Shown here: piece by piece, positions 1-64,000 of the stretch | How positions within the stretch are numbered: position 1 is the stretch's first letter | Layout: every line of letters begins with the position of its first letter | Origin: Marsupella aquatica | Lineage: Eukaryota > Plantae > Marchantiophyta | NCBI GenBank assembly: GCA_973895155.1 | Contig: OZ316891.1 | Location: 32,313,208-32,377,207, forward strand | Length of the DNA: 64,000 nt | Direction: 5' to 3' | Translations under genes and position numbers: made by a program | The notes under the pieces: model-generated | Told to the model about the DNA's origin: nothing | Database searches by the model: none | The model's input: only the letters and a program-made list of their open reading frames with translations

Positions 1-267
1 AATACACTTTTAATGAATAGGCTGATAATGGTATCCATTCTTGTTTCTGGATCCTCTTCACACATGTTTCCTATTTATGCGCCATGTTAGTTTGGTGTGG
101 GCATTTGATTCCATAAGAATGATCCGGGTTTGCAACCGGACATTCTAGTTGTGCTGCGTATTTCTCTCCCGGTGATGTTGGAGTGATGCCCAACACACCA
201 TGGTGAGTGCTTGTGGTGCTGACAGGGATAGATTGCCCTTAGGGTTAGCACATAGATTAGGTTAGGG

Positions 268-1905
268 TTGGTCACCACGGATTCTTCTGGTGCTGCTGGA
301 TTACCCAATGGACGACGGACCAGTTTCACTCGGAGTGGGGCACAGTTTCGGCCAACGGCATTGGTAGCAGTCAATAGTGCAGCTTCAGACAGTGATTCTG
401 ATGAGGACTCAGTGACCAGTTCTCCTCGTCATCAGGTGGTTGCACCTTTGTTGTGGGATATGGACGAGATGTACGGGGCTACAAAGGGCCCACGACGATA
501 CTCTGGTGCAGTTGGCACAATTGATCTGGATGACTTCATCCAGGAGTTTGATACGTGGTGCGATATGCAGACATTGCATAACGCCACGTTGTTTACCCCT
601 TTCATGGCATGGAAGGGATTATTTCAGCATTTGGAGGGGCCACCCATGGATGACTACCATGAGTTTCGGAAGGCTCATTTGGTTGAGATTGAGGCATGGA
701 GGCAGCATTGGTCACCTAATTATGTGTCCATCACCTATGGCACTAGTGCGGCTGCCCAACCCATTGCCACAGCTGTTGCCTCTTCTAGCAGCACTAGCCA
801 GAGTGGCACACCATCCACCAGCAGCACTCCAGCAGCATCCACCGCTACTCCTGCCGGTGTGATTGTGACAGGAACTGGAGTTGCGCCAGCATTTAATCCT
901 GTGGTGGAATTCTTTGAGGTACTGAAGCAGAACTATCAGGGTGTGAGAACTGATAAGTTGAAGGGTCTCCAGGAGTTCCACCGCAAGACTGGAGAGAGTC
1001 TACGTGAGGCATACACTCGTATGCACAGATTGATCACTGTCACCAAGGGAGTGATAGAGGCTCAAGCAGTCCAGTTTTGGTATGCAATTTTGGATAGAGA
1101 ATTGCGACGTAGAGTGAGAGATGTCACTCTGCTTAGGGATGCAGATCCCACATTAGCAGTTGTTTTCACCCTTTCTGAGCGCATTGAGCTCAATATGGTG
1201 AATGAGAAGGTGGTGACTTCTGGATTTACCAAGGAAGCACCAAAGGCTGCATCTACATCCACACCACAGCCTACTGCATGGAAGAGCCAGAGGGAGAAGC
1301 CTACTGCACGAGAGTCTACCAGCCAGAGACCTGTGCCCTCTTATGCTGGACAGCAGTCAGGATGTTGCACCTGTGGTGGGGATCATGCACGGAGATATTG
1401 TCCAGATCATAGAGGATCAGGGGGAGCATCAGCGCCTGATCAGCGACAGTGTGATCACTGTGGAGCTCCTGGACACACCAAGGATAGGTGTTTCTCACTC
1501 CATCCTGAGTTACGGAGAGGAGGATCCCGTACACATGATCAGGGAAGAGGAGGAGGAGGTAGAGGGGGTGGACGTGGTCGTGGCATGCCACATGCAGGGA
1601 GACAGGGAGGTAACGCTGCCCCTGCTGTAACCATAGATCCAAAGGATGCTAAGATTGCTCAATTGGAGCAACAACTAGTTGCCATGGCTAGTTCCCAAGT
1701 GAGACCTACTTCTGGTGATGGGGCATCTACATCCTATGGACCTTCCACATCCCATGGTCCTTCCACATCTTATGGAGCTGATGGAGATCTTGCCACCATG
1801 GGATTCATGTCTGGCACTGCACATATTGATGCATCAGCAACTTTAACACGTGGGGTAGCCAAAGCTCTTGAGCCCCGAGGAGCAGTAGTGGAGCTAGATC
1901 CATAG
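268..1905 (+). pseudogene. Element A gag (capsid-like region, two zinc knuckles, RGG-rich segment)
   Basis: CCTCGGDHARRYC and CDHCGAPGHTKDRC knuckles; MHR-like 'RKTGESLREAYTRM'; ends at TAG 1903-1905, in frame with the downstream protease. Confidence 0.85.
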
Positions 1906-1947
1906 AGGGGGGATGCACGTCAGACAAAGCTTCCTCAGTCTTTTACA

Positions 1948-2919
1948 TTGTCAGAGACAGTTCACACTGCCTCTATGAACCCTGTTCGGACAAACCCTGA
2001 TGTGGGTAAGTTGGCAGAATCAGGTAGTGATGCAGCAGGGATGACAGGTACCTTGCTGGGGGCGGCTATTGCCATGGTACGCGCCCCATTATTTTCAGCG
2101 ACAGACATGCTGAACTTGGGATTTGGTCCTGCAGAAGTATTTAGATTGGCAGCTACACTCTGTGAGGACACTCCAGTTGTTGCTTCCCATGTAGAAGCAG
2201 CTTGCAGTGTTGAAGCAGTGAAGACCATACCACCTACTGCTACTAGTGAGACATGGCATGCAGCAGCAGCAAGGTTGGTGGATTTACCAGCATGCCCTGC
2301 ATTTGAGAGGACTAGGTTTAAACCTAGTGTTGTATCATTGGATAATCGGAGTGGTATCTTCCAATTAGTTGGGCCTTCTGGAGTAGTATACCAGCCAGAG
2401 AGAGTGTTACTGGATATTGGTGCTCAGCCCTTGATGTTGGGGAAGTCTGCCATACATGGATTGAGATTGCGTCCAGAGGATTTGGAGGATTGTCCCTTTC
2501 CCATTCAGACTTCATTGGGGGGACCTACACCTACACAGCATATCACCAGGAGACCACTTGATTTGAGGATTCAGGAAGGTCATACCACAGATAGCTCACA
2601 GATACAGGCGCGAGCTATTCTAACTAAGGCAGAGTCATATGATGTGTTGGTGGGATGTACAATGCTCTACCCCATGGGATTTATTCTTGATTTTTGGGAG
2701 GAATTAGTATCATATAGACCTGATTGGCAGTCAGGAGATGCTCGATTGAGAAAGTTGCCAGTGAGATTTAGTGGACCTATGGGAGGCCCTAAATCCACAC
2801 CATTGTCTTTGGCAGCATTCAGTGGTGTAATTGCTGGACCTGATGATTTGATTGAAGGTAATGCGCATGCAGCCGATGTTCCACCATTGGAGGAGTCTCA
2901 TGAGGAGCACATCATGTGA
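1948..2919 (+). pseudogene. Element A retropepsin-like aspartic protease region
   Basis: 'RVLLDIGAQPLM' (DTG/DSG-type site, degenerate) and 'YDVLVGCTML' (ILG-type motif); same frame as gag. Confidence 0.75.
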
Positions 2920-3120
2920 GGATTACATGTTGGCAGTGTTGTGCCACCAGTGTGGGGCACTGCACAAGCCTTGCCACAGGCAGCAGCACGATTGGTACAT
3001 GATGCATGGCGTCATGCTTTTACACCACAGTCAGGAGCAGAGCAGTCTCTTGCAGATGGACCTGTGACTCTTTCACCATTGGATACCACTCCTATTGCTT
3101 GGCAATATCCACCGGAGGGT

Positions 3121-3696
3121 ATTTGTTTGTTGGATCTTTTTGGTGGGATTAGCACTGGATTGGCTGCTATTCTTCAGGCATGAATTCCTGTGCGTCGTTA
3201 TTTGTATGTGGAGACAGATGAGACAGCACGGAGGGTCTTATTGCAACATGTGGCTATGTTGGTGGATAGATATCCACAGTTGTTGCCAGTGGATGTTGTT
3301 TGTGGTTATCAACATGCACTACCTGCTGATATTTCATTGTTGGGGGCGGATCATCTACATCGTGTTGGCCCCATTGATTTGGTGATTGCTGGTTGGCCAT
3401 GTCAGGGCCAATCTAGAGCTGGCATTGGGCATGGACTTCATGATCCACGCTCTGCATTGTTTTGGGAGATGTTACGGGTGCTGCGTCATCTCCAGCTACA
3501 TCAGACACAGTCTCCAGCATACATTTTGGAGAATGTGCCATTGTTAGGTGATGATCATAGTCGGATTGTTGCCAGTGTTCACCAGGTGAGGTCTTGGATT
3601 GGACTTGCTGTGTTATTGGATGCTGCACGTGTGGGTTCTCGTGCACATCGTCCACGCTTGTGGTGGACTAATTTGATCCCATGTGAGGTGCTGAAG
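3121..3696 (+). pseudogene. DNMT3-like cytosine-5 DNA methyltransferase domain within the element A polyprotein (motifs I-VIII; truncated by insertion)
   Basis: Motif I LLDLFGGISTG, II YVETD, IV LVIAGWPCQGQS (PCQ 3397-3405), V RSALFWE, VI YILENVP (ENV 3529-3537), VII LLDAARV, VIII AHRPRLWWTNL (cf. DNMT3 AHRARYFWGNL). One in-frame TGA at 3181-3183; motifs IX-X are lost at the TGTCAC junction at 3697. Confidence 0.92.
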
Positions 3697-3998
3697 TGTC
3701 ACTTGCCTATCCAACGATTAATACATGCAAACCATACTTTTCCTTGCTTAAATCGTTGGTATCGTATTACGGGGTCATGGAGGGACGCTATTTGGAGGAT
3801 TTCCACACCTAAGGAGGAGTATGTTTGATTCCGCTCCCGGAAGTGTACTTTTTGATCAAGTCTACCGACTGGTCTCTCCATTTTTGATCAAGTCCAAGGG
3901 ACTGGTCCTACCATCTACAACTCATGCCCACCAGGTGAGTGCTGTCACCACCCCCCTCCTTTCTTGGGCAAGCATACAAACATTTACAATAAGATTTG
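3697..3998 (-). mobile_element. Element X: 3' end of an LTR related to the element D LTR (left fragment)
   Basis: Abrupt junction at TGTCAC (minus strand ...GTGACA). Minus-strand ccgggagcggaatcaaacatac (3819-3840) resembles D-LTR ccggcggcggaatccaaacatac (28676-28698). Continues after Bianca at 22990. Confidence 0.6.
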
Positions 3999-4136
3999 TG
4001 TTATAAGATGTAGATTACACTCTAAGTGACAATTAGGAGTTAGGGCAGTTACATAACTGCCCATCAATGTAACCCATATATTCTTACACTCCTAAGAGAA
4101 GCGTGATCATTGTTGGTGAATACATTGAATGAAACA
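3999..4136 (+). repeat. Bianca 5' LTR (138 bp)
   Basis: Exact direct repeat of 22852-22989; contains the dyad gggcagtta-ca-taactgccc at 4043-4062. Confidence 0.97.
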
Positions 4137-4150
4137 CGTTATCAGCACGA
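4137..4150 (+). promoter_or_regulatory. Bianca-type primer binding site (internal/half tRNA-Met priming)
   Basis: CGTTATCAGCACGA directly after the LTR, without the TGG of 3'-CCA priming; characteristic of Bianca. Confidence 0.8.
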
Positions 4151-4372
4151 GCTGATGTGTGTGACAAATTTTTTTTTAGATAGAGGCAGATGACGCGCAG
4201 TTAAACTTCAGCAGCACTATTCCTCGATTGGAACTGATTCTTGGAACTCGGTGAGAGAAATCCATCAGGTTTTGAACGATACCATCTCCTTAGCCATAAA
4301 CGATTGCATTATCACAGAACCTTATTACAAGCTAGCCAGCATCGGAACTTCCAATTGCAGCATTGATCAATC

Positions 4373-7300
4373 ATGGAGAAATTACATTTCAAAGCTCTCG
4401 CGATCGATGGCACAAATTACTTGTCTTGGTCTTTAGATGTGGAGGCACATCTAGCATCTAAAGACCTGCAAGACACAACCTTAACCGATGCAGGTACTAC
4501 ATTACAACAGAAGGCTCAGGCCTTGATACTAATCAGGCACCATCTTGCTGAACCGCTTAAGACTCAATATCTCAATCACTACAACCCAAGGGTCCTATGG
4601 GACGAACTACAATTACGCTTCGATCATATGCGGACCATATCACTCCCGACAGCCCGCCACGATTGGATAAACCTGCGAGTACAAGATTACAGCACAATTG
4701 CGAGTTATAACAGCGAACTGTTCCGAATTACCTCCCAATTAGCTGTCTGCGGTAATCCAGTGGATGATGAAGAGCAGATCGAAAAGACTCTGTCCACTTT
4801 TCATGTAACTAACATAGTTCTAGCCTCTCAATATCGAAACATGAATTTCACGCGGTATTCTCAATTGATATCACATATGCTCCTCGCTGAGAAGCATCAG
4901 ATAATACTGCTCAACAATGCTAAAACAAGACCACCAGGGAGTGCAGCCCCTCCAGCCAGACCAGAAACTCATCTTATGGCCTCAAGATTCCGGGGGCGCG
5001 GACGTGGCAACTTCAGGGGGAGCCGAGGACGTGCATTTGGAAGAGGAACTTACCAAGGATACAGAGGCAGTGGGAGCTTCCGACAACAATCCCAAGAATT
5101 CCAGCGAGACCCCACTTGGAATCAACGCGGAGGTGGCGGACGGAATCGAGGAAGAGGCTACCAAGCACAACCAAGAGATAAGTTTATTACACCCTCTTGT
5201 TTCCGATGCGGTACAAAAGGACATTTACAAAAAGAATGTCGGGCTCCTGCACACTTGGTCAAGCTCTATAAAGAAAGTATAAACAGGCAAACAGAAGATG
5301 CACAAGGCAATTTTATGGAAATTCCTGAAGACATACATGCTTATACACATGATACACCCCTTCCAGAAACCCACGTTGCTCACATGGATGCACAATCACA
5401 AGGCAAATTAACACCATCTAATTGCATAGTAGATAGTGGGACCTCCCACTCCATCCTAAGAAATCGACATTTTTTTCGAACAATTATAGCTTCTCACAGA
5501 GCCATAACTACCATCACAGGACAGAATCATATTGAGGAAGGGCACGGCCCCGCATCAGTTTGTTTCCCCCAGGGCACAGTAATCAACATCTCCTCGGCAA
5601 TATACGCACCTAAAGCCACACGAAATTTAATTAGTTTCCAAGACATAAGAGCTAACAACTTTCACATATATACAAGCAAGACCAATGAGGGTGAAGTCCT
5701 ACACATTATTGACCATTCTCCACCTGGAATGAAAATCTGTGAAACCTTGCCTATCCACCCTCCCGGGTTATACATCACCACCATACACGCATTACATGTA
5801 GAAATAGTTCCTCCAACTCCCACAGAGCGCTGGCACAATCGGCTAGGCCACCCTGGTACCAACATGTACCATAATATAATCCGGGATACGATAGGCATAC
5901 CCCAAGGGGTGCGCCCATCATCTCTGAAGAGCCCCTGTCTTGCGTGTTCACAGGGAAAGTTAATCACCAGACCAGCCACATCTAAAACAATTCACTCCAT
6001 TCCTAAATTCCTCGAAAGGCTTCACGCTGACGTATGTGGCCCGATTGACCCGCCATCTGGTCCATTCCGGTTTTACTTGGCCATTATTGATGCTTCATCA
6101 AAATGGTCCCAAGTTTCACTGATCTCGACCCGGAACCTAGTATTCCCACGGATTTTATCACACATCCTCAAGTTAAAGCTACAGTTCCCTGACAATCCAA
6201 TAAAGACACTCAGGGTTGATAATGCCAGGGAGTTCACGTCGAAAACATTCGATGATTTTTGTGAGACTGCCGGCATAGAAACCCAATATTCGGTACCGCA
6301 CGTTCATTTTCAGAACGGCATAGCAGAATCTCTCATTAAAAGACTACAAATGATAGCTCGGCCACTCCTCATGCAAACACAGCTTCCTCCTACAGCATGG
6401 GGACATGCAATATTGCATGCAGCTGCTCTCCTAAAATATAGACCTTCCGCATTTAATACCCATACTCCGCATTACCTTGCATTTGGTATACCACCTAACA
6501 TTTCTCACTTGCGGACGTTTGGGTGTTTAGTCCTTGTCCCTATCCTAGGCCCAAAACGCACCAAGATGGGCCCCCAGCGCCAACGAGGGATTTATGTTGG
6601 TTTTGACTCACCCTCCATTATTCGGTTCCTGGAACCATCCACAACAGATGTGTTCAAGGCCAGATTCCTTGACTGTACCTTTTTCGAAGACGAATTTCCG
6701 AAACTAACTACACATCCATCCGATGAGAATGGCAGAAAACAATTATTACAATGGCAGACCATCCTACCGGTGGGACTTGATCCACGTACCAGACAAGCTG
6801 ATGCAGAAGTCAGATGCATATTACATCTCCATCAGATGCTGGAAAAGCTCCCGGACGCTTTTAATGATGTAGCTGAAGTAACCCGTTCACACACAGAGGC
6901 GGCCAATACTCCAGCCCGAATACTAATACCAGACCAACTTGCCACTGAAGCTGCCCCAAGAGCAAAACGAGGTCGACCACTGGGCTCTAGAGACAGCCAA
7001 CCTCGCCAACGACGACCACCAGCTAACCCAACGAATGTGCCACCTCCACCGGTACCATCTACCCACTCTCTCACTCAGCCAGAAGAAAATCAAGAAATAT
7101 CCATCAATTATATGCATACTGGTCGATTATGGCATCGAAAGGATACAATTATAGATGATATATTTGCATTCGATATATCTCAGGATATCACCAATGACAC
7201 CCCAGATCCCCTGTCAGTCCACGAGGCACAGCAGCGGCCTGATTGGCCCCAGTGGGAGATAGCACTTAATTCTGAATTGGACTCATTAATTCAATGAGAA

Positions 7301-7377
7301 GTCTTTGGTCCGGTCATTCCTGCCCCTCTACACACATCACTTATCGGATATAAATTCATTTTCACACGGAAAAGAAA
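4373..7377 (+). pseudogene. Bianca gag-PR-IN and start of RT
   Basis: CFRCGTKGHLQKEC knuckle, IVDSGTSH protease, WHNRLGH..CLAC, LHADVCGP / RVDNAREF / GIAESLIKR integrase; premature TGA 7295-7297; cut at ...FTRKR by element C. Confidence 0.93.
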
Positions 7378-8768
7378 TGTGGTATGGGTGTCCCTGCAAT
7401 TTTTTCTGGAAACTTGTTTATTTTTAGCATATCACAAGATTTACTTACACTTTAGACACCTTCCGGCCAACATTTACTTGTTCTGGACACTTATAGAAAT
7501 ATTTGACATCTCCGGCTTTCCTGACGATTCCTAGTGTACTTTGCCCGACGCTGTGACCAGCGCCCGTTTCTTTTACTCAAGACGCTGCGGAAGCGTCCAA
7601 CCTCCTCATGACGCTTTTGGCAGCGCCCGACCGCCACCAAGACTCTATGAGGATTTCGACCGACGCTGTGGAAAGCGTCAGCTTCAACACACGACGCTGT
7701 GAGCAGCGTCCACCCTAGTATTGACGCTGTGAGCAGTGTGAGCAGCGTCCGTTGGTTTTACTTAAGACGCTTCTAGCAGCGTCCAGATTCTCCCGACGCT
7801 TCTAGCAGCGTCCGCTCAACACTTAGTTTTTGAAGTAGATTACTAGTAAAGTAGTATTCTACCACCCTTGTTGAAGTACTTATGCTGTGCTTCTCCCTTG
7901 TTTAGTTTTAAGCTTGGAAAGGCATGACTGTTCTTACCTCCTCCATTTTAGGATTCCAGCACTTATAAGACAGAGTAGAATGCTCATTTGAAGTAGAGAG
8001 AAATAGAGTTAATACTGTATTCAGAATTGAGTCTTCTGAATAGTTTTCTCCTCCTTCCATTGTAACAAGGCATGCTGTGAGTGTTTTGTATGGAAGTAAA
8101 GCTATATTGATTGAAGTTAAGATTGAATTCAAGAGATTCCTGTGGTGATTGAATTCAGTTGCAGATTTCTGAAACTCGTATTGAATTCAGTGCTAGGCTT
8201 GCTTGCAGAGTCGGGATTCGCTAGCCAATTCAAGAATAGTTAATGATAAATGAGAAGTAAATTCTGATTCTCAGAGTAGTTAGTACTGTTGCTTTGATTC
8301 TGGAATATGGTTTAGAGTTTGACTGAATTGTGTATCGCTGATGTCAAACCATGTTGACGGCATTTTAAATCATATCATTCATTTGCAATCAGAAAGCTTC
8401 TGCTTCATCAGATTGAGAATTCCATTATCATTAACCTTTGTGTTTTGAAGAGTGAGATGGATGAATTATGAGATAGATTTCATGTCTATACTGAGCCCAA
8501 ATCCTTTCTGAAGGAGTGGCAGTAGCAGCTTGTAGTCTCTAAATCCTTACTCATTTCTTCTCTAATTCATAAATCAGAAGTTCAGTTACTTTGTTGTTTG
8601 TTTATTCGATTTTTTTTATTGAGAAGTGAAGTCAACATAGAGCTCAAGACTCTAAATCACTCGGAGTGATAAAAGTTATACAATTCATTCTGAAATCTGT
8701 TCTTAAAGGGATCGAAACCCTGGTTTTAGGTGAGAAGAGTCACTTTTGATACTTAGCACTATACGACA
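7378..8768 (+). repeat. Element C 5' LTR (1391 bp)
   Basis: TGTGGTAT...ATACGACA; direct repeat of 19541-20931 with only two substitutions noticed (7925/20088 and 8190/20353). Confidence 0.96.
7548..7812. repeat. Cluster of ~8 GACGCT-N5-6-AGCGTC dyads near the 5' end (U3) of the C LTR
   Basis: For example gacgctgtgagcagcgtc, gacgcttctagcagcgtc, gacgctgtggaaagcgtc; also present in the 3' LTR. Confidence 0.85.
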
Positions 8769-8774
8769 TCTTTT

Positions 8775-8792
8775 TGGCGCCGCTGCCGGGGA
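8775..8792 (+). promoter_or_regulatory. Element C PBS (Athila-type, tRNA-Asp-like)
   Basis: TGGCGCCGCTGCCGGGGA after a 6-nt spacer TCTTTT. Confidence 0.85.
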
Positions 8793-9986
8793 ACGAATTT
8801 AAGATTGAATTGACGTACAGGCAGTGTATGCCAGAAGGAGCTAGACGGGAGAGGAATTCACGTTCTACTATAATTGTAAAGATGCGTCATCACTCCAGTT
8901 AAAAAGATGAAGAGCTTCCATTTTGAGGTGATGCCGTACTCTATCCAAAGCGCCCCGGAAGCTCTCTTAAGAGTATTGGAAAAATTTGTGGTGCCAAACT
9001 TAAGAGAAGAAACCGCCCTCCCACCAGAAAAGGCCTCACAGAGAGGAGCTGTTGCTCGTCAAGTTGCTTTGGAGATAGTCGAAGACACCAAAGACACTTT
9101 GAGTGACAAGTGAAGTTATTCTAACGTTGCTCGGGACGTATGATTTGTAAAATTGTCCAACCATCCTGGTTCGTGTGACCGATGCCACCTATCCGATCTT
9201 TGGGAACATTAAGAATTAGGAATTTGAGGAATCGTTATGTTAATTCTTGGGTTCTGAGCCTGAGAGGGAGGAATGGCATACATTGGTTAACTATCACCTG
9301 GTGGGAAGATGAAAGTTTGCATTTAGTAATATTAAGGCTGAATGGTAGGATCACACAGGAGAGATATTTAGTCATTTCCATTCGGGAGTTAGCGGAAAGA
9401 ATCATGCACCAGGAATTGCGTAGAAGATTAGGAAGGAGTTAGACGTCTGATTAGTAGGATGGCCTAGTGTAGCGTACCATGTGGTAAAGAAATTTCAGGG
9501 TGAAGGAAGTCGGAGATTATCAGGAACGCCCGGTTCCAGTAATCGCCACCGTAAAGGAGATAAGGAAGGACGCCGCGAAGAGCGTCCAATGCGATTCGTC
9601 CCAGAAGATTCCGCAAGTCAGGACGCTTCGAGTAGCGTCCGATCCCAGTGGACGCTGTGAGCAGCGTCCGGTGGAATCTGTGACGAACCAACGTGCGCGA
9701 CGCTTCTGGTGTGCCTTTCCGCGTCTCAACCTGAAGGACGCACCAGAGAAAACGAGGTTTTAGAATCTCGGCTGGTCACTGAAGGGAAGTATTAGCTACG
9801 GGATAGCAAGGGGGAGGAATCATGCAAGGGATGTTGAACGACGCTACGGGAAGTCACTTTGAGGAAGCAGGTTCATATCTCCCGGAGTGGGGTGATAACG
9901 TCGCACCTAAATGGTGACTCCTTGCATAAAGACTCCTGAGGAGCGGGTCTGGTGTCTCAAAATCACCCGTGCTTGGAGAATGAGGG

Positions 9987-12900
9987 ATGTCTGAGGGAGA
10001 TCCACCGAATAAAAGAAAACCTACCAAGACCTCCAGTAATTCGGATGCTGCAAAATTAGTAGTGACCCCTCGCACATTGTTACCCGAATTCCAGTCACCA
10101 GGAGCACCTGCACCGGGTAGTGTGTGGAAACAAGTGGGATCTATTCAAGAGGCAAGTGGCTCTTTGGAAAGGCCCACGTCGACCCGACCCCTGTTTGTAA
10201 ATCTTCGTTCAGGTCCAAAACTTATTGGTTCTCAAAAGACCAAGCTCCGCCAGCAGACAGTACGTTCGGTGAACCAAATTGACTCTGGTGTGGATAGTAC
10301 CACTGAGAGGGCCTTATCTCATACCGAAGGAAGAAATTTGGGTTTGCCCGAGAATACAGTTGCAGAATCGCTGGCCCAAGATAATTCTGTCGATCTTTCA
10401 CAATTGGATAATCCAGAACCACTGAGTGAAGCCGGTGGTTCGTCTTCTAGTGAGACAAGCAGCAGTTCAGGCTTGGGCAGCCCAAACCCATTTGCTACCC
10501 GATCAGCTCTTCCTTTCGTTACCCTCCTAGCTCCAACCACGATGGCTCGAAATAATGTGAGGTACGACCGGTTCTTCGGTACTTCCAAGGAGGATGCAGA
10601 GGTGTATTTGAAAGAATTTGAAGCTGCAGCTGCATCCAATGGACAGAGTCAAGACGCTGAAAAAGCCAATCTGTTTGGTGGTCTAATGAAAAAGGGTGCT
10701 CAGAAATGGTATGACCGTTTTCCGGACAAGCAGGATTGGGGGAAATTGAAGGCTGCTTTCTTGGCCAAATATAAAGAAGAAGGAGCAGCTGCGCGTGCCT
10801 TTGCCCGAATCTCACATCTGCACATGAAGAAACATGGGTCTGTGAGGAAATATGCCGACAAATTATTGGATTTGGTAGATCAATATAATCCAGCTACCTC
10901 GAAATCTACTATCAAGGACTGGTTTATTAACGGTTTACCCTCCAGGATTGCTCGTTACGTGAGACGAGAAGGTGGCACCACTTTGGAAGAAGTACAAGAG
11001 GCAGCCCAGAAGTACGTAGACTCGGAGATTTCAGAGAGAAAACGAGTTAAGAAGGACCTGAAGAAAGACAAAAGAAAGAAGAAGAAAACGTCCAGGTCTA
11101 AATCTGACTCGGAGACGGAATCAAGTGAAAGTAGCACTAGTGAGGAGGACGAGAGTACAAATTCGAGCACTAGTGATAGTTCAAGCTCAAGTTCCGACTC
11201 AGAATCCGTTGCTCCTAAAAAGAAGAAATCCTCTGTAAAAGGGAATAATAAAGTTCCCAACCAGAAGAAGATGGATCGCATGATGGAAGAACTCTCTGGC
11301 CAATTGTCCAAGTTGAATGTCAATATCGCCGCGGTAAAACCAGTACGAAGGTTGCCTGCTCCCATGAGAATGAACGTATGGTGCACCCGATGCAGTCAGC
11401 AGGGCCATTACCCGAACGAGTGCCCCACATTACGAACCCCGGTGAATTATGTAGATGGTCAAGAAGAGGCTGAGGAGTATGAGTACGATCCCGCGTATAC
11501 CGTCCAAACAGCACCCCCTGGACAGTATTTCCCACCACCTCCTGCTTCCAGACCGACTTGGGGACCACCTAAGCCCACTTTCAATAAACCAACGTCAAGA
11601 CCACCCATGGGACCCCCGGGAAGATACCCACCACGAGGAATGCCGCGTCAAAAAGGGGCTTGTTGGAATTGTGGCCAACCTGATCATTATTCACCCCAGT
11701 GCCCTTATCCCAAACAGGAGGTGGGGTATACACCTGTCTGTGGGAACTGTGGAAAAGAAGGACACTTACCGGTGGAATGCCCGAATCCGGCTAAGCCTAG
11801 GCTGATGGTTCGATTTGCTCAAGAGCCAGTTAAAGAAGCAAGTCGACCTGAAGCCAAGATTCGGATGGTTTATTCTGAAGAGATGGAGCAATGCAGCTTC
11901 ATTCAACATATGGATGTAAATCGGGTGGAATTAAAGCCAGATTCACTTTTTCATCAACCAGTATCCGGGGTGGTGCCTGATGTCTTGGTAAGTCATTTAG
12001 TGAAACCTGAAGTAGTTGGTATGCCGAATGATCGAGTTCAGAATCGGGATAAAGTTCTGACTAATATTTACGCAACTACTCGTTCGAAGAAAAAGGAGAC
12101 CAAGAAGCACGAGCATCAGAAGGTCGCGAAAGCTCCCAAGGATGAAGGGCGCAAGCCATGTAAGGAAGGCCTCGACAAAGAAGACGACCCTGCTTATGAC
12201 CGATATGACCCAAAATACTTCTTGCCCGACATCTCTTTGGAAGTGAAAGACCATCTGGAAGAGCTAGTTAAGGAGCAAGTGCAATCTCCTAACCCACCAG
12301 TAGTAGTCAAAGCTAAAGAGCCACTGAAAAATCCAGGTTATGATATTGTTGAAGATGTCAAGAATCATCCTGCACATATCACCATTGGGGAATTATTACA
12401 GGACAATCCGGTTTATAGGCGACAGCTGAGGAGCCTCCTTGCAGGAAAACGGAGGAAGAAGAAGTTACCTTCTGTGGATGTGCTACGAACAGAGTGGGAG
12501 GACAAAGGACCGATGGAAATTGAGGTTCAAATCCAGGGGTGTGTCATTCGGAGAGTTCCTGTGGATGGAGGAGCCAGCGTTAATCTGATTACACAGTCAG
12601 CAGCATTTAATTTGGGTTTCACTAAGTTTGAGCCCACTCCCAAGATTTTGCGCATGGCGGATCAGTCTCGTGTGGTACCCATAGGGAAGCTGACCAAAGT
12701 AGAAACTTTGATTGCTGGTGTCCCTTTTCTGTTGGATTATGTGGTTATTAATCCGGAAATACCATCCAGCTTTCCTGTTTTGTTAGGCCGACCATGGTTG
12801 TATAAGGCTCAAGTTCAGGTTAATTGGCAATCTCAAGAGCTTTCATTTGGGAAGCCTAAGGTGACTGTTAGTTGGGTTCCGGAACCACATTTTGGAGAAA

Positions 12901-13040
12901 CACAAACAGATGATGGGTACACCTCGGATTTTTCGACCTCTTCGCTAGTCCTGCAGCCATTGGAATTTGAACTGGAGGAAGTTCGTTACTTGGAAGTTTA
13001 TCTGTCTGATGCTCCCATAAAACCAACTAGGCCCTCCTGA
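9987..13040 (+). CDS. Element C Gag-protease polyprotein (1017 aa)
   Basis: Retrotrans_gag-like region; three CCHC knuckles (CTRCSQQGHYPNEC, CWNCGQPDHYSPQC, CGNCGKEGHLPVEC); protease VPVDGGAS ... LLGRPWL. Confidence 0.92.
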   Translation: MSEGDPPNKRKPTKTSSNSDAAKLVVTPRTLLPEFQSPGAPAPGSVWKQVGSIQEASGSLERPTSTRPLFVNLRSGPKLIGSQKTKLRQQTVRSVNQIDSGVDSTTERALSHTEGRNLGLPENTVAESLAQDNSVDLSQLDNPEPLSEAGGSSSSETSSSSGLGSPNPFATRSALPFVTLLAPTTMARNNVRYDRFFGTSKEDAEVYLKEFEAAAASNGQSQDAEKANLFGGLMKKGAQKWYDRFPDKQDWGKLKAAFLAKYKEEGAAARAFARISHLHMKKHGSVRKYADKLLDLVDQYNPATSKSTIKDWFINGLPSRIARYVRREGGTTLEEVQEAAQKYVDSEISERKRVKKDLKKDKRKKKKTSRSKSDSETESSESSTSEEDESTNSSTSDSSSSSSDSESVAPKKKKSSVKGNNKVPNQKKMDRMMEELSGQLSKLNVNIAAVKPVRRLPAPMRMNVWCTRCSQQGHYPNECPTLRTPVNYVDGQEEAEEYEYDPAYTVQTAPPGQYFPPPPASRPTWGPPKPTFNKPTSRPPMGPPGRYPPRGMPRQKGACWNCGQPDHYSPQCPYPKQEVGYTPVCGNCGKEGHLPVECPNPAKPRLMVRFAQEPVKEASRPEAKIRMVYSEEMEQCSFIQHMDVNRVELKPDSLFHQPVSGVVPDVLVSHLVKPEVVGMPNDRVQNRDKVLTNIYATTRSKKKETKKHEHQKVAKAPKDEGRKPCKEGLDKEDDPAYDRYDPKYFLPDISLEVKDHLEELVKEQVQSPNPPVVVKAKEPLKNPGYDIVEDVKNHPAHITIGELLQDNPVYRRQLRSLLAGKRRKKKLPSVDVLRTEWEDKGPMEIEVQIQGCVIRRVPVDGGASVNLITQSAAFNLGFTKFEPTPKILRMADQSRVVPIGKLTKVETLIAGVPFLLDYVVINPEIPSSFPVLLGRPWLYKAQVQVNWQSQELSFGKPKVTVSWVPEPHFGETQTDDGYTSDFSTSSLVLQPLEFELEEVRYLEVYLSDAPIKPTRPS

Positions 13041-13046
13041 CAATTA
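13038..13046 (+). promoter_or_regulatory. Candidate stop-codon readthrough signal TGA-CAA-TTA between PR and RT
   Basis: Stop followed by CARYYA (TMV-type leaky context); the downstream RT is in the same frame. Confidence 0.7.
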
Positions 13047-16013
13047 ACTTCATCATCGGAAGTGGGCCCAGCAGCAGACGAACCTCCTAATACTGAGGCT
13101 AATAGGGATTTACACCATGATATGGGAGTGTCAGCTACCCTTGAGCCATTTGCACCAGAAGTATCCAAACTTGGACTTCAGCCGGCAAACCTCACGGATG
13201 GAATTGTGGATCCAAAAGCTTGTCAGAAAATCGAAATTGAGCCAGGCAAGTTTTTGAATATTGGTAAGCATATCGAAGGAGAGCTACGGGAACAGTATAT
13301 CAGTTTATTAACCCAGTATAAAGATGTCTTTGCCTGGAGTCATTCTGATTTAAAAGGTATCCATCCACATTTGGGCGAACATCGTATTGACCTTATGGAA
13401 GGAGCAGTACCTGTCCGACAGAGACAGTACCGTTTGAATCCCAAATATTCCATCCTGGTTAAAGACGAGTTGGACAAGCTCACGACTGCTGGATTTATCT
13501 ACCCGGTCTTGAGTAGTGAATGGGTCTCACCAATTGTCATTGTCCCCAAAAAGCCGGGACCCGATGGTAAAACGAAAATTCGCGTTTGTCAAGACTTCCG
13601 GAAGTTGAATGCTGCCACTCGGAAAGATCATTATCCTTTGCCATTTATTGATCTGGTACTTGATTCAGTGGCCTTGCATGAGTTATACAGTTTTTTAGAT
13701 GGGTACTCTGGTTATAACCAGGTGTCCATTCGGAAGGAGGATCACGACAAGACTACGTTCACCACCGACTGGGGTACATATGCATTTACCATGATGCCTT
13801 TTGGGCTGTGTAATGCCCCGGGTACTTTTCAGCGCATTATGATGATTATTTTTCAAGAATATTTGCGGCATTTCATGGAGATTTTTATTGACGACTTTTG
13901 TGTTTACGGGTCAGCGGCTGAACACCTCGTCCATTTGGAGAAGACATTTCAGAAGTGTAGAGAGGCTCAGTTGTGTCTTCATCCAGAAAAGTGCTTTATT
14001 GGTATGAAGGAGGGAATTTTGTTAGGCCATGTTATTTCACAACGCGGCATTGAGGTTGATACAGAGAAGGTTAGAGTAATTATGGAGTTGCAACCACCGA
14101 CCGATTTAAAGCAGCTTTGTGCTTTTCTGGGACATGTGGGGTATTATCGTCGGTTCATTTTTAAACATGCTAATATTGCCTTACCCTTAACCCAACTGTT
14201 AAAAAGTGATGTGGAATATACATGGAATGAGGAGCGGCAGCAAGCATTCCAGTTGCTCAAGGATCGGTTAATCTCTGCACCTATTTTGTCACCCCCAGAT
14301 TGGACTAAGAAGTTTCATGTCTTCATTGACTCTTCTGCATTCTGCATTGGAGCTAATCTCAGTCAGAAGGATGTGGAAAACCGTGACCATCCAATTTACT
14401 ATGCCAGCCGCCAAATGAGTGCAGCCGAGAAAAACTACTCCGTCACTGAACGGGAAGCTTTGGCCATCGTCTTTGCGTGTAAGAAATTTCGTCACTATTT
14501 GTTGGGGTATCAGGTTACTTTTCACACTGATCATAATTCCTTAAAATATTTGGTTAACCAAGTGGATCTCTCAGGACGAGTAGCCCGCTGGGTTTTACTA
14601 CTCCAAGAATTTGATTATGAAGTTCATGTCCGACCTGGCAAACATCATGAGAATGCAGACTTCCTATCTCGGTTACCTGGTCCGGAGAATCAGCATAATC
14701 TCTCCGATGAATTTCCTGACGAGCATTTGTGGCACATTGAAGGGGAGTCTTCTCGATATTTTAATATTGTGCACATGCTGCTTCATGGAACGTTCCCTGA
14801 AGGCTTTAATGCGGAAGAACGAGCTGTCTTTGCTCATAAGGTGGGTCCCTATACCATTATTCGGGGCACTTTGTTTAAACAAGGTCCTGATCAACAATTA
14901 TGACGTTGTCTAGAGGATAGGGAACTTCCCCAAGTAATTGAAGCTTTACATTCAGGAGAAACCGGTGGGCATTATGCTGTGAATACCACAGTTAAGAAAA
15001 TTTTGGATGCTGGATACTGGTGGCCTACTATGCATCGAGATACTTACAATTTTATTAAGACCTGTGATCCCTGTCAAAGGATCGGGAAGCCCACTGCTAG
15101 TTCCAAATGGCCTCTTACGCCTATCCTTCCGTTGGCACCATTTGAGAAATGGGGGATTGATTTTATTGGCCCAATTTCTCCAGCAGCTCGGAAAAGCCGA
15201 AGCAAATATATTATTCTGGCCACTGATTATGCCACCAAATGGGTAGAGGCGAAAGCTACTCGCAAGAATGATGCTATAACCGCAGCTGCATTTCTCTTTG
15301 AGCACATTATCACCCGGTTTGGTTGTCCTTTGGAGTTGGTAAGCGATAGGGGTTTGCATTTTCTTAACTCAACTATTGAGTTAATCACTGACCTTTATCT
15401 TATCAAGCATCGCAAAACTACTCCTTACAACCCCCGAGCTAATGGCTTAACCGAGAGAGCTAATGGCATTATGGGCAAGATTCTGAATAAAATGGTAGAA
15501 TCTCACAAGACAGATTGGGATGTGAAGCTCCATTCTGCATTATGGGCTTACCGCACCGCTGAGAAGATTACAACTCTTCACACCCCCTTCTATCTGACCT
15601 ATGGCCTGAATAGTATTATTCCAATAGAATTTTCGTTACCAACGGAACGTATCTTGGTACCACACCGACTCTCTCCTTCAGATAGTCTCTCACATCGGTT
15701 TTCCAATATTGTTAAATTAGAAGAAGTTAGACTTTTAGCATTAGACCATACAGTCACCATTCAGAACCAGCGTAAACTTGCTTATGATAAGAAGCTGCGC
15801 GTAGTGCAGTTAGATGTTGGTGATTTAGCATTAGTCTTTGATTCTCGTTATATGCTATTTCCTGGGAAACTTCATACTCATTGGATTGGTCCTTACCGAG
15901 TTACACACATCTGGGATAATGGTTCAGTTTCATTGACTACCTTAGATGGTCACCCACTTAACACTAGAATCAATGGGTTTAGGATTAAACGGTACTATGA
16001 GTCTTCCATTTAG
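13041..16013 (+). pseudogene. Element C RT-RNase H-integrase
   Basis: RVCQDFRKLN, FLDGYSGY, FIDDF, RNase H TEREALA/TDH, IN H..H..CDPC, GIDFIG, SDRG, NGLTER, WIGPY; one TGA at 14901-14903 (QL*RCL); no chromodomain and no additional archaeal-type RNase H. Confidence 0.95.
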
Positions 16014-16035
16014 AATTCCACCTGGGACAGGTTGC

Positions 16036-16051
16036 AATTTAAGTGGAGGGC
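16036..16051 (+). promoter_or_regulatory. Element C internal PPT (PPT1) just after pol
   Basis: AATTTAAGTGGAGGGC, identical to the PPT before the 3' LTR (19523-19538); dual PPTs are known in Athila. Confidence 0.8.
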
Positions 16052-16400
16052 GGTAGTTATACTTAGTTAGAATTAGTGACCCTCCCTAGTAAGTATTCGG
16101 CATATTTTTATTTTTTATTTTTTTTAGTTACTTTCAGTTTTTACATTGGACGCTGTGAAAAGCGTCCATTGTAACTCGACGCTGGGGAAGCGTCCACTTA
16201 GTTTACAAAGGACGTTGTGCAGAGGTCCGCTTTTGTATTAGTTCAGTTGCATGAGACGCTGTGAGCCGATGACTAGGCGTCTTGTACAATGGCGGATTGC
16301 GATAGCTCAACGGGACGCTGAGGAGTAAGCAGTCGCGCTTCGCCCTAGTTCACTATGGAACACGATTCTCACTGAGCTTACGGAGCTAACAAGTCACGCG

Positions 16401-19400
16401 ATGGCGGAGACTGAGCTGACGACGCGACCAATACTCGCAGACATTCCATCGAATGCAGTGCATAGGCGGCAGTTGAAGACGGCTCTGGCAAAAATGGGCT
16501 TGAAGAAGCTGCTTCAACTTCCTTGGAAGATTTGCGAATTCAGCCTTATCGATCAAGGTGTCTGGGATGCTAAAGAAAGGATTGGTGTGCGCTCGCGTCC
16601 CAGTGTTTGGACTGAAGCGCTCATAGCGAAGGTCTATTCGACGCTGATGGAGGGCGAGGATTTACAGAGGGTTGATTGTGAGCCTCGGGTTTATGTAGAA
16701 TCCTTCTTCGCTCCAGGATCTTTCAAGAGGCGGAATGGATGGCTAGCGGCGGACTGCTTAGATAATTCTTTGTAGCGTCTATTTCGATTTCTGGCACCAA
16801 TTTTCTACCCAGAAAGCCAGACGCGCATCACTCTTTTGTTCGCTGCAACGGTGATCTGTTCATTAGAACAGACGCAGTCTATCAATTGGACGAAGGTTTT
16901 GCACCGAGTAATTCATACTCAGGGTCAAAAATTTTCGTAGCAGGCTGAAAACGGGAAAATAAGGTGTACCTACTTGGCCCCTTATTTAGCTCACATTTAC
17001 CATAAGTATGACTGTCTGCTTGTCTTGGAAAAAGATTTTTATCGCAACAATCAGAGAGCATCTACCGGTGAAGCAAATTATATGCCTGAAGTACGAGAAG
17101 TCCGAGCCAATTCCACAGTGGTAGAGCTATGTGCAATACTCGACTGTGAGGAACCTGAACTGGTGGGTGAAGTTCGGAAATTGAAAGAGACAAGAGCATC
17201 AGCTGAAGGGAGTGACGATCCGATTCTTCACCAACCAAGAGAGGCTCAAGTTGCCGAAGATGTTCCTTCAGCAATGCCAACAGGGTTGGAGCATTCTATG
17301 TCACCTCGACTCTCGTGTTCACCTTGTGCTGCCGAGCCTATTTATGATGTTGATCAGGATAATTCTGCTTCTCGGATGAATGTTGAAGATGAGGTGAGGG
17401 TGGATGAAGAAGGTTTTTCAGGGGAACCTCTTCAACATTCTACTGCTGAGGACGAGTATGATGGATTTACTTCTACCCCTGTTTTGGTTCCCATAGAGGC
17501 AAATAGTGATGCTTTGCAGGCTTTACAGGAGTATGATTCGTCCGACTCTCTTAGTTCTAGCCCAAATATAGGTGAAATCCCTCTGGTCCAGGAGTCAGAA
17601 ATATTAAGCTCAGAAATTGTGAAGCTGGTTAAAGTTGATTCGGAGGATGCAATTGTGGATATAGACGAAGTAGGTGAACCAGTGACTTCTCCCCAATCTG
17701 TCGCAAGATACCCTGCCTGGTCTACACCTGGTTCACTCATATCGATTCCTTTGGATATAACTAAGGAATTAGATGAGGCAATAGCCGCGATAGGAGCTCC
17801 TTCATTTCCGCCTGTAAAATGGGTTTCTCCTGAAGATGAGTTGATTGAAGGAGGCTCTGCTGGTTTTCCGAGTCGCAATCAGGTATCTGGTAATATGGGT
17901 ATATCTGTACCCATATTGGTACCCGAGACACCCGCTTCGACAACCAGCTCAGCACCAGTTTCATTGGCTACAAACGAGGATAAAAACATTCGGGAGGAGT
18001 TTTCAGTGACGTATACTCGAAAATCTTGGAAACGGTTGCGCCATGCTATCAGTCGACAGATCTTTCCTGAAGCATCTTCCCAGGATTTTGAACAGGGAGA
18101 AGCACCTATCGGAACAGACGAGCTACCCCTTCCTGTACTTTTGGCAGATCGAACTAACCAGGAAGTCTCTTTACCTAGCGATAATTTTAAAGAAGAACTT
18201 CCTGTTTTAGTACCAATGCATCCCACTGCAGATCAACCAGCTACTGTTGCAAGAGAAGAATTTGAACCACTGGAGCCCGAACCTTCTGCTCCTTCGTCTC
18301 CTGTTACATTGCCAATTCGACCAGTTAAGGAGTCAGTGATTCCTTCCGCTATGCCAGATGTAATTTTCCGTTGGATAGGAGCACCAAGTGATGGAGAAGA
18401 AGACGAAGACCCTCGCATTATCAGAGTACCTCCTCGACTTCGGCATACAGTGGATTTGCCACCCCGAAATCCTATCCCTAATTTGGCTTCAATTCACAGG
18501 TGGGAGAAGAAACATTTTCGAGTAGCTTTTCGACATCTGGAGATGGAGAGCATTTTGCAGCAGCAGCAGATTTTGCCAATGACATCCCATCCGAGGATTC
18601 GTAGTTTGATTCGCACATATGAACCTGGGAAGGCGGTTCCTCCCATTGATAAGGACAGACGACATAAGTTTTCGGAGTTCGAAATTTGGTGTTGGGTGTA
18701 TATGCTTCGACGAGCTCAAGCTCCATTTCCGCCCCTTGTGCCGGAAATTCCATGGCCCTATCCATACTATGTTTGGGTTTGTCCTGGTGGGTTTGCTATT
18801 CCAATTAAATATGAGAAGAAGCTTGTTAAGCTAAGGGAGCAGTTGATTACAAAACAATGTATGCTACCGGCTTCCCAAGGGTTCAAGTCGCTTAGGTGTT
18901 TAGCGTTCCTACCTATTATTCCTTCTTATCCGGATGTGATTATTCAAGGTGTTTTATCTAGGACACAGATTTGAAGGACACCATTTATGAGAGATATCAA
19001 ACGGTGTTGTCATTTATATGTATATAAGCCGTTACTTTTGCAGCATCCTGCAATTGTTTCCTTCTTTCTCCTTCGAATTGATATTTATCTGCTCATGTGG
19101 GACATCAAAGCTACTATGGATTGTTGGAATTCTTTACCCCGTGCTTTCCAACATTCCTTTGAAGGCAAGATCAAACTGGAAGGACATGCTATTCAACACT
19201 TTGTTATTGATCCAGGCTCTCGAATTAATTTCCTCTCCCACAGACTGTGCCAGCAATTTGTTCATCAAGAAGTACAACCGATATCTGCTCAGATATCAAT
19301 CGATGGACGAATCATTAATCTTTGGGGAAGAGTTAAAGGAGTCCCAATACAGATCGGAGAAGAATTCCATGACCTCGATTTTTATATTCTGGATTCGGAT

Positions 19401-19463
19401 ATCTCCCAACTCCCGTCAATGATTTTGAGCACTACTTGGATTATTAAGCCAGAATATTATTAA
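16401..19463 (+). pseudogene. Element C extra ORF (~1020 codons, one frame, three internal stops): plant-mobile-domain-like N-terminus, acidic disordered middle, C-terminal retropepsin-like domain
   Basis: ORF pieces starting at 16401, 16974 and 18987 share one frame; stops at 16773, 16938 and 18972; N-terminal LLQLPW..WTEALIAKVY..RNGWLAADC resembles the D-LTR ORF; C-terminal FVIDPGSRINFLS ... MILSTTW. Confidence 0.7.
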
Positions 19464-19522
19464 TGAAGAACATGTCACTCGCTTCTGATTCAATTCGGTC
19501 ATGTCTTGTGGGGACACGGCGA

Positions 19523-19540
19523 AATTTAAGTGGAGGGCTA
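19523..19540 (+). promoter_or_regulatory. Element C 3' PPT
   Basis: AATTTAAGTGGAGGGCTA directly before the TG of the 3' LTR. Confidence 0.9.
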
Positions 19541-20931
19541 TGTGGTATGGGTGTCCCTGCAATTTTTTCTGGAAACTTGTTTATTTTTAGCATATCACAA
19601 GATTTACTTACACTTTAGACACCTTCCGGCCAACATTTACTTGTTCTGGACACTTATAGAAATATTTGACATCTCCGGCTTTCCTGACGATTCCTAGTGT
19701 ACTTTGCCCGACGCTGTGACCAGCGCCCGTTTCTTTTACTCAAGACGCTGCGGAAGCGTCCAACCTCCTCATGACGCTTTTGGCAGCGCCCGACCGCCAC
19801 CAAGACTCTATGAGGATTTCGACCGACGCTGTGGAAAGCGTCAGCTTCAACACACGACGCTGTGAGCAGCGTCCACCCTAGTATTGACGCTGTGAGCAGT
19901 GTGAGCAGCGTCCGTTGGTTTTACTTAAGACGCTTCTAGCAGCGTCCAGATTCTCCCGACGCTTCTAGCAGCGTCCGCTCAACACTTAGTTTTTGAAGTA
20001 GATTACTAGTAAAGTAGTATTCTACCACCCTTGTTGAAGTACTTATGCTGTGCTTCTCCCTTGTTTAGTTTTAAGCTTGGAAAGGCACGACTGTTCTTAC
20101 CTCCTCCATTTTAGGATTCCAGCACTTATAAGACAGAGTAGAATGCTCATTTGAAGTAGAGAGAAATAGAGTTAATACTGTATTCAGAATTGAGTCTTCT
20201 GAATAGTTTTCTCCTCCTTCCATTGTAACAAGGCATGCTGTGAGTGTTTTGTATGGAAGTAAAGCTATATTGATTGAAGTTAAGATTGAATTCAAGAGAT
20301 TCCTGTGGTGATTGAATTCAGTTGCAGATTTCTGAAACTCGTATTGAATTCACTGCTAGGCTTGCTTGCAGAGTCGGGATTCGCTAGCCAATTCAAGAAT
20401 AGTTAATGATAAATGAGAAGTAAATTCTGATTCTCAGAGTAGTTAGTACTGTTGCTTTGATTCTGGAATATGGTTTAGAGTTTGACTGAATTGTGTATCG
20501 CTGATGTCAAACCATGTTGACGGCATTTTAAATCATATCATTCATTTGCAATCAGAAAGCTTCTGCTTCATCAGATTGAGAATTCCATTATCATTAACCT
20601 TTGTGTTTTGAAGAGTGAGATGGATGAATTATGAGATAGATTTCATGTCTATACTGAGCCCAAATCCTTTCTGAAGGAGTGGCAGTAGCAGCTTGTAGTC
20701 TCTAAATCCTTACTCATTTCTTCTCTAATTCATAAATCAGAAGTTCAGTTACTTTGTTGTTTGTTTATTCGATTTTTTTTATTGAGAAGTGAAGTCAACA
20801 TAGAGCTCAAGACTCTAAATCACTCGGAGTGATAAAAGTTATACAATTCATTCTGAAATCTGTTCTTAAAGGGATCGAAACCCTGGTTTTAGGTGAGAAG
20901 AGTCACTTTTGATACTTAGCACTATACGACA
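19541..20931 (+). repeat. Element C 3' LTR (1391 bp)
   Basis: Direct repeat of 7378-8768. Confidence 0.96.
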
Positions 20932-20998
20932 TCTTTTTAAAAAAAAAAATTAAAAAAAAAAATAAAAAATAAAAAATTGCAGGGACACCCATACCACA
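20932..20998 (-). repeat. Extra terminal segment of C: PBS spacer, A-rich tract, then an inverted copy of the first ~28 bp of the LTR
   Basis: tcttttt + A-rich run + aaaaaattgcagggacacccataccaca (reverse complement of 7378-7405), immediately followed by the TSD AGAAA. Confidence 0.92.
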
Positions 20999-22617
20999 AG
21001 AAACGCTCAAGGAGAGATAATTCGGTACAAAGCACGACTGGTTGCTAAAGGCTATACGCAAATCCCAGGACGTGACTTTGACCTTACTTACTCACCCGTG
21101 ATGGATTCGATAACTTATAGATACATGATAGCGTTTGCACTTACGCACAAATTGACACTAAACATACTAGATGTTATCACAGCCTACCTTTATGGCATAT
21201 TGGACACTACAATCTACATGAAGGCTCCTCCTGAGTTAATCACACGAATGACATTTCGAATTCAGGGGGAGAATAAACATAATACAAACCCTGATCTACA
21301 ATCAGGGTTAACAAGGAAAACTCCTATAGAGTACCTTCTAAAGCATGCACATGAAAACGAACCTTCAGTTCTTCATGAATTACAGGTGCCGAGTGCACAT
21401 CAAGCGAGAAGTCGACTTCCCAGATCTGCTATACAGACAAAACAATTGGCAGTCCAAGTACTGCGATCCCTATATGGGCTCAAACAAAGTGGCCGAACCT
21501 GGTATAAAAGATTTAAGGCAGAGATGCTAGCTCTGAACTTTGTCAATAACAACATTGCTCCCTGTCTTTTTCTTAAACAACATGACACAGATTACATAAT
21601 CGTCGCTATTTATGTAGACGATATTAACATCTTCGGTACACCTACAATAGTTAAAGAAACAATGGCAACATTGAAAACAACATTTCAAATGCGAGATCTA
21701 GGAGAACCCAAGTACTGTCTTGGACTTCAATTTGACTATGTGCAGGGCGGCATACTTATTAATCAAGCGACTTATGCAAGAAAGATTGTAAAGCAGTTCA
21801 ACATGGATAAAGCTCATCCAGTGAGCACTCCAATGGAACTGAGATCTCTGGACCCGAATTGAGATACATTCAAGAAACGCACAGAAACAGAGCAGATACT
21901 TGGAGCAGAAAAACCCTATCTTTCAGCAATTGGTGCGCTCATGTACTTAGCGAATCACACACGCCCTGACATTTCATTCGCTGTTAACCTTCTTGCTCGT
22001 CATAGTTCGCAACCAACAATAAGACACTGGAATGGCGTAAAGCGAATTTTTCGATACATACAGGGCACACTTGACTTGGGATTGTTCTTTCCCAACGATG
22101 CTCCTTCTGAACTCATCGGATTTGCTGATGCTGGATACCTTTCGGACCCGGATGACGCTAAATCGCAAACCGGGTATGTATTTCTCCAAGGCAGCACCGC
22201 AATATCTTGGCGAAGCTCCAAACAGACCCTCACGACAACGTCCTCGAACCATGCAAAAATCATTGCCCTTTACGAAGCAAGTCGTGAATGCATCTGGCTC
22301 AGACAACTCATTGATCACATTAATCAGCATACAGGTCGTCCACTTCTCAACGCTCCAACAACTATCTACGAGGACAATCGCCCTTGCGTCGATCAAGTTA
22401 CACAAGGCTTTATCAAAGGAGATCGGATAAAGCATATTGCCCCAAATTTTTCTACACTCACGAACAGCATGGCGATCAGATTCAAGTTCATTGGATTGCA
22501 AGTAAAGATAATCGCGCAGATCTCTTCACTAAGCCCCTCCCACCTTCAGTTCACCACGATCACACACATGGTATCGGGATGCGTCGTCTATCTACTCTAC
22601 TACAAACTCACAGCTAG
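20999..22617 (+). pseudogene. Bianca RT-RNase H (continuation)
   Basis: YKARLVAKG, LDVITAYL, SLYGLKQSG, IYVDD, FADAGY, IYEDN, ADLFTK; TGA at 21860-21862 and a 1-bp deletion near 22445. Confidence 0.93.
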
Positions 22618-22842
22618 AACTAAAACTCTCAAAACTGCACGAAACTTTCACTATAAAATTCTCATTAGATTACCCTAAATGTATTTCGATGACCTTATTA
22701 CTTGTACAGTAGTGGCACTCTTTCTTTCAGAAGAAAGCGGGAAAGTTTTAATGAGGCCATACTACTTATAAGGATCAAATAATTAACACTTAGAGTTACA
22801 ATCTCCATAGAGTGGTTCTTTTTCTAATCACTTCAAAGAACC

Positions 22843-22851
22843 AAGGGGGAG
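22843..22851 (+). promoter_or_regulatory. Bianca PPT
   Basis: AAGGGGGAG directly before the 3' LTR. Confidence 0.9.
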
Positions 22852-22989
22852 TGTTATAAGATGTAGATTACACTCTAAGTGACAATTAGGAGTTAGGGCA
22901 GTTACATAACTGCCCATCAATGTAACCCATATATTCTTACACTCCTAAGAGAAGCGTGATCATTGTTGGTGAATACATTGAATGAAACA
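22852..22989 (+). repeat. Bianca 3' LTR (138 bp)
   Basis: Exact repeat of 3999-4136. Confidence 0.97.
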
Positions 22990-24271
22990 ATTTGAACACT
23001 AGTGACAAGGGCAAATGTTTCCACAACGACACCGACCACATGCACTAGGGGAGGAAAACAAACAACACAAGCAACAACAAGTGACACACAAAATATTGGA
23101 ACCTCAAGCCAAATCCATATCTCTTGGTGTTTCCCGTAACACATGCAAGGACAACCCGGCCTCCTGCCGTCTGCCCAACTCCTGCCTCCCGGGGACAAGT
23201 GCTACGTTCTCCACCTCACTACTCTGGCTTGAACTTCTCCTAATCGGTGTGCTACTCACAAAAGCTACTCCAAGCACTATGCTGAGTTCCCCCCCAACTA
23301 CTTCGGGGCTCTCCCCCTAAATACCGAAAAAAACCACACCAAAGCACCCCTCATGGGGTCACAACGATGGCGGCTTACCCTAGCGGCGCCGCGAAAACCC
23401 TGCACTAAGAAATCCCTAAACTAAAAAGGCATGTGGCACACACATGCTGCTAAAACCACAAACCCTAAACTAACAATGGGGCTGACGGTGCCTTCGATGG
23501 TGCCCCAACATTACTCCGTGAACCGTGAAATTGCAAGGAACCTCACAATGGCCAAAACTAGGCGCCTCTCCACCTGCACTACTGAGTTCACCTCTGGATG
23601 GTCCCCCTCCTCCTTATCATGAATCACTCAACCGCTCTCAAAACGGACCTCAGACGACCAAGTTATGGCCGTTTCCGTTTCCCGTAAACACAACTTCGCC
23701 GGGCCATAACCTGCTCATCCTCGCTCCGTTTGAGGAGCGCCGCCCCTTGTTGGAATCAGCTCCGCGAGCTCTTTCCAACAAGCCCGTGAGTGACCCCTCA
23801 AATTTTTTTGGGAAAGTCCAGGGGCCGTACAACCACGTCCGTACGACCACTCTAATCCTCCTCCTCTTCACTCACGGTGCCCTGGCTTGAGCCCCGTGAG
23901 TGGGCCTCCTCATCACTCTCCACTGTAGTGAGTGCTACTTCACTCCTCTTCTTCTTTACCGGGGTACTCCTTTGTGCTAGTGCTCCCCTGCTTCCTCAAA
24001 TTGGCCAAGGCCTGCCACGCCTTAATGTACCCCTCACCAATGGTGTCCTTCCATAAGGCCGCCTCTTCACCGGACCGCAACTCCAACGGTAAAACCTGCC
24101 TGGTGGCCATGGGAGTCCCAGGGGTGACAGATCGGGGTGGCATCCCCGGGGTCCCCATGTTGACCTGAGCTTCTCGTAAAGATTTACGTACCTCCCTGAG
24201 CTTTTTCTCTAAGCTCTTGCTCTTCTCTTGACTCTTCTTGGCTGCATCCAACAGGGGTCCGTACTTCCCAC
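22990..24271 (-). mobile_element. Element X continuation (non-coding LTR part plus the degraded C-terminus of a charged/coiled-coil ORF)
   Basis: Contiguous with 3697-3998 across the ATTTG TSD; minus-strand ORF remnant 23940-24251 (KKSQEKSKSLEKKLREVRKSLREAQ); cut by element D at 24272. Confidence 0.55.
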
Positions 24272-27200
24272 TGTGATGCCTAGACAGGAATCACTCGGCC
24301 AGTTAAGTGGGTAAAGCAGGAAGGCACCCTAGGAACACCTTAGTATAGGGACAAAACAAGGAAAATATAAACCATTAGGGGCAACCATGGAACCCGGGCC
24401 GAGGCCGGAGGTAAGGACGCTGAGGGTGAAAACTCGATTAGGGTTAGGGCGCGTTAAGCGTCGGCGGCTAGGAAGGATCAACGGGAAGAAGGACCGGCAG
24501 AGGAGAGGGGTAAGGAGCGCTTGCAGGAGATGGTGGCTCATTTGCGAGCACGAACTAGGCAGACGACTACGGGAGGCCAACTACTGTCAGCTGCTTAAGC
24601 AAGCACTCGGGGAGAGAGTAGATACCGACGATCGACCTAAGGAGGGTATGAGCAACGTCAATCAAGCGACACATTTCTGGGGATGCCTGTTCGAACGGGC
24701 AACTGAGTACATCAAGACTTACGAGGACGAGGAATCAGAAAGGGCAGCTCGAGAACGGCAGGAGCTCGCTCGATTGTGGGAGCTGCAGAAGACGGCTTTC
24801 TTAGGAGGCGAACTCATCAAGGACGAGTTCCTGTGGACGCCTACTTCCAATCAACTCGACGATCTTCTGTTTTGCAAAGACGGGGTCGTCGGCATCCGAG
24901 AGGCCATCAAGAACTGCAACGACATACACTGGGAATTAAAGGGTAGCACGGAAAGGTGGACCCAGGCAACGGTGCTAGGAGAAACCTCCACGGCAGCAGA
25001 GATGAAGAGGAAGGGAGCCGTCAACGATGAAGCCACCCCGGCAAAAAGAAAGAGGTCGGCGGCACCAAAGAAGCCAGCCGAGCAGCAGAGCAGGAGGCAG
25101 GGAGAAGCCAAAGAGGAGGAGGTCGATCCCATCAAGGCCATTCCAACCAGGGATGACACCTGGAAGGGCTGGGCGGCAACCCTACCGGTGGAGGTGCAAC
25201 TACATTTTGCACGGGAGGAGGATGCATGCTTCACGGCCATGCAGACCAAGAAGTACCAAGGCTTCATGGCCGGATCCGGCTTAGAGGCCTTTGTAAGATT
25301 ACCATGGCTGAAGCCGGAGGTACCGGAGTCAGACCTATTAGAATTCGTGGGGTCATGGGAACCCGAGACCAATTGCACGAGGATATATGGGAAGGATTTC
25401 TATCTTACTCCCAAGGTAATTGCCGAAGTGTTTGGCTTGCCGATAGGCAATAAGACCAAAGTTGATACCAGGAAGACCTTGCCTGACAAGGAGTTCCGGT
25501 CGTTCCCCGGGCCATCAACGAAGAATGGCTTCTTCCGGAACACCTGCACCAACCCGCACATAGGAGAGATGATCGACTTCTTGCGGGTGACCATGCATTG
25601 TAACTTGCCGAGGGCAGAGATCGGCAAGGCACAGGTCTATCTGGCAGAAAGGCCAGACCCAAGTCGGGACTACAACGGGTACCTTCTCAACCAATTGAAG
25701 AAGATCTTAAAGGAGGAGCAGCAGGTAATCGGCATGGGGAGCGTGTCACGGCTTGGCTATCACATGCCGCTGTTGTGCCGGTATGCCAGAGGTCAGACTT
25801 TTGCCCCGGTACTTCCCCTGCAGGTAAGGGCACCCGAGGAAGCTCCAACGCCGAGGCCGCTGGCTGAGAAGCCTCAACCACCTGTTAGCCCTACGATCGA
25901 GCAGGTGTTTAGGCCCAGGAAGGAGGACTTGCCGATGCAGCAACCAGGCATGCAGAGTCTGTTGAAACTACTGGAGAAAGAAAAGAAATCGGCATCGGCA
26001 ACAACAACGGCAACGGCAACAATGCAGGACACTACTACAGAGGTAGGCCTACACCGGCTCACAAGAGAAAACCCCTTTGCTGGAGACAAGGAGAGAATCA
26101 GGCCTGAATCCAAGCCAGGTGTTCGAATGTATGTGGGAATCTCAAGCTCCGAATCTGAGGCAGAATTGCCTGAAGCTCCTACCGACGAAGAGGAGAGGGA
26201 GAAGCCGGACGGCCAAGAAGTAGAGGAGGCAGTGGAGGACTGCAGCCATGATAATTCCGGCTATGGGTCGGACCATCACGTCCCAGGAGTAAGGACCTGT
26301 GGCCGGTTTGTCCCCACACTTCCAAGGGTAGTGCGAGGGGACCCCAACCAGCAGAGTAGCCCTGAGTCTCCCCCACCAGATGTTGCTCCCCCGAGCTTCG
26401 ACGGCATAAAACAGACGGTGCAGGAATTTTAGGAGCGAATCAAGCAGGAAGAGGAGGCAGCCCTGGCTAGGGAAAAGGATTTACCAAGAGGAGATTGGCC
26501 GGAGGACATCAGGCGGCTAGCCAAAAAAGGAAGCAAACCTCTAGCCACAATTGAAGAGATCCGCAAGACGGCTTGGGAGCAGAGGCCGCGATGGGCGATG
26601 CCGATCACTTCTACTTACTCCACCTACGCTAAGAATAGAGCCATGGAGTATGGTGAGATGTGTGGGGAACTTGCGCTCGGCATCTTTGGAGAGGAGTTGG
26701 AGGTAGGACCCTTTTTCCATAGGGAGCAGTTGGAGAAGCACCAATTAGAAGAAGCGGTGGCTTTAGAGAGAAGCAAGAAGGACGAGGTCATTCGGCGGCT
26801 TAGGAGGATGGAAGCCGAGATTGAAGATCTAAGGGCGGCCAAGAAAGCCCAAGATGAACTGCGGATTAAACAACATGAGCTGAACATCATGCAGGGGCAG
26901 TTGGACACCGCGCAGGCTGATAATCAGAATATCAAGGATAAACTGACTCAGACGCAGGGAGAGTTGGCCGACACGATCAAAGAGAGGGAGAAGTGGAAGC
27001 AAGAGCTGAAGAATACAGAGGAGGCCCACATAACAGCCAACAGCCGGGCCATGGCGGAGACCCAAAGAAAGGAATGGGCGTTGAAGGGGGAGCTCGAGAA
27101 AATCAGCGGAGCCCTTGAGCAGAAGGAGGCCGAGTTAGGGAAATCCTATCAAGGGATTATGGCGCTGCAGCAGGAGCTTGCGTCCCTGACGGCCAGCTTC

Positions 27201-28943
27201 AAGGCCGACCTAAGGGAGAAGGACGAGATGCTCGAACAGACTTACGCCAAGATGAACCAGATGGAGTCTGTCATCATTGCAGAGCTCGACAAGGAGCTAA
27301 GAGCAACCCAGGAGGAGAGGACTACCTTGAAACAAGAACGGGAGGAAGCCCAGAAGGAACTAAAGGAGGCACGCAAGGACCTGGATGAGACCCAGGGTGA
27401 GTTGGAGGAAATCACGAGGAAGATGGAGAACCTCCAGCGGCGGGCCGACAACCAAACGGAGCGGCTGAAGAAACAAGCCGCAGTATTTAAGTGCTTGTCT
27501 TCATCAGGCCCAACTCCAATTGGGGCAACCAAGTTACCAGGAGTGGTACTGGCCGAAGAAAAAGCCGCGCCAACTGCACCAGTGCCGGAAGTAAGTGGGA
27601 AGGGGAAGGGACCAGCTGCCGAACCAGACAAGAAGAAAAAGCGGAAACCTTCAGGGTCAAGGAGTAATCCGACTCCACAAGCCATGGTGACCAAGGAGGT
27701 AGAACCAGCACCATCCTCCGGCATGAATACGGCAATAGATCCCGCTATCATCACAGGTGGGGGTGGTGCGGCCCAAGCCGAACTACTCAGTAATGAGGCC
27801 GGTATTCCAGATCCGCCTCTTGAGCAGGCCGGGGAGACCGTAGCCGAGGCTGAGGCTGTAACCGATTCCCGAGCCGATGCCGACGCCGATGGTGGACCCA
27901 GTCAGGCCGATGGAGAGTTGACTCAGTCAAGGGTAGGTAATCTGTCAGAGAATGAGCCTACGGCAGTGGCTGAGGAGGAAGCGTTGGGGGCATCCATTAA
28001 GGATCCACCACCGGTGTCGTGACGGTGCAAGGGCGCCGTTCCTTTTAGGGAGGGCGGACGTGGAGGGAGGAGGCGTGAGTGGGCAGGGCGGGCGCTGATC
28101 TCCAAGTTTAGGATTAGGGTCAGGACCAGGAGCGGCCCTGACACTTAGCTTAGTGGGATTGCGGTCCCACTGGTAGGAGCAACACTTGTGCTCCTGCCTT
28201 GCTGTACATAGGTAGATTCGGGCAAGTAGATTACTGTTAAGTAGATTAGGCTTACGATGCAAAGAATGGCGGATCCACTACCAGGATAAGTACCTGGGCA
28301 GCGGGGAGCTCAGGGCCTCTTCTTTAGCAAGTTTTTAGTTTGCACCAGCCGGGCTGGGATCAAGTAGTACGAGAAGCTCTCGGTTAGTCATACAGTGACC
28401 CTTGTGTATATTCATGTTTCCTCATGCCTAAGAGCTGAATAGAGTTGGCCTCACGGCTTAGTTCGCAGAACTTGTGTATGAGATGTACTGTTTGTATGGC
28501 AAGTGCATGGTATGACTCAGTCAGAATGAGTCATTTTGCTATTTGTGTGTCGCATTAACTTGTGTGAAGAGTGCCCACATCAACAGAAGGAAGGAAAGTA
28601 AGCAGGGGAGTGAGAGTTGGATGTGTCGAGCTGAGAGAGGTCTTAGCGGCTTAACCAAGCCTATTGGGGATCATTCCGGCGGCGGAATCCAAACATACCT
28701 AACAAGACGGAGGGGAAGACAGGGGAAGACAGGGGAAGGCCTATATTAGGCCGGCTACGTATCTCATGACCCGATGAAGGATCTGTCCAGTATATGTGTG
28801 TAAAATGTTAATAGTAGTAGTAGAAGGTTAGCAGCGTCCCATGCCGCTAAGCCGCGGAAACGGCCTCGCCAAGCATGAAACCTGCGGGAATCGGCTTGAG
28901 CTGGGGGGTTTCTTGGGTTTAGGGAGCCATGGGACGCACCACA
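24272..28943 (+). repeat. Element D 5' LTR (4672 bp, contains a long ORF)
   Basis: TGTGATGC...GCACCACA termini (7/8 inverted match), followed by TTTT and a PBS; the second copy at 35186-36918 begins and ends at exactly the same bases. Confidence 0.88.
24387..28022 (+). pseudogene. LTR-encoded protein of D (~1210 codons, one internal TAG at 26430-26432): basic N-terminus, plant-mobile-domain-like core, long coiled coil
   Basis: ORFs 24387-26432 and 26598-28022 are in one frame; GLEAFVRLPW..LTPKVIAEVFGLP..KNGFFRNTC core; heptad-rich E/K/Q segment ~26730-27480. Confidence 0.75.
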
Positions 28944-28947
28944 TTTT

Positions 28948-28965
28948 TGGCGCTAGATGGAGGGG
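28948..28965 (+). promoter_or_regulatory. Element D PBS
   Basis: TGGCGCTAGATGGAGGGG 4 nt after the LTR CA; priming tRNA not identified. Confidence 0.75.
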
Positions 28966-29012
28966 GCATTTCTTAAGCCGTGAGATATGAAGTTAGAACG
29001 GAAGCGTAGGTA

Positions 29013-32006
29013 ATGACTGACCTTACGCCGAGGGAAGAAAGAGTGATTCAACGGGAGAGAGCTCGACTGCAGCAGCTCGCCGGGTGGCATGATACACAGC
29101 GACTGAGAGGGGCAGAAAGAGCTGGTAGCTCCAAAACTGGAAGTGGCGTCGAAGAAGACATACCAGAAGAAGAGTCGGTAAGGAGAAGTGAATCTCCAAC
29201 CGACATGGGGGAACCAGAGGCACGGCCAGACGAGAGGCCAGGGACCAGATTGAGCCAGCGGTCGCGCATACATTACAAGGCATTTCATGGGAGAGGAGAT
29301 GAGGATCCAGACGAATGGTTGGATGATTTCGAGGGAACCGCTGCAGCAAATGGAGAATCGGCCATCAAGATGCAGATTCTTCCCGGCCTGTTCAAGGGTG
29401 AGGCTAGGCCTTGGTACAGAGCATTAGATGTGGAAGATCAAGCCATCTGGGATATCTTCAAAACACTCTTTGTTAAGGAGTTTCGACCCATTGGAACTTC
29501 AGAACTAGCAGTGCTGAAGTTGGGACAACTTCGGTTCAAGGAGAACAAATCCTTCAGGAAGTTCTTGCAACGCTTTCAGAAACTGGTAAGACGTACAAAG
29601 ACCAATGCATCTGAAGGTATGCAACTTCAATGGTTGGTGAATGCTTTGCCACAGAAGATGAGTTTTGCAATTAGGAAGGAGAACCCGGAGACCTTAGCCA
29701 AAGCAATTAAGGATATTCAATTATACATTAATGCAGATATCACAAGCCGGAAGAAACAGCTTAAGTCTGAGAGTTCCTCATCACAGGAGGGATCACCCCA
29801 TAAGAAAAAAGATAAGAAGAAGAAACATTCCAAGAAGTCTAGAAGTGATAAGTCAAGCTCGGATAGTGGGAGTAGCAAGAGTGAGTCATCTTCTAGTTCT
29901 GAAGAAGAAAAAACTAGGAAAAGGAAGGGCAGAAGGAGAGGGAAGACGAAAGTCAAGATGGAGGCTAAGCCACCAGATAACATCGTAGCCCTTACCGAGC
30001 AACTTAAGGCTATCATTGCAGAGGTAAAACCAAAGAAGAAGGTAGTATAGGAGGATAGCTCTGTATGGTGTGCCTTATGTTATAAAACCGGACACCATAA
30101 AGATGCTTGTCCTAAGCTTAATACTAATCATGTTCGGCATGTGGCCGAGATCAGACCATGTCAGGGAGAAGTAGAGTACTTTTTGGGAGATGCCGCTGAT
30201 AGTGTTTTCGGCATCAGTGAGACTGGAGCACGAGACCTATCCAACAGACCTGCATCTCTGTGGTCAGGGTTAAGGAACAATCCAGGAGAGATGTATCCTC
30301 GGATTATTCAGAACCCGTCAGTACCTCCTAGGCCGAATGTGCAAAGATTTGCGGCGTGCTATAATTGTGGTCAACCTGGCCATTTTGCTAGAGAATGCCC
30401 GAATGCACGCAAACAGGGTGATGGACAACCAGCTCAGCTATGTATGGGATGCCGACAGGAAGGTCATATGCTAGGGCAATGTCCTACTTGGTTGGCAGGC
30501 CTGGCCGCAAATCATAAGCTTTTGCCGATCAAGATCTTACCGCCAGGTACTACCCCCGGAGGAGTTCAAATCAACCACATCGAACTAGGATGGCAAGAGG
30601 ATGCCGAGGCAGAGTTCGTACCATCTGATGATGAGGCCGAAGCCCTATCAACCTTCTCAGAGGAGGATTTAGATCATGATTGCTACCGGGTCTCTACTCG
30701 ATCTACCAGAAGGAAGGAAAGGTGGGATGGGCTGGCCAAAAATAAAGGGAAGGTTACGGAGGAAAGGATCGACTCTTCGTCAACATCAACAGAAGGAGAA
30801 GGGAGGGCTCCGGCAATACAGGTAAGCCATGAGCCCACCAGTGAAACCAATCCTTCACAAGATAGCGACTTCAATCGAGATCATCCTAAGTTGTTCTACC
30901 CCTCTGTTACGGCTAGTGTTAAGGAACAACTAAGAGAATTAGAAACCCTGGAGAATACCGAAGCCATTGCCAAGGATGTAAAACGAGCAAAAGCATTGTT
31001 TGCTTCGGAAGACCCAACAACTGTGGAGACTAGCGTGGCAAAACTGGCCGAATCCAAGACGGAACCACCACCAGAAGAGAAGCCGATTGTTCCCTATGAC
31101 CTGGCTAAAGATGTACTAGAATCTAGAGTCTCGGCAACAGTAGGTCAACTATTGAAAAATAGCCTGTACTTCCGGAAGCAATTAAGGAAGGCTATTCTCG
31201 GCAAGCCGAGATTACCCAAGGTAGCAACCAGATCCGACGTACTAATGATAGAAGAAGATCAAGGAGCCCCAGCATTACCATTAATGATTCAAGGAGAATT
31301 ATTACTACGGGTACCCATCGATGGAGGATCAGGGGTATGTATTATGATTGATTCAACAGCAAAAGGGTGGGGTCTAACACCAGAGATGACTGGAAGAGTG
31401 TTGAACATGGCCAATGGATATCAGGTCATTCCGACGGGAGTGTTAACCGGCATCAAGACAGAGATAGGAGGTATCTTCTTTAGCATTAACTATGTAGTAA
31501 TGAAGCAGGTAAATCCTACGTCATTCCGGCTATTGATTGGTAGGCCATGGCTGTACCTAGCCGAGGTAATAGAAGATTGGGGTAAAAAGCAGTTCACTTT
31601 CGGGACCCCCTCTATCACGGTATCCTGGGACACTAAGGATGACCGTAGGAAAAGCATAAGGGAAGTAGATGGGTACGATAGTGGACTGGAGTCAGCCGAT
31701 GAAGTACGTTGGTTAGAATGCTTCACTAACCTAACCGAAGAAGGTGTCTTTGGACCAGAGGTACCCCCCAGCGGATTATGGCAAGAACCAATGGAAGGTG
31801 ACTTGGAAGAAGAAGACGAAGAGGTCGAGGACTGCTTTACAATAGAATCCACCTTTTTAGCTGCAATTCTGGAGGAAGTTAAGGAAGTAGACCAATTGGA
31901 TGAAACGGCTAAGTGGGGAGCAGTAGCAGGGACAGTGGATTTTCTGCAGGCGTTGTGGCAGAGCCGACGGGGTCCACAACGCCATCGATCATCGGCAAGG
32001 AATTAA
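29013..32006 (+). pseudogene. Element D Gag-protease
   Basis: FHGRGDEDPDEWL gag start; knuckles CALCYKTGHHKDAC, CYNCGQPGHFAREC, CMGCRQEGHMLGQC; VPIDGGSG ... LLIGRPWL; one internal TAG at 30048-30050. Confidence 0.9.
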
Positions 32007-35000
32007 ATACCAAGGGATCGGCATACAAGCCGATTACGAGGGCAGAACAAATTGAGGCCCTATTAGAAGCCGAGAGAGCACAGCGGCCTAACTCTCAGGA
32101 GCAAGAGGTGGATGAGATGGACAGACACGATCCAGAGCCAAGGCAGGAAGGGGAGCCGACCACTAATTCAAAACCGAATAGACCGGTAAGGGGACAATCT
32201 ATGGACACCAAGGAAGGGACCGACTCGGCTAGTCCAGCCGAGATCCCAGTTTATGGAGGTATGAGATTAGAGAGACTGGAAGCCGAACTGGACCCGAATT
32301 TGAAGAAGCAGATTAATATGATCCAAGCACGGCAATATCGGAAGCTCGACTTAGGAGAGGGAAGAGAACTGAACTTAGGGAGAAACCTAGCACCTGAGCT
32401 CGAGAAAGAGATCAGTGACTTATTGATTGAATTTCAGGATGTGTTTGCATGGAGTCACCAAGATCTAAAGGGCGTAGATCCAACACTAGGGGAACATCGA
32501 ATTGATCTCATGTTAGGAGCCAAATCATTTCGACAACCAATTCGAAGGATGAACCCGAAGTATTCCCTGCTAGTCAAAACAGAAATCGACAAACTAGTGG
32601 AAGCTGGATTCATCACTCCAGTCCTGCATTCAGACTGGGTGTCTCCAATTGTGATAGTTCCCAAGAAAGCTGGACCCGATGGTAAACCCAAGATCCGGGT
32701 TTGTCAGGATTACAGGAAGCTGAATGAAGCAACATTAAAAGACCATTTTCCTTTACCATTTACTGATATGGTACTAGACATGGTAGCCAGTCATGAACTA
32801 TATTCATTCATGGATGGATACTCTGGTTATAACCAAATCAGGATTCGGCAGGAAGACCAAATCAAGACGGCCTTCATCACGGAATGGGGGATCTATGTCT
32901 TCAATCGTATGCCGTTTGGACTCTGCAACGCACCAGCTATGTTCCAACGATTAATGGTGAACATTTTTCATGATTACTTGAGAAAGTTCATGGAAATCTT
33001 CATTGATGACTTTGCAGTATTCGGGAAGGCATCGAAACATGCTAAATACCTCAGGAGAACCTTCATGAGATGTAGGGAGGTGGGTCTCAAGTTACACCCA
33101 GATAAATGTTTTTTTGCAGTAACCGAGGGGGTGCTACTAGGTCACAAGGTATCAAGGAAGGGCATTGAGATTGACAAAGGTAAGCTAGCAGTATGGCTAG
33201 ATATCATGCAACCTAAGAACATAAAGGATGTAAGATCCTTCTTGGGATGCATTGGTTACTATCGCCGGTTCATCAAGGATTTTGCCAAGCTAGCTTTACC
33301 ATTAACCAATATGCTCAAGGCAGGAGCAGACTTCGAACCCACACCCGAACGAGTCACAGCGGTGGTAGAATTGAAGCAGATGTTAGTAGAGGCCCCAGTC
33401 ATGATAGCACCGGACTGGAACAAAGATTTTCATGTTTTTGTAGATGTCTCGGGCTTCTGTATTGGCTCAGTACTAAGTCAGTTGGATGAGAAAGGAAGGG
33501 ACCATCCCATATACTTCGCAAGCCGTCAGCTTGCCGATGCCGAACGGAACTACTCTACCACGGAAAGAGAAGCATTAGGAGTCATTTATTCTTGTAAAAA
33601 GTTTAGGCATTATTTACTAGGGTACAAGGTAATCTTTCATACTGATCATGAAAGTTTGAAGTACCTAGTCAATAAGCCGGACCTTACAGGCAGAGTAGCA
33701 AGATGGATTTTGCTATTACAGGAGTTTGACTATGAGCTGAGGATCAAGCCAGGAAAGTTACATGCCAATGCCGACTTCTTTTCAAGGATCACAGGTAAAC
33801 CTGCCACGGATTGCATCGATGATCGATTCCCCGACGAGGAGCTATTCGTTGTGGAAATAGCTGGTACATGGTACCCTGAGATTTTACAATTTCTCAGCAC
33901 TTCCAGATTACAGCCAGGATTAAGCCGAGAGCAAGCCGCAGTCTTTGTGCGGAAGGTCAGACAGTATCAGTGCATTAAAGGCATACTACACAAGCATGGA
34001 ATCAACGGCACGATTCAAAGGTGTTTGGAGAAGAGAGAGGTAAAACGAGTCCTACGGGCCATGCATGGAGAGGAGGCCGGAGGACATTTTGCCCCAGTAA
34101 CCACGTCTAAGAAGATATTAAATGCCGGTTACTGGTGGCCCACCTTGCACAAAGATGTCTATCAGTTTATCAAACAATGCGATCCTTGTCAACGAGCGGG
34201 AGGACCAAGGGCGTCCACCAGGCATCCACTGCACCCTATTCTACCTCTAGCACCATTCGAGAAGTGGGGTATTGATTACATTGGACCTCTGAAACCACTA
34301 ACCCACCCTCGACGGAACAAGTACATAATCCTGGCTACGGATTATGCAACTAAATGGGTAGAGGCCAGACCAACAACGAAGGATGATGCAATTACTACGG
34401 CTAGATTCATGTATGAGCAGATCTTCACCAGGTATGGAGCACCCCTAGAATTAGTTAGTGATAGAGGAACCCATTTTTTGAATGATATAATTAGTCGTTT
34501 AAATGAGCAGTATTTAGTTAAACATAGGCCTACTACTCCCTACCATCCAAAGGCAAACGGGTTGACAGAACGAGCAAACGGAATCATAGGAAAGATATTG
34601 AACAAGACAGTAGCTCAGAACAAACTCGATTGGGATGATAAATTGTTTGCTGCTGTTTTTGCTTACAATCTGGCCTATAAATCCACTACCGGTCATACAC
34701 CCTTCTTCTTAACCTTTGGACAAGAAGCCCTGGTACCCATGCAACTTGAGATACCGACATTTCAAGTTACAATTGAGGAAAGAGCCTCAGCGGAGGAGAG
34801 CCTAAAGGAGCGAGAATATAGGTTAGAAGCTTTAGAGGAAGCGAGAATGATTTCAGCCGAGAGAGTAGAATATAGACAGAATATCATGAAGCAGCAGTAT
34901 GATAAAAGGTTAAAAGTAGTTAGTATTCATATCGGTGATCTTGTGCTACTTTATGACAGTAGGTATAGTAGGTTTCCAGGAAAGCTTTACACTCGCTGGT

Positions 35001-35173
35001 TAGGACCCTTTAGAGTAACCATGATGTTCCCCAATGGCTCCGTGCAATTGGCCAACATTACGGGAGAGGTATATCCAGTTCGCATCCATTATGACCGCCT
35101 CAAGAAATACTATATGGACGAAGATGAAGTTGTTCGCGAGGACGCTTCACAATTAAGTGGGGAGCTATGGTGA
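31913..35173 (+). CDS. Element D RT-RNase H-integrase (uninterrupted, -1 frame)
   Basis: FMDGYSGY, FIDDF, TEREALG, HTDH, H..H..CDPC, GIDYIG, SDRG, NGLTER, WLGPF. Confidence 0.95.
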   Translation: MGSSSRDSGFSAGVVAEPTGSTTPSIIGKELNTKGSAYKPITRAEQIEALLEAERAQRPNSQEQEVDEMDRHDPEPRQEGEPTTNSKPNRPVRGQSMDTKEGTDSASPAEIPVYGGMRLERLEAELDPNLKKQINMIQARQYRKLDLGEGRELNLGRNLAPELEKEISDLLIEFQDVFAWSHQDLKGVDPTLGEHRIDLMLGAKSFRQPIRRMNPKYSLLVKTEIDKLVEAGFITPVLHSDWVSPIVIVPKKAGPDGKPKIRVCQDYRKLNEATLKDHFPLPFTDMVLDMVASHELYSFMDGYSGYNQIRIRQEDQIKTAFITEWGIYVFNRMPFGLCNAPAMFQRLMVNIFHDYLRKFMEIFIDDFAVFGKASKHAKYLRRTFMRCREVGLKLHPDKCFFAVTEGVLLGHKVSRKGIEIDKGKLAVWLDIMQPKNIKDVRSFLGCIGYYRRFIKDFAKLALPLTNMLKAGADFEPTPERVTAVVELKQMLVEAPVMIAPDWNKDFHVFVDVSGFCIGSVLSQLDEKGRDHPIYFASRQLADAERNYSTTEREALGVIYSCKKFRHYLLGYKVIFHTDHESLKYLVNKPDLTGRVARWILLLQEFDYELRIKPGKLHANADFFSRITGKPATDCIDDRFPDEELFVVEIAGTWYPEILQFLSTSRLQPGLSREQAAVFVRKVRQYQCIKGILHKHGINGTIQRCLEKREVKRVLRAMHGEEAGGHFAPVTTSKKILNAGYWWPTLHKDVYQFIKQCDPCQRAGGPRASTRHPLHPILPLAPFEKWGIDYIGPLKPLTHPRRNKYIILATDYATKWVEARPTTKDDAITTARFMYEQIFTRYGAPLELVSDRGTHFLNDIISRLNEQYLVKHRPTTPYHPKANGLTERANGIIGKILNKTVAQNKLDWDDKLFAAVFAYNLAYKSTTGHTPFFLTFGQEALVPMQLEIPTFQVTIEERASAEESLKEREYRLEALEEARMISAERVEYRQNIMKQQYDKRLKVVSIHIGDLVLLYDSRYSRFPGKLYTRWLGPFRVTMMFPNGSVQLANITGEVYPVRIHYDRLKKYYMDEDEVVREDASQLSGELW
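31937..31996 (+). promoter_or_regulatory. Candidate programmed -1 ribosomal frameshift signal (G GAT TTT + stem-loop/pseudoknot)
   Basis: Slippery heptamer 31937-31943 in phase with the gag-PR frame; 5-nt spacer; 10-bp stem ggcgttgtgg (31949-31958) / ccacaacgcc (31974-31983); loop gccga (31963-31967) complementary to tcggc (31992-31996); pol is in the -1 frame and opens at 31913. Confidence 0.78.
35151..35167 (+). promoter_or_regulatory. Element D post-pol PPT-like motif
   Basis: AATTAAGTGGGGAGCTA, similar to the C PPT AATTTAAGTGGAGGGCTA. Confidence 0.7.
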
Positions 35174-35185
35174 ACTCGACGTGAA

Positions 35186-36918
35186 TGTGGTGCGTCCCAT
35201 GGCTCCCTAAACCCAAGAAACCCCCCAGCTCAAGCCGATTCCCGCAGGTTTCGTGCTTGGCGAGGCCGTTTCCGCGGCTTAGCGGCATGGGACGCTGCTA
35301 ACCTTCTACTACTACTATTAACATTTTACACACATATACTGGACAGATCCTTCATCGGGTCATGAGATACGTAGCCGGCCTAATATAGGCCTTCCCCTGT
35401 CTTCCCCTGTCTTCCCCTCCGTCTTGTTAGGTATGTTTGGATTCCGCCGCCGGAATGATCCCCAATAGGCTTGGTTAAGCCGCTAAGACCTCTCTCAGCT
35501 CGACACATCCAACTCTCACTCCCCTGCTTACTTTCCTTCCTTCTGTTGATGTGGGCACTCTTCACACAAGTTAATGCGACACACAAATAGCAAAATGACT
35601 CATTCTGACTGAGTCATACCATGCACTTGCCATACAAACAGTACATCTCATACACAAGTTCTGCGAACTAAGCCGTGAGGCCAACTCTATTCAGCTCTTA
35701 GGCATGAGGAAACATGAATATACACAAGGGTCACTGTATGACTAACCGAGAGCTTCTCGTACTACTTGATCCCAGCCCGGCTGGTGCAAACTAAAAACTT
35801 GCTAAAGAAGAGGCCCTGAGCTCCCCGCTGCCCAGGTACTTATCCTGGTAGTGGATCCGCCATTCTTTGCATCGTAAGCCTAATCTACTTAACAGTAATC
35901 TACTTGCCCGAATCTACCTATGTACAGCAAGGCAGGAGCACAAGTGTTGCTCCTACCAGTGGGACCGCAATCCCACTAAGCTAAGTGTCAGGGCCGCTCC
36001 TGGTTCTGATCCTAATCCTAAACGTGGAGATCCGTGCCCGCCCTGCCCACTCACGCCTCCTCCCTCCACGTCCGCCCTCCCTAAAAGGAACGGCGCCCTT
36101 GCACCGTCACGACACCGGTGGTGGATCCTCAATGGACGCCCCCAACACTTCCTCCTCAGCCACTGCCGTTGGCCCGCCTACTGACAGATTACCTGCCCTT
36201 GACCGAGTCAACTCTCCATCGGCCTGACTGGGTCCACCTTTCCGTGCTACCCTTTAATTCCCAGTGTATGTCGTTGCAGTTCTTGATGGCCTCTCGGATG
36301 CCGACGACGCTGTCTTTGCAAAACAGAAGATCGTCGAGTTGATTGGAAGTAGGCATCCACAGGAACTCGTCCTTGATGAGTTCGCCTCCTAAGAAAGCCG
36401 TCTTCTGCAGCTCCCACAATCGAGCGAGCTCCTGCCGTTCTCGAGCTGCCCTTTCTGACTCCTCGTCCTCGTAAGTCTTGATGTACTCAGTTGCCCGTTC
36501 GAACAGGCATCCCCAGAAATGTGCCGCTTGATTGACGTTGCTCATACCCTCCTTAGGTTGATCGTCGGTATCTACTCTCTCCCCGAGTGCTTGCCTAAGC
36601 AGCTGACAGTAGTTGGCCTCCCGTAGTCGTCTGCCTAGTTCGTGCTCGCAAATGAGCCACCATCTCCTGCAAGCGCTCCTTACCCCTCTCCTCTGCCGGT
36701 CCTTCTTCCCGTTGATCCTTCCTAGCTGCCGACGCTTAACGCGCCCTAACCCTAATCGGGTTTTCACCCTTAGCCTTACCTCCGGCCTCTGCCCGGGTTC
36801 CATGGTTGCCCCTAATTGTTTATATTTTCCTTGTTTTGTCACTATACTAAGGTGTTCCTAGGGTGCCTTCCTGCTTTACCCACTTAACCGGCCGAGTGAT
36901 TCCTGTCTAGGCATCACA
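35186..36918 (-). repeat. Inverted D-family LTR (1733 bp) with a 2936-bp internal deletion
   Basis: Reverse complement of 24272-28943 with a deletion between the 11-bp repeats GGTGGACCCAG (24955-24965 / 27891-27901) plus a 3-bp indel; flanks gtgaa / catgg, no TSD. Confidence 0.93.
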
Positions 36919-39687
36919 CATGGCAATTACACAGATAGGCGCATGTGTGGTGATTACAGACCCATTAATCGCCAGACAAAATCTGATAGATATGCCATGC
37001 CCACACCTGAGGAGATCTTTGATGCTGTGGGGCATGCAAAGGTTTTCAGTTCATTGGATTTGAGGGCAGGGTACCATCAGCTTTCAATTAGGCATGCTGA
37101 CAGGTCCAAGACAGCATTCTGGGGGATTGATTCTTATGGCAAAGATCGTTTGTATCAATGGTTATTCTTACCATTTGGGTTGAAGAATGCACCAGCTGAG
37201 TTCCAGAGAGTCATGGATCGAATCCTTGCAGGTTTGGATTTTGTTAGATGTTATATTGATGATATTTTGGTCTATTCTTCTACTATGGAAGAACATCAAT
37301 AGCACTTGCAGACTGTATTGGAGAGATTGAGAGCACATGGGTTGAAGCTCCATCCTAGCAAGTGTAAGTTCTTCCAAGACCAGATTGAGTATTTGGGCCA
37401 CACTATATACCCAGGGGGATTGGGTGTACAGCAGACTAAAGTGGAGGCCATTACACAGATTCCTTGTCCTACTGATGTGAGTAGAGTTCGTGCATTCTTG
37501 GGATTGGCGAGCTACAACAGGAGGTATGTTAAAGGATTTAGCCAGCTTGCTAAACCTTTAACCATACTCACTAAGTTGGATCAGGAATGGACTTGGGGTG
37601 ATGACCAAGAGCATGCCTTTCAGGAGTTGAAGCAAAGGTTGGCATCATCCCCTATTTTGAGAAGACCCATTTCAGGTAGACCATTTCAGCTCCACACTGA
37701 TTGGAGTGGAGTAGGACTTGGAGCAGTGCTAACTCAGAAGGATGATGAGGGGAATGAGTTTGTTGTGGCTTATGCCAGTAGATCAAACAATGCAGCAGAG
37801 GCTAAGTATAGCTCTTATGAGGGAGAGTGTTTGGCAGCAGTGTGGGTTGTTGCACACTTTCGTTGCTACTTGTTTGGTAACCCCTTTACCTTGATCACTG
37901 ATCATCAGCCTCTTAAGTGGTTAATGGAGTCTGACAAGCTTACAGGGAAGCTTGCACGATGGGCATTGTTGTTACAGGAGTATGATTTCCAGGTGGTGCA
38001 TAGGCCTGGAAAAGTGAACTTGGATGCAGATGGATTAAGCCGCAATCCATGTACCAGTCAGCAGGATGAGACTGGAGCCAGATGGCATGATGAGTCAGAT
38101 AAGGAGATGGTGCCAGGATGGCATGCATCTGCCTTTCTTTGTTGGGTGCCAGCATACAGTGGATCTGTGGACTCTACCTCATTGGATGGAGTGGATGATG
38201 AGTCTTCAGATGTGGATGTTGGTGAGGTAACTTTTGGACAGCAAGATATTCACAATGATGTGAGAGTGTTGGAATATCTGCGCAGTGGTTCTATTGTTGG
38301 CAGTGTTGATGCCAAAGAACGTGACAGGGTTCTACAAAGAGCCAAGAGGTTTTGATGGGAGGGAAACCATCTTTTGAGAGTACTGCATGATGGTAGAGTG
38401 TTGGTGGTCCCAAAACCATCACAGAGAGTACATTTGGTGTGACATGCGCACGAGGAGTTGGGTCACTTTGGTGTAAAGCGCACTTACAGCTTGCTGCAGA
38501 CACAGTATTGGTGGCGTGGTATGCACACTCATGTCCAGTAGTTGATAGCTAAGTGTGTGGTATGTGATAGAGTGAGAGCATCATTTAATGCTCCCACTCC
38601 CCAGTTGCACCCGTTGCCGATCATGGGTTTGGGATATCGTTGGAGTTTGGATTTTGCTGGTCCATTACCTCTTACCCAGCGTCATAATCGGTATGTTTTG
38701 GTCATGGTGGAGCACTTCTCCAAGTGGATTGAGTTAGTGGCGTTGCCAGATAAAGCCAGTGGAGGAGTTGCTGCTACATTTTTGGATCGTGTACTCAGTC
38801 ATTTTGGAGCACCAGCTGAGGTGTTGACTGATCAGGGAACTGAGTTCCGTGGAGATTTTGAGAGTTTGTGTGAATAAGCTCTGATTGATCATCATACTAC
38901 CTCTCGTGATCATCCTGAGGCAGATGGATTAGCTGAGAGAGTTGTGCAAACTGTGAAGAGAGGATTGCGTAAGTATGGCTTGCAGGTTGGTCATCTGGGA
39001 GATTGGGATCTCCAGCTACCTTGGTTAGCTATGGGCTACCGTTTCAGTCGGCAAGCATCACTTGCATCCTTCTCACCTTACTTTTTGCTCTATGGTAGAG
39101 AGCCAGATTTGCCAGCAGCTATTCGTCGTGATGCTGCATCAGTTGTGAACTTGGATGATCCTGATGTTTGGATCAAGGTGTGTTCAGAGAGAGCACGGGT
39201 ATTTCAGAGAGTGATGCCCATGGCTTTCGACAACCTTGCCATTGCCCAACATTGTGATACTTTGAGGTATGCCACTATTCGTGGAGGAGGTTATCGTGCA
39301 AGCATTCGGTAATTTCATCCTGGTGATTATATTTATTTGCAGCAGACAGCACCCACGACACTTGATGTGACCGCAGGCCGGACAATCTTACGTGTGCATG
39401 AAGTGTTGCCTTCTGGTGTCCTGATGTTGGAGGGACGCGATGGTATGGTTTGGAAGGATCATGTGCGCAACTGTGCACCATGTCACCTTCCCAACATTGA
39501 TGGTACAGTAGATCCAAGCTTGGCACATGTTTGTGCCGGCTTGAAATGTATGTTGTGTGGATTTGCTCAAGGAGCAGCTACTATGTTGATTTGTGATAAG
39601 TGTTCTAGAGGATGGCACATGTCATGTTTGACACCACCATTGCAGGTGATTCCTAGTGGATCATGGTTGTGTCCTCAGTGTCGGTGA
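36919..39687 (+). pseudogene. Element A RT-RNase H-integrase-PHD (one frame, several nonsense codons)
   Basis: GNYTDRRMCGDYRPIN, LDLRAGYHQ, YIDD, HTDWS, YEGECLA, ITDH, HEELGHFG..CVVC, SLDFAG, TDQGTEF, GLAER; stops at 37300, 38353, 38440, 38539, 38875, 39310. Confidence 0.93.
39547..39684 (+). other. PHD finger at the integrase C-terminus of element A
   Basis: CMLC-x8-LICDKC-x3-WHMSC-LTPPL-x6-WLCPQC, a canonical C4HC3 PHD. Confidence 0.93.
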
Positions 39688-39862
39688 AGCCGACTAGTTA
39701 TCATTTGTGCTCTCTTGGCAGATATGGATTGCAGGTAGGTGATCGATGGGGCTCACTTGCACCCGGCCTCCTGATCTTCACACCTAAAAAGGTGTATATC
39801 AACCTTGTAGAACTCATGGCTAGCTAGAGTTAGGGGACCTTACTTCCAGCTAGGGGGGCGAT

Positions 39863-40062
39863 TGTGGGTTTTGGACATGTGTGGACATGAGTTTCACTTG
39901 TATTCCATTCTCTTGTGTTTGTGATGTGGCAGTGTGACTATGTCTGGATGTATGTGACAAGCGATGTATGTTGTGTAGCGATATGTATGCGCACGATAAC
40001 TGTCACACCATTCTGAGTAGTGTAGTAGTATATCGTGCTATTAGAGTATGTACGTTTGGTAT
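39863..40062 (+). repeat. Probable start of the element A 3' LTR (interrupted by Copia E)
   Basis: TGTGGG after the PPT-like AGGGGGG (39852-39858); no partner copy inside the window. Confidence 0.6.
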
Positions 40063-40357
40063 TGTAAGAAACTGTCAGCTCCGGACTAGACAACAATGCG
40101 GAAACATGAGAGACACTCAATCAGACGCTACACCGACGAGACACCCCGAGTGGAGAAACTCCTGAAGGCTCCATAGCAAATGAGAGTACATGTGAAGAAT
40201 GAGGGAGAGAGTGCTCTCCCTCCAGCCTATACCCCCCAAGGGGGCCAAGATGAGTGGGCCTAAACTAAGTGGATCTTATCCTAATGTAATCTAGGGTTAA
40301 AACTAACCCTAGTAAGGCCAAGCTAACTATGTCGGGAACTAGAGTCAATTCCTAACA
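40063..40357 (-). repeat. Copia E 3' LTR (~295 bp)
   Basis: Minus strand TGTTAGG...CTTACA, directly after the PPT (40358-40368); the outer boundary is inferred from the TG/CA end and the change in composition. Confidence 0.75.
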
Positions 40358-40424
40358 ATCTCCACCTTGACTCAAGTTCACACAATGAGTCAGGTGATAT
40401 ACAATATGTAACTAAGTAACATAT

Positions 40425-41579
40425 TTACATAGTCACTGGTTTGGCCCTAACATTAATAATATCCACACAATGACTAAAGCTACTGGTAGGTAAAACTTTG
40501 GTAAGCATGTCTGCCGCATTCTCCTCTAAAGCCACCTTCTCCAGAAACATCTGCTTCGTCTCAATCACCTCACGGATGAAGTGATAACGAATATCAATGT
40601 GCTTTTTCCTGGCATGGAACACAGGGTTCTTAGCCAGATGCAAAGCACTTTGACTGTCGCACAGTAGCACCGGTCTTTCAAGTGAAAGACCCAGATCACT
40701 CACCAATCTCCGTAGCCAGATCAGCTCCTTGGTTGCCTCACATGCAGCCATGTACTCAGCCTCAGTAGTAGACAACGCAACACAAGATTGAGTTGCCAAC
40801 TTCCAGCTGATACAACCTCCACCCAGCATAAACACATAGCCTGTAGTAGACTTTCTGTTATCCAAGTTACCAGCATAATCTGAATCTACAAAACCTTCCA
40901 ACTCTAATGTAGAGTCTGCTTTACCGTCAAATAAGATCCCACAATCTAAGGTACCTTTCAAATACCGCAAAACCCACTTCACTGCTTCCCAGTGAAGCTT
41001 ACCAGGATTTGCCATAAATTTGCTCAAAATGCTAACAGCGTGGGCAATGTCAAGTCTAGTGCATGTCATTGCATACATCAAACTACCCACAACACTATCA
41101 TAGGGAACATGTTTCATCGCCAGTCTATCACTCTCACTAGAAGGGCAATCATTCTTTGAGAGTTTAAAGTGGGAGGCCAATGGAGTACCAACTGGTTTTG
41201 CATTCTCCATTCCATACTTGGCAAGTACCTTCTCCAAATACTGCCTCTGAGACAACCATAATTGCCTTTGCTCCCTGTCACGATGAATCTCCATCCCTAG
41301 TATCTTCTTGGCCTGACCCAAGTCCTTCATTGAAAACTCCTTACTCAGCATTGCTTTCAGATGGGCAACATCAGACTTATTCTCAGCCAGGATCAGCATG
41401 TCATCCACGTACAATGCCAGCACAATGTAACCAAAGCGTGAGTAATTCTCCACCTCCTTCATGTAAATACAACAATCATGTTCACTTCGTGTGAACCCTG
41501 AGATAACATGAAGGAATCAAAACACTTATTCCACTGTCTGGGACTCTGCTTCAATCCGTATAACGAGCGCAAGAGCTTA
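40425..41579 (-). pseudogene. Copia E RT (C-terminal part) and RNase H
   Basis: KLLRSLYGLKQSPRQW, LYVDDML, MKDLG, FVDSDYAG, STTEAEY, CDSQSA, KHIDIRYHF, ADMLTK; frameshift near 41490. Confidence 0.93.
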
Positions 41580-41648
41580 TACCAATCCTCGTTCCATTCA
41601 GTATTTTGGAACAGAAACAGACGACTCATATTTTTTAATATTATTGAT
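41580..41648 (-). other. Filler DNA at the left CACTA end, resembling plastid ycf1
   Basis: AT-rich; translates SIILKNMSRLFLFQNTEWNEDW, similar to the recalled Ycf1 motif IIxKNIxRxLLFQxPEWxED. Confidence 0.55.
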
Positions 41649-41659
41649 AAAACAATGTA

Positions 41660-42360
41660 TTTTATGACCAAAACAATGACTATTAATCAGGTCTTTTTAA
41701 CAAAACAATGACGCAATTGTTCTCGTCTTTCCAGACACGTCACAACGGACATTTTGGTCACGGTCCTTTTGGACAAATGACGCTAAAAACATGTGGTCAT
41801 TTCATACTATCCTAAATGACCGTTTTTATGATATGGTCATAAATGTTGAACGGTCCAAAATGACGACACAAATCACCATCGACGGTCAATTGCCGTTGAC
41901 CGTCGATGGTCCCCGTACCCAATCACACAACGACACGTGGCAATAAAAAAACTAATAACATTGGTCATTTTGGACAGTCCAAAATGACGTACATTATATA
42001 ACAAATCAAATAGTGACACGTGGTTCAAAGAGGATTCACCATTTGGCAATATATTTGGGTCATTTTGGACGTGTCCAAAATGACTACAGTATAAACAAGT
42101 CATATTGAGACACGTGGTTCAATTGGGAGAAGACACGTAAAGATACACATTAGTCATTAATGACATGTCTTGAATGACATAAAGTGAGTCATAGTGGACT
42201 TGTTTATAATGACCATGAGAAAGGTCATTGTATATGTCATTCTTTGAATCATTTAGTCTATGTCTTTAATGACCAGAGTTGAGTCATATTGGTCACAAAG
42301 ATAGTTGTGAATAATGACCATTACATCAGTCATTCTAGCTAGTCATTTAGTCATTCAAGC
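41660..42360. repeat. CACTA left subterminal repeats (AATGAC / GTCATT in both orientations)
   Basis: Many aatgac/gtcat motifs, mirrored at 60350-60720. Confidence 0.85.
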
Positions 42361-42722
42361 CAATCATTCAGACGAAGTATTCAATGATTTGGAGAAATTC
42401 AAATTTAAGTGATCATGATAGATAAAACTTGATGTCAATCAAAAATCATATATTACAAAGCCATTCAATAGAGTTGCTAAATGAAAACTTAAAGAAACAT
42501 TCGATATATATCACAAATCCAATTGATATTCATACAAGATACCTTCATAAGTCTCACGGTAAATATTGAACTCAATGCAAATTTATGAAACAAAATTACA
42601 TTGACATCAATAATATTAGATTGTCAATTGTTACAACCTGACATACCAATCACTCTGCATGTTTATAGAAAAACAGAGTTGTCATTCTATCATGTCTATT
42701 GTTTCTTGATAGAGTGCTATTT

Positions 42723-45560
42723 CTATTGCTTCTTAAGCAATCTAGAGTTCCATAGGGCATTCATCCCTTTCACATCAGATAATTTAGACTGGTTCTCCCC
42801 TGAATTGGCAAATGGCAATGCCACATCTACAAACACTTCAATCACACGCACTCGCAAGAAAGGGCTTTCAAAATCTGCACAATGAAACTTATCTTCTCCT
42901 GGCAGCCCTGTCACCTCACCTTCTGCCACTATCATGGAATTGTCCACAACGCTCTTCATCTTCACCAAATCTCCTCTTGCAAACTGTGAACAACACATTT
43001 TGTTAAAAATGCAATAAACAGAAATTGAAAGATAGAAGAACACTCAAATCAAACACACATTTACCTTTGCAACGGGGTTAGGAGACTGCATTGGTTTCTT
43101 CTGTGCAGGTGATGCATTTGCTGAGGATCCTTTCTTCCTTTTCTTCTTTCCCTTTCTAGTTGATGGAGTGTCATCCTGTTCACTTGGAATGGGAGTTTCT
43201 TTTGGCAACTCAGATGATTCTGGGGTTACATCTGGTGTCAACTGAGTCGACTTATCCTCTGGCAACTGAAAGACATCTGAAATGGCTTCTTTGGGCAACT
43301 TAGATGGCAAAAGGTTCACTTCCAATTCAGTTTGCTTTAGAGTACTGTTAGCTGTGTCAGTTGGTCTTCCCTGCGACACAGGAGGCTCCCCTAAAGATGC
43401 TGTCATAAAACACACACAAAAGAAATGCATAAACAAACATGTATACACCAGCAACATATAATCACACTAAAAACATGCAAGAACATTATAAACATGCAAT
43501 GACATATACACATCACAATAATTACATTGAATGGACAGTGTATACATGATAGAGAATTTTACCTTCATTATCGCCTGAAAAAGTAAGAGATCGCTTTCTA
43601 CTACCTTGTTTGGTAGTTGTAGTCAACTTACTGTGACTAGGCACAACTGTTGGAACTTGTGCATTACTGGGGTGATGTGCCATCCACGTAGTCATCATGT
43701 TTGTCAACTCCCTCACAGTGCCTTTCAACTCAGCGACATCCAATTTCACAGCCCCAATGGCAGTGATCTCTTCTTTTGAATGTGGGGTCTGTAAATGAAC
43801 CACAAACCAACACAACAGTCTCACTGTCAAACTTACAAACGACACAACACTGGCTCTGTCAAATGGAGAATGATGTACAAATCAAATTGGTATGACAATA
43901 CTCACAGCTGATCCATGTCTGTTTCCTTGCCCCAGTAAGCTAGCACTTTTACCCTCCCCACTTGCCAATGATGGGCTCACCTTTGCTCCCACAAAACTAC
44001 CAGTCTGACCTTCTGCACTTGCCAATGATGGGCTCATTGTCACCTTTGGCAATGAACCCTGACTACCATGGTTTTCTTTCAGGTCAGATATACCTGGGCT
44101 TGATCCTCTCTTCTGCTTCTGTTCAAACACACAATGAATGAGAAATCACAGAGTTTGTTTTCATCAAGATTCACAAACAAGACAGAATTGATAGTGAAAA
44201 TGATAGACAATTTACCATTCTCTTTGCTGCTGCAGCATGCCCTCCCCTTCCAAAGTGAGAGGTATCTTGCACTCGTGCTCTTTTATCAGTCATCTGTTTA
44301 CTCAAAGATATCAATGCTGGACTGGTAAAATGAGATACCAAAGCTGCCCATTTCTTTGGATCAACACCAGATGGCCCAAGTTTGGTTGGATCCTCATTGC
44401 AAACTTTCTTCCAATAAACATGCATTTTATGGCGCTCTCTCTTCAATATGCCACGACAATGACTCTGGAATTTGGTGTTAATAAATTCCCCACCCACATA
44501 CTCCCACTCAGCTGCCATGTTATTCCACACTGTGGTTGTATGAACTTGTGGATGATCAGTCCATTTTGGCTTTGATACATCAAAGACTCTGAGTACGTTG
44601 CCACGAAGTTCCTCCAGCCAGTATTGTTTGTTGCCATCAGAATCATCAATATCATTGTCATAAATCTGCATTTCATAGACAATGTCAGATCATAACTCTG
44701 GAATTTATGCAGAGTCCAGGTTTTATACACACAACAACAGAGAGGATCAGATTTGTCTAAATCTACAAACAAGTACAATACTCACTTTAATGTGTTTGGG
44801 CACCTCTCCGCAATCCCTTCGTTGTTTGGCAGTATTATCAAACTGCTTCTTAGCATGCCTTCGTTCCCTGCGCATCTCAGAGGCCCCTCCTGCAATGCAC
44901 ACACATGCATTCAATCAAAAAATATGTACATGATTGAAAAGTTGAGCAAATGTACTTGCATATGCAACACGAGCAGATTGTGTATTACCTGAAGATCCTC
45001 TGGAATGTAGTACATCAGATTGACCTGATCTGCCTTCAGATGCTGATGGAACCACTAAACAAACACACAACACCAAAGCACTTCAATTAATTTCATTTCC
45101 AAGTAGAATATCAACTTCCAAACACACCTGAAAAGTAGAACAGTACAATCCACTCACTTTCATATAAGAGTCCAGTGTCTGGGTCTTTCCAACATCTCAC
45201 TAGCCCACCTCCACCAGGCCCAGTCTTCTTAGGACCACAATTTTGTTTCTGTACCTACATCATGGACAACGTAAGCATATCAACATATAATTTGAAAAAG
45301 GGACAAGGATCCCTTCCTATTAGGATGATGAAGTTCAAGCATTACCTGTTGTGCACTCTCTGGTTCTGACCCTCCAATGTCAGAATCCTCAGTGTCATAC
45401 TCAGAAGGAGAACCATAGCCATCATCACCAAACTCTGCCATGTTCACCTTGGTAACTTCTGATAGTCTAGAGCTCCTCCTCTTTGGCAATGTTTCAGTTG
45501 AAGTACCTTTCACCAAAGCAGGCTTTCCTCTCTCTCGTTGTACATGTGTGGTTGGGCCTC
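42723..45560 (-). CDS. CACTA TnpA/Tnp1-like multi-exon gene (exon limits approximate)
   Basis: Ptta/En/Spm-like KWAALVSHF..QMTDKRARVQDTSHFGRGG (44171-44671); terminal exon VAEGEV..FHC..LRVRVIEVFVDVALPF (42723-~42985); short exons separated by T-rich GT-AG introns. Confidence 0.75.
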
Positions 45561-45988
45561 TAAGGAACAAAGCAATCATCAACATACACCAATGCAGATC
45601 AAACATACATGCAAAATGAATCTACAACACCATAACACTAGTACTTATGTACAGGATCCATACTAGTATGAGACCAATCTGGAATATGAAAACAGAACAT
45701 GAACCTGACAACTCCATCTACTGAATCAAATTTGCAATAGACATATCAACACACACATCAGCTTGCAGTCTGGCCCCAGTCCTAGATCACGCATAATTCT
45801 GACATTATGCTCTATGTTCCGATTTCGGGCCTCCTCATAAGGATTCACAGAATGTGACAACCCTTGCAATCTTCCTTTCGCAGGCTGCATTCACCAACTG
45901 CACAAATGGATAAACCATTAGTCTGATTTCATAAATAGTCCATACATGTAGTCCATCTATGGACTTCACACACCTAGCTAAAACCTAT

Positions 45989-48900
45989 TCACTGCTTAGG
46001 CCTGCCCTTTCTTGCAGATCCCTCTGCATCTCTGCCTCGTTTGGGACCAGTACTTGGTCCTGGATTTTCTCTGGACCTACAGGCCTTAGCCAATTCGATG
46101 TGTAATTTGACATTGTTTTCCATTGTAGCATGGAAATCAACGTCTGTGTAATCACCTAACACCCTTGTGGACCTGGATTCTTTGTGGAGGATTGTTCTCC
46201 ATGCTATCCCCTTCTCATTGGGGTGGAAGAAAACCTGCTCCACTTGCTTTGGGAAAACGTAATCCATTTTCTTGGACACACCCAGTTCTCTATGGAAATT
46301 CACCTGCCAAAGACCAGACTTGGTATACCTCATACTGGCAGAGGATTTAGGAGTCCATGATGGATCTGCCCATTTCCCTTTGAAAAGAATCACCTCTTTC
46401 CTCAAGCTGCCATAATTCAGTACCAAGATATCTGTCAAGGCCCCTACATACTGTACAGATTCTTCTATGGTTGCACCAGACCTGTCCACTCGCTTCTCAG
46501 TGAATGTAGAAGCCATCCCAGAATCAAAAGTGCTGAAAGCACCAGAATCACAATCACTCAAACACCCCAAGGATGGAATAGTCCTCCAATGGTGCCCATA
46601 GGCTCTACATGCCCTATACAGTCGTGCCTTCAAACTAGGTGGTGTGGAGTATGCAGATAGTAATGACCGCTCAGACTCTTTCTCAAAATTATGGGTATTG
46701 ACTAATGTTTGAAACCATTCCCTGAAAGGTGGCAATTCTTGGCAGTCTACGGGAAATTCCACTGGTTTTCTTCGATTGGTAGGCTTCCTCATCCACTCCT
46801 TCCGGAAATCCACTCTTCGTTTGGTAACAGTCTCATTGGTAGCATCATATATCCTGCATGGCAACAACAACACTGAAGACATTAGTGCACGATCCACCAT
46901 GAATATACAAACACAATGGGGAAACATAATTATGATCCATATGCCTAAGGATAGGAGAGTTTCTAGGGTTTATGTACCTATACCATGGAGCCACTGTCTC
47001 TTCATTCTCTAATATATAATGATGCATGGCCATCATTTCAGACCAATCCAAAGTTATCGCCTTTGCAGCCCCTTCCAAAACAATGCCTGCAACGCCAGCA
47101 TCCTCCTCCAACTCCCAGGTTCGTTTTCCCTCTCCCTTTGCATCAATCATGTATTCAGAAAGAAATCCCAAAGACTCATCTAATACATAGCCTTCAGCCA
47201 TAGAAGCCTCTGGACGTGCCTTGTTTCGTACATAACCCTTCAATACCTTCAGGTTCCTCTCTATTGGGTACATCCATCTGCCTGTAACTGGGCCACACAA
47301 GTCTAATTCCTCCACTAGGTGAATCATTAAATGGGTCATGACATCAAAGAAGCTTGGTGGAAAATGGATTTCCAAAATGCAGAGAGTGAATGCAACATCC
47401 ATCATCAAATTCTCATACATTGAAGGGTCCCACACCTTCGTACAGATCTGGCGATAGATATTGCTCACCCCAGCTATGGCCAAGCGAACCCCTTCATCAA
47501 GTAATCCCATTGTTGCCAGAGGGAGAATCTGTTGCATGAGTTGGTGGAAATCATGTGATTTCAACCCAGAGAGTTTCTTGGATTTTGTAACACACTTTGC
47601 CAAAGAACTTGAAAAACCAGTGGGCCCTTTCAAGGTCAATAAAACCTCCAAGAACCTTGTTCTTTCCTTCTTGCTCAGGCAATATGGGGCTGGGGGCATC
47701 AACAATTTGTCATCCTTACGCTTGGGAGCTGGATTGGGTACAAGCCATAGGTGTTGGCGCACCTGTAAGAGCTTCATGTCTTCTCTCACAGAAGGAGTGT
47801 CCTTGGTCCCAATGATAGTGTGCACAATGTTGTGTGCAAGATTCTTCTCACAGTGCATGGGATCTAGACAATGGTTAATGAGTAGTTTCTGCAGTGGACA
47901 CACAATTCAGAAATTAGGGCATTGAATACAACTTTTGGCATCACTGGGCAGTAGTTTGTGCAGTGGACACAATTCAGAAATTAGTGCATTGAATACAACA
48001 ATTACAAAATCTGGGCTACAGGAAGTATATGAAGAGAATATATTTCAAAGTCATATGAAGAGATTGCAGAAATTCATTGTAGTAGTATGGAGTCTTACAT
48101 TCCAATAGGGCAACTTGTACAGACCAGTAGCCCTCTTCACTCCATGCACCTTTATGGGGCATTTCTCATCCTCAACCTTGGTTCCTCCCTTCTTCAAATA
48201 TTCTGTTGTCTCGTCTCCCCACTTCTTTCTATCAGAGCTTGTCATTCTACACGGTGCAGGTCGACTCTCAATTGCACCATCAAAGTATTGTGCACTATCT
48301 GGTCTACGAAAAAGATGCCTTGTTGCTAACCATCGACGGTGGCCACTGTACTCTAATTTCTGCAAGTGCTTAGAACCACGTGCCACACATTCTGGCCCAC
48401 AGATGACACATCCTTTGTATCCAGAGTGTTGTTGTCCAGATATTAAACCATATGCAGGGTAATCATTGATTGTCCACAATAGCACAGCCCTAAGGTTGAA
48501 GTGTTGAGACAATCCTGGGCGTGGCAATTTGTCAAAGCAGGGCACTCCTTTCTTCCACAACAGCTCCAACTCCTCATAGAATGGGCCCAATATTATGTCT
48601 AGCTGTTCCTCTGTTACTGAATCAGGTCCTGGAATCAGCATAGCTAGCATGACAAAGAACTTCTTGGTGGTAAGCCAAGGAGGTAAATTGTAATTCAACA
48701 ACAGTATTGGCCAGGTAGACCAAGCTGTGGAATTATTCCCAAAGGGATTCACCCCATCAAGTGCCAACCCAAATCGCACATTCCTTGGTTCAGCTGCAAA
48801 TTCCCGATCAATATTTGTATCCACATGCTTCCAAGCCTTTGAATCTGCTGCGTGCCGAACCATGTTGTCTGTGCTTCTATTCTCATGATGCCAAGTCATG

Positions 48901-49982
48901 AGTTTAGATGTACCAGCAGTGGCATACAATCTCTTCAACCTGGGAATTATAGGGAAATACCGCACTACCTTCCTTGCCTGTAATGAATTCCCCACTCTCT
49001 TCATCTTGGGCTGCTGACACACTGAACAGTTTTCTAACTTGGCATTCTCACCCCTAAAGAGCATACAACCTTTCTCACAGACAGGGATTCTCTCATAATC
49101 CAAGCCAAGCTTTCTCAATAGCTGCTTTGCAGCATATAAGTTCTTGGGCAGATTATGCTCTGTAGGCATACCATGCTCCCCCATCAAAGACAACAATGCA
49201 TTCACTCCTTTGTTTGAGAATCCATGGCCATGACAGATGTTCAGCAGAAGCAACATGAATGACACAACATCTATTTTGCTGCCTGGGAACAAAGGTTGCA
49301 TTGCTGCATCTAAAGATAACTGTGCAGGATCAGTCTCCACAGGAGTTTTGGAGGTTTCAAGGGGGTTTACAGGATGGGCACCTCCTTCACTCTCATCATC
49401 CCCAAGTACAAAATCCAAGTCAAAACGGTCCTGATCATCTAGCTCATGCTCAGGGGATTCTTCACTGGTTCTCAGCAACGTTTCTTCCAGTAGAGCCCTG
49501 ATATGTTCTTCGACATCTATAGTTGGATGTTCTTGAACATCCACAGTTGGATACTCTGGAACATCCACAGTTGGATACTCTGGAACATCTACAAATAAAT
49601 GTTCTTCAACATCTACAGTTGGCTGTTGTGCACAGGTTGCCTGCTGAAGGTTTGCTACCCTCAATGCCTCAGGGCCATGTTGTGACATGTAGTCAGCACC
49701 CCACTCTTCATCAGAAGAGTCCTGTCCCTCTCCCACCCACACTCGACATGCAGGGTACCGACCATGTTTAATAAGGTGCAGTCTAGCAGTATTCCGATTA
49801 GTCCTATAATTCCCTTTGCAGTTCACACAAGGGCAGTACATCTTATGGTCCCCACTCTTGTGGCAGGCCTTCTGTTCTCGAACCCACAAAGCATCATCAC
49901 GATGTTGTACTCTAGCTGGATGGAAGAGCGGCAACTTTGGAGTTCTACCCACACCTAACGTATTCTGTGGCAATTGTGCCAT
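45989..49982 (-). CDS. CACTA TnpD/Tnp2 transposase; predicted join(49982-48099, 47888-46978, 46853-45989), 1219 aa, no stops
   Basis: CPCVNC zinc region, RYFPIIPRLKRLY, HAADSKAW, LALDGVNPF, YNLPPW, WTINDYPAY, LDPMHCEKN, GLKSHDFH, FFDVMTHLMIHL, WMYPIER; GT-AG junctions keep the frame. Confidence 0.92.
49515..49625 (-). repeat. 24-bp coding tandem repeat (PTVDVPEY-like, ~4-5 copies) in Tnp2
   Basis: acatccacagttggatactctgga and variants. Confidence 0.8.
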
Positions 49983-50579
49983 GCTAGCTTGATTGAAATT
50001 GTATTCAAACTATGATTTTCAAACTGAATCAGAGTGACATGCATACAAAATTGGGCCTACCGTCACAGTTGTACAACCGATGCCAACCACAGTCCAATTG
50101 CTCAAACCCACAGAGCCCAGTTTCTCAAATCCACTGTAGTAGGGCACCTTCTCCTTGCATACAAATAGAGCATCACATACAGTGTCATCAGAATGATACT
50201 ATGAACGTAAATCTCTGTGCCTTCATCATTTCCAGTATTTGTTTGCCTATTAGGAATGTGAGCAGACAGGTCTGGAATAAGTAACGTTTGTGACACCAGT
50301 GACAAATTTACAAGTGAAGTTTAGACATCAATATGGAGGAAAGTCACACTCAAAGTACATGCTTGAAAATCAGAATCCTACCCTGGAAAAGATAATAAAG
50401 TTGATTTCTCAAAATTAATTGCCTCAATCCGCAATGCACTGTCGTAGAGTGTGTATACATGAGGAGTTCATCAAACTGCATATAAATAGTCCACATGTTT
50501 TAGCACTCTGAAAATTGTTTAAGTCCACGTGAAACCATCAAAAAGCTCTATCTCAAGTTTGTGTTCGATCCAGCCTCAA

Positions 50580-51239
50580 TCAAATCCAAGATATGTGGCT
50601 CCTAGCAGGAGTGCCTAGTGTAGGGTCAATGTCATGGTCAGGACAGTAAAACATCCCCTTCTTGGACTGCCCATGCGCTGAGTGATCCCAAATTGTTCGA
50701 TCATGGGCAAATCCCCTCTGCTGGATAAACAGCAGGCAGTCTTTGTGCCATGCCTTAGGACACCTCATGCACTGAACCAAAAAGCCATTAGCCCCATCAT
50801 TGGGCCCCTGTCCACAAGTAAGACAAATATGGAGTCCACATGATGCTGTGCCAGGAACCAAACACTGCCGACAGTAAAACCGGGCACAGAGAGAGTCTGG
50901 ACATTTTCTTACCTCTTCACCAATTTTTCCAGACACATGGCACTTAAAGCAAGAATGTTCCTCATTCTTGCAATCAACACAAAGCCATTCTCCAACATGG
51001 CCATCAGCGAGGGATATAGTTGGGCATAGCCATTGCTGACCCAAAGGACAGGAAACATTCTTATGGAAATGTCGGTGGCAAGGCCCATCACAAACAATGA
51101 GATCCCCTCCCTCATCACAAATCGCACATACATGTGGACTATTCTGGTTAATCTCAATGTCTGAATATAAGGACAATTGAGGTGCTTGAGAGGATTCACC
51201 TCTGCAACGATTCATGGCCTTCTGCTTATTGCGAGCCAT
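50580..51239 (-). CDS. EDM2/NSD-like multi-PHD-finger protein inside the CACTA (219 aa) with an H3-tail-like N-terminus
   Basis: ATG at 51239 after tgcag|gacc; MARNKQKA; CAICDEGGDLIVCDGPCHRHFH..WLCVDC, CFKC..C..CARFYCRQC, CGLHICLTC..CMRCPKAWHKDCL, FYCPDHDIDPTLGTPARSHI. Confidence 0.85.
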   Translation of the reverse strand: MARNKQKAMNRCRGESSQAPQLSLYSDIEINQNSPHVCAICDEGGDLIVCDGPCHRHFHKNVSCPLGQQWLCPTISLADGHVGEWLCVDCKNEEHSCFKCHVSGKIGEEVRKCPDSLCARFYCRQCLVPGTASCGLHICLTCGQGPNDGANGFLVQCMRCPKAWHKDCLLFIQQRGFAHDRTIWDHSAHGQSKKGMFYCPDHDIDPTLGTPARSHISWI

Positions 51240-53599
51240 GGTCCTGCACACTCAGACCCTACATCAGATTGTGAAACAAGAAGGAATAACAGGGTGCAGT
51301 ATGACACAAAAGAATGAGGGTGCAGCATAAAATATGACATGTAACCACAAGGGTGCAACATAAACCAATGCTTTATAGATGGCAAAGCATTTAGGACTGA
51401 GCAGCGCAAATAACCTTGGCCTAGATGATTGGAAGCAATCACAAATATTGCAACCTGTATGCCTTTGCTTGCTGTACAGCAGTGCTCACTCACCCTGCCT
51501 TTTTAAAATCTGTAAGGGCAACACAGAAAAAATAGCAATTGAGTTTCAGCAAAGCATTCATTTGGCTCTCAAGTTTTAAAATGGACAGAGCAAACACAAC
51601 AATGTGCACAACAAAGCACAGAGAGCAACAAAACTCCAGCAAACTGGGACTCAGGCAAGAGATACGAATTTTAGCAGCGAAATCAAATCAAGATTCGGAC
51701 CTGTGAGTTCAACATGCAGTGCTCACTCACCCTGCCCTTTTTTAAATCTGTAAAAATCAAGTTTTATTGTGTGCCTTCTACATCTTAAGCTGCTGCACAC
51801 ATCTGTTACAGAACCATAAGTTGCTTTACTCTCAACAAGCTGCTGGTCCACCCACTTTTTCAAAAGCTGCACCGTACTCTATCTTCGTGCACAAATGACT
51901 ATACCGGGCTGCTGTCAGAGACCCTTACGAAGGATTTAAAATTGACCAAGCTGATTTTAGTTTAGTTTTGTCCAGTTTGCAGACCAAAGGAAATCATGTG
52001 GCTGTATTCATGGAGTTGTATTCATTGCTGTGTATGGATGTTGTGTGAACATCAGACAGTTAGCTGTAAATTACCATAGTTGAAGAGCAAGGCTTGTACA
52101 AAAGCCACTAAGGAATTCTCTGAGGTGGCACAGCAGTTGGCAAACCACACACGAAACTCTGAAACTTTTTGGCGACAAAATTCTACAGAGTCGCTGCTGG
52201 AATCAAGTGAGGATTCACCATACATGCTTGCACTTCTCTTCAGTAAAAAAAAGAGAAAAGAAAAGGGCTATGATACAGAGGGATGTCAAAAGAAGAGTAA
52301 GGAAACCAATTCATTGAGGAACATAGACAGACTAAGGAAAACATCATACAATGGAAAACTAAGGACTACATTGTAATAATAAGAGATCAAGCTCACCTTG
52401 CACCACAAACATTGTCAGACGACAACAAGACAACAAACTGAATTGAACATAGCAGACAAATCCAACAAGTAGCAATCAGAAATCAACAGCAGACAGACAA
52501 AGGACAACTTGGTCAGAACTCGGGCACTTGATTCAGTTGTGGTAAATAGCTGTTCAGGTTCTGGACAAGCAAGAGCAATACGTGAGCAGACTCCAGAAAA
52601 ATCATCTCTTGAGATTGAGGAGAAAGGCATTTCCCAGCCAGCTTACTTATGTCTTGAAAAATGTATCGGACATCGTGGACGCTGGGCCTCAGCTGCTGGC
52701 CGCAAGGGAAGATTTTGCCAAAACAAACAATAAAGCTCGAAGATAGTTAAATTTCTTAGGTCTTTCTAAATGGGGACTGAATTAGCAATTAGAACCAGTA
52801 AACCCTGATCTTGGGCAGGCAGAGAGAGAAGAGTCCGCGCCTAATACTTATGTCTACCCGAATTTTACTGGGACATATGAGCATTGGGATGCCATTGCAA
52901 AGCAGAATTTTGTAGCAGTGGAAGGAATCAACATAGATAGCAGTGGAAGGTCGCAGTGGAGCTAGCATGGTACAGGGAAGGAAATGCAGGCATTGTGCGA
53001 GAAAGTGCAATGGCTAGTTCTATGGGATTTCCTTCTCCAATCCATGACAGTGCCGACGACACGCACAACTGCTACAATCAGTGCGCGTCCAGGATGCTCC
53101 ATCGCATCACGTCAGGGAACTCAACATTCTAGACATTCGAAAACTGCATTCACATTTCTCTGCAAAGGGAACTCAACATTGTAGACATTCAAAAACTGGT
53201 GCAAAACTCAGGCACTTAGAGAGAGAGGGACAGAGAGAGAGCGAGAAAGAGAGAGCAAATAGTCTCTTAGCAATCGGAGCTTCTCTGTCATTGCCATAAG
53301 CATACTAGCAGACACTAAGCAACAGAACAAGAAGGCAACATTGGATTCATGGACTGACAGCACATTGGTAGCACATTGGCAAAAGCAAAGCAAAAATGCA
53401 GAATGAACAAATGGCCAGAAGGGGAAGAAGCGCAAAATTGCACAACTGACCTTCTCGCACCTCAGCCCAAACTCGCTCCCACAGATATAAGTTCTCGCAG
53501 CTCCTTGATGGAACCTCCTGTAGGTTCTCGCCGATTGCAACTCCTCACCCACAGCTTCTTGCCGATTGTAGCTTGCTGCTGATTGCAACTCGTCGCTGA

Positions 53600-53840
53600 T
53601 TTGCAGCTCGTCCTCCGCTCCTCACCCGCAGCTTATCGCCGATTGTAGGTCGTCCTCCGCTCCTCGCCCGCAGCTTATCGCTGATTGTAGGTCGTCCTCC
53701 GCTCCTCGCCCGCAGCTTATCGCCGATTGTAGGTCGTCCTCCGCTCCTCGCCCGCAGCTTATCGCCGATTGCAGCTCATCCTCCGCTCCTCACCCGCAGC
53801 TTATCGCCGATTGCAGCTCATCCTCCGCTCCTCACCCGCA
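53600..53840. repeat. 42-bp minisatellite, ~5.7 copies, GC-rich, in the CACTA 5' region
   Basis: Unit gcagcttatcgccgattgtaggtcgtcctccgctcctcgccc (starts at 53628, 53670, ...). Confidence 0.92.
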
Positions 53841-54404
53841 ACAATGACAAATGTAAAGAAGCTATTGCCTTGACCCTGCAATCGGGCACTCCAAAGCCCG
53901 AATGTCCTCCAAAGCGCAGGGTCCTCCAAAGAAGCTCCCAAGTCCTACCGAGGTGCTCTGCCGACCGCGCGCAACAAGCTCAAAAACAATTGTAGCCTGA
54001 ATGGCTTCGGGTCGGAGCTCCTCCTCTAAACCTTGCAAATGGTCACTAAAACAATGCCACGTCCAACGCTTCACTCAAACAATGCCTCACCCAATGCTTG
54101 CCCGAACAATGCCTCGCCCAACGCTTCGAAGGGTGTCGAAGCTTGGTGGAATGGAGCACAACGCTGCGCAACCCTAAGCCCTTGCAATGTGCACACAAAG
54201 GCATGCCAAGAAATGAGCACATCGAGCGTTGCCCTCTCGATGTTTTTTCAGGAAAAAGGGCTCCTGTTGGTACGCAAGAACACTTAGCGGGAAAAACCTA
54301 ATGCTAGACCCCTAAAGCCCGTAAAGGTAAGGTATTCTGTTGGATGGGGATGGTGGATATTGTGGGTCATTAATTAGGGTTATATTCTGACAATATCTCT
54401 CACA

Positions 54405-54595
54405 TGTCTGGACCCCCCATAAGGCCCTAGGGAAGTTGAGACTAGGTTAATAACAATGTAAACCCCCCCCCCATAAGGCCCTAGGGAAATACCAACTATA
54501 GAGGTTAATAACAAGGTCCGGACGCCCCCATAAGGCCCTAAGTAGGGAAGGCAAGGTTAATAACTCATAATGTCACGACCCCCCCCATAAGGTCA
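54405..54595. repeat. Four ~55-60-bp repeats with the core C5-9ATAAGGCCCTA
   Basis: cccccataagg at ~54414, ~54468, ~54525 and ~54582. Confidence 0.8.
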
Positions 54596-55099
54596 TGGCT
54601 GTTTGTGTAGGTGCCAACAAGAATGTTAAGGACCAATGTTATATATAAAAAATGATGCTAGCGATATAAAAGGTCCGATATATGCCCGCGATATAAACCC
54701 ATAACCCGCATGCATGAACACCATTTTGGACTACCTTATTGTCTCACCATATGATAGTGATACTCATCCAAATATTAGCATTTAATAGCTCTCCACTCCT
54801 GACTCAATTGAGAGAAACCCTCATTCATGACTCAAGCACAATTATAGGGTCCCTTACATGCTACATGACCACTACATATGAGGCTATGTTGTGTAAGAGT
54901 TTTTGAGAGCATTACACCAAAGCATTAATAAGTGAGCCTTCCCATGACTATATGACCTCCAATATGCCAACATTAATGGCTTCCAATATGACAGCGTGAG
55001 TGACCCCACGTTTAGTCCTCAGATTGAAGCACCATTTAATTCACAAATGACCCAATGAACTCCCTTGTACCTCCAAAGAGAACCCCCCAATAGCCTTTG

Positions 55100-58000
55100 T
55101 AAAGACCACATTTCCAGTCATTTGGTACTTCTGACCTCTAGTATGACAACCAAGATTACCCTAATTTGAGGTGTTTCCATTAATGACACACCATGAGGGA
55201 CCTCTCTAATGACCACATATGCAGTCAATTGCTCCAAATGACCTCTAACTGACTACCAAAATGACCCTTATTGTAGTCATTGACATTAATGACACACATT
55301 ATGTGAAAATGACCCAATGAAGAGTATACTACCTCTCGGAGTGCCCCTTTACAATTCCTTTGGAATTTAATAGAATATATCCAAAATCCAAATATTGGCA
55401 CAAACATGACATAGTTATATAGAAGGACATAGTCTTCCACTAGTATTGCACTATATACCTCTTGGAGAGACAAAAACAATTTTTGTATGCATGCCTTAGG
55501 ATGGTATGCATGCATGGTGACACTTTTGGCAAATCACTCCAAAGTTGTATGACTTGGGAGTGATTTCCCCAAGGTTGCATCATCCCTTAAGTAATTGCAA
55601 AAACATGGCTCCAAAGTGCTCATGGTGCAACTAGTGGTTGGAGAATAGTACGGTGGGTATAGTACCCCGCACCTTGTGGAGAGGTTGCCACCTTCATGTA
55701 GAGCCCCATGGCACACTAGGGCCACCTTAAGCTCCTAGACCCAAAAGGGTCATTTCTGATGGTACGTAATGACACCATGAGGGACCTCTATAATGACCCC
55801 ATATGGAGTCATTTGGCACAAATGACTTCCAAAAGGACTGCCAAAATGACCCTCACTGCAGTCTTTGGCATTAATGACACACTATTCCTCCAAAATGACC
55901 CAATGAAGATTACAACACCTACTCACAATGCCTTAAGTCTATTCATATGCAAAATGGAGTATTCCCCATCCAAACACCGGCACAAACATGACACAATTAC
56001 ATCACAAGATGACAACCTTCCATTGGTGTTGCGCTACTTCTTGGAGAGACAAAAAATGGCTCCATTTGCGCTTGGATACGGTGGTATGCATCCATGGTGA
56101 CACTTTTGGCAAATCACTCCAAAGTTGTATGACTTGGGAGTGATTTCCCCAAGGTGCATCATGCCTTAAGTAAATGCAAAAACATGTGTCCAAAGTGTTC
56201 ATGGCACAACTAGTGGTTGGACGATGATGAGTATAGTGTCCCGCACCTAGTGGAGGGGGTTCTCACCTCTATGTGGGGCCCCATGGCACTCTAGGGCCCA
56301 CCTCCAGCCCCTAGCCCCAAACTGGTCATTTGTGCTTCTGCTTAATGATTGCACAAGGGACCCCTCAAATGACCACAAATCCAGTCATTTGACTTATGTG
56401 ACAGCCCATATGACAGATTTAATGACCCTACTTGTAGTCATTGGTATTTATGACACCAATTTTTTCAGAAATGACTCAATGAAGATTACACTACCTTCTT
56501 GAGTGCCCCATCACTATTCATTTGCAAAATAGAATATTCCCCATCCAAACACCGGCACAAACATGACACAATTACATGGAACGACAACAGCCTTGCACTA
56601 CTTCTTGCAGAGACCAAAAAAATGGCTTCATTTCCTTTAGATAGGATGGTATGCATCAATGGTGACACTTTTGGCAAATCACTCCAAAGTCGTACGACTT
56701 GGGAGTGATTTCCCCAAGATTATATCATCCCTTAAGTAAACACAAAAACATGGCTCCAAACTGCTAATGGTGCAACTAGTGGTTGGAGAATAGTAATTAT
56801 AGTATTTGACACCTAGTGGAGGGGTTGCGAGCTCTATGTGGTGCCACATGGCACTCTAGGGCCCACCTCCAGCCCTTAGCTCCAAATTGGTCATTCATGC
56901 TTGTCTTCAATGACTGCACTAGAGACCCCTCAAATGACAACAAGTCCAGTCATTTGAATTATATGACATCCCATATGACCAATTCAATGACCCTACTTGT
57001 GGTCATTGACACTTATGACATGACTCTGTTAAAAAATGACCCAAAGAAGGTCCTAGCACCGCCAGAGAGAGCCCGCTCTACATTCCTTGCAAAAATGGAA
57101 TAATCGTATACCTTTAAACATCAGACACATCATAGAGGGAAGCACCACTACCACACCCATTCCATTGGTGTTGCGCTACCTCTTGGAGAGACAAAAAAGG
57201 GCTTCATTTGCGTTTGGAATAGTGGTATGCATCCATGGTGACACTTTTGGCAAATCACTCCAAAGTCATACGACTTGGGAGTGATTTCCCCAAAGGTGCA
57301 TCATGCCTTAAGTAAACGCAAAAACATGTGTCCAAGGTGTTTATGTCGCAACTAGTGGTTGGACAATGATGAGTATAGTGTCCCGCACGCAATGGAGGGG
57401 TTCTCACCTCTATGTGGGGTCACATGGCACTCTAGGGCCCACCTCCAGCCCCTAGCCCCAAACTGGTCATTTGTGCTTTTCCTTAATGACTGCATAAGGG
57501 ACCCCTCAAATGACCACAAATCCAGTCATTAGACTGATATGACTTTCCATATGACAGTTTTAATGACCCTGCTTTTAGTCATTGATATTTATGACGGTCC
57601 ATTGCTCACATATGACCCAATAAAGGCCCTGGTACCTCCAAAGAGAGCCCGCTTTAGATTCCTTGCAAGGTTGGAATATTCCTCTTCCCTAAACCCGCAC
57701 CCACACCATACAGGGAAGCACGACTCCCCTGCCCATTCCATTGGTGCAGCACCACCTCTTGGAGAACCCAAAAACAACTTTTATTTGCCTTTGTATGTGA
57801 TGGTGTGCATGCATGGCAACACTTTTGGCAAATCACTCCAAAGTCGTACGACTTGGGAGTGATTTCCCCAAAGGTGCATCATGCCTTAAGGAAACACAAA
57901 AACTTGTGTCCAAGGTGTTTATGTCGCAACTAGTGGTTGGACAATGATGAGTATAGTGTCCCGCACCTAGTGGAGGGGTTCTCACCTCTATGTGGGGCCC

Positions 58001-59770
58001 ATGGCACTCTAGGGCCCACCTCAAGCCCCTAGCCCCAAAATGGTCATTTGTGCTTTTCCTTAATGACTACATAAGGGACCCCTCAAATGACCACAAATCC
58101 AGTCATTAGACTGATATGACTCTCCATATGACAATTTTAATGACCCTACTTTTAGTCATTGGCATTTATGACGGGCCATTGCTCACATATGACCCAATAA
58201 AGGCCCTAGTACCTCCAAAGAGAGCCAGCTTTAGATTCCTTGCAAGGTTGGAATATTCCTCTTCCCTAAATCTGCACCCACACCATACCCTAAAAGCATG
58301 ACTCCCCTGCCCATTCCATTTGGGCAGCACTACCTCTTGGAGAACCCAAAAACAACTTTTATTTGCCTTTGTATGTGATGGTGTGCATGCATGGCAACAC
58401 TTTTGGAAAATCACTCCAAAGTCGTACGACTTGGGAGTGATTTCCCCAAAGGTGCATCATGCCTTAAGGAAACACAAAAACATGTGTCCAAAGTGTTTAT
58501 GTCGCAACTAGTGGTTGGACAATGATGAGTATAGTGTCCCGCACCTCGTGGAGGGGTTCTCACCTCTATGTGGGGCCCCATGGCACTCTAGGGCGCACCT
58601 CCAGCCCCTAGCCCCAAACTGGTCATTTGTGCTTTTCCTTAATGACTGCATGAGGGACCCCTCAAATGACAATAATTCAGGTCATTCCACTTATATGACA
58701 TCCAATGTGACCATTTTAATGACCTTTCTTGTAGTAATTGGCATTTATGACGGGCCATTGCTCACATATGACCCAATAAAGGCCCTAGTACCTCCAAAGA
58801 GAGCCAGCTTTAGATTCCTTGCAAGGTTGGAATATTCCCAAACCCTAATCCCACAGCCACACCATGCTAAGAAGCACGACTCCCCTGCCCATTCCATTCG
58901 TGCAGCACTACCTCTTGGAGAACCAAAAAACAGGTTTTATTTGCCTTTGGATGTGATGGTATACATCCATGGTTGCACTTTTGGCAAATCACTCCAAAGT
59001 CGTACGACTTGGGAGTGATTTCCCCAAAGGTGCATCATGCCTTAAGGAAACACAAAAACATGTGCCCAAAGTGTTTATGTCGCAACTAGTGGTTGGACAA
59101 TGATGAGTATAGTGTCCCGCACCTAGTGGAGGGGTTCTCACCTCTATGTGGGGCCCATGGCACTCTAGGGCCCACCTCAAGCCCCTAGCCCCAAAATGGT
59201 CATTTGTGCTTTTCCTTAATGACTACATAAGGGACCCCTCAAATGACCACAAATCCAGTCATTAGACTGATATGACTCTCCATATGACAATTTTAATGAC
59301 CCTACTTTTAGTCATTGGCATTTATGACGGGCCATTGCTCACATATGACCCAATAAAGGCCCTAGTACCTCCAAAGAGAGCTAGCTTTAGATTCCTTGCA
59401 AGGTTGGAATATTCCTCTTCCCTAAACCTGCACCCACACCATACTGAGAATGCACCCACACCATACTGAGAAGCATTACTCCCCTGCCCATTCCATTGGG
59501 GCAGCACTACCTCTTGGAGAACCAAAAAACAACTTTTATTTGCCTTTGGATGTGATGGTATGCATGCATTTATTTGCAAATTAAAATATTCCCCGTCCAA
59601 ACACCGGCACAAACATGACACAATTACAACAAAGCATGACAACCTTCCATTGGTATTGCCCTACTTCTTGGAGAGACAAAAAGGTTTCATTTGCCCCATG
59701 GATACGATAGTATGCGCGCATCCATATATGATGACACTTCTGGAAAATCACTCCAAAGGTGTATGACTCT
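55100..59770. repeat. ~575-bp satellite-like tandem array, ~8 copies, inside the CACTA
   Basis: Anchor aaatcactccaaag at ~55531, 56111, 56676, 57252, 57830, 58408, 58986 and 59745; the units are rich in aatgac/gtcatt. Confidence 0.92.
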
Positions 59771-59849
59771 ACAATTATGATAGGTGTCTGGAATGACTAT
59801 TGAGTATTTTAATCTTCATATCTCTTGGGTTCTTTAATGACTCTATAAG

Positions 59850-60350
59850 TAGTCATTTATGTAATAAGTCCATAATGACTGTATGTTATTGTAAACATTG
59901 ATATATCCTGATTTTTAGATTGCCCTATATTTAGTCATTTATGCGACAAGTCCATAATGACAGTATGTTGTTGAAAACACCGATATATCCTAATTTCAAG
60001 ATTGACTGTGGAGTTAGTCATTTATGAGAAAAGTCCATAATGACGGTATGTTCTTGTAAACACTGATATGTCCTAATTTCAAGATTGACCCTAGAGTTAG
60101 TCATTTATGGCAGAAGTCCATAATGACAATATGTTGTGTAAACACTGATATATTCTCATTTTCAGATTGACCCTAAATTTTGTCATTTATGAGAGAAGTC
60201 CATAATGACGGTATGTTCTTGTAAACACTAATATGTCCTAATTTCAAGATTGACCCTAGAGTTAGTCATTTATGGCAGAAGTCCATAATGACAATATGTT
60301 GTTGTAAACACTGATATATTCTCATTTTCAGATTGACCCTAAATTTTGTC
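59850..60350. repeat. ~83-bp tandem repeat, ~6 copies
   Basis: gtcatttatg....aagtccataatgac at ~59852, 59934, 60017, 60100, 60182 and 60266. Confidence 0.9.
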
Positions 60351-60743
60351 ATTTAACACCGTTGGTTAAAATGACGATAATACATTTTTTGTCATTTATC
60401 ACCGTTGTCCAAAATGATGCAAATAGATTTTTGGTCATTTCAGTCATTGTCCAGAGTGACTATAATGTTGCTAAACACTGATTTATCATTGTTGTTATTA
60501 ATTGTGTCATTTAAGACATGTGTCTAAATTGACCATTTAGGGAAATTGGGTCATTTTGGTCGCATCAGTCATTATAGACATTATACAAAATGACGAAAAA
60601 ATTAACATTTTGTCATTTCAGTCTATTGGTCATTGTGGACAGTCATTCCCCCGTCATTCTTTTTGTGTCATTAAAACTTTTGGTCATTTATTCATCTCTG
60701 TCATTGGGTGATTGGTCATAAAGGGCCCTGTTTTCTTCTAGTG
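60350..60743 (-). repeat. CACTA right subterminal repeats and TIR
   Basis: gtcatt arrays ending in ttttcttctagtg. Confidence 0.9.
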
Positions 60744-63606
60744 TTACACACCAAGTGTCTGGTCTTCTCATCAATAAAACCTGGAGGCTGAGTCATATAA
60801 ATCTCCACATCAAGCAATCCATGTAGGAAAGCAGTAATTACATCCATCTGATCTAACTCAAGATCATAGAATGCCACAATCGCAAGTAAAACACGGATAG
60901 TAATGAGTTTGACAACTGGTGAGAAAATTTCCGTGTAGTCCAAGCCCTCCTTCTGGGTGTACCCTTTGGCCACAAGGCGAGCCTTGTAAGTGCCATCCTG
61001 CTTCTTCTTGTACAACCATCTACACGGAACCAGTGTTTTCCCGCGAGGCATGTCAGTTAAGCGCCAAGTTGAATTCTTCTTCAAAGAATTCATCTCCTTC
61101 AACATCGCCTCCATCCACTTATCCTTCTCTGGAGAGGCCATAGCTTCTTCATAGCTAGAGGGGTCTCCATCTTCAGTAAGCAAAATAACACCAGGATCAT
61201 CGTCATGCTCAACAACGTGAACACGCGGATCTACAAAACCAAATCTATCAAGGGGTTGGCCAAAATTGGCCCTGGTGGAGCGCCTTGGTTGAGGAATTGC
61301 ACCTCTACCAGAGAGACCAGCAGCTTCCTCATCGCCACCAAGCTCCACCGTAGTGGGTTCCTCCACCTGTTCCTCCTGAATATCCCGGGGTCTTGACAAC
61401 CATTCTTCGTCAAAAACAACATTTATGCTCACAACTGCCTTGCAATCGACAGGATCCCACAATTTATAGCCCTTCTGCCCAGGACTAAAGCCTAGAAAAA
61501 TACATTTCTTAGACTTGGGATCCAACTTAGACCTGTGTGTCTGCTCAATGTGAACATAGGCAGCACAACCAAAAACTCAGAGTCTAGAGTAATCAGCAGG
61601 TCTCTTATACCACAACTCAAATGGAGTCTACATCAACTTACTACTATGCAGTGACAGATTGTAGACGTATGCAGCTTGGTTGACAGCTTCAGCCCAAAAG
61701 TTGTTGGGCAACTTGGACTTACATAGCATGCTGCGTGCTTTCTCCAATAATGTCCGATTCAACCGTTCTGCAACTCCATTCTGCTGCGGGGTCTCCGGTA
61801 CAGTGTAATGACGCTTGAGGCCAAGGTCTCGACCAAATTGATCAAACTCATTGGACTTATACTCGCCACCGTTATCGGACCGAACACACTTCAACTCCTT
61901 CCCAGTTTGTAGTTCTACCATGGCTTTCCACTCCTTGAAAATCTCAAAGACTTGAGACTTCTCCTTCATGTAGTACAACCAACACATTCGAGAGTAATCA
62001 TCTACAAACGTCACAAAATATCTGGCTCCACCCAACGACGGCTCCGGCGCTGGACCCCAAACATCCGAATGTACATACTCAAGAATTTCATGAGAATGGT
62101 ATGAACTAGAACTGAAACTCACTCTCCTCTGCTTGCCAAAGATGCAATCTTCACAGAAAGAGAGTTTACCAGATTGAGCGCCTTGAAACAAATCTCTGTT
62201 TTCCAAGGCTGCCAATCCTTTACCACTCAAGTGCCCCAACCGTGCATGCCACAAATCTATGGCTTGTGTGCGACCAGATGTTGAGGGTGCTTCAATTGAA
62301 GCAGCCGTAGATGACTCTACAACAGATGTTGCCGCTGCATCCAAACATTCCACCACATAATCCACATGCTCCACTCTAGGAGCAATGACATCTCCTTCCA
62401 AGATGTACAAATTATTCTGCCGTAGCGCCTTAATCAAAGATACATCATCTTTGACGACAAAGAGCGCACCATCACGTGCAATGAAATGAGATCCACCAGC
62501 TTCCAAAGCACCAAGAGAAATCAAATTCTTAGAGATGTCTGGTATGTGTCTGACTCCCATCAGTGCTCGCACAACACCATCAAACATCCGGAATTTGATA
62601 GTCCCCATGCCAACAATCGCACATCGGACTCCATTTCCGATTTCCACAGTACCGGTACAAGGTTGGTAAGTGGAGAAATATGATTGCGTTGGACACACGT
62701 GATAAGAGGAACCCGAATCCAACATCCATTTATTGTCATACACAGAATTCACAGCACCAATACATAGCACTTCAGCAGCATCCTCATTATCAGCAATCAC
62801 AATACCAGCCGACGATGAGGACGCACCATTGGAAGCAGGATGCTTCTGCTTTGACAGAGAAGGATAATTCCACTTGGTGTGGCCCTTCTCATGGCAATGC
62901 CAACACTGCACTTTCTTACTACGGGACTTAGATTTAGATCTACTATGTGATTTAGATCTAGATTGATCCGTAGTACGCTCCGTCGATCTGCCTCTAACCA
63001 CTAGGGCAGCAGACTCATTGTCACGGCCAGAAAGTTGTCGCTTGCCCCATTTTGCAAGAATGGTAGCCTTTACCTCATCCAGCTTCAACGTAGACTTGTC
63101 ATGTGTGATGACTGTCACCAACGTCGAATAGCTCTGAGGAAGCGACATCAACAAATGCATCGCAAGATACTCATCGATCAACTTGTCTCCCGCCGTGGCC
63201 ACCTCGTGCACAATCTCATCAAAGAGACTGAGGTGATCACGCATGTTGCCACCATCCTTCAACTTCAACCTGAACAGCCGCTCCAAGTGATAAATGCGAG
63301 TAGTCAACGAAGTACTCTGGTATAGCTGAGTAAGCATATCCCAGATTTTCTTGGCATTCCAATCCATCCCCAACACGTTCTTGAGAATGTTGTTTGCCAG
63401 AACAACTCAATTGTGCTACACGCCTGCACCGACATGTCCTCCCACTCCTCATCTGTTAGATTCGAGGGTTTCACTCCAGTGAGGGTCTTCTCAAGACCCT
63501 GCTGGATCAACACATTGGTCACCTTCCGAGTCCAGAGGCTGAAGCTGACCTTCCCGTCAAACTTCTCCACCTCAAACTTTGGCGCCGCAAGCTTTCTTGA
63601 AGTCAT
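60744..63606 (-). pseudogene. Copia E gag-PR-IN and N-terminal RT
   Basis: KFEVEKFDG, degenerate knuckle CWHCHEKGHTKWNY, WMLDSGSS, LWHARLGH..CEDC, VHSDVWGP, RSDNGGEY, NGVAER, YKARLVAKG, QMDVITAFLHG; frameshift ~63400 and TAG 61628-61630. Confidence 0.93.
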
Positions 63607-64000
63607 TGATGCTGCCACAAACACACAGGAAACACAACCGAAATACCTCCACCCAAAAAGTCACCAAAAAATGAAAGTTGGTGAAAGTGGAAATGGAATG
63701 CACTGCCGCGTAGCCTGCAAGGTACACTACCAAGATCTGAAAATGATTTGGCAAAAAACTTCTCCAGCGAAAACTTATTCAACCCGGACCGGAGGGGGGT
63801 CAAAATGGCCGTTTTGACCCCCGTCGGGTATCTTAGGTCCCGAAAAAATTTCGCAATAGTTAAATGCAAATCGATTTCACAGGCCCGTGCTCAACTCCCT
63901 TGAGTATCCCCTTGCAAAGCAGTGCGAAAAAATTCTGCCTCAACAACCGCCGAATTCGGAAATTTTGTCCAAAATTCAGCTCTCTGGAAAAGTATCTTTC

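Follow-up and report, generated by a model that had tools for sequence, protein, structure and literature searches.

The question of what cytosine methyltransferases do for the retrotransposons that carry them has awaited an answer since 2018, as Symbiodinium and Klebsormidium, in which such elements are known, are hard to manipulate. A locus in the liverwort Marsupella aquatica raises this question in a land plant: does the methyltransferase (MTase) belong to the element, where in its coding sequence does it sit, and what might it serve? The window analyzed comprises 64,000 nucleotides of contig OZ316891.1 (positions 32,313,208 to 32,377,207), and all coordinates refer to it. A first-pass annotation had placed gag, protease (PR), and a C5-MTase in one intron-free frame, and this was borne out. 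Frame 1 of the plus strand is open across 268–3696 save for exactly three stop codons (1903, 2917, and 3181), and the Marchantia protein P0004 aligned to 460–3696 with 54% identity (tblastn) in a single frame, so that no intron is needed.

The gag capsid-like region (460–1239, plus strand, as are all features of the element) showed 67% identity to P0004 gag with a tblastn match from residue 1, and its first Met coincided with the N-terminus of its stop-free relatives. Two CCHC zinc knuckles (nucleocapsid) at 1363 and 1450 and a Gly/Arg-rich stretch follow (1363–1500), as read from the sequence and from zf-CCHC in relative P0220. A retropepsin aspartic protease was assigned to about 2362–2721, with the catalytic Asp at 2413 in a D-I-G motif that is degraded versus D-T/S-G in relatives. 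Gag and protease of the window copy gave no Pfam match, nor did a sequence search of the PDB with the window protease; both calls rest on Pfam matches in stop-free relatives (Retrotrans_gag, E 3.5e-4, P0009; Asp_protease_2, E 1.2e-3, P0002; zf-CCHC, E 2.5e-7, P0220) and on the fold of P0002, whose protease model (pLDDT 85.9) matched Ddi1 and retroviral proteases. The DNMT3-like MTase, motifs I–VIII, extends from 3106 to 3696 and contains one premature stop (3181). This stop and the TAG at 1903–1905, where relative P0200 is stop-free, were judged copy-specific against stop-free relative proteins; the TGA at 2917–2919 in the PR-MTase linker is likewise copy-specific, with a sense codon in other copies (about 99% of contig depth, runs X1–X3). 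Because the element ends at 3696, where another repeat starts, motifs IX–X are missing, as is the TRD; contig loose ends indicated that other copies continue in frame beyond this point.

The MTase motifs were located at 3133 (I, DLFGG), 3205 (II), 3328 (III), 3391 (IV, GWPCQ), 3526 (VI, ENV), and 3643 (VIII, AHRPRL), in agreement with the DNMT3-like domain with PCQ, ENV, and RxR described by the first-pass annotation, and the HMM search it had proposed gave a match to PF00145 (E 4e-12). The best PDB sequence matches were DNMT3A (E 2e-10), M.HaeIII (2e-5), and DRM2 (3e-4). An AlphaFold model of residues 340–680 of the intact relative P0002 (pLDDT 96.2) matched DNMT3B (Z 29.2, rmsd 2.7 over 279 residues), followed by DNMT3A (Z 27.8), M.MpeI (25.4), and M.HhaI (22.8). 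Sequence and modeled fold place the enzyme nearest to DNMT3A/B and not to DNMT1, DNMT2, DRM, or bacterial enzymes; the ESM Atlas returned only generic C5-MTase clusters. Among 111 near-complete domains, the catalytic Cys is retained in 108, the ENV Glu in all, and the two motif VIII arginines in 109 and 108; the full TRD and the SAM-binding residues are kept across the near-complete family domains.

Downstream of 3696, nested foreign insertions (3697–36918) replace about 0.9 kb of the element, presumably including the stop of its first ORF. They comprise an unrelated repeat, a copia element (3998–22989) with a gypsy element inside, and an inverted-LTR Ty3 element (24272–36918); no trace of the missing piece was detected anywhere in the window by tblastn. 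The RT of the window element is not adjacent to the MTase. Coding resumes at 36919 with a matching 3′ half (36919–39687) that encodes RT, RNase H (RH), integrase (IN), and a C-terminal PHD finger (Pfam on 36802–39687) and contains six premature stops. The RT-RH-IN order of a Ty3/gypsy backbone was found in this half and in related loci, and the window RT-RH clustered with Marchantia DNMT-bearing elements (support 98/97). A polypurine tract (39846–39860), shared with related loci, precedes a 3′ split repeat (39861–40062, blastn to the family repeat) consisting of short repeat B (39861–39996) and the start of repeat A, which breaks off at 40062, the site of another inserted element; loose ends at 39861 and 39996 were mixed (runs X1 and X2). 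The two halves represent either a single insertion or two family copies; the 5′ terminus falls beyond the window, and no target duplication flanks the intervening Ty3 element. With its premature stops and the cut at 3696, this member of a Ty3/gypsy family is broken and dead, as had been noted. The CpG observed/expected ratio was 0.30 in both halves versus 0.23 for a CACTA element in the same window and 0.5–0.8 in other family lineages; since the depletion is comparable with that of CACTA, composition shows no sign of self-methylation.

To place this copy, related loci were collected by a metagenome scan with an alignment query, which yielded copies from outside the window's own assembly; P0002 as lone query gave no loci, and a scan of viral contigs gave only six weak MTase matches (25–39% identity). 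The family is very abundant in sequencing runs that contain this DNA (11,706 contigs aligned in run X1). The nearest relative is P0002/P0200 (87% identical); stop-free relatives occur in Marchantia, Sphagnum, and Calypogeia (70–75% identity), and others extend to Closterium and, with the domain relocated, to Scenedesmus. In algal P0059, P0195, P0269, and P0279, PR, DNMT, and RT share a single frame, while in many other algal relatives the DNMT domain sits between RH and IN. The MTase dN/dS was about 0.16 between closer lineages (0.14–0.17) and 0.14–0.32 versus the distant locus L064, rough figures given that dS is near saturation; neutral evolution was not confirmed, and constraint is weaker than on RT, RH, and IN (0.05–0.08). 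In the main group, common non-deamination changes (12 N/12 S) differed from singletons (190/58; Fisher p 0.007). DNMT and RT trees branched identically for the window, L007, L076, L064, Sphagnum-like, and Marchantia rows, the DNMT tree being a quick search and no host DNMT3 sequence having been returned by the searches; P0290, the sole Klebsormidium protein included, sat at the base of both without a resolved position.

That the MTase is a one-off capture, a host DNMT3 retrocopy or separate element brought into frame by chance, might be suspected from the broken and heavily nested state of the window copy. This reading is highly improbable and was refuted by family-wide conservation: 80 loci have the same domain order, as do named proteins from liverworts, mosses, and algae, the domains share only 21–27% identity with human DNMT3A versus 39–47% with algal retroelement domains, and DUF3444 was absent from every relative scanned. 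The sequence comparisons support the MTase as a trait of the whole family, under purifying selection and without recent one-off capture.

The complete repeat layout, DIRS-like A-coding-B-A-B, was present in L047 and L054, and its 3′ part (B-A-B) in L019; 7/10 loci with both ends were reduced to A-coding-B. Target duplications of 4 bp were exact in six of these ten loci and carried one mismatch in three. A DIRS/Ngaro tyrosine-recombinase class was rejected in view of the DDE integrase and the 4-bp duplications. Such split repeats would probably hide these elements from standard LTR finders.

The claimed position of the MTase within the polyprotein, between PR and RT, proved only partly right. 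The domain is the element's own and lies between PR and RT, but an in-frame stop at a homologous codon separates it from RT in 57 of the 60 loci that cover both the MTase and the beginning of Pol. Likewise, the predicted order gag-PR-DNMT-RT-RH-IN-PHD holds in family copies, but not as one continuous ORF. As a correction, in this clade the MTase forms the C-terminal domain of a first ORF (Gag-PR-DNMT), with Pol following after the stop. The loci with the stop belong to four lineages with <80% DNA identity to one another. Of the 60 loci, 48 from the main group have TAG or TAA followed by CAA CCC, one base off CAR-YYA; the contexts in L007, L064, and L076 are TAG CAA CCA, TAG CAA TCA, and TAG TAG CCA, respectively, and CAR-YYA is exact in L007, L064, and L036. 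In L064, an unbroken RT-RH-IN-PHD frame of 1047 codons directly follows the stop. The stop-free Gag-PR-DNMT proteins P0004, P0010, P0201, and P0220 terminate 47–90 residues beyond the MTase domain. Since the window copy has lost the junction, the stop is seen in relatives only; P0002/P0200 contributes a protein end at the corresponding site, not a DNA junction. Among 7274 candidates, a single, distant protein represented relatives of 2002–5000 amino acids, a near-absence that is weak evidence alone and is accounted for by an ORF ending at the conserved stop. A frameshift as the link from MTase to RT was dismissed, since the frame is unchanged in 47/59 loci and the other loci differ by scattered indels or insertions.

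In plant viruses, CAR-YYA after a stop suffices for readthrough, and retroelements are stated to require about 20:1 Gag:Pol (PMC2194720); the TMV signal gave 6–10% readthrough in stable Arabidopsis lines (PMC2754532). From the UAG-CAA-CC/UC context kept at the stop we infer that it is likely read through, which would set the MTase at a Gag-like level. The single PR-DNMT-RT frame or relocated domain in algae indicates that such dosage is not needed clade-wide. In-frame stops between ORFs in a CAA-YY context are also described for TMV (UAG-CAR-YYA), MuLV gag-pol, and SIRE1 pol-env (PMC2194720, PMC2754532); unlike in these, the stop lies here after protease and MTase, not after gag, and readthrough is predicted.

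Of the known systems, KnitGypsy-Dnmt3 from Klebsormidium nitens (de Mendoza et al. 2018, PMC5890265) is closest. It too is of the Gypsy type, its DNMT3-like domain is intronless, unrearranged, and subject to purifying selection (Ka/Ks below 0.2), and it has DIRS-like A-coding-B-A-B repeats, of which the window shows B and the start of A. In the K. nitens protein KFL_009030040 (P0290), the domains run PR-DNMT-RT-RH-IN, and it shares 47% (DNMT, 134 aa), 47% (RT), 60% (RH), and 58% (IN) identity with the window copy. Independence from the algal cases had thus been overstated, as domain order and repeat layout match. The present elements differ from KnitGypsy-Dnmt3 in having a land-plant host and in the place of the MTase, which sits at the end of the Gag-PR ORF, ahead of a conserved stop, and not within the Pol ORF. 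Since this conserved stop parts DNMT from RT (57/60 loci), the window family is a land-plant variant of Gypsy-DNMT3, not a plain member. The available text of PMC5890265 does not mention PHD, readthrough, Marchantia, or liverwort, and its 96-genome survey, as described there, included no liverwort or Sphagnum; our literature search found no paper reporting a Gypsy-DNMT3 element in land plants. SymbioDIRS-Dnmt3 and SymbioLINE-Dnmt of dinoflagellates are also retrotransposons with a cytosine methyltransferase, and SymbioDIRS shares DNMT3 type and split repeats (PMC5890265); their backbones are of tyrosine-recombinase or LINE type, whereas the present family has a DDE integrase and 4-bp duplications, and dinoflagellate-type domains are far more distant (24–27% identity). 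EpiLTRs of Cymbomonas and Euglena are likewise LTR elements in which a chromatin reader accompanies a cytosine methyltransferase, but they carry DAM, a DNMT4-related domain, and a chromodomain, and their own preprint calls them distinct from streptophyte Gypsy-DNMT3 (bioRxiv 10.64898/2026.05.21.726589). Host PpDNMT3a/b and MpDNMT3b have the same unrearranged DNMT3-type catalytic domain (PMC6453930, 10.1101/2021.02.12.428880); host plant DNMT3s carry a C-terminal DUF3444, whereas element MTases lack it and have gag and protease upstream.

The reading we consider probable is a Gag-PR-DNMT ORF, a leaky stop, and then Pol, with an MTase that would be made at Gag level, enter the particle, and methylate the element's new DNA. 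In its favor, related dinoflagellate retrotransposon DNMT3s, including the SymbioDIRS enzyme, methylated CG de novo in yeast (PMC5890265). Readthrough of a few percent, modeled on the tobamovirus CAR-YYA signal, would supply Pol; the MTase would be packaged together with Gag, freed by the protease, and methylate cDNA inside the particle. The most likely purpose would be that new copies arrive marked like host repeat DNA and are not treated as naked foreign DNA, and the integrase PHD finger may guide insertion of the premarked copies. Alternatively, Pol could be made separately, by reinitiation at an ATG two codons on, an internal promoter, or splicing, with the MTase still made with Gag. Such an in-frame ATG lies six bases past the stop in the main group (CAA CCC context), no significant downstream stimulatory RNA structure was found at the junction (z −0.98, −1.58, and −1.42), and an in-frame gag stop in Tca2 is not necessarily read through (PMC2194720). 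We regard this as unlikely, as the ATG is absent in L007 (GTG) and L064 (CAG), whereas the lineages share TAG CAA and a conserved reading frame.

The leaky-stop reading also has to be weighed against other uses of the enzyme. Gag-level expression would yield a surplus, and the abundance of the family and the several copies carried as annotated genes in Marchantia would fit an enzyme whose main site of action is the nucleus. There it would target integrated copies or host chromatin, either silencing its own family or serving as an additional de novo methyltransferase. Retroelement domains fused to Gag and PR point to the particle, however, and the MTase lacks a chromatin reader of its own, the PHD finger sitting on the integrase, so that we give this somewhat less credence than a separately made Pol. 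Slightly less credible still is a domain kept for nucleic-acid binding or RNA methylation without DNA methylation. Motif IV reads E-C, not P-C, in 51/111 domains (mostly algal), and yeast expressing the KnitGypsy-Dnmt3 domain showed no methylation (PMC5890265), although the authors call this result inconclusive and human DNMT3B was likewise negative in the assay. The conserved catalytic and SAM-binding residues, the full TRD, and a fold ranking of DNMT3 (Z 29) above DNMT2 (Z 22) also speak against it.

On a broader and more tentative view, which we hold as possible though not probable, a single old Ty3 clade of the green lineage, spread over chlorophytes, charophytes, and land plants, never lost its active DNMT3-type enzyme while relocating it in the polyprotein, and its land-plant branch, with split repeats and a DDE integrase, would use a leaky stop to bring many Gag-level enzyme copies into each particle and premethylate the cDNA. 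Element copies inflate the DNMT counts of bryophyte annotations. A prediction of enzyme dosage follows from the conserved stop, which lends itself to a clean reporter test, and since the family is present in the genetic model Marchantia with stop-free Gag-PR-DNMT models (including Mp_4g09160 and Mp_8g17980), self-methylation is directly testable. If the broader view is true, hosts with thousands of copies could have an unrecognized source of de novo methylation.

The feature at positions 268-3696 is real: it is a dead copy from a Gypsy-DNMT3 family that is conserved and present in high copy number, and its host is a land plant, probably a seed-free one as judged from the nearest named relatives. 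Translation gave a single frame with three stops (1903, 2917, and 3181), in which a gag carrying a pair of CCHC knuckles is followed by a protease motif, then a linker, and finally a C5 cytosine methyltransferase (MTase, motifs I-VIII), in agreement with the first-pass annotation. Pfam analysis identified PF00145 (E 4e-12), and PDB sequence matches to the MTase ranked DNMT3A (E 2e-10), 3C, and 3B above M.HaeIII and DRM2, as expected for the DNMT3-like type proposed. Gag and protease of the window copy gave no Pfam match; both assignments are supported via relatives, and the protease fold matched Ddi1 and retroviral proteases. Homology to relatives ended at 3696, which together with the stops confirmed that this copy is dead.

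A search with the MTase identified 33 proteins among 3280 candidates: 19 from Marchantia (models from several assemblies and thus not 19 independent loci), 2 from Calypogeia, 2 from Sphagnum, and 10 unnamed. The MTases of the best were 70-87% identical to the window copy, and stop-free Gag-PR-DNMT proteins were found (P0004, P0010, P0201, and P0220). In three public sequencing runs with contigs matching window DNA (X1-X3), the stop at 2917 was a sense codon in ~99% of the depth, and contigs from runs with window DNA continued in frame beyond 3696. The MTase is thus part of the element, as same-family copies and stop-free relatives carry it, and its presence in Marchantia, Sphagnum, and Calypogeia relatives speaks against a one-off capture by a family otherwise devoid of it.

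Of 1.84 billion representatives searched with HMMER, 3365 matched at E 0.001 or better, and the best 150 of these were examined. Among 188 collected proteins with a DNMT match, the domain was located between PR and RT in 48 and between RNase H and integrase in 57; 83 were too short to tell. Organism names were attached to members from Closterium (PR-DNMT-RT), Scenedesmus (RH-DNMT-IN-PHD), Cymbomonas, and Klebsormidium nitens, a small set of rows on which the taxonomic range depends. In a large algal clade (P0089 and P0190 from Scenedesmus, and many others), this same DNMT sits after RNase H and before integrase, and a PHD closes the protein at its C terminus. Motif IV read E-C in place of P-C in about half of all domains; a PCIF1-type domain preceded the DNMT in P0166 and a copia-type gag in P0122. 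In comparisons of moss-like with liverwort members (locus L015 versus Marchantia P0021, P0205 versus P0004/P0008), RT-RH was 86% and the MTase 75-78% identical, which is high for so old a split and makes horizontal transfer among bryophytes possible. A second Ty3 family (L025:1-2000 and L055:14600-16500, the latter copy PHD-tipped) with RH and IN about 51-61% identical is a candidate DNMT-less sister.

Of the 111 domains that were near-complete, 108 retained the catalytic Cys, all 111 the ENV Glu, and 109 and 108 the motif VIII arginines. Recovery of relatives yielded motifs IX and X, alignable to DNMT3A, whereas the window copy ends before them. For P0002, the nearest relative at 87% identity, the predicted structure had a pLDDT of 96.2; among the matches listed, Foldseek retrieved DNMT3 structures only, and VIA-align Z values were 29.2 for DNMT3B, 27.8 for DNMT3A, 25.4 for M.MpeI, 22.8 for M.HhaI, and 19.8 for DNMT1.

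Between lineages, the MTase showed dN ~0.23 and dS ~1.4 (ratio 0.14-0.17), compared with ratios of 0.23-0.26 for the protease and ~0.05 for RT where dS was computable, all with synonymous sites near saturation. Within the main group of related JGI loci, called Sphagnum-like after a named Sphagnum protein with which its MTase shares 92% identity, raw dN/dS ratios were 0.5-0.6, the copies being mostly dead. Changes common to many main-group copies were depleted of replacements relative to singletons: replacement/silent counts in the MTase were 12/12 for widely shared changes versus 190/58 for singletons (p 0.007), and 3/22 versus 171/67 in RT+RH+IN. Neutral evolution of the domain, which had been considered a possible objection, is contradicted by both the between-lineage ratio and the replacement-poor shared changes.

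The protein ended 47-92 residues past the MTase domain in intact relatives. A JGI contig search matched 186 stretches, of which 152 were confirmed and 80 loci kept; 60 contained both MTase and Pol start (49 clusters at 97% identity, four lineages at 80%). The proposed order with the MTase between PR and RT held, but not the single polyprotein, as in 57/60 loci the homologous codon ahead of RT was a stop in the RT frame; of the others, two had this stop followed by an insertion and one was frameshifted. The stop context was TAG CAA CCA in L007, TAG CAA TCA in L064, TAG TAG CCA in L076, and TAG or TAA CAA CCC in 48 main-group loci; in L064, the Pol frame was unbroken for 1047 codons directly after the stop. 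In the RT tree, stop-bearing elements grouped as a single clade (100/99), and several unnamed and algal relatives had PR-DNMT-RT in one frame. Models joining MTase to RT in Marchantia and Sphagnum (P0012, P0014, P0021, and P0028) were without the junction region, and these joins look spliced by annotation.

Tobamoviruses signal readthrough by CAR-YYA 3' of the stop, and about 20 Gag are needed for each Pol in retroelements (PMC2194720); the TMV signal gives 6-10% readthrough in stable Arabidopsis lines, and UAA works too (PMC2754532). We infer that Pol would be made by readthrough of the junction stop, and the MTase would therefore be made at the Gag level. Against readthrough count the main group being one base off the consensus, its ATG two codons past the stop, the failure to find a stimulatory RNA structure at the junction, and, for the window copy, the missing junction. 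In the nearly intact L064:504-4660, gag and PR-DNMT lay in different, overlapping frames; a frameshift may therefore be used besides the leaky stop.

RT, RH, IN, and PHD parts of ten relatives mapped by tblastn to 36916-39681 on the same strand, and Pfam confirmed all four domains; ~0.9 kb of the element, from TRD to RT start, is absent from the window. The two halves belong to one family and may stem from a single insertion or from two: they share equal CpG o/e (0.30 in both versus 0.61-0.68 in the nested retroelements), similar contig coverage in four public runs (X1: 11,706 and 11,161), and the same placement in DNMT and RT trees. They are separated by an unrelated repeat, a copia with a gypsy inside, and a second Ty3 element. 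The young copia (3998-22989) is flanked by a 5-bp target duplication, and its 139-bp LTRs are identical; the gypsy inside has 1399-bp LTRs 99.9% identical (7377-8775, 19540-20938) and an extra ORF at 16941-18971 without Pfam match. The Ty3 element (24272-36918) has inverted LTRs and no target duplication: its 4.7-kb left LTR (24272-28945), with long ORFs, is followed by the PBS-like TGGCGCTAGA and returns after a purine tract in reverse-complement orientation, lacking 2.9 kb internally and otherwise 97-98% identical. Elsewhere in the window, a CACTA transposon (44174-51251, minus strand; Transposase_21, DUF4216, DUF4218) adjoins an NSD-type PHD-finger ORF (50583-51251), and tandem arrays occupy 53540-53880 (42 bp) and 55000-60430 (~577-bp, then 82-83-bp units).

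An ordinary pair of LTRs is missing from this family. A ~330-bp repeat A starting with TGTCA forms the 5' end, and a polypurine tract precedes the 113-bp repeat B ending in GACA; L047, L054, and L019 had further A and B after the first 3' B. The same A-coding-B-A-B layout is given for DIRS elements and KnitGypsy-Dnmt3 (de Mendoza et al. 2018, PMC5890265). In the window, repeat B (39861-39996) is followed by the start of repeat A, and at both, contigs from the runs break into mixed flanks. Ten loci with both ends showed 4-bp target duplications that were exact in six, had one mismatch in three, and were absent in one; insertion is therefore attributed to a DDE integrase.

The available text of de Mendoza et al. 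2018 (PMC5890265) gives Gypsy-borne DNMT3 for K. nitens only, reports an inconclusive lack of activity in yeast, and proposes cDNA methylation as the role of retrotransposon DNMTs. In the K. nitens protein recovered here, the domains likewise run PR-DNMT-RT-RH-IN, and this one protein was unresolved at the base of both DNMT and RT trees. Accessible parts of PMC12344493 and bioRxiv 10.64898/2026.05.21.726589 refer to such elements in "streptophytes" with land plants unnamed; bryophyte rows may be present in the trees and supplements of both, as well as in the main supplement of PMC5890265. In the mainly open-access literature, as far as available, we found no report of land-plant Gypsy-DNMT3 (including REXdb, Marchantia, hornwort, liverwort, and fern papers) and no paper tying readthrough or split repeats to this family. 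Activity and role of its MTase are predicted. This analysis adds to the known Gypsy-DNMT3 the land-plant range, a first ORF made up of Gag-PR-DNMT and closed by a conserved stop that looks leaky, split repeats that come with target duplications, and, in green algae, a second domain order.

Follow-up and report, generated by a model that had tools for sequence, protein, structure and literature searches.

A standalone EDM2-type triple zinc-finger protein with a histone H3-like tail in a CACTA-type element of Marsupella aquatica

A CACTA-type transposable element of the liverwort Marsupella aquatica carries, upstream of its transposase, an open reading frame (ORF) for a standalone EDM2-type triple zinc-finger protein of 219 amino acids (aa) with a histone H3-like tail, and this ORF is under purifying selection. 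We judge the chances to be about even that the protein acts as a counter-silencing accessory of the element. The window, i.e. the whole stretch of DNA analysed, comprises 64,000 nucleotides of contig OZ316891.1, and all coordinates refer to it.

The element and its open reading frames

The element occupies 19,164 bp (19.2 kb; 41580-60743, minus strand). This span was deduced from an exact 3-bp target duplication (41577-41579 and 60744-60746), from an empty site in sequencing run X2, in which contigs pass from 41579 straight into the sequence beyond 60746, and from the left boundary shared with run X1, whose contigs start at 41580 with another flank. Both flanks belong to one Copia reverse-transcriptase region amid nested LTR elements. 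The 5' end of the element consists of a CACTA terminus (60739-60743, minus strand) followed by dense subterminal ATGAC/GTCAT motifs. The same motifs are present at the 3' end (41580-42400), so that subterminal repeats are dense at both ends (41-43 kb and 55-61 kb), but the terminal bases at 41580 do not mirror CACTA. Since CACTA-type terminal inverted repeats are thus not present at both ends, the element is named CACTA-type with one aberrant end.

The transposase gene on the minus strand comprises a Tnp2 exon of 652 open codons (48051-50009; PF02992, E 4.6e-66; PF13963, E 6.3e-5) and exons for DUF4218 and DUF4216 (45989-47906; PF13960, E 8.7e-36; PF13952, E 3.3e-5), the Pfam combination by which CACTA/EnSpm elements are recognized. 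The original prediction of a CACTA element is thus upheld by Tnp2, the target duplication and the subterminal repeats, with the restriction that CACTA is found at the right end only. Five more open frames of 106-172 aa without a convincing Pfam match (42723-45621, minus strand) are located where we presume that TnpA-like exons would be expected. A CpG-rich region with 42-bp repeats (53400-54300; CpG observed/expected 0.95 versus 0.22-0.25 in coding parts) is likely to represent the promoter or first exon of the element. Repeat analysis of the expanded 5' subterminal region (55450-60380) revealed seven units of ~577 bp and repeats of ~83 bp. Each ~577-bp unit bears a near-palindrome of ~60 bp, and the ~83-bp repeats come after the units.

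The ORF for the zinc-finger protein (50580-51239, minus strand) runs from ATG to stop without an internal stop codon, as had been claimed beforehand, and lies on the same strand as the Tnp2, DUF4218 and DUF4216 exons. Its position between a GC-rich 5' region and Tnp2 was also described correctly, with the CpG-rich region on one side and the Tnp2 frame 570 bp downstream on the other. The term 'intronless', used in the same description, is supported solely in the sense that the ORF aligns unbroken to the cassettes of host proteins. An open frame of 219 codons at one given place is expected by chance with a probability of ~3e-5 at the local stop frequency. CpG depletion of the ORF resembles that of Tnp2 (0.25 versus 0.23), and a candidate splice acceptor is located 4 bases upstream of the ATG. 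A short duplicated segment further upstream (51480-51510 and 51715-51745, minus strand) has splice-acceptor/donor-like ends and is a possible micro-exon of the leader. A fusion of the ORF to Tnp2 was set aside, as the stop after the C-terminal tail motif is conserved.

Chromatin domains are found in three transposons of the window if a methyltransferase fragment is counted. This C-5 cytosine methyltransferase fragment (3184-3828, plus strand; PF00145, E 4e-12) is situated inside a Gypsy-like element, whose gag we take to lie at 256-1905. A canonical PHD finger (39313-39687, plus strand; PF00628, E 4e-11) closes a pol region of Gypsy-like character, in which reverse transcriptase and integrase motifs were read by eye; in its details it shows no relation to the EDM2-type cassette.

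The triple finger, its H3-like tail and the proposed function

The ORF product was characterized by means of Pfam, HMMER, an AlphaFold2 model and a variant test. Pfam returned PHD_NSD (E 6e-8), PHDvar_NSD (E 2.5e-7), PHD and PHD-1st_NSD. Column conservation in the family of related proteins marks 24 Cys/His positions, eight per finger, which would bind zinc. The three Cys/His clusters and the tail motif of the original prediction are present. Finger 1 (50970-51128, minus strand; C38 C41 C50 C54 H59 C72 C87 C90; PF23011, E 4e-4) is of the PHD type with an insertion and is further documented by matches to AIRE PHD1 and NSD2/3 and by column conservation. Finger 2 (50829-50951, minus strand; C97 C100 C113 C118 C123 C126 C134 H137; PF22908, E 6e-8) is shortened in the standalone family, and a His of host proteins is replaced by Cys123 (Cys in 21/22 family rows, His in 68/69 host rows). 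Finger 3 (C139 C142 C157 C160 H165 C168 C199 H202; PF23004, E 2.5e-7) and the EDM2-type tail motif, assigned from counts of its occurrence, together cover 50592-50825 (minus strand). The AlphaFold2 model, built from 91 sequences, reached a pLDDT of 89.3 and a pTM of 0.83, with residues 1-20 as the sole low-confidence part (pLDDT 51-53); the protein is predicted to be a single compact domain whose N-terminus is flexible. In a Foldseek search with the model, the matches to PHD/PZP and NSD structures were all partial (best E 3e-5, TM 0.2-0.3), and matches in the ESM Atlas were confined to NSD/EDM2-type PHD clusters (best 0.90, Streptophyta).

Standalone relatives were found at 82, 71 and 53% identity, and many more at 38-45%. 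Full-length members number 17 and measure 211-278 aa; 18 of the 32 family entries include the tail as well as the beginning of finger 1, while 14 are without one of them. The 24 putative zinc ligands are largely retained at ~40% identity across the family, and so is the stop right after the tail motif. Compared with host proteins, Gln32, His36 and His186 are conserved and the acidic run before finger 1 is gone. In a tree with 98 host-like cassettes the standalone proteins are united in a separate clade (SH-aLRT 100; the unlabelled P0005 falls inside), which was recovered in a second tree of 51 rows after six rows had been dropped (support 100/97); the 'alg' and 'out' labels of that tree are provisional. 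The stem from this clade to the sampled host EDM2s measures 1.37 changes per column.

The tail motif ties the cassette to EDM2: it is present in 14/14 EDM2-like and 16/18 standalone proteins and in 0/11 NSD-like ones. Named relatives include 'ENHANCED DOWNY MILDEW 2' of Selaginella and rice as well as liverwort proteins, and the long ones come from Marchantia, Riccia, Calypogeia, Selaginella (EDM2), Diphasiastrum, Mesotaenium and grasses. The ranking of the matches suggests a seedless-plant host. The EDM2 kinship proposed initially is confirmed. What had been called an intact EDM2-like triple-PHD gene is a three-finger cassette with the EDM2 tail in which the other domains of EDM2 are absent: PF12047 (RFD) is not detected in the 219 aa, and the family stops after the tail, where EDM2 has a C-terminal methyltransferase-like region. 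The protein is therefore classed as EDM2-derived and not as EDM2. Seven other proteins (P0041, P0087, P0121, P0108, P0025, P0093 and P0155) are short PHD-only EDM2 derivatives of 270-386 aa; two are named from grasses (Eleusine, Oryza), some have a basic MAR start, and in the tree they fall beside seed-plant EDM2 and outside the transposon family.

Host proteins have an acidic stretch ahead of finger 1; in the standalone family its place is taken by a basic tail with a motif resembling positions 1-9 of histone H3. The median net charge of the 30 residues before finger 1 is +3 in 26 family proteins and -12 in 93 others, and the missing acidic stretch may entail altered or lost H3 binding. In the window protein the H3-like motif covers residues 2-10 (51210-51236, minus strand) of the low-confidence, likely disordered tail, as judged by H3 comparison, family profile and pLDDT. 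The H3 tail reads 1-ARTK-4 and 7-ARKS-10 (PMC6028506). N-terminal motifs of the family are ARNKQKA (window), ARTKQKAYK (P0002), ARPKKMAKK (P0008) and SRPKVVARK (P0165). Identity to H3(1-9) amounts to 7/9 in P0002 and 5/9 in the window copy; the latter has no equivalents of H3 R8/K9 and falls outside the strict pattern [AS]R.K..A[RK].

This strict pattern was found in 11 of 26 family N-termini compared with a shuffle mean of 0.01, a test devised after the motif had been seen and made on related proteins, whose counts are not independent. For this set P0098 was dropped (no anchor), and near-duplicates and N-terminally cut entries were excluded. Of 1500 permutations of its letters, none scored better than the H3 order, which shared the top rank. 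In host-like proteins the strict pattern occurs before finger 1 in 0/104 cases and within basic 40-aa windows in 2/1005. It is present in four of nine subclades, and the looser [AST]R.K in seven of nine. When 22 proteins were aligned on R-x-K, position 1 was A/S/T in all of them (Ala/Ser in 19/22) and position 7 was Ala in 14/22. The motif begins at residue 2 in only 6/26 proteins, which means that the family does not conserve a free N-terminus of H3 type. The first 24 residues of P0002 had no sequence match in the PDB at E 10, and prediction of a complex between tail (2-31) and cassette (25-219) gave no answer (score 0.01, with a method untried on peptides) and is given no weight. The family thus displays what is expected of an H3 mimic, a conserved H3-matching motif in a predicted disordered segment, in weaker form in the window copy.

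A MAR start is also present in 13/135 other matches, seedless-plant EDM2-like proteins among them. P0011-P0015, P0028, P0029, P0044 and P0066, from liverworts, Selaginella, Mesotaenium and unnamed sources, have Met-Ala-Arg as their first residues, which most of the seed-plant EDM2 matches do not. An H3-like N-terminus may be old in the EDM2 family.

The H3-like motif had been missed in the original prediction, and it changes the likely mechanism. EDM2 fingers bind H3K9me2 (PMC7472560), and with EDM2 more transcripts reach full length in heterochromatin (PMC7472560, PMC10241880), where early polyadenylation is suppressed by the EDM2 complex (PMC7472560, PMC7529245, PMC3632883, PMC10241880). TnpA activates Spm elements while H3K9 methylation stays (10.64898/2026.08.24.746577), which leaves room for a reader-type helper. 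In the counter-silencing function that we consider evenly balanced, nucleosome tails in silenced chromatin would be bound by the fingers, and chromatin enzymes or readers of the host would take the basic tail for H3. As a bait, the tail could engage host proteins directed at H3K4/H3K9 in the vicinity of the element; alternatively, it could be an internal latch on finger 1, like the BAZ2B linker. The outcome would be better transcription of the downstream transposase through heterochromatin. Only tentatively do we propose the narrower version, in which an old plant CACTA lineage possesses a two-part counter-silencing protein composed of an EDM2-derived reader that finds heterochromatin and an H3 mimic that baits H3K4/H3K9 enzymes or readers.

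A fair though less likely alternative, in our estimate, is that the protein is a selected reader whose N-terminal motif is just a basic patch for nuclear import or DNA binding, and which acts as a dominant-negative competitor of EDM2 or as a recruiter of ASI1-AIPP1. The tail is indeed basic, its motif is often internal and missing from some subclades, and the EDM2 tail motif and the ligands are retained. Import signals, however, need no H3-like Ala/Ser spacing, whereas Ala/Ser at position 1 and Ala at position 7 are kept at the H3 spacing in the 22 aligned proteins; moreover, the RFD and the C-terminal parts of EDM2 are absent. A role in targeting, where the fingers tether the transposase complex to a chromatin state and the basic tail contacts transposase or DNA, appears rather improbable. 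It would draw on the same selection and fold evidence, on the insertion of the element in Copia amid nested LTR elements, and on the fact that gene and Tnp2 frame share a strand, with the gene on the upstream side. Yet there is a single insertion site in a window full of transposons, the conserved stop of the ORF shows that it is not a fused transposase domain, and the H3 spacing of the motif is left unexplained.

Copies, selection and origin

The stretch is present in five sequencing runs from three studies and three organisms, and four runs were mapped for coverage. All 30 bins of 41400-55300 were covered in each of these four runs (three organisms). In X1 one contig extends over the ORF and both flanks at a depth of 701, and contigs elsewhere on the element have depths of 750 and 800; although depth is no copy number, this suggests that the ORF travels together with the element. 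In X3, 364 contigs fell on the 660 bases of the ORF. Among the contigs listed, none bridged ORF and Tnp2.

Variants in the ORF alone were analysed in runs X1, X3, X4 and X5, with 40 of 54 variant rows scored. Each site was compared on its own with the window codon, and the resulting omega-like value is not a formal dN/dS. Of the 40 listed variants 23 were synonymous, compared with 11.0 expected if the same mutation spectrum acted at random (omega-like 0.28, p 2.5e-5). The synonymous excess was seen among both high-share (12/21) and low-share variants (11/19). None of the listed variants created a stop, and 24 were at third codon positions. One diverged ORF contig had Cys90Tyr and indels. The ORF is thus under purifying selection on its amino acids, and the neutral decay expected of passive Pack-CACTA cargo is not observed.

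We infer an ancient capture from an EDM2-like host gene, and the entire standalone family would be transposon-borne; transposon context was seen for the window element alone. In AU tests on trees without the tail, the family could be placed with liverwort, lycophyte, seed-plant or NSD-like rows without rejection of any of the four positions (p 0.13-0.68), and no donor lineage is therefore named. One distant relative, L001 from metagenome contigs, has DNA of 1.5 kb, which is frameshifted and without transposase. Viral and genome contig collections yielded no relatives. A word search for longer homologues scored 0/73 candidates; HMMER found many.

That the standalone family consists of host genes of seedless plants, one of which was picked up fairly recently so that the selection signal is partly that of the host, is very improbable. 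In its favour, no transposon context was seen for relatives below ~80% DNA identity, and all four donor placements are compatible with the AU tests. Against this stand the synonymous excess among copies on the element itself in three organisms, and the fact that no family protein looked up bears an annotated-genome name. The 14 incomplete entries of 32 and the frameshift of L001 also resemble decaying transposon copies, although short contigs cut genes as well. A passively transduplicated fragment without a role for the element, envisaged initially and to be recognized as a single copy with dN/dS near 1, is scarcely credible and largely refuted by the synonymous excess, for although capture of gene fragments by CACTA elements is well documented (PMC13317346), the ORF is multi-copy with an omega-like value far from 1, belongs to a deep family in which the start region, the position of the stop and the ligands are conserved, and is far from every sampled host EDM2.

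Novelty and comparison with known systems

Among the top full-text matches, which comprised few subscription papers and neither supplements nor Repbase, none described a transposon with an EDM2-type cassette or with an H3 mimic. PHD and EDM2 do not occur in a 2026 gene-capture review (PMC13317346), nor PHD or histone in an atlas of Arabidopsis transposon products (PMC13547354), and a further paper deals with viral mimics only (PMC11738798). Captured chromatin genes are already known as transposon accessories (VANC, TET/JBP); the combination of an EDM2-type reader with an H3-like tail in a transposon appears to be new. Counter-defence proteins of plant transposons have so far been found to act mainly via DNA (VANC, TnpA). 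If the proposed function is true, the element would act at the histone level, with a reader derived from EDM2, a host factor for transcription through silenced transposon sequence, and histone mimicry, known from viruses, would be extended to transposons. The protein is small, well folded in prediction and amenable to direct tests. Being a minimal EDM2 cassette of natural origin, it could help to determine the structure and the ligand of the EDM2 fingers; no plant entry was returned among the PDB matches to the EDM2-type cassette.

The window protein resembles EDM2 of the ASI1-AIPP1-EDM2 complex in its three atypical PHD-type fingers and C-terminal tail motif, with 30-36% identity over the cassette. 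It differs in that it consists of the cassette alone, without the RFD (PF12047, seen in seed-plant matches) or the long C-terminal part, in the His-to-Cys exchange and shortening of finger 2, in the basic H3-like tail in place of the acidic stretch before finger 1, and in its location in a transposon. PHD1-3 of NSD1/2/3 match the same Pfam models and provide the best sequence matches among solved structures (NSD3, E 2.2e-10; NSD2, E 1.2e-7). However, the match to NSD stops at residue 167, the EDM2 tail motif is missing in 11/11 NSD-like matches, and the window protein is without the SET, AWS and PWWP domains of the NSD methyltransferases (P0139 for comparison).

VANC of the VANDAL Mutator elements is likewise an accessory gene product, which has been suggested to derive from the captured host chromatin regulator MAIN (PMC13547354), but it belongs to another superfamily and fold. 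VANC binds DNA sequence-specifically (PMC10398659), whereas the window protein is a predicted histone reader, and anti-silencing is demonstrated for VANC and proposed from sequence for the window protein. TET/JBP dioxygenases of fungal EnSpm and other DNA transposons are chromatin-acting cargo with a proposed role in silencing escape (PMC12730594). Those are fungal enzymes acting on DNA methylation, in contrast to the non-catalytic putative histone reader of a plant element described here. Short H3-like motifs in disordered segments are also known from influenza NS1 and from G9a (PMC6028506), and in BAZ2B an H3-like linker dampens the protein's own PHD finger (PMC5663869). Unlike these viral or host proteins, the protein described here belongs to a transposon, and its putative mimic spans the K4 and K9 spacing beside a triple finger.

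What the first reader, a model, noticed from the sequence alone, without database searches (positions are those of the whole stretch)
51195..51239. Histone H3 tail mimic at the N-terminus of the CACTA PHD protein
Seen: the first true ATG (accATGG, just after a tgcag acceptor) gives MARNKQKAM, versus H3 MARTKQTAR: 6 of the first 8 residues identical, including A1, R2, K4 and Q5, at a free N-terminus. Known: viral and cellular histone mimics exist. Inference: the protein carries both an H3 reader and an H3K4-like ligand, which could give autoinhibition, oligomerisation or titration of host H3K4 readers and writers. The match is short, so chance is possible.
Basis: partly seen in the sequence, partly recalled or inferred. 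Interest (0 to 1): 0.7.

Follow-up and report, generated by a model that had tools for sequence, protein, structure and literature searches.

The report
Transposon reader protein with histone-mimic tail
A large plant DNA transposon carries a small gene for a zinc-finger module related to the host silencing-mark reader EDM2, and the protein's first nine residues, like those of most of its relatives, resemble the tail of histone H3, so it likely acts as a histone decoy or adaptor that would help the transposon handle host silencing, though expression and binding are untested.

Summary
The minus strand at 51239-50580 is an intact 219-aa ORF inside a 19-kb CACTA element. It encodes an H3-like tail, a short linker and an EDM2-type PHD cassette.

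The likeness is not chance. Among 34 stand-alone relatives (mostly 30-55% identical), aligned without H3, R2 is kept in 29, K4 in 28 and A/S7 in 28, while the linker drifts. H3 1-9 fits this profile better than all but 15-17 of 22,680 permutations after offset correction. An 82%-identical relative matches H3 at 7 of 9 positions.

Limits:
- The motif follows Met directly in only 15 of 34 rows; 16 have 2-7 extra residues and 3 are cut.
- A1-R2 may be inherited from host EDM2-like starts, though positions 3-9 still fit H3 (4 of 1260).
- No RNA confirms the start codon.
- The first PHD has lost an acidic residue that EDM2 keeps.
- Only this window shows the gene inside a transposon.

Best reading: a transposon-borne H3-tail mimic on a captured heterochromatin reader, probably engaging host chromatin factors. 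Ten literature searches found no such case.

The parts
51210..51239 (-). Start Met plus H3(1-9)-like tail (A1 R2 N3 K4 Q5 K6 A7 M8 N9)
   Evidence: family conservation; predicted disordered
50580..51239 (-). Intact single-exon ORF, 219 aa (P0001): tail, variable linker (about residues 11-24), EDM2/NSD-type PHD cassette (about residues 25-219)
   Evidence: PHD_NSD, PHDvar_NSD, PHD-1st_NSD; NSD3/NSD2 E 2e-10 and 1e-7; EDM2-like, E 5.5e-18
51240..51260 (-). Two acceptor-like sites just upstream of the ATG. The nearer leaves 4 nt of leader; the farther would put an in-frame TGA before the ATG
   Evidence: predicted from sequence only
51494..51509 (-). Putative 16-nt ATG-free leader mini-exon, copy 2 of a short duplication
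   Evidence: predicted only
51731..51747 (-). Putative 17-nt ATG-free leader mini-exon, copy 1
   Evidence: predicted only
45989..50009 (-). CACTA/En-Spm transposase (TnpD-like) exons: Transpos_assoc, Transposase_21, DUF4218, DUF4216
42723..45621 (-). Multi-exon second transposon gene, TnpA-like by position (no Pfam hit in 4 of 4 pieces scanned)
   Evidence: identity inferred
60715..60743 (-). 5' terminal inverted repeat beginning CACTA
41580..60743 (-). Whole CACTA element, about 19.2 kb, inserted in a copia RT gene with a TAA target duplication (60746-60744 and 41579-41577). The inner part of the 3' repeat is at about 41669-41649; its last bases are replaced by about 70 bp of other sequence
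   Evidence: loose ends at 41580 and 41651

Best explanation
This CACTA transposon carries a stand-alone gene whose protein joins an EDM2-type PHD cassette to a conserved N-terminal tail resembling histone H3 residues 1-9, and the tail likely works as a histone mimic that would engage host H3-tail readers or enzymes while the cassette likely tethers it to silenced chromatin. Shown: the gene, its place in the element, its kinship with EDM2-like proteins, and conservation of the tail in H3 register. Inferred origin: capture of a host EDM2-like gene, which already began M-A-R, loss of everything but the start and the PHD cassette, then gain and retention of K4, A7 and basic residues 8-9. Inferred action: the cassette binds H3K9-methylated chromatin as EDM2 does, and the tail acts there as a decoy substrate or adaptor for host factors that read R2/K4 and A7-R8-K9. 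That would favour expression or full-length transcription of the element. About half of the family tolerates extra N-terminal residues, so the common partner is more likely one that accepts an internal motif (a SET-domain or demethylase enzyme, or a WD40 reader such as WDR5; recalled knowledge) than a PHD finger that needs the free A1 amine.
For: Family of 34 short proteins, one clade with SH-aLRT 100. Column counts from a MAFFT alignment without H3, of 34 rows: A18/S9, R29, P14/K5/T3, K28, Q6/V6, K17/V8, A23/S5, K13/R9, K13/R7, with a poorly conserved linker behind. H3 1-9 scores above all but 4 of 22,680 permutations, and above all but 1 of 4,222 basic 9-mers from non-family proteins. With re-alignment and best-offset correction: 15-17 of 22,680, and 88-104 after dropping the six rows of the window clade or with T/S at position 3. 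With A1-R2 held fixed: 4, 5 and 25 of 1,260 for the same three row sets. 25 of 34 arms match at least 4 of 9; shuffled arms give mean 4.1, maximum 11, and 0 of 2,000 shuffles reach 25. P0002 (82% identical) matches 7 of 9 including T3 and K9. Minor contigs in 3 of 4 laid runs carry the T3 codon. A classical NLS pattern occurs in 3 of 34 arms and an AT-hook core in 0 of 34. The tail is predicted disordered and the cassette folded. EDM2 has 2.5 atypical PHD repeats and binds H3K9me2 (PMC7529245 passages). It was pulled down by H3(1-21)K9me1/2/3 but not by unmodified H3 (PMC6208443 passage).
Against: No binding, modification, expression or silencing data. The window's own copy matches only 5 of 9 and lacks R8 and K9. 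T3 is kept in 3 of 34 rows, and T6 is not among the four commonest residues of its column (log-odds at the floor). 9 of 34 arms match 3 or fewer of 9. Host EDM2-like proteins of liverworts and Selaginella also start M-A-R, and one matches 5 of 9 (P0014), so part of the likeness may be inherited. PHD1 has lost the acidic residue kept by EDM2-like proteins (aligned to the AIRE acidic patch), so its H3 specificity may differ from EDM2's. Transposon context is shown only for this window. The one other locus obtained (L001, 1867 bp) matched the window only over the PHD gene and has an in-frame stop in the linker. The rows are related and the tests were designed after seeing the motif.
Confidence: 0.5

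Rival explanations
1. The tail is an H3 mimic but its partner is the protein's own PHD cassette, in cis (autoinhibition released by a modified histone) or in trans (oligomers).
For: Reader and ligand-like tail are always on one chain, about 25-40 residues apart. PHD1 is closest to AIRE PHD1 among solved structures and keeps the G-G-[DE]-L-x-x-C-D strand. AIRE tolerates T3A but not K4A (PMC5415848 passage), which matches the variable position 3 and fixed K4. The nearest host EDM2-like proteins also start A-R.
Against: 16 of 34 rows have 2-7 residues before A1, which would block a classical A1 pocket (pocket requirement is established knowledge, recalled). The acidic patch before Cys1 is gone. 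The AlphaFold2 monomer leaves residues 1-22 of P0001 below pLDDT 50 and gives no strand in the P0002 tail; this is weak evidence.
Confidence: 0.2
2. The tail is a basic localisation or nucleic-acid-binding arm. M-A-R was inherited from the host EDM2-like start, and the rest resembles H3 because both are short K/R/A-rich tails.
For: At least 9 long host EDM2-like rows start M-A-R. Proline is the commonest residue at position 3 and K/V at position 6. The H3 tail itself serves as an import signal in yeast (PMC5677370 passages). Four grass EDM2-like rows start M-A-R-x-K outside the family.
Against: The fit depends on order, not composition: 4 of 1,260 permutations with A1-R2 fixed, 0 of 2,000 arm shuffles. 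Small residues A1 and A7 are among the best-kept columns. A classical NLS pattern occurs in 3 of 34 arms. None of the long host M-A-R starters has K4.
Confidence: 0.2
3. In this element the motif is internal, because an upstream coding exon is spliced in frame, or this copy is a silent passenger.
For: An acceptor-like site lies 4 nt before the ATG. 5 of 40 hypothetical splice chains put an upstream ATG in frame. One minor subfamily lacks 7 nt that include this ATG.
Against: 35 of 40 chains do not. A Met lies 0-7 residues before the motif in 31 of 34 rows. The ATG-less subfamily would be in a different phase at the same acceptor, so both forms cannot be fused to one upstream exon, and it has also lost R2 and Q5 (my reading). 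The ORF is intact, and the main contig over it has a depth like the transposase contigs (701 against 771-888 in X1; weak).
Confidence: 0.1

Closest known systems
EDM2 (ENHANCED DOWNY MILDEW 2) and EDM2-like proteins of plants
   Same: Same atypical PHD cassette through to its C-terminal Y-C-x-x-H...T-P-x-x-x-H motif. Nearest named rows are liverwort EDM2-like proteins, which also start M-A-R.
   Different: Only 219 aa, with no acidic domains, methyltransferase-like (ELP) domain or proline-rich end. Intronless, inside a CACTA element, on a long branch, acidic residue before Cys1 lost, and K4/A7/basic 8-9 gained in the tail.
Viral histone mimics: influenza H3N2 NS1 (H3K4-like; PMC12937675 passage) and JC virus Agno (H3K9-like; bioRxiv 10.1101/2024.11.04.621823 passages)
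   Same: A short linear copy of an H3-tail site on a non-histone protein of a genetic parasite.
   Different: Here it is on a transposon protein, at or near the true N-terminus, spans both the K4 and K9 registers in the family, and is fused to a histone-reader module. No function is shown.
VANC anti-silencing proteins of Arabidopsis VANDAL (Mutator-like) transposons (PMC5735166 passages)
   Same: An accessory gene of a DNA transposon with a proposed role against host silencing.
   Different: VANC binds specific DNA motifs and its effect is shown. The paper's passages describe no PHD or histone-like tail for it. No sequence relation appeared in my searches, and it was not compared directly.
Pack-CACTA gene capture (review PMC13317346 passages)
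   Same: Host-gene sequence carried inside a CACTA element.
   Different: This is an intact, old, diversified ORF family (34 clusters) in a transposase-coding element, not a recent fragment. That review has 0 occurrences of histone, PHD or mimic.

Membership tests
Histone H3-tail mimics | Short linear motif matching an H3 tail site beyond chance, on a non-histone protein | tested here: met
Histone H3-tail mimics | Motif conserved among homologues against a variable background | tested here: met
   R2 29/34, K4 28/34, A/S7 28/34; linker variable
Histone H3-tail mimics | Free A1 amine (needed for classical H3K4 PHD readers) | tested here: inconclusive
   15 of 34 rows have Met directly before the motif (4 of these by my choice of an internal Met of the called gene); 16 are extended; 3 are cut; no RNA
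Histone H3-tail mimics | Bound or modified by histone readers or writers | not testable with these tools
   needs peptide assays
EDM2-like proteins | EDM2-type 2.5-PHD cassette | tested here: met
EDM2-like proteins | ELP methyltransferase-like domain and long multi-domain body (PMC7529245 passage) | tested here: not met
   ORF stops right after the cassette, as do its full-length relatives; the search of longer proteins returned only a host EDM2-like protein
EDM2-like proteins | Binds H3K9-methylated H3 tail | not testable with these tools
   inferred only; acidic residue before Cys1 lost
CACTA (En/Spm) transposon | CACTA terminus, 3-bp target duplication, Tnp2 transposase | tested here: met
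   the 3' terminal bases are replaced in this copy
CACTA (En/Spm) transposon | The other family members also lie in CACTA elements | tested here: inconclusive
   only one other locus obtained (L001), too short, no transposase match
VANC-type anti-silencing factors | Sequence-specific DNA binding and loss of methylation at own family | not testable with these tools
   no DNA-binding domain found by Pfam; function needs transgenics
Classical monopartite NLS or AT-hook | K[KR]x[KR] or R-G-R-P core in the arm | tested here: not met
   3 of 34 and 0 of 34 arms; non-classical import signals not excluded

The most novel reading that the evidence does not exclude
CACTA transposons of an early land-plant lineage captured the host heterochromatin reader EDM2 and rebuilt it into a minimal 'reader plus fake histone tail' protein. 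It lands on silenced chromatin and presents an H3(1-9) decoy to host K4/K9 enzymes and readers. This would be histone mimicry by a transposon, a counter-silencing route parallel to VANC, perhaps refined from an A1-R2 ligand already present at the start of liverwort and lycophyte EDM2.
Probability: 0.35. Interest if true: 0.85.

Novelty: new variant of a known kind. Interest (0 to 1): 0.68.

Why it matters
How transposons resist or exploit host chromatin silencing is an open question with few known self-encoded factors. Histone mimicry is known from viruses and some cellular proteins; my ten literature searches found no case encoded by a transposon. Here a 220-residue intronless protein has a reader and a histone-like tail that can be tested separately with peptides and in a liverwort model. 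Its natural tail variants (free, +2, +6-7 residues; T, P or N at position 3) form a ready allelic series. The M-A-R start of non-seed-plant EDM2 proteins raises a separate testable question about EDM2 itself.

Tried and rejected
Missing data:
- No whole genome is held.
- No RNA holder was listed for 50400-54400; this is no evidence on expression. All laid runs were contigs, so no splice or start information.
- Metagenome scan with the 4-row alignment: 74 pattern matches, none confirmed. Scan with the 19-row alignment was not run for lack of a conserved stretch. The pattern scan gave 1 locus.

Searches and predictions with no result:
- phmmer of the first 25 residues of P0002 against PDB sequences: 0 hits at E 10; the match is too short for this method.
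- Complex prediction of P0002 residues 2-31 with residues 26-225 plus zinc: no verdict, score 0.02 against a mark of 0.34, alignments not used, controls not folded. Not counted either way.
- ESM Atlas was not reached. VIA-align searches were not run, machine busy.
- An automatic search for paired CACTA ends missed the element because its 3' end is altered.

Rejected or left open:
- Pure chance: rejected.
- Classical NLS or AT-hook as the conserved feature: rejected.
- Stable fusion to a long protein: not found (weak evidence by the tool's own note).
- Origin of the tail from a captured H3 gene fragment: not tested, no H3 gene DNA at hand.

Literature searches without a matching case; term look-ups in PMC13547354, PMC13317346, PMC11738798, PMC10241880. 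The library lacks most subscription papers and I read no supplements, so a report in print is not excluded.

Full report
OBSERVATION. The stretch 51239-51195 on the minus strand encodes MARNKQKAMNRCRGE, the start of an uninterrupted 219-codon ORF ending at 50580. Six of the first eight residues equal H3's, or 5 of H3 residues 1-9; the H3 sequence was seen in paper passages. The ATG has A at -3 and G at +4 and follows a tgtgcag acceptor-like site by 4 nt. It is the only ARxKQ in the window. For this copy alone the chance of at least 5 of 7 matches after Met is about 1.5e-4 with basic-arm composition.

CONTEXT. The ORF lies in a CACTA element of about 19.2 kb (60743-41580, minus strand). The element starts with CACTA, is inserted in a copia RT gene with a TAA duplication, and has lost its last 3' bases to about 70 bp of other sequence. 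The ORF is upstream of, and parallel to, the Tnp2 transposase exons. Contigs of four runs cover the element. In X1 the main contig over the gene has depth 701 and three contigs over the transposase exons 771-888, a weak sign that the gene travels with the element. No genome is held and no RNA holder was listed.

THE PROTEIN. Residues 25-219 form an EDM2/NSD-type PHD cassette. Pfam gives PHD_NSD and PHDvar_NSD above cut-off. NSD3 and NSD2 are the best solved relatives by sequence. The only hit among longer proteins is an EDM2-like protein. AlphaFold2 folds the cassette (pTM 0.73) and leaves residues 1-22 below pLDDT 50. Foldseek returns PZP and NSD PHD5-C5HCH domains with low TM-scores. PHD1 is closest to AIRE PHD1, but the acidic residue three places before its first Cys, present in 94 of 112 EDM2-like rows, is absent from all 34 family rows.

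THE FAMILY. Three searches gave short stand-alone relatives from Logan, JGI, ENA and other assemblies; none of the 12 clusters looked up names an organism. I aligned 34. Left out were P0005 and P0157 (cluster mates of P0002 and P0010), P0011, P0065 and P0090 (no N-terminal arm), and P0178-P0180 (weak hits, not family). Only the best 150 of 375 hits were listed. A quick tree of 50 rows, with P0157 in place of P0010, puts the 34 in one clade (SH-aLRT 100, long branch) nearest to liverwort EDM2-like proteins (names). The host is therefore probably a liverwort or related early land plant; this is an inference and long branches limit it.

CONSERVATION OF THE TAIL. MAFFT, given no histone, aligns a nine-residue block at the start. 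Counts of 34 rows: A18/S9, R29, P14/K5/T3, K28, Q6/V6, K17/V8, A23/S5, K13/R9, K13/R7; the linker behind is poorly conserved. The weighted consensus equals H3 at six of nine positions (1, 2, 4, 5, 7, 9). H3 1-9 scores above all but 4 of its 22,680 permutations (5 without P0001-P0003), above all but 1 of 122,626 9-mers and all but 1 of 4,222 basic 9-mers of non-family proteins. After re-alignment with three MAFFT modes and taking the best offset, the figures are 15-17 of 22,680, and 88-104 after also dropping P0025, P0083 and P0177. 25 of 34 arms match at least 4 of 9 positions; 2,000 shuffles of the arms average 4.1 and never exceed 11. P0002, 82% identical, matches 7 of 9. Minor contigs in X1, X2 and X4 have the T3 codon, with H5, while the dominant contigs have the window's N3. 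These tests were designed after seeing the motif and the rows are kin, so the numbers show that the family profile is H3-like, not how often it arose.

RESULTS AGAINST OR LIMITING. (1) Position: Met stands directly before the motif in 15 of 34 rows (14 plus P0163; in 4 of them I take an internal Met of the called gene). Two residues intervene in 7 rows, six or seven in 9, and 3 rows start inside the motif or lack it. The 6-7 group falls in one clade (99) together with the cut row P0167, and direct-Met rows occur at the base and in the other main subclades, so a free A1 looks ancestral (not formally tested; P0123 was labelled direct by eye there). (2) Inheritance: long EDM2-like proteins of Marchantia, Riccia, Calypogeia, Selaginella and four unnamed rows start M-A-R, one with 5 of 9 matches, none with K4. 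With A1-R2 held fixed, H3 3-9 still beats all but 4, 5 and 25 of 1,260 permutations in the three row sets. (3) T3 is rare and T6 is not kept; 9 of 34 arms match 3 or fewer positions; the window copy lacks R8 and K9. (4) Start: 1 of 13 direct joins and 4 of 27 mini-exon chains could add an upstream in-frame ATG (rough splice weights of my own). One minor subfamily lacks the ATG. (5) Transposon context is shown for this window only. The single other locus, L001, is short, matches only the PHD gene, and has a stop in the linker.

MECHANISM. Shown: gene, element, EDM2 kinship, H3-register conservation. Inferred: capture of a host EDM2-like gene, reduction to start plus cassette, and selection on K4, A7 and basic 8-9. 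EDM2 binds H3K9me2 and acts at transposons (PMC7529245 and PMC3632883 passages). It was recovered with K9-methylated but not unmodified H3 peptide (PMC6208443 passage). I therefore favour a tethered decoy or adaptor: the cassette on silenced chromatin, the tail offered to host H3-tail factors (0.5). The tolerance of extensions points to partners that accept an internal motif. Binding to its own cassette (0.2) fits the AIRE-like pattern of a variable position 3 and fixed K4 (PMC5415848 passage), but not the extensions or the lost acidic patch. A basic import or nucleic-acid arm (0.2) fits the inherited M-A-R and H3's own import role (PMC5677370 passages), but not the order-specific fit or the 3 of 34 NLS matches. 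An internal or silent motif in this copy gets 0.1. My confidence that the tail is a selected H3 mimic of either kind is about 0.7.

COMPARISON AND NOVELTY. It works like viral histone mimics (NS1, review passage PMC12937675; JC virus Agno, preprint passages) and may serve a purpose like VANC (PMC5735166 passages). It is not a full EDM2 and differs from VANC in anatomy. Ten full-text searches and term look-ups in four papers gave no transposon-encoded H3 mimic and no PHD gene in CACTA elements. I saw search listings and passages only, no whole texts or supplements, and the library lacks most subscription papers. The scan's notes held nothing on this genome or sequence. They hold an unchecked report of an H3-tail plus PHD-like protein in a many-copy fungal gene (e1-9983091) and one case judged coincidental because relatives lacked the motif (e1-7284118); here the relatives keep it. 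Verdict: real, conserved, a new variant of histone mimicry with function untested; interest 0.68.

Noticed in passing
proteins P0012-P0016, P0029, P0030, P0045, P0067: Long EDM2-like proteins of liverworts (Marchantia, Riccia, Calypogeia), Selaginella and four unnamed rows all start M-A-R-[T/V/A], whereas the commonest start of the long rows is M-A-S (19 of 70), often followed by an acidic run. P0014 matches H3 1-9 at 5 positions. Possibly an ancestral A1-R2 ligand in host EDM2.
   Followed up: partly
proteins P0042, P0088, P0122, P0187: Short EDM2-like proteins (Eleusine where named) also start M-A-R-x-K but fall outside the family on the tree (P0042 and P0088 were placed); a possible independent case.
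   Followed up: partly
window 51222 and 51233-51242: Minor subfamilies read T3 with H5, which recalls plant CENH3 N-termini (recalled, not tested). One of them lacks 7 nt including the ATG.
   Followed up: partly
window 41580-41651: The element's last 3' bases are replaced by about 70 bp that other contigs carry in a different context, yet the TAA target duplication is intact.
   Followed up: partly
window 51480-51520 and 51710-51760: Duplicated short segment, each copy with acceptor, 16-17 nt and donor; candidate leader micro-exons.
   Followed up: partly
window 53593-53840, 55000-59500, 59838-60355: 42-bp x 5.9 repeat in the CpG-rich 5' leader (CpG o/e 0.84 against 0.22-0.25 in the ORFs), long degenerate repeats seen by eye, and an 83-bp x 6.1 subterminal array.
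   Followed up: no
window 3184-3828 +: ORF that reads like a C5 DNA methyltransferase fragment (P-C-Q motif) next to a gypsy-type gag/protease; by eye only.
   Followed up: no
L001 670-1340 -: Family member with a two-residue extension before the motif and an in-frame stop in the linker.
   Followed up: partly
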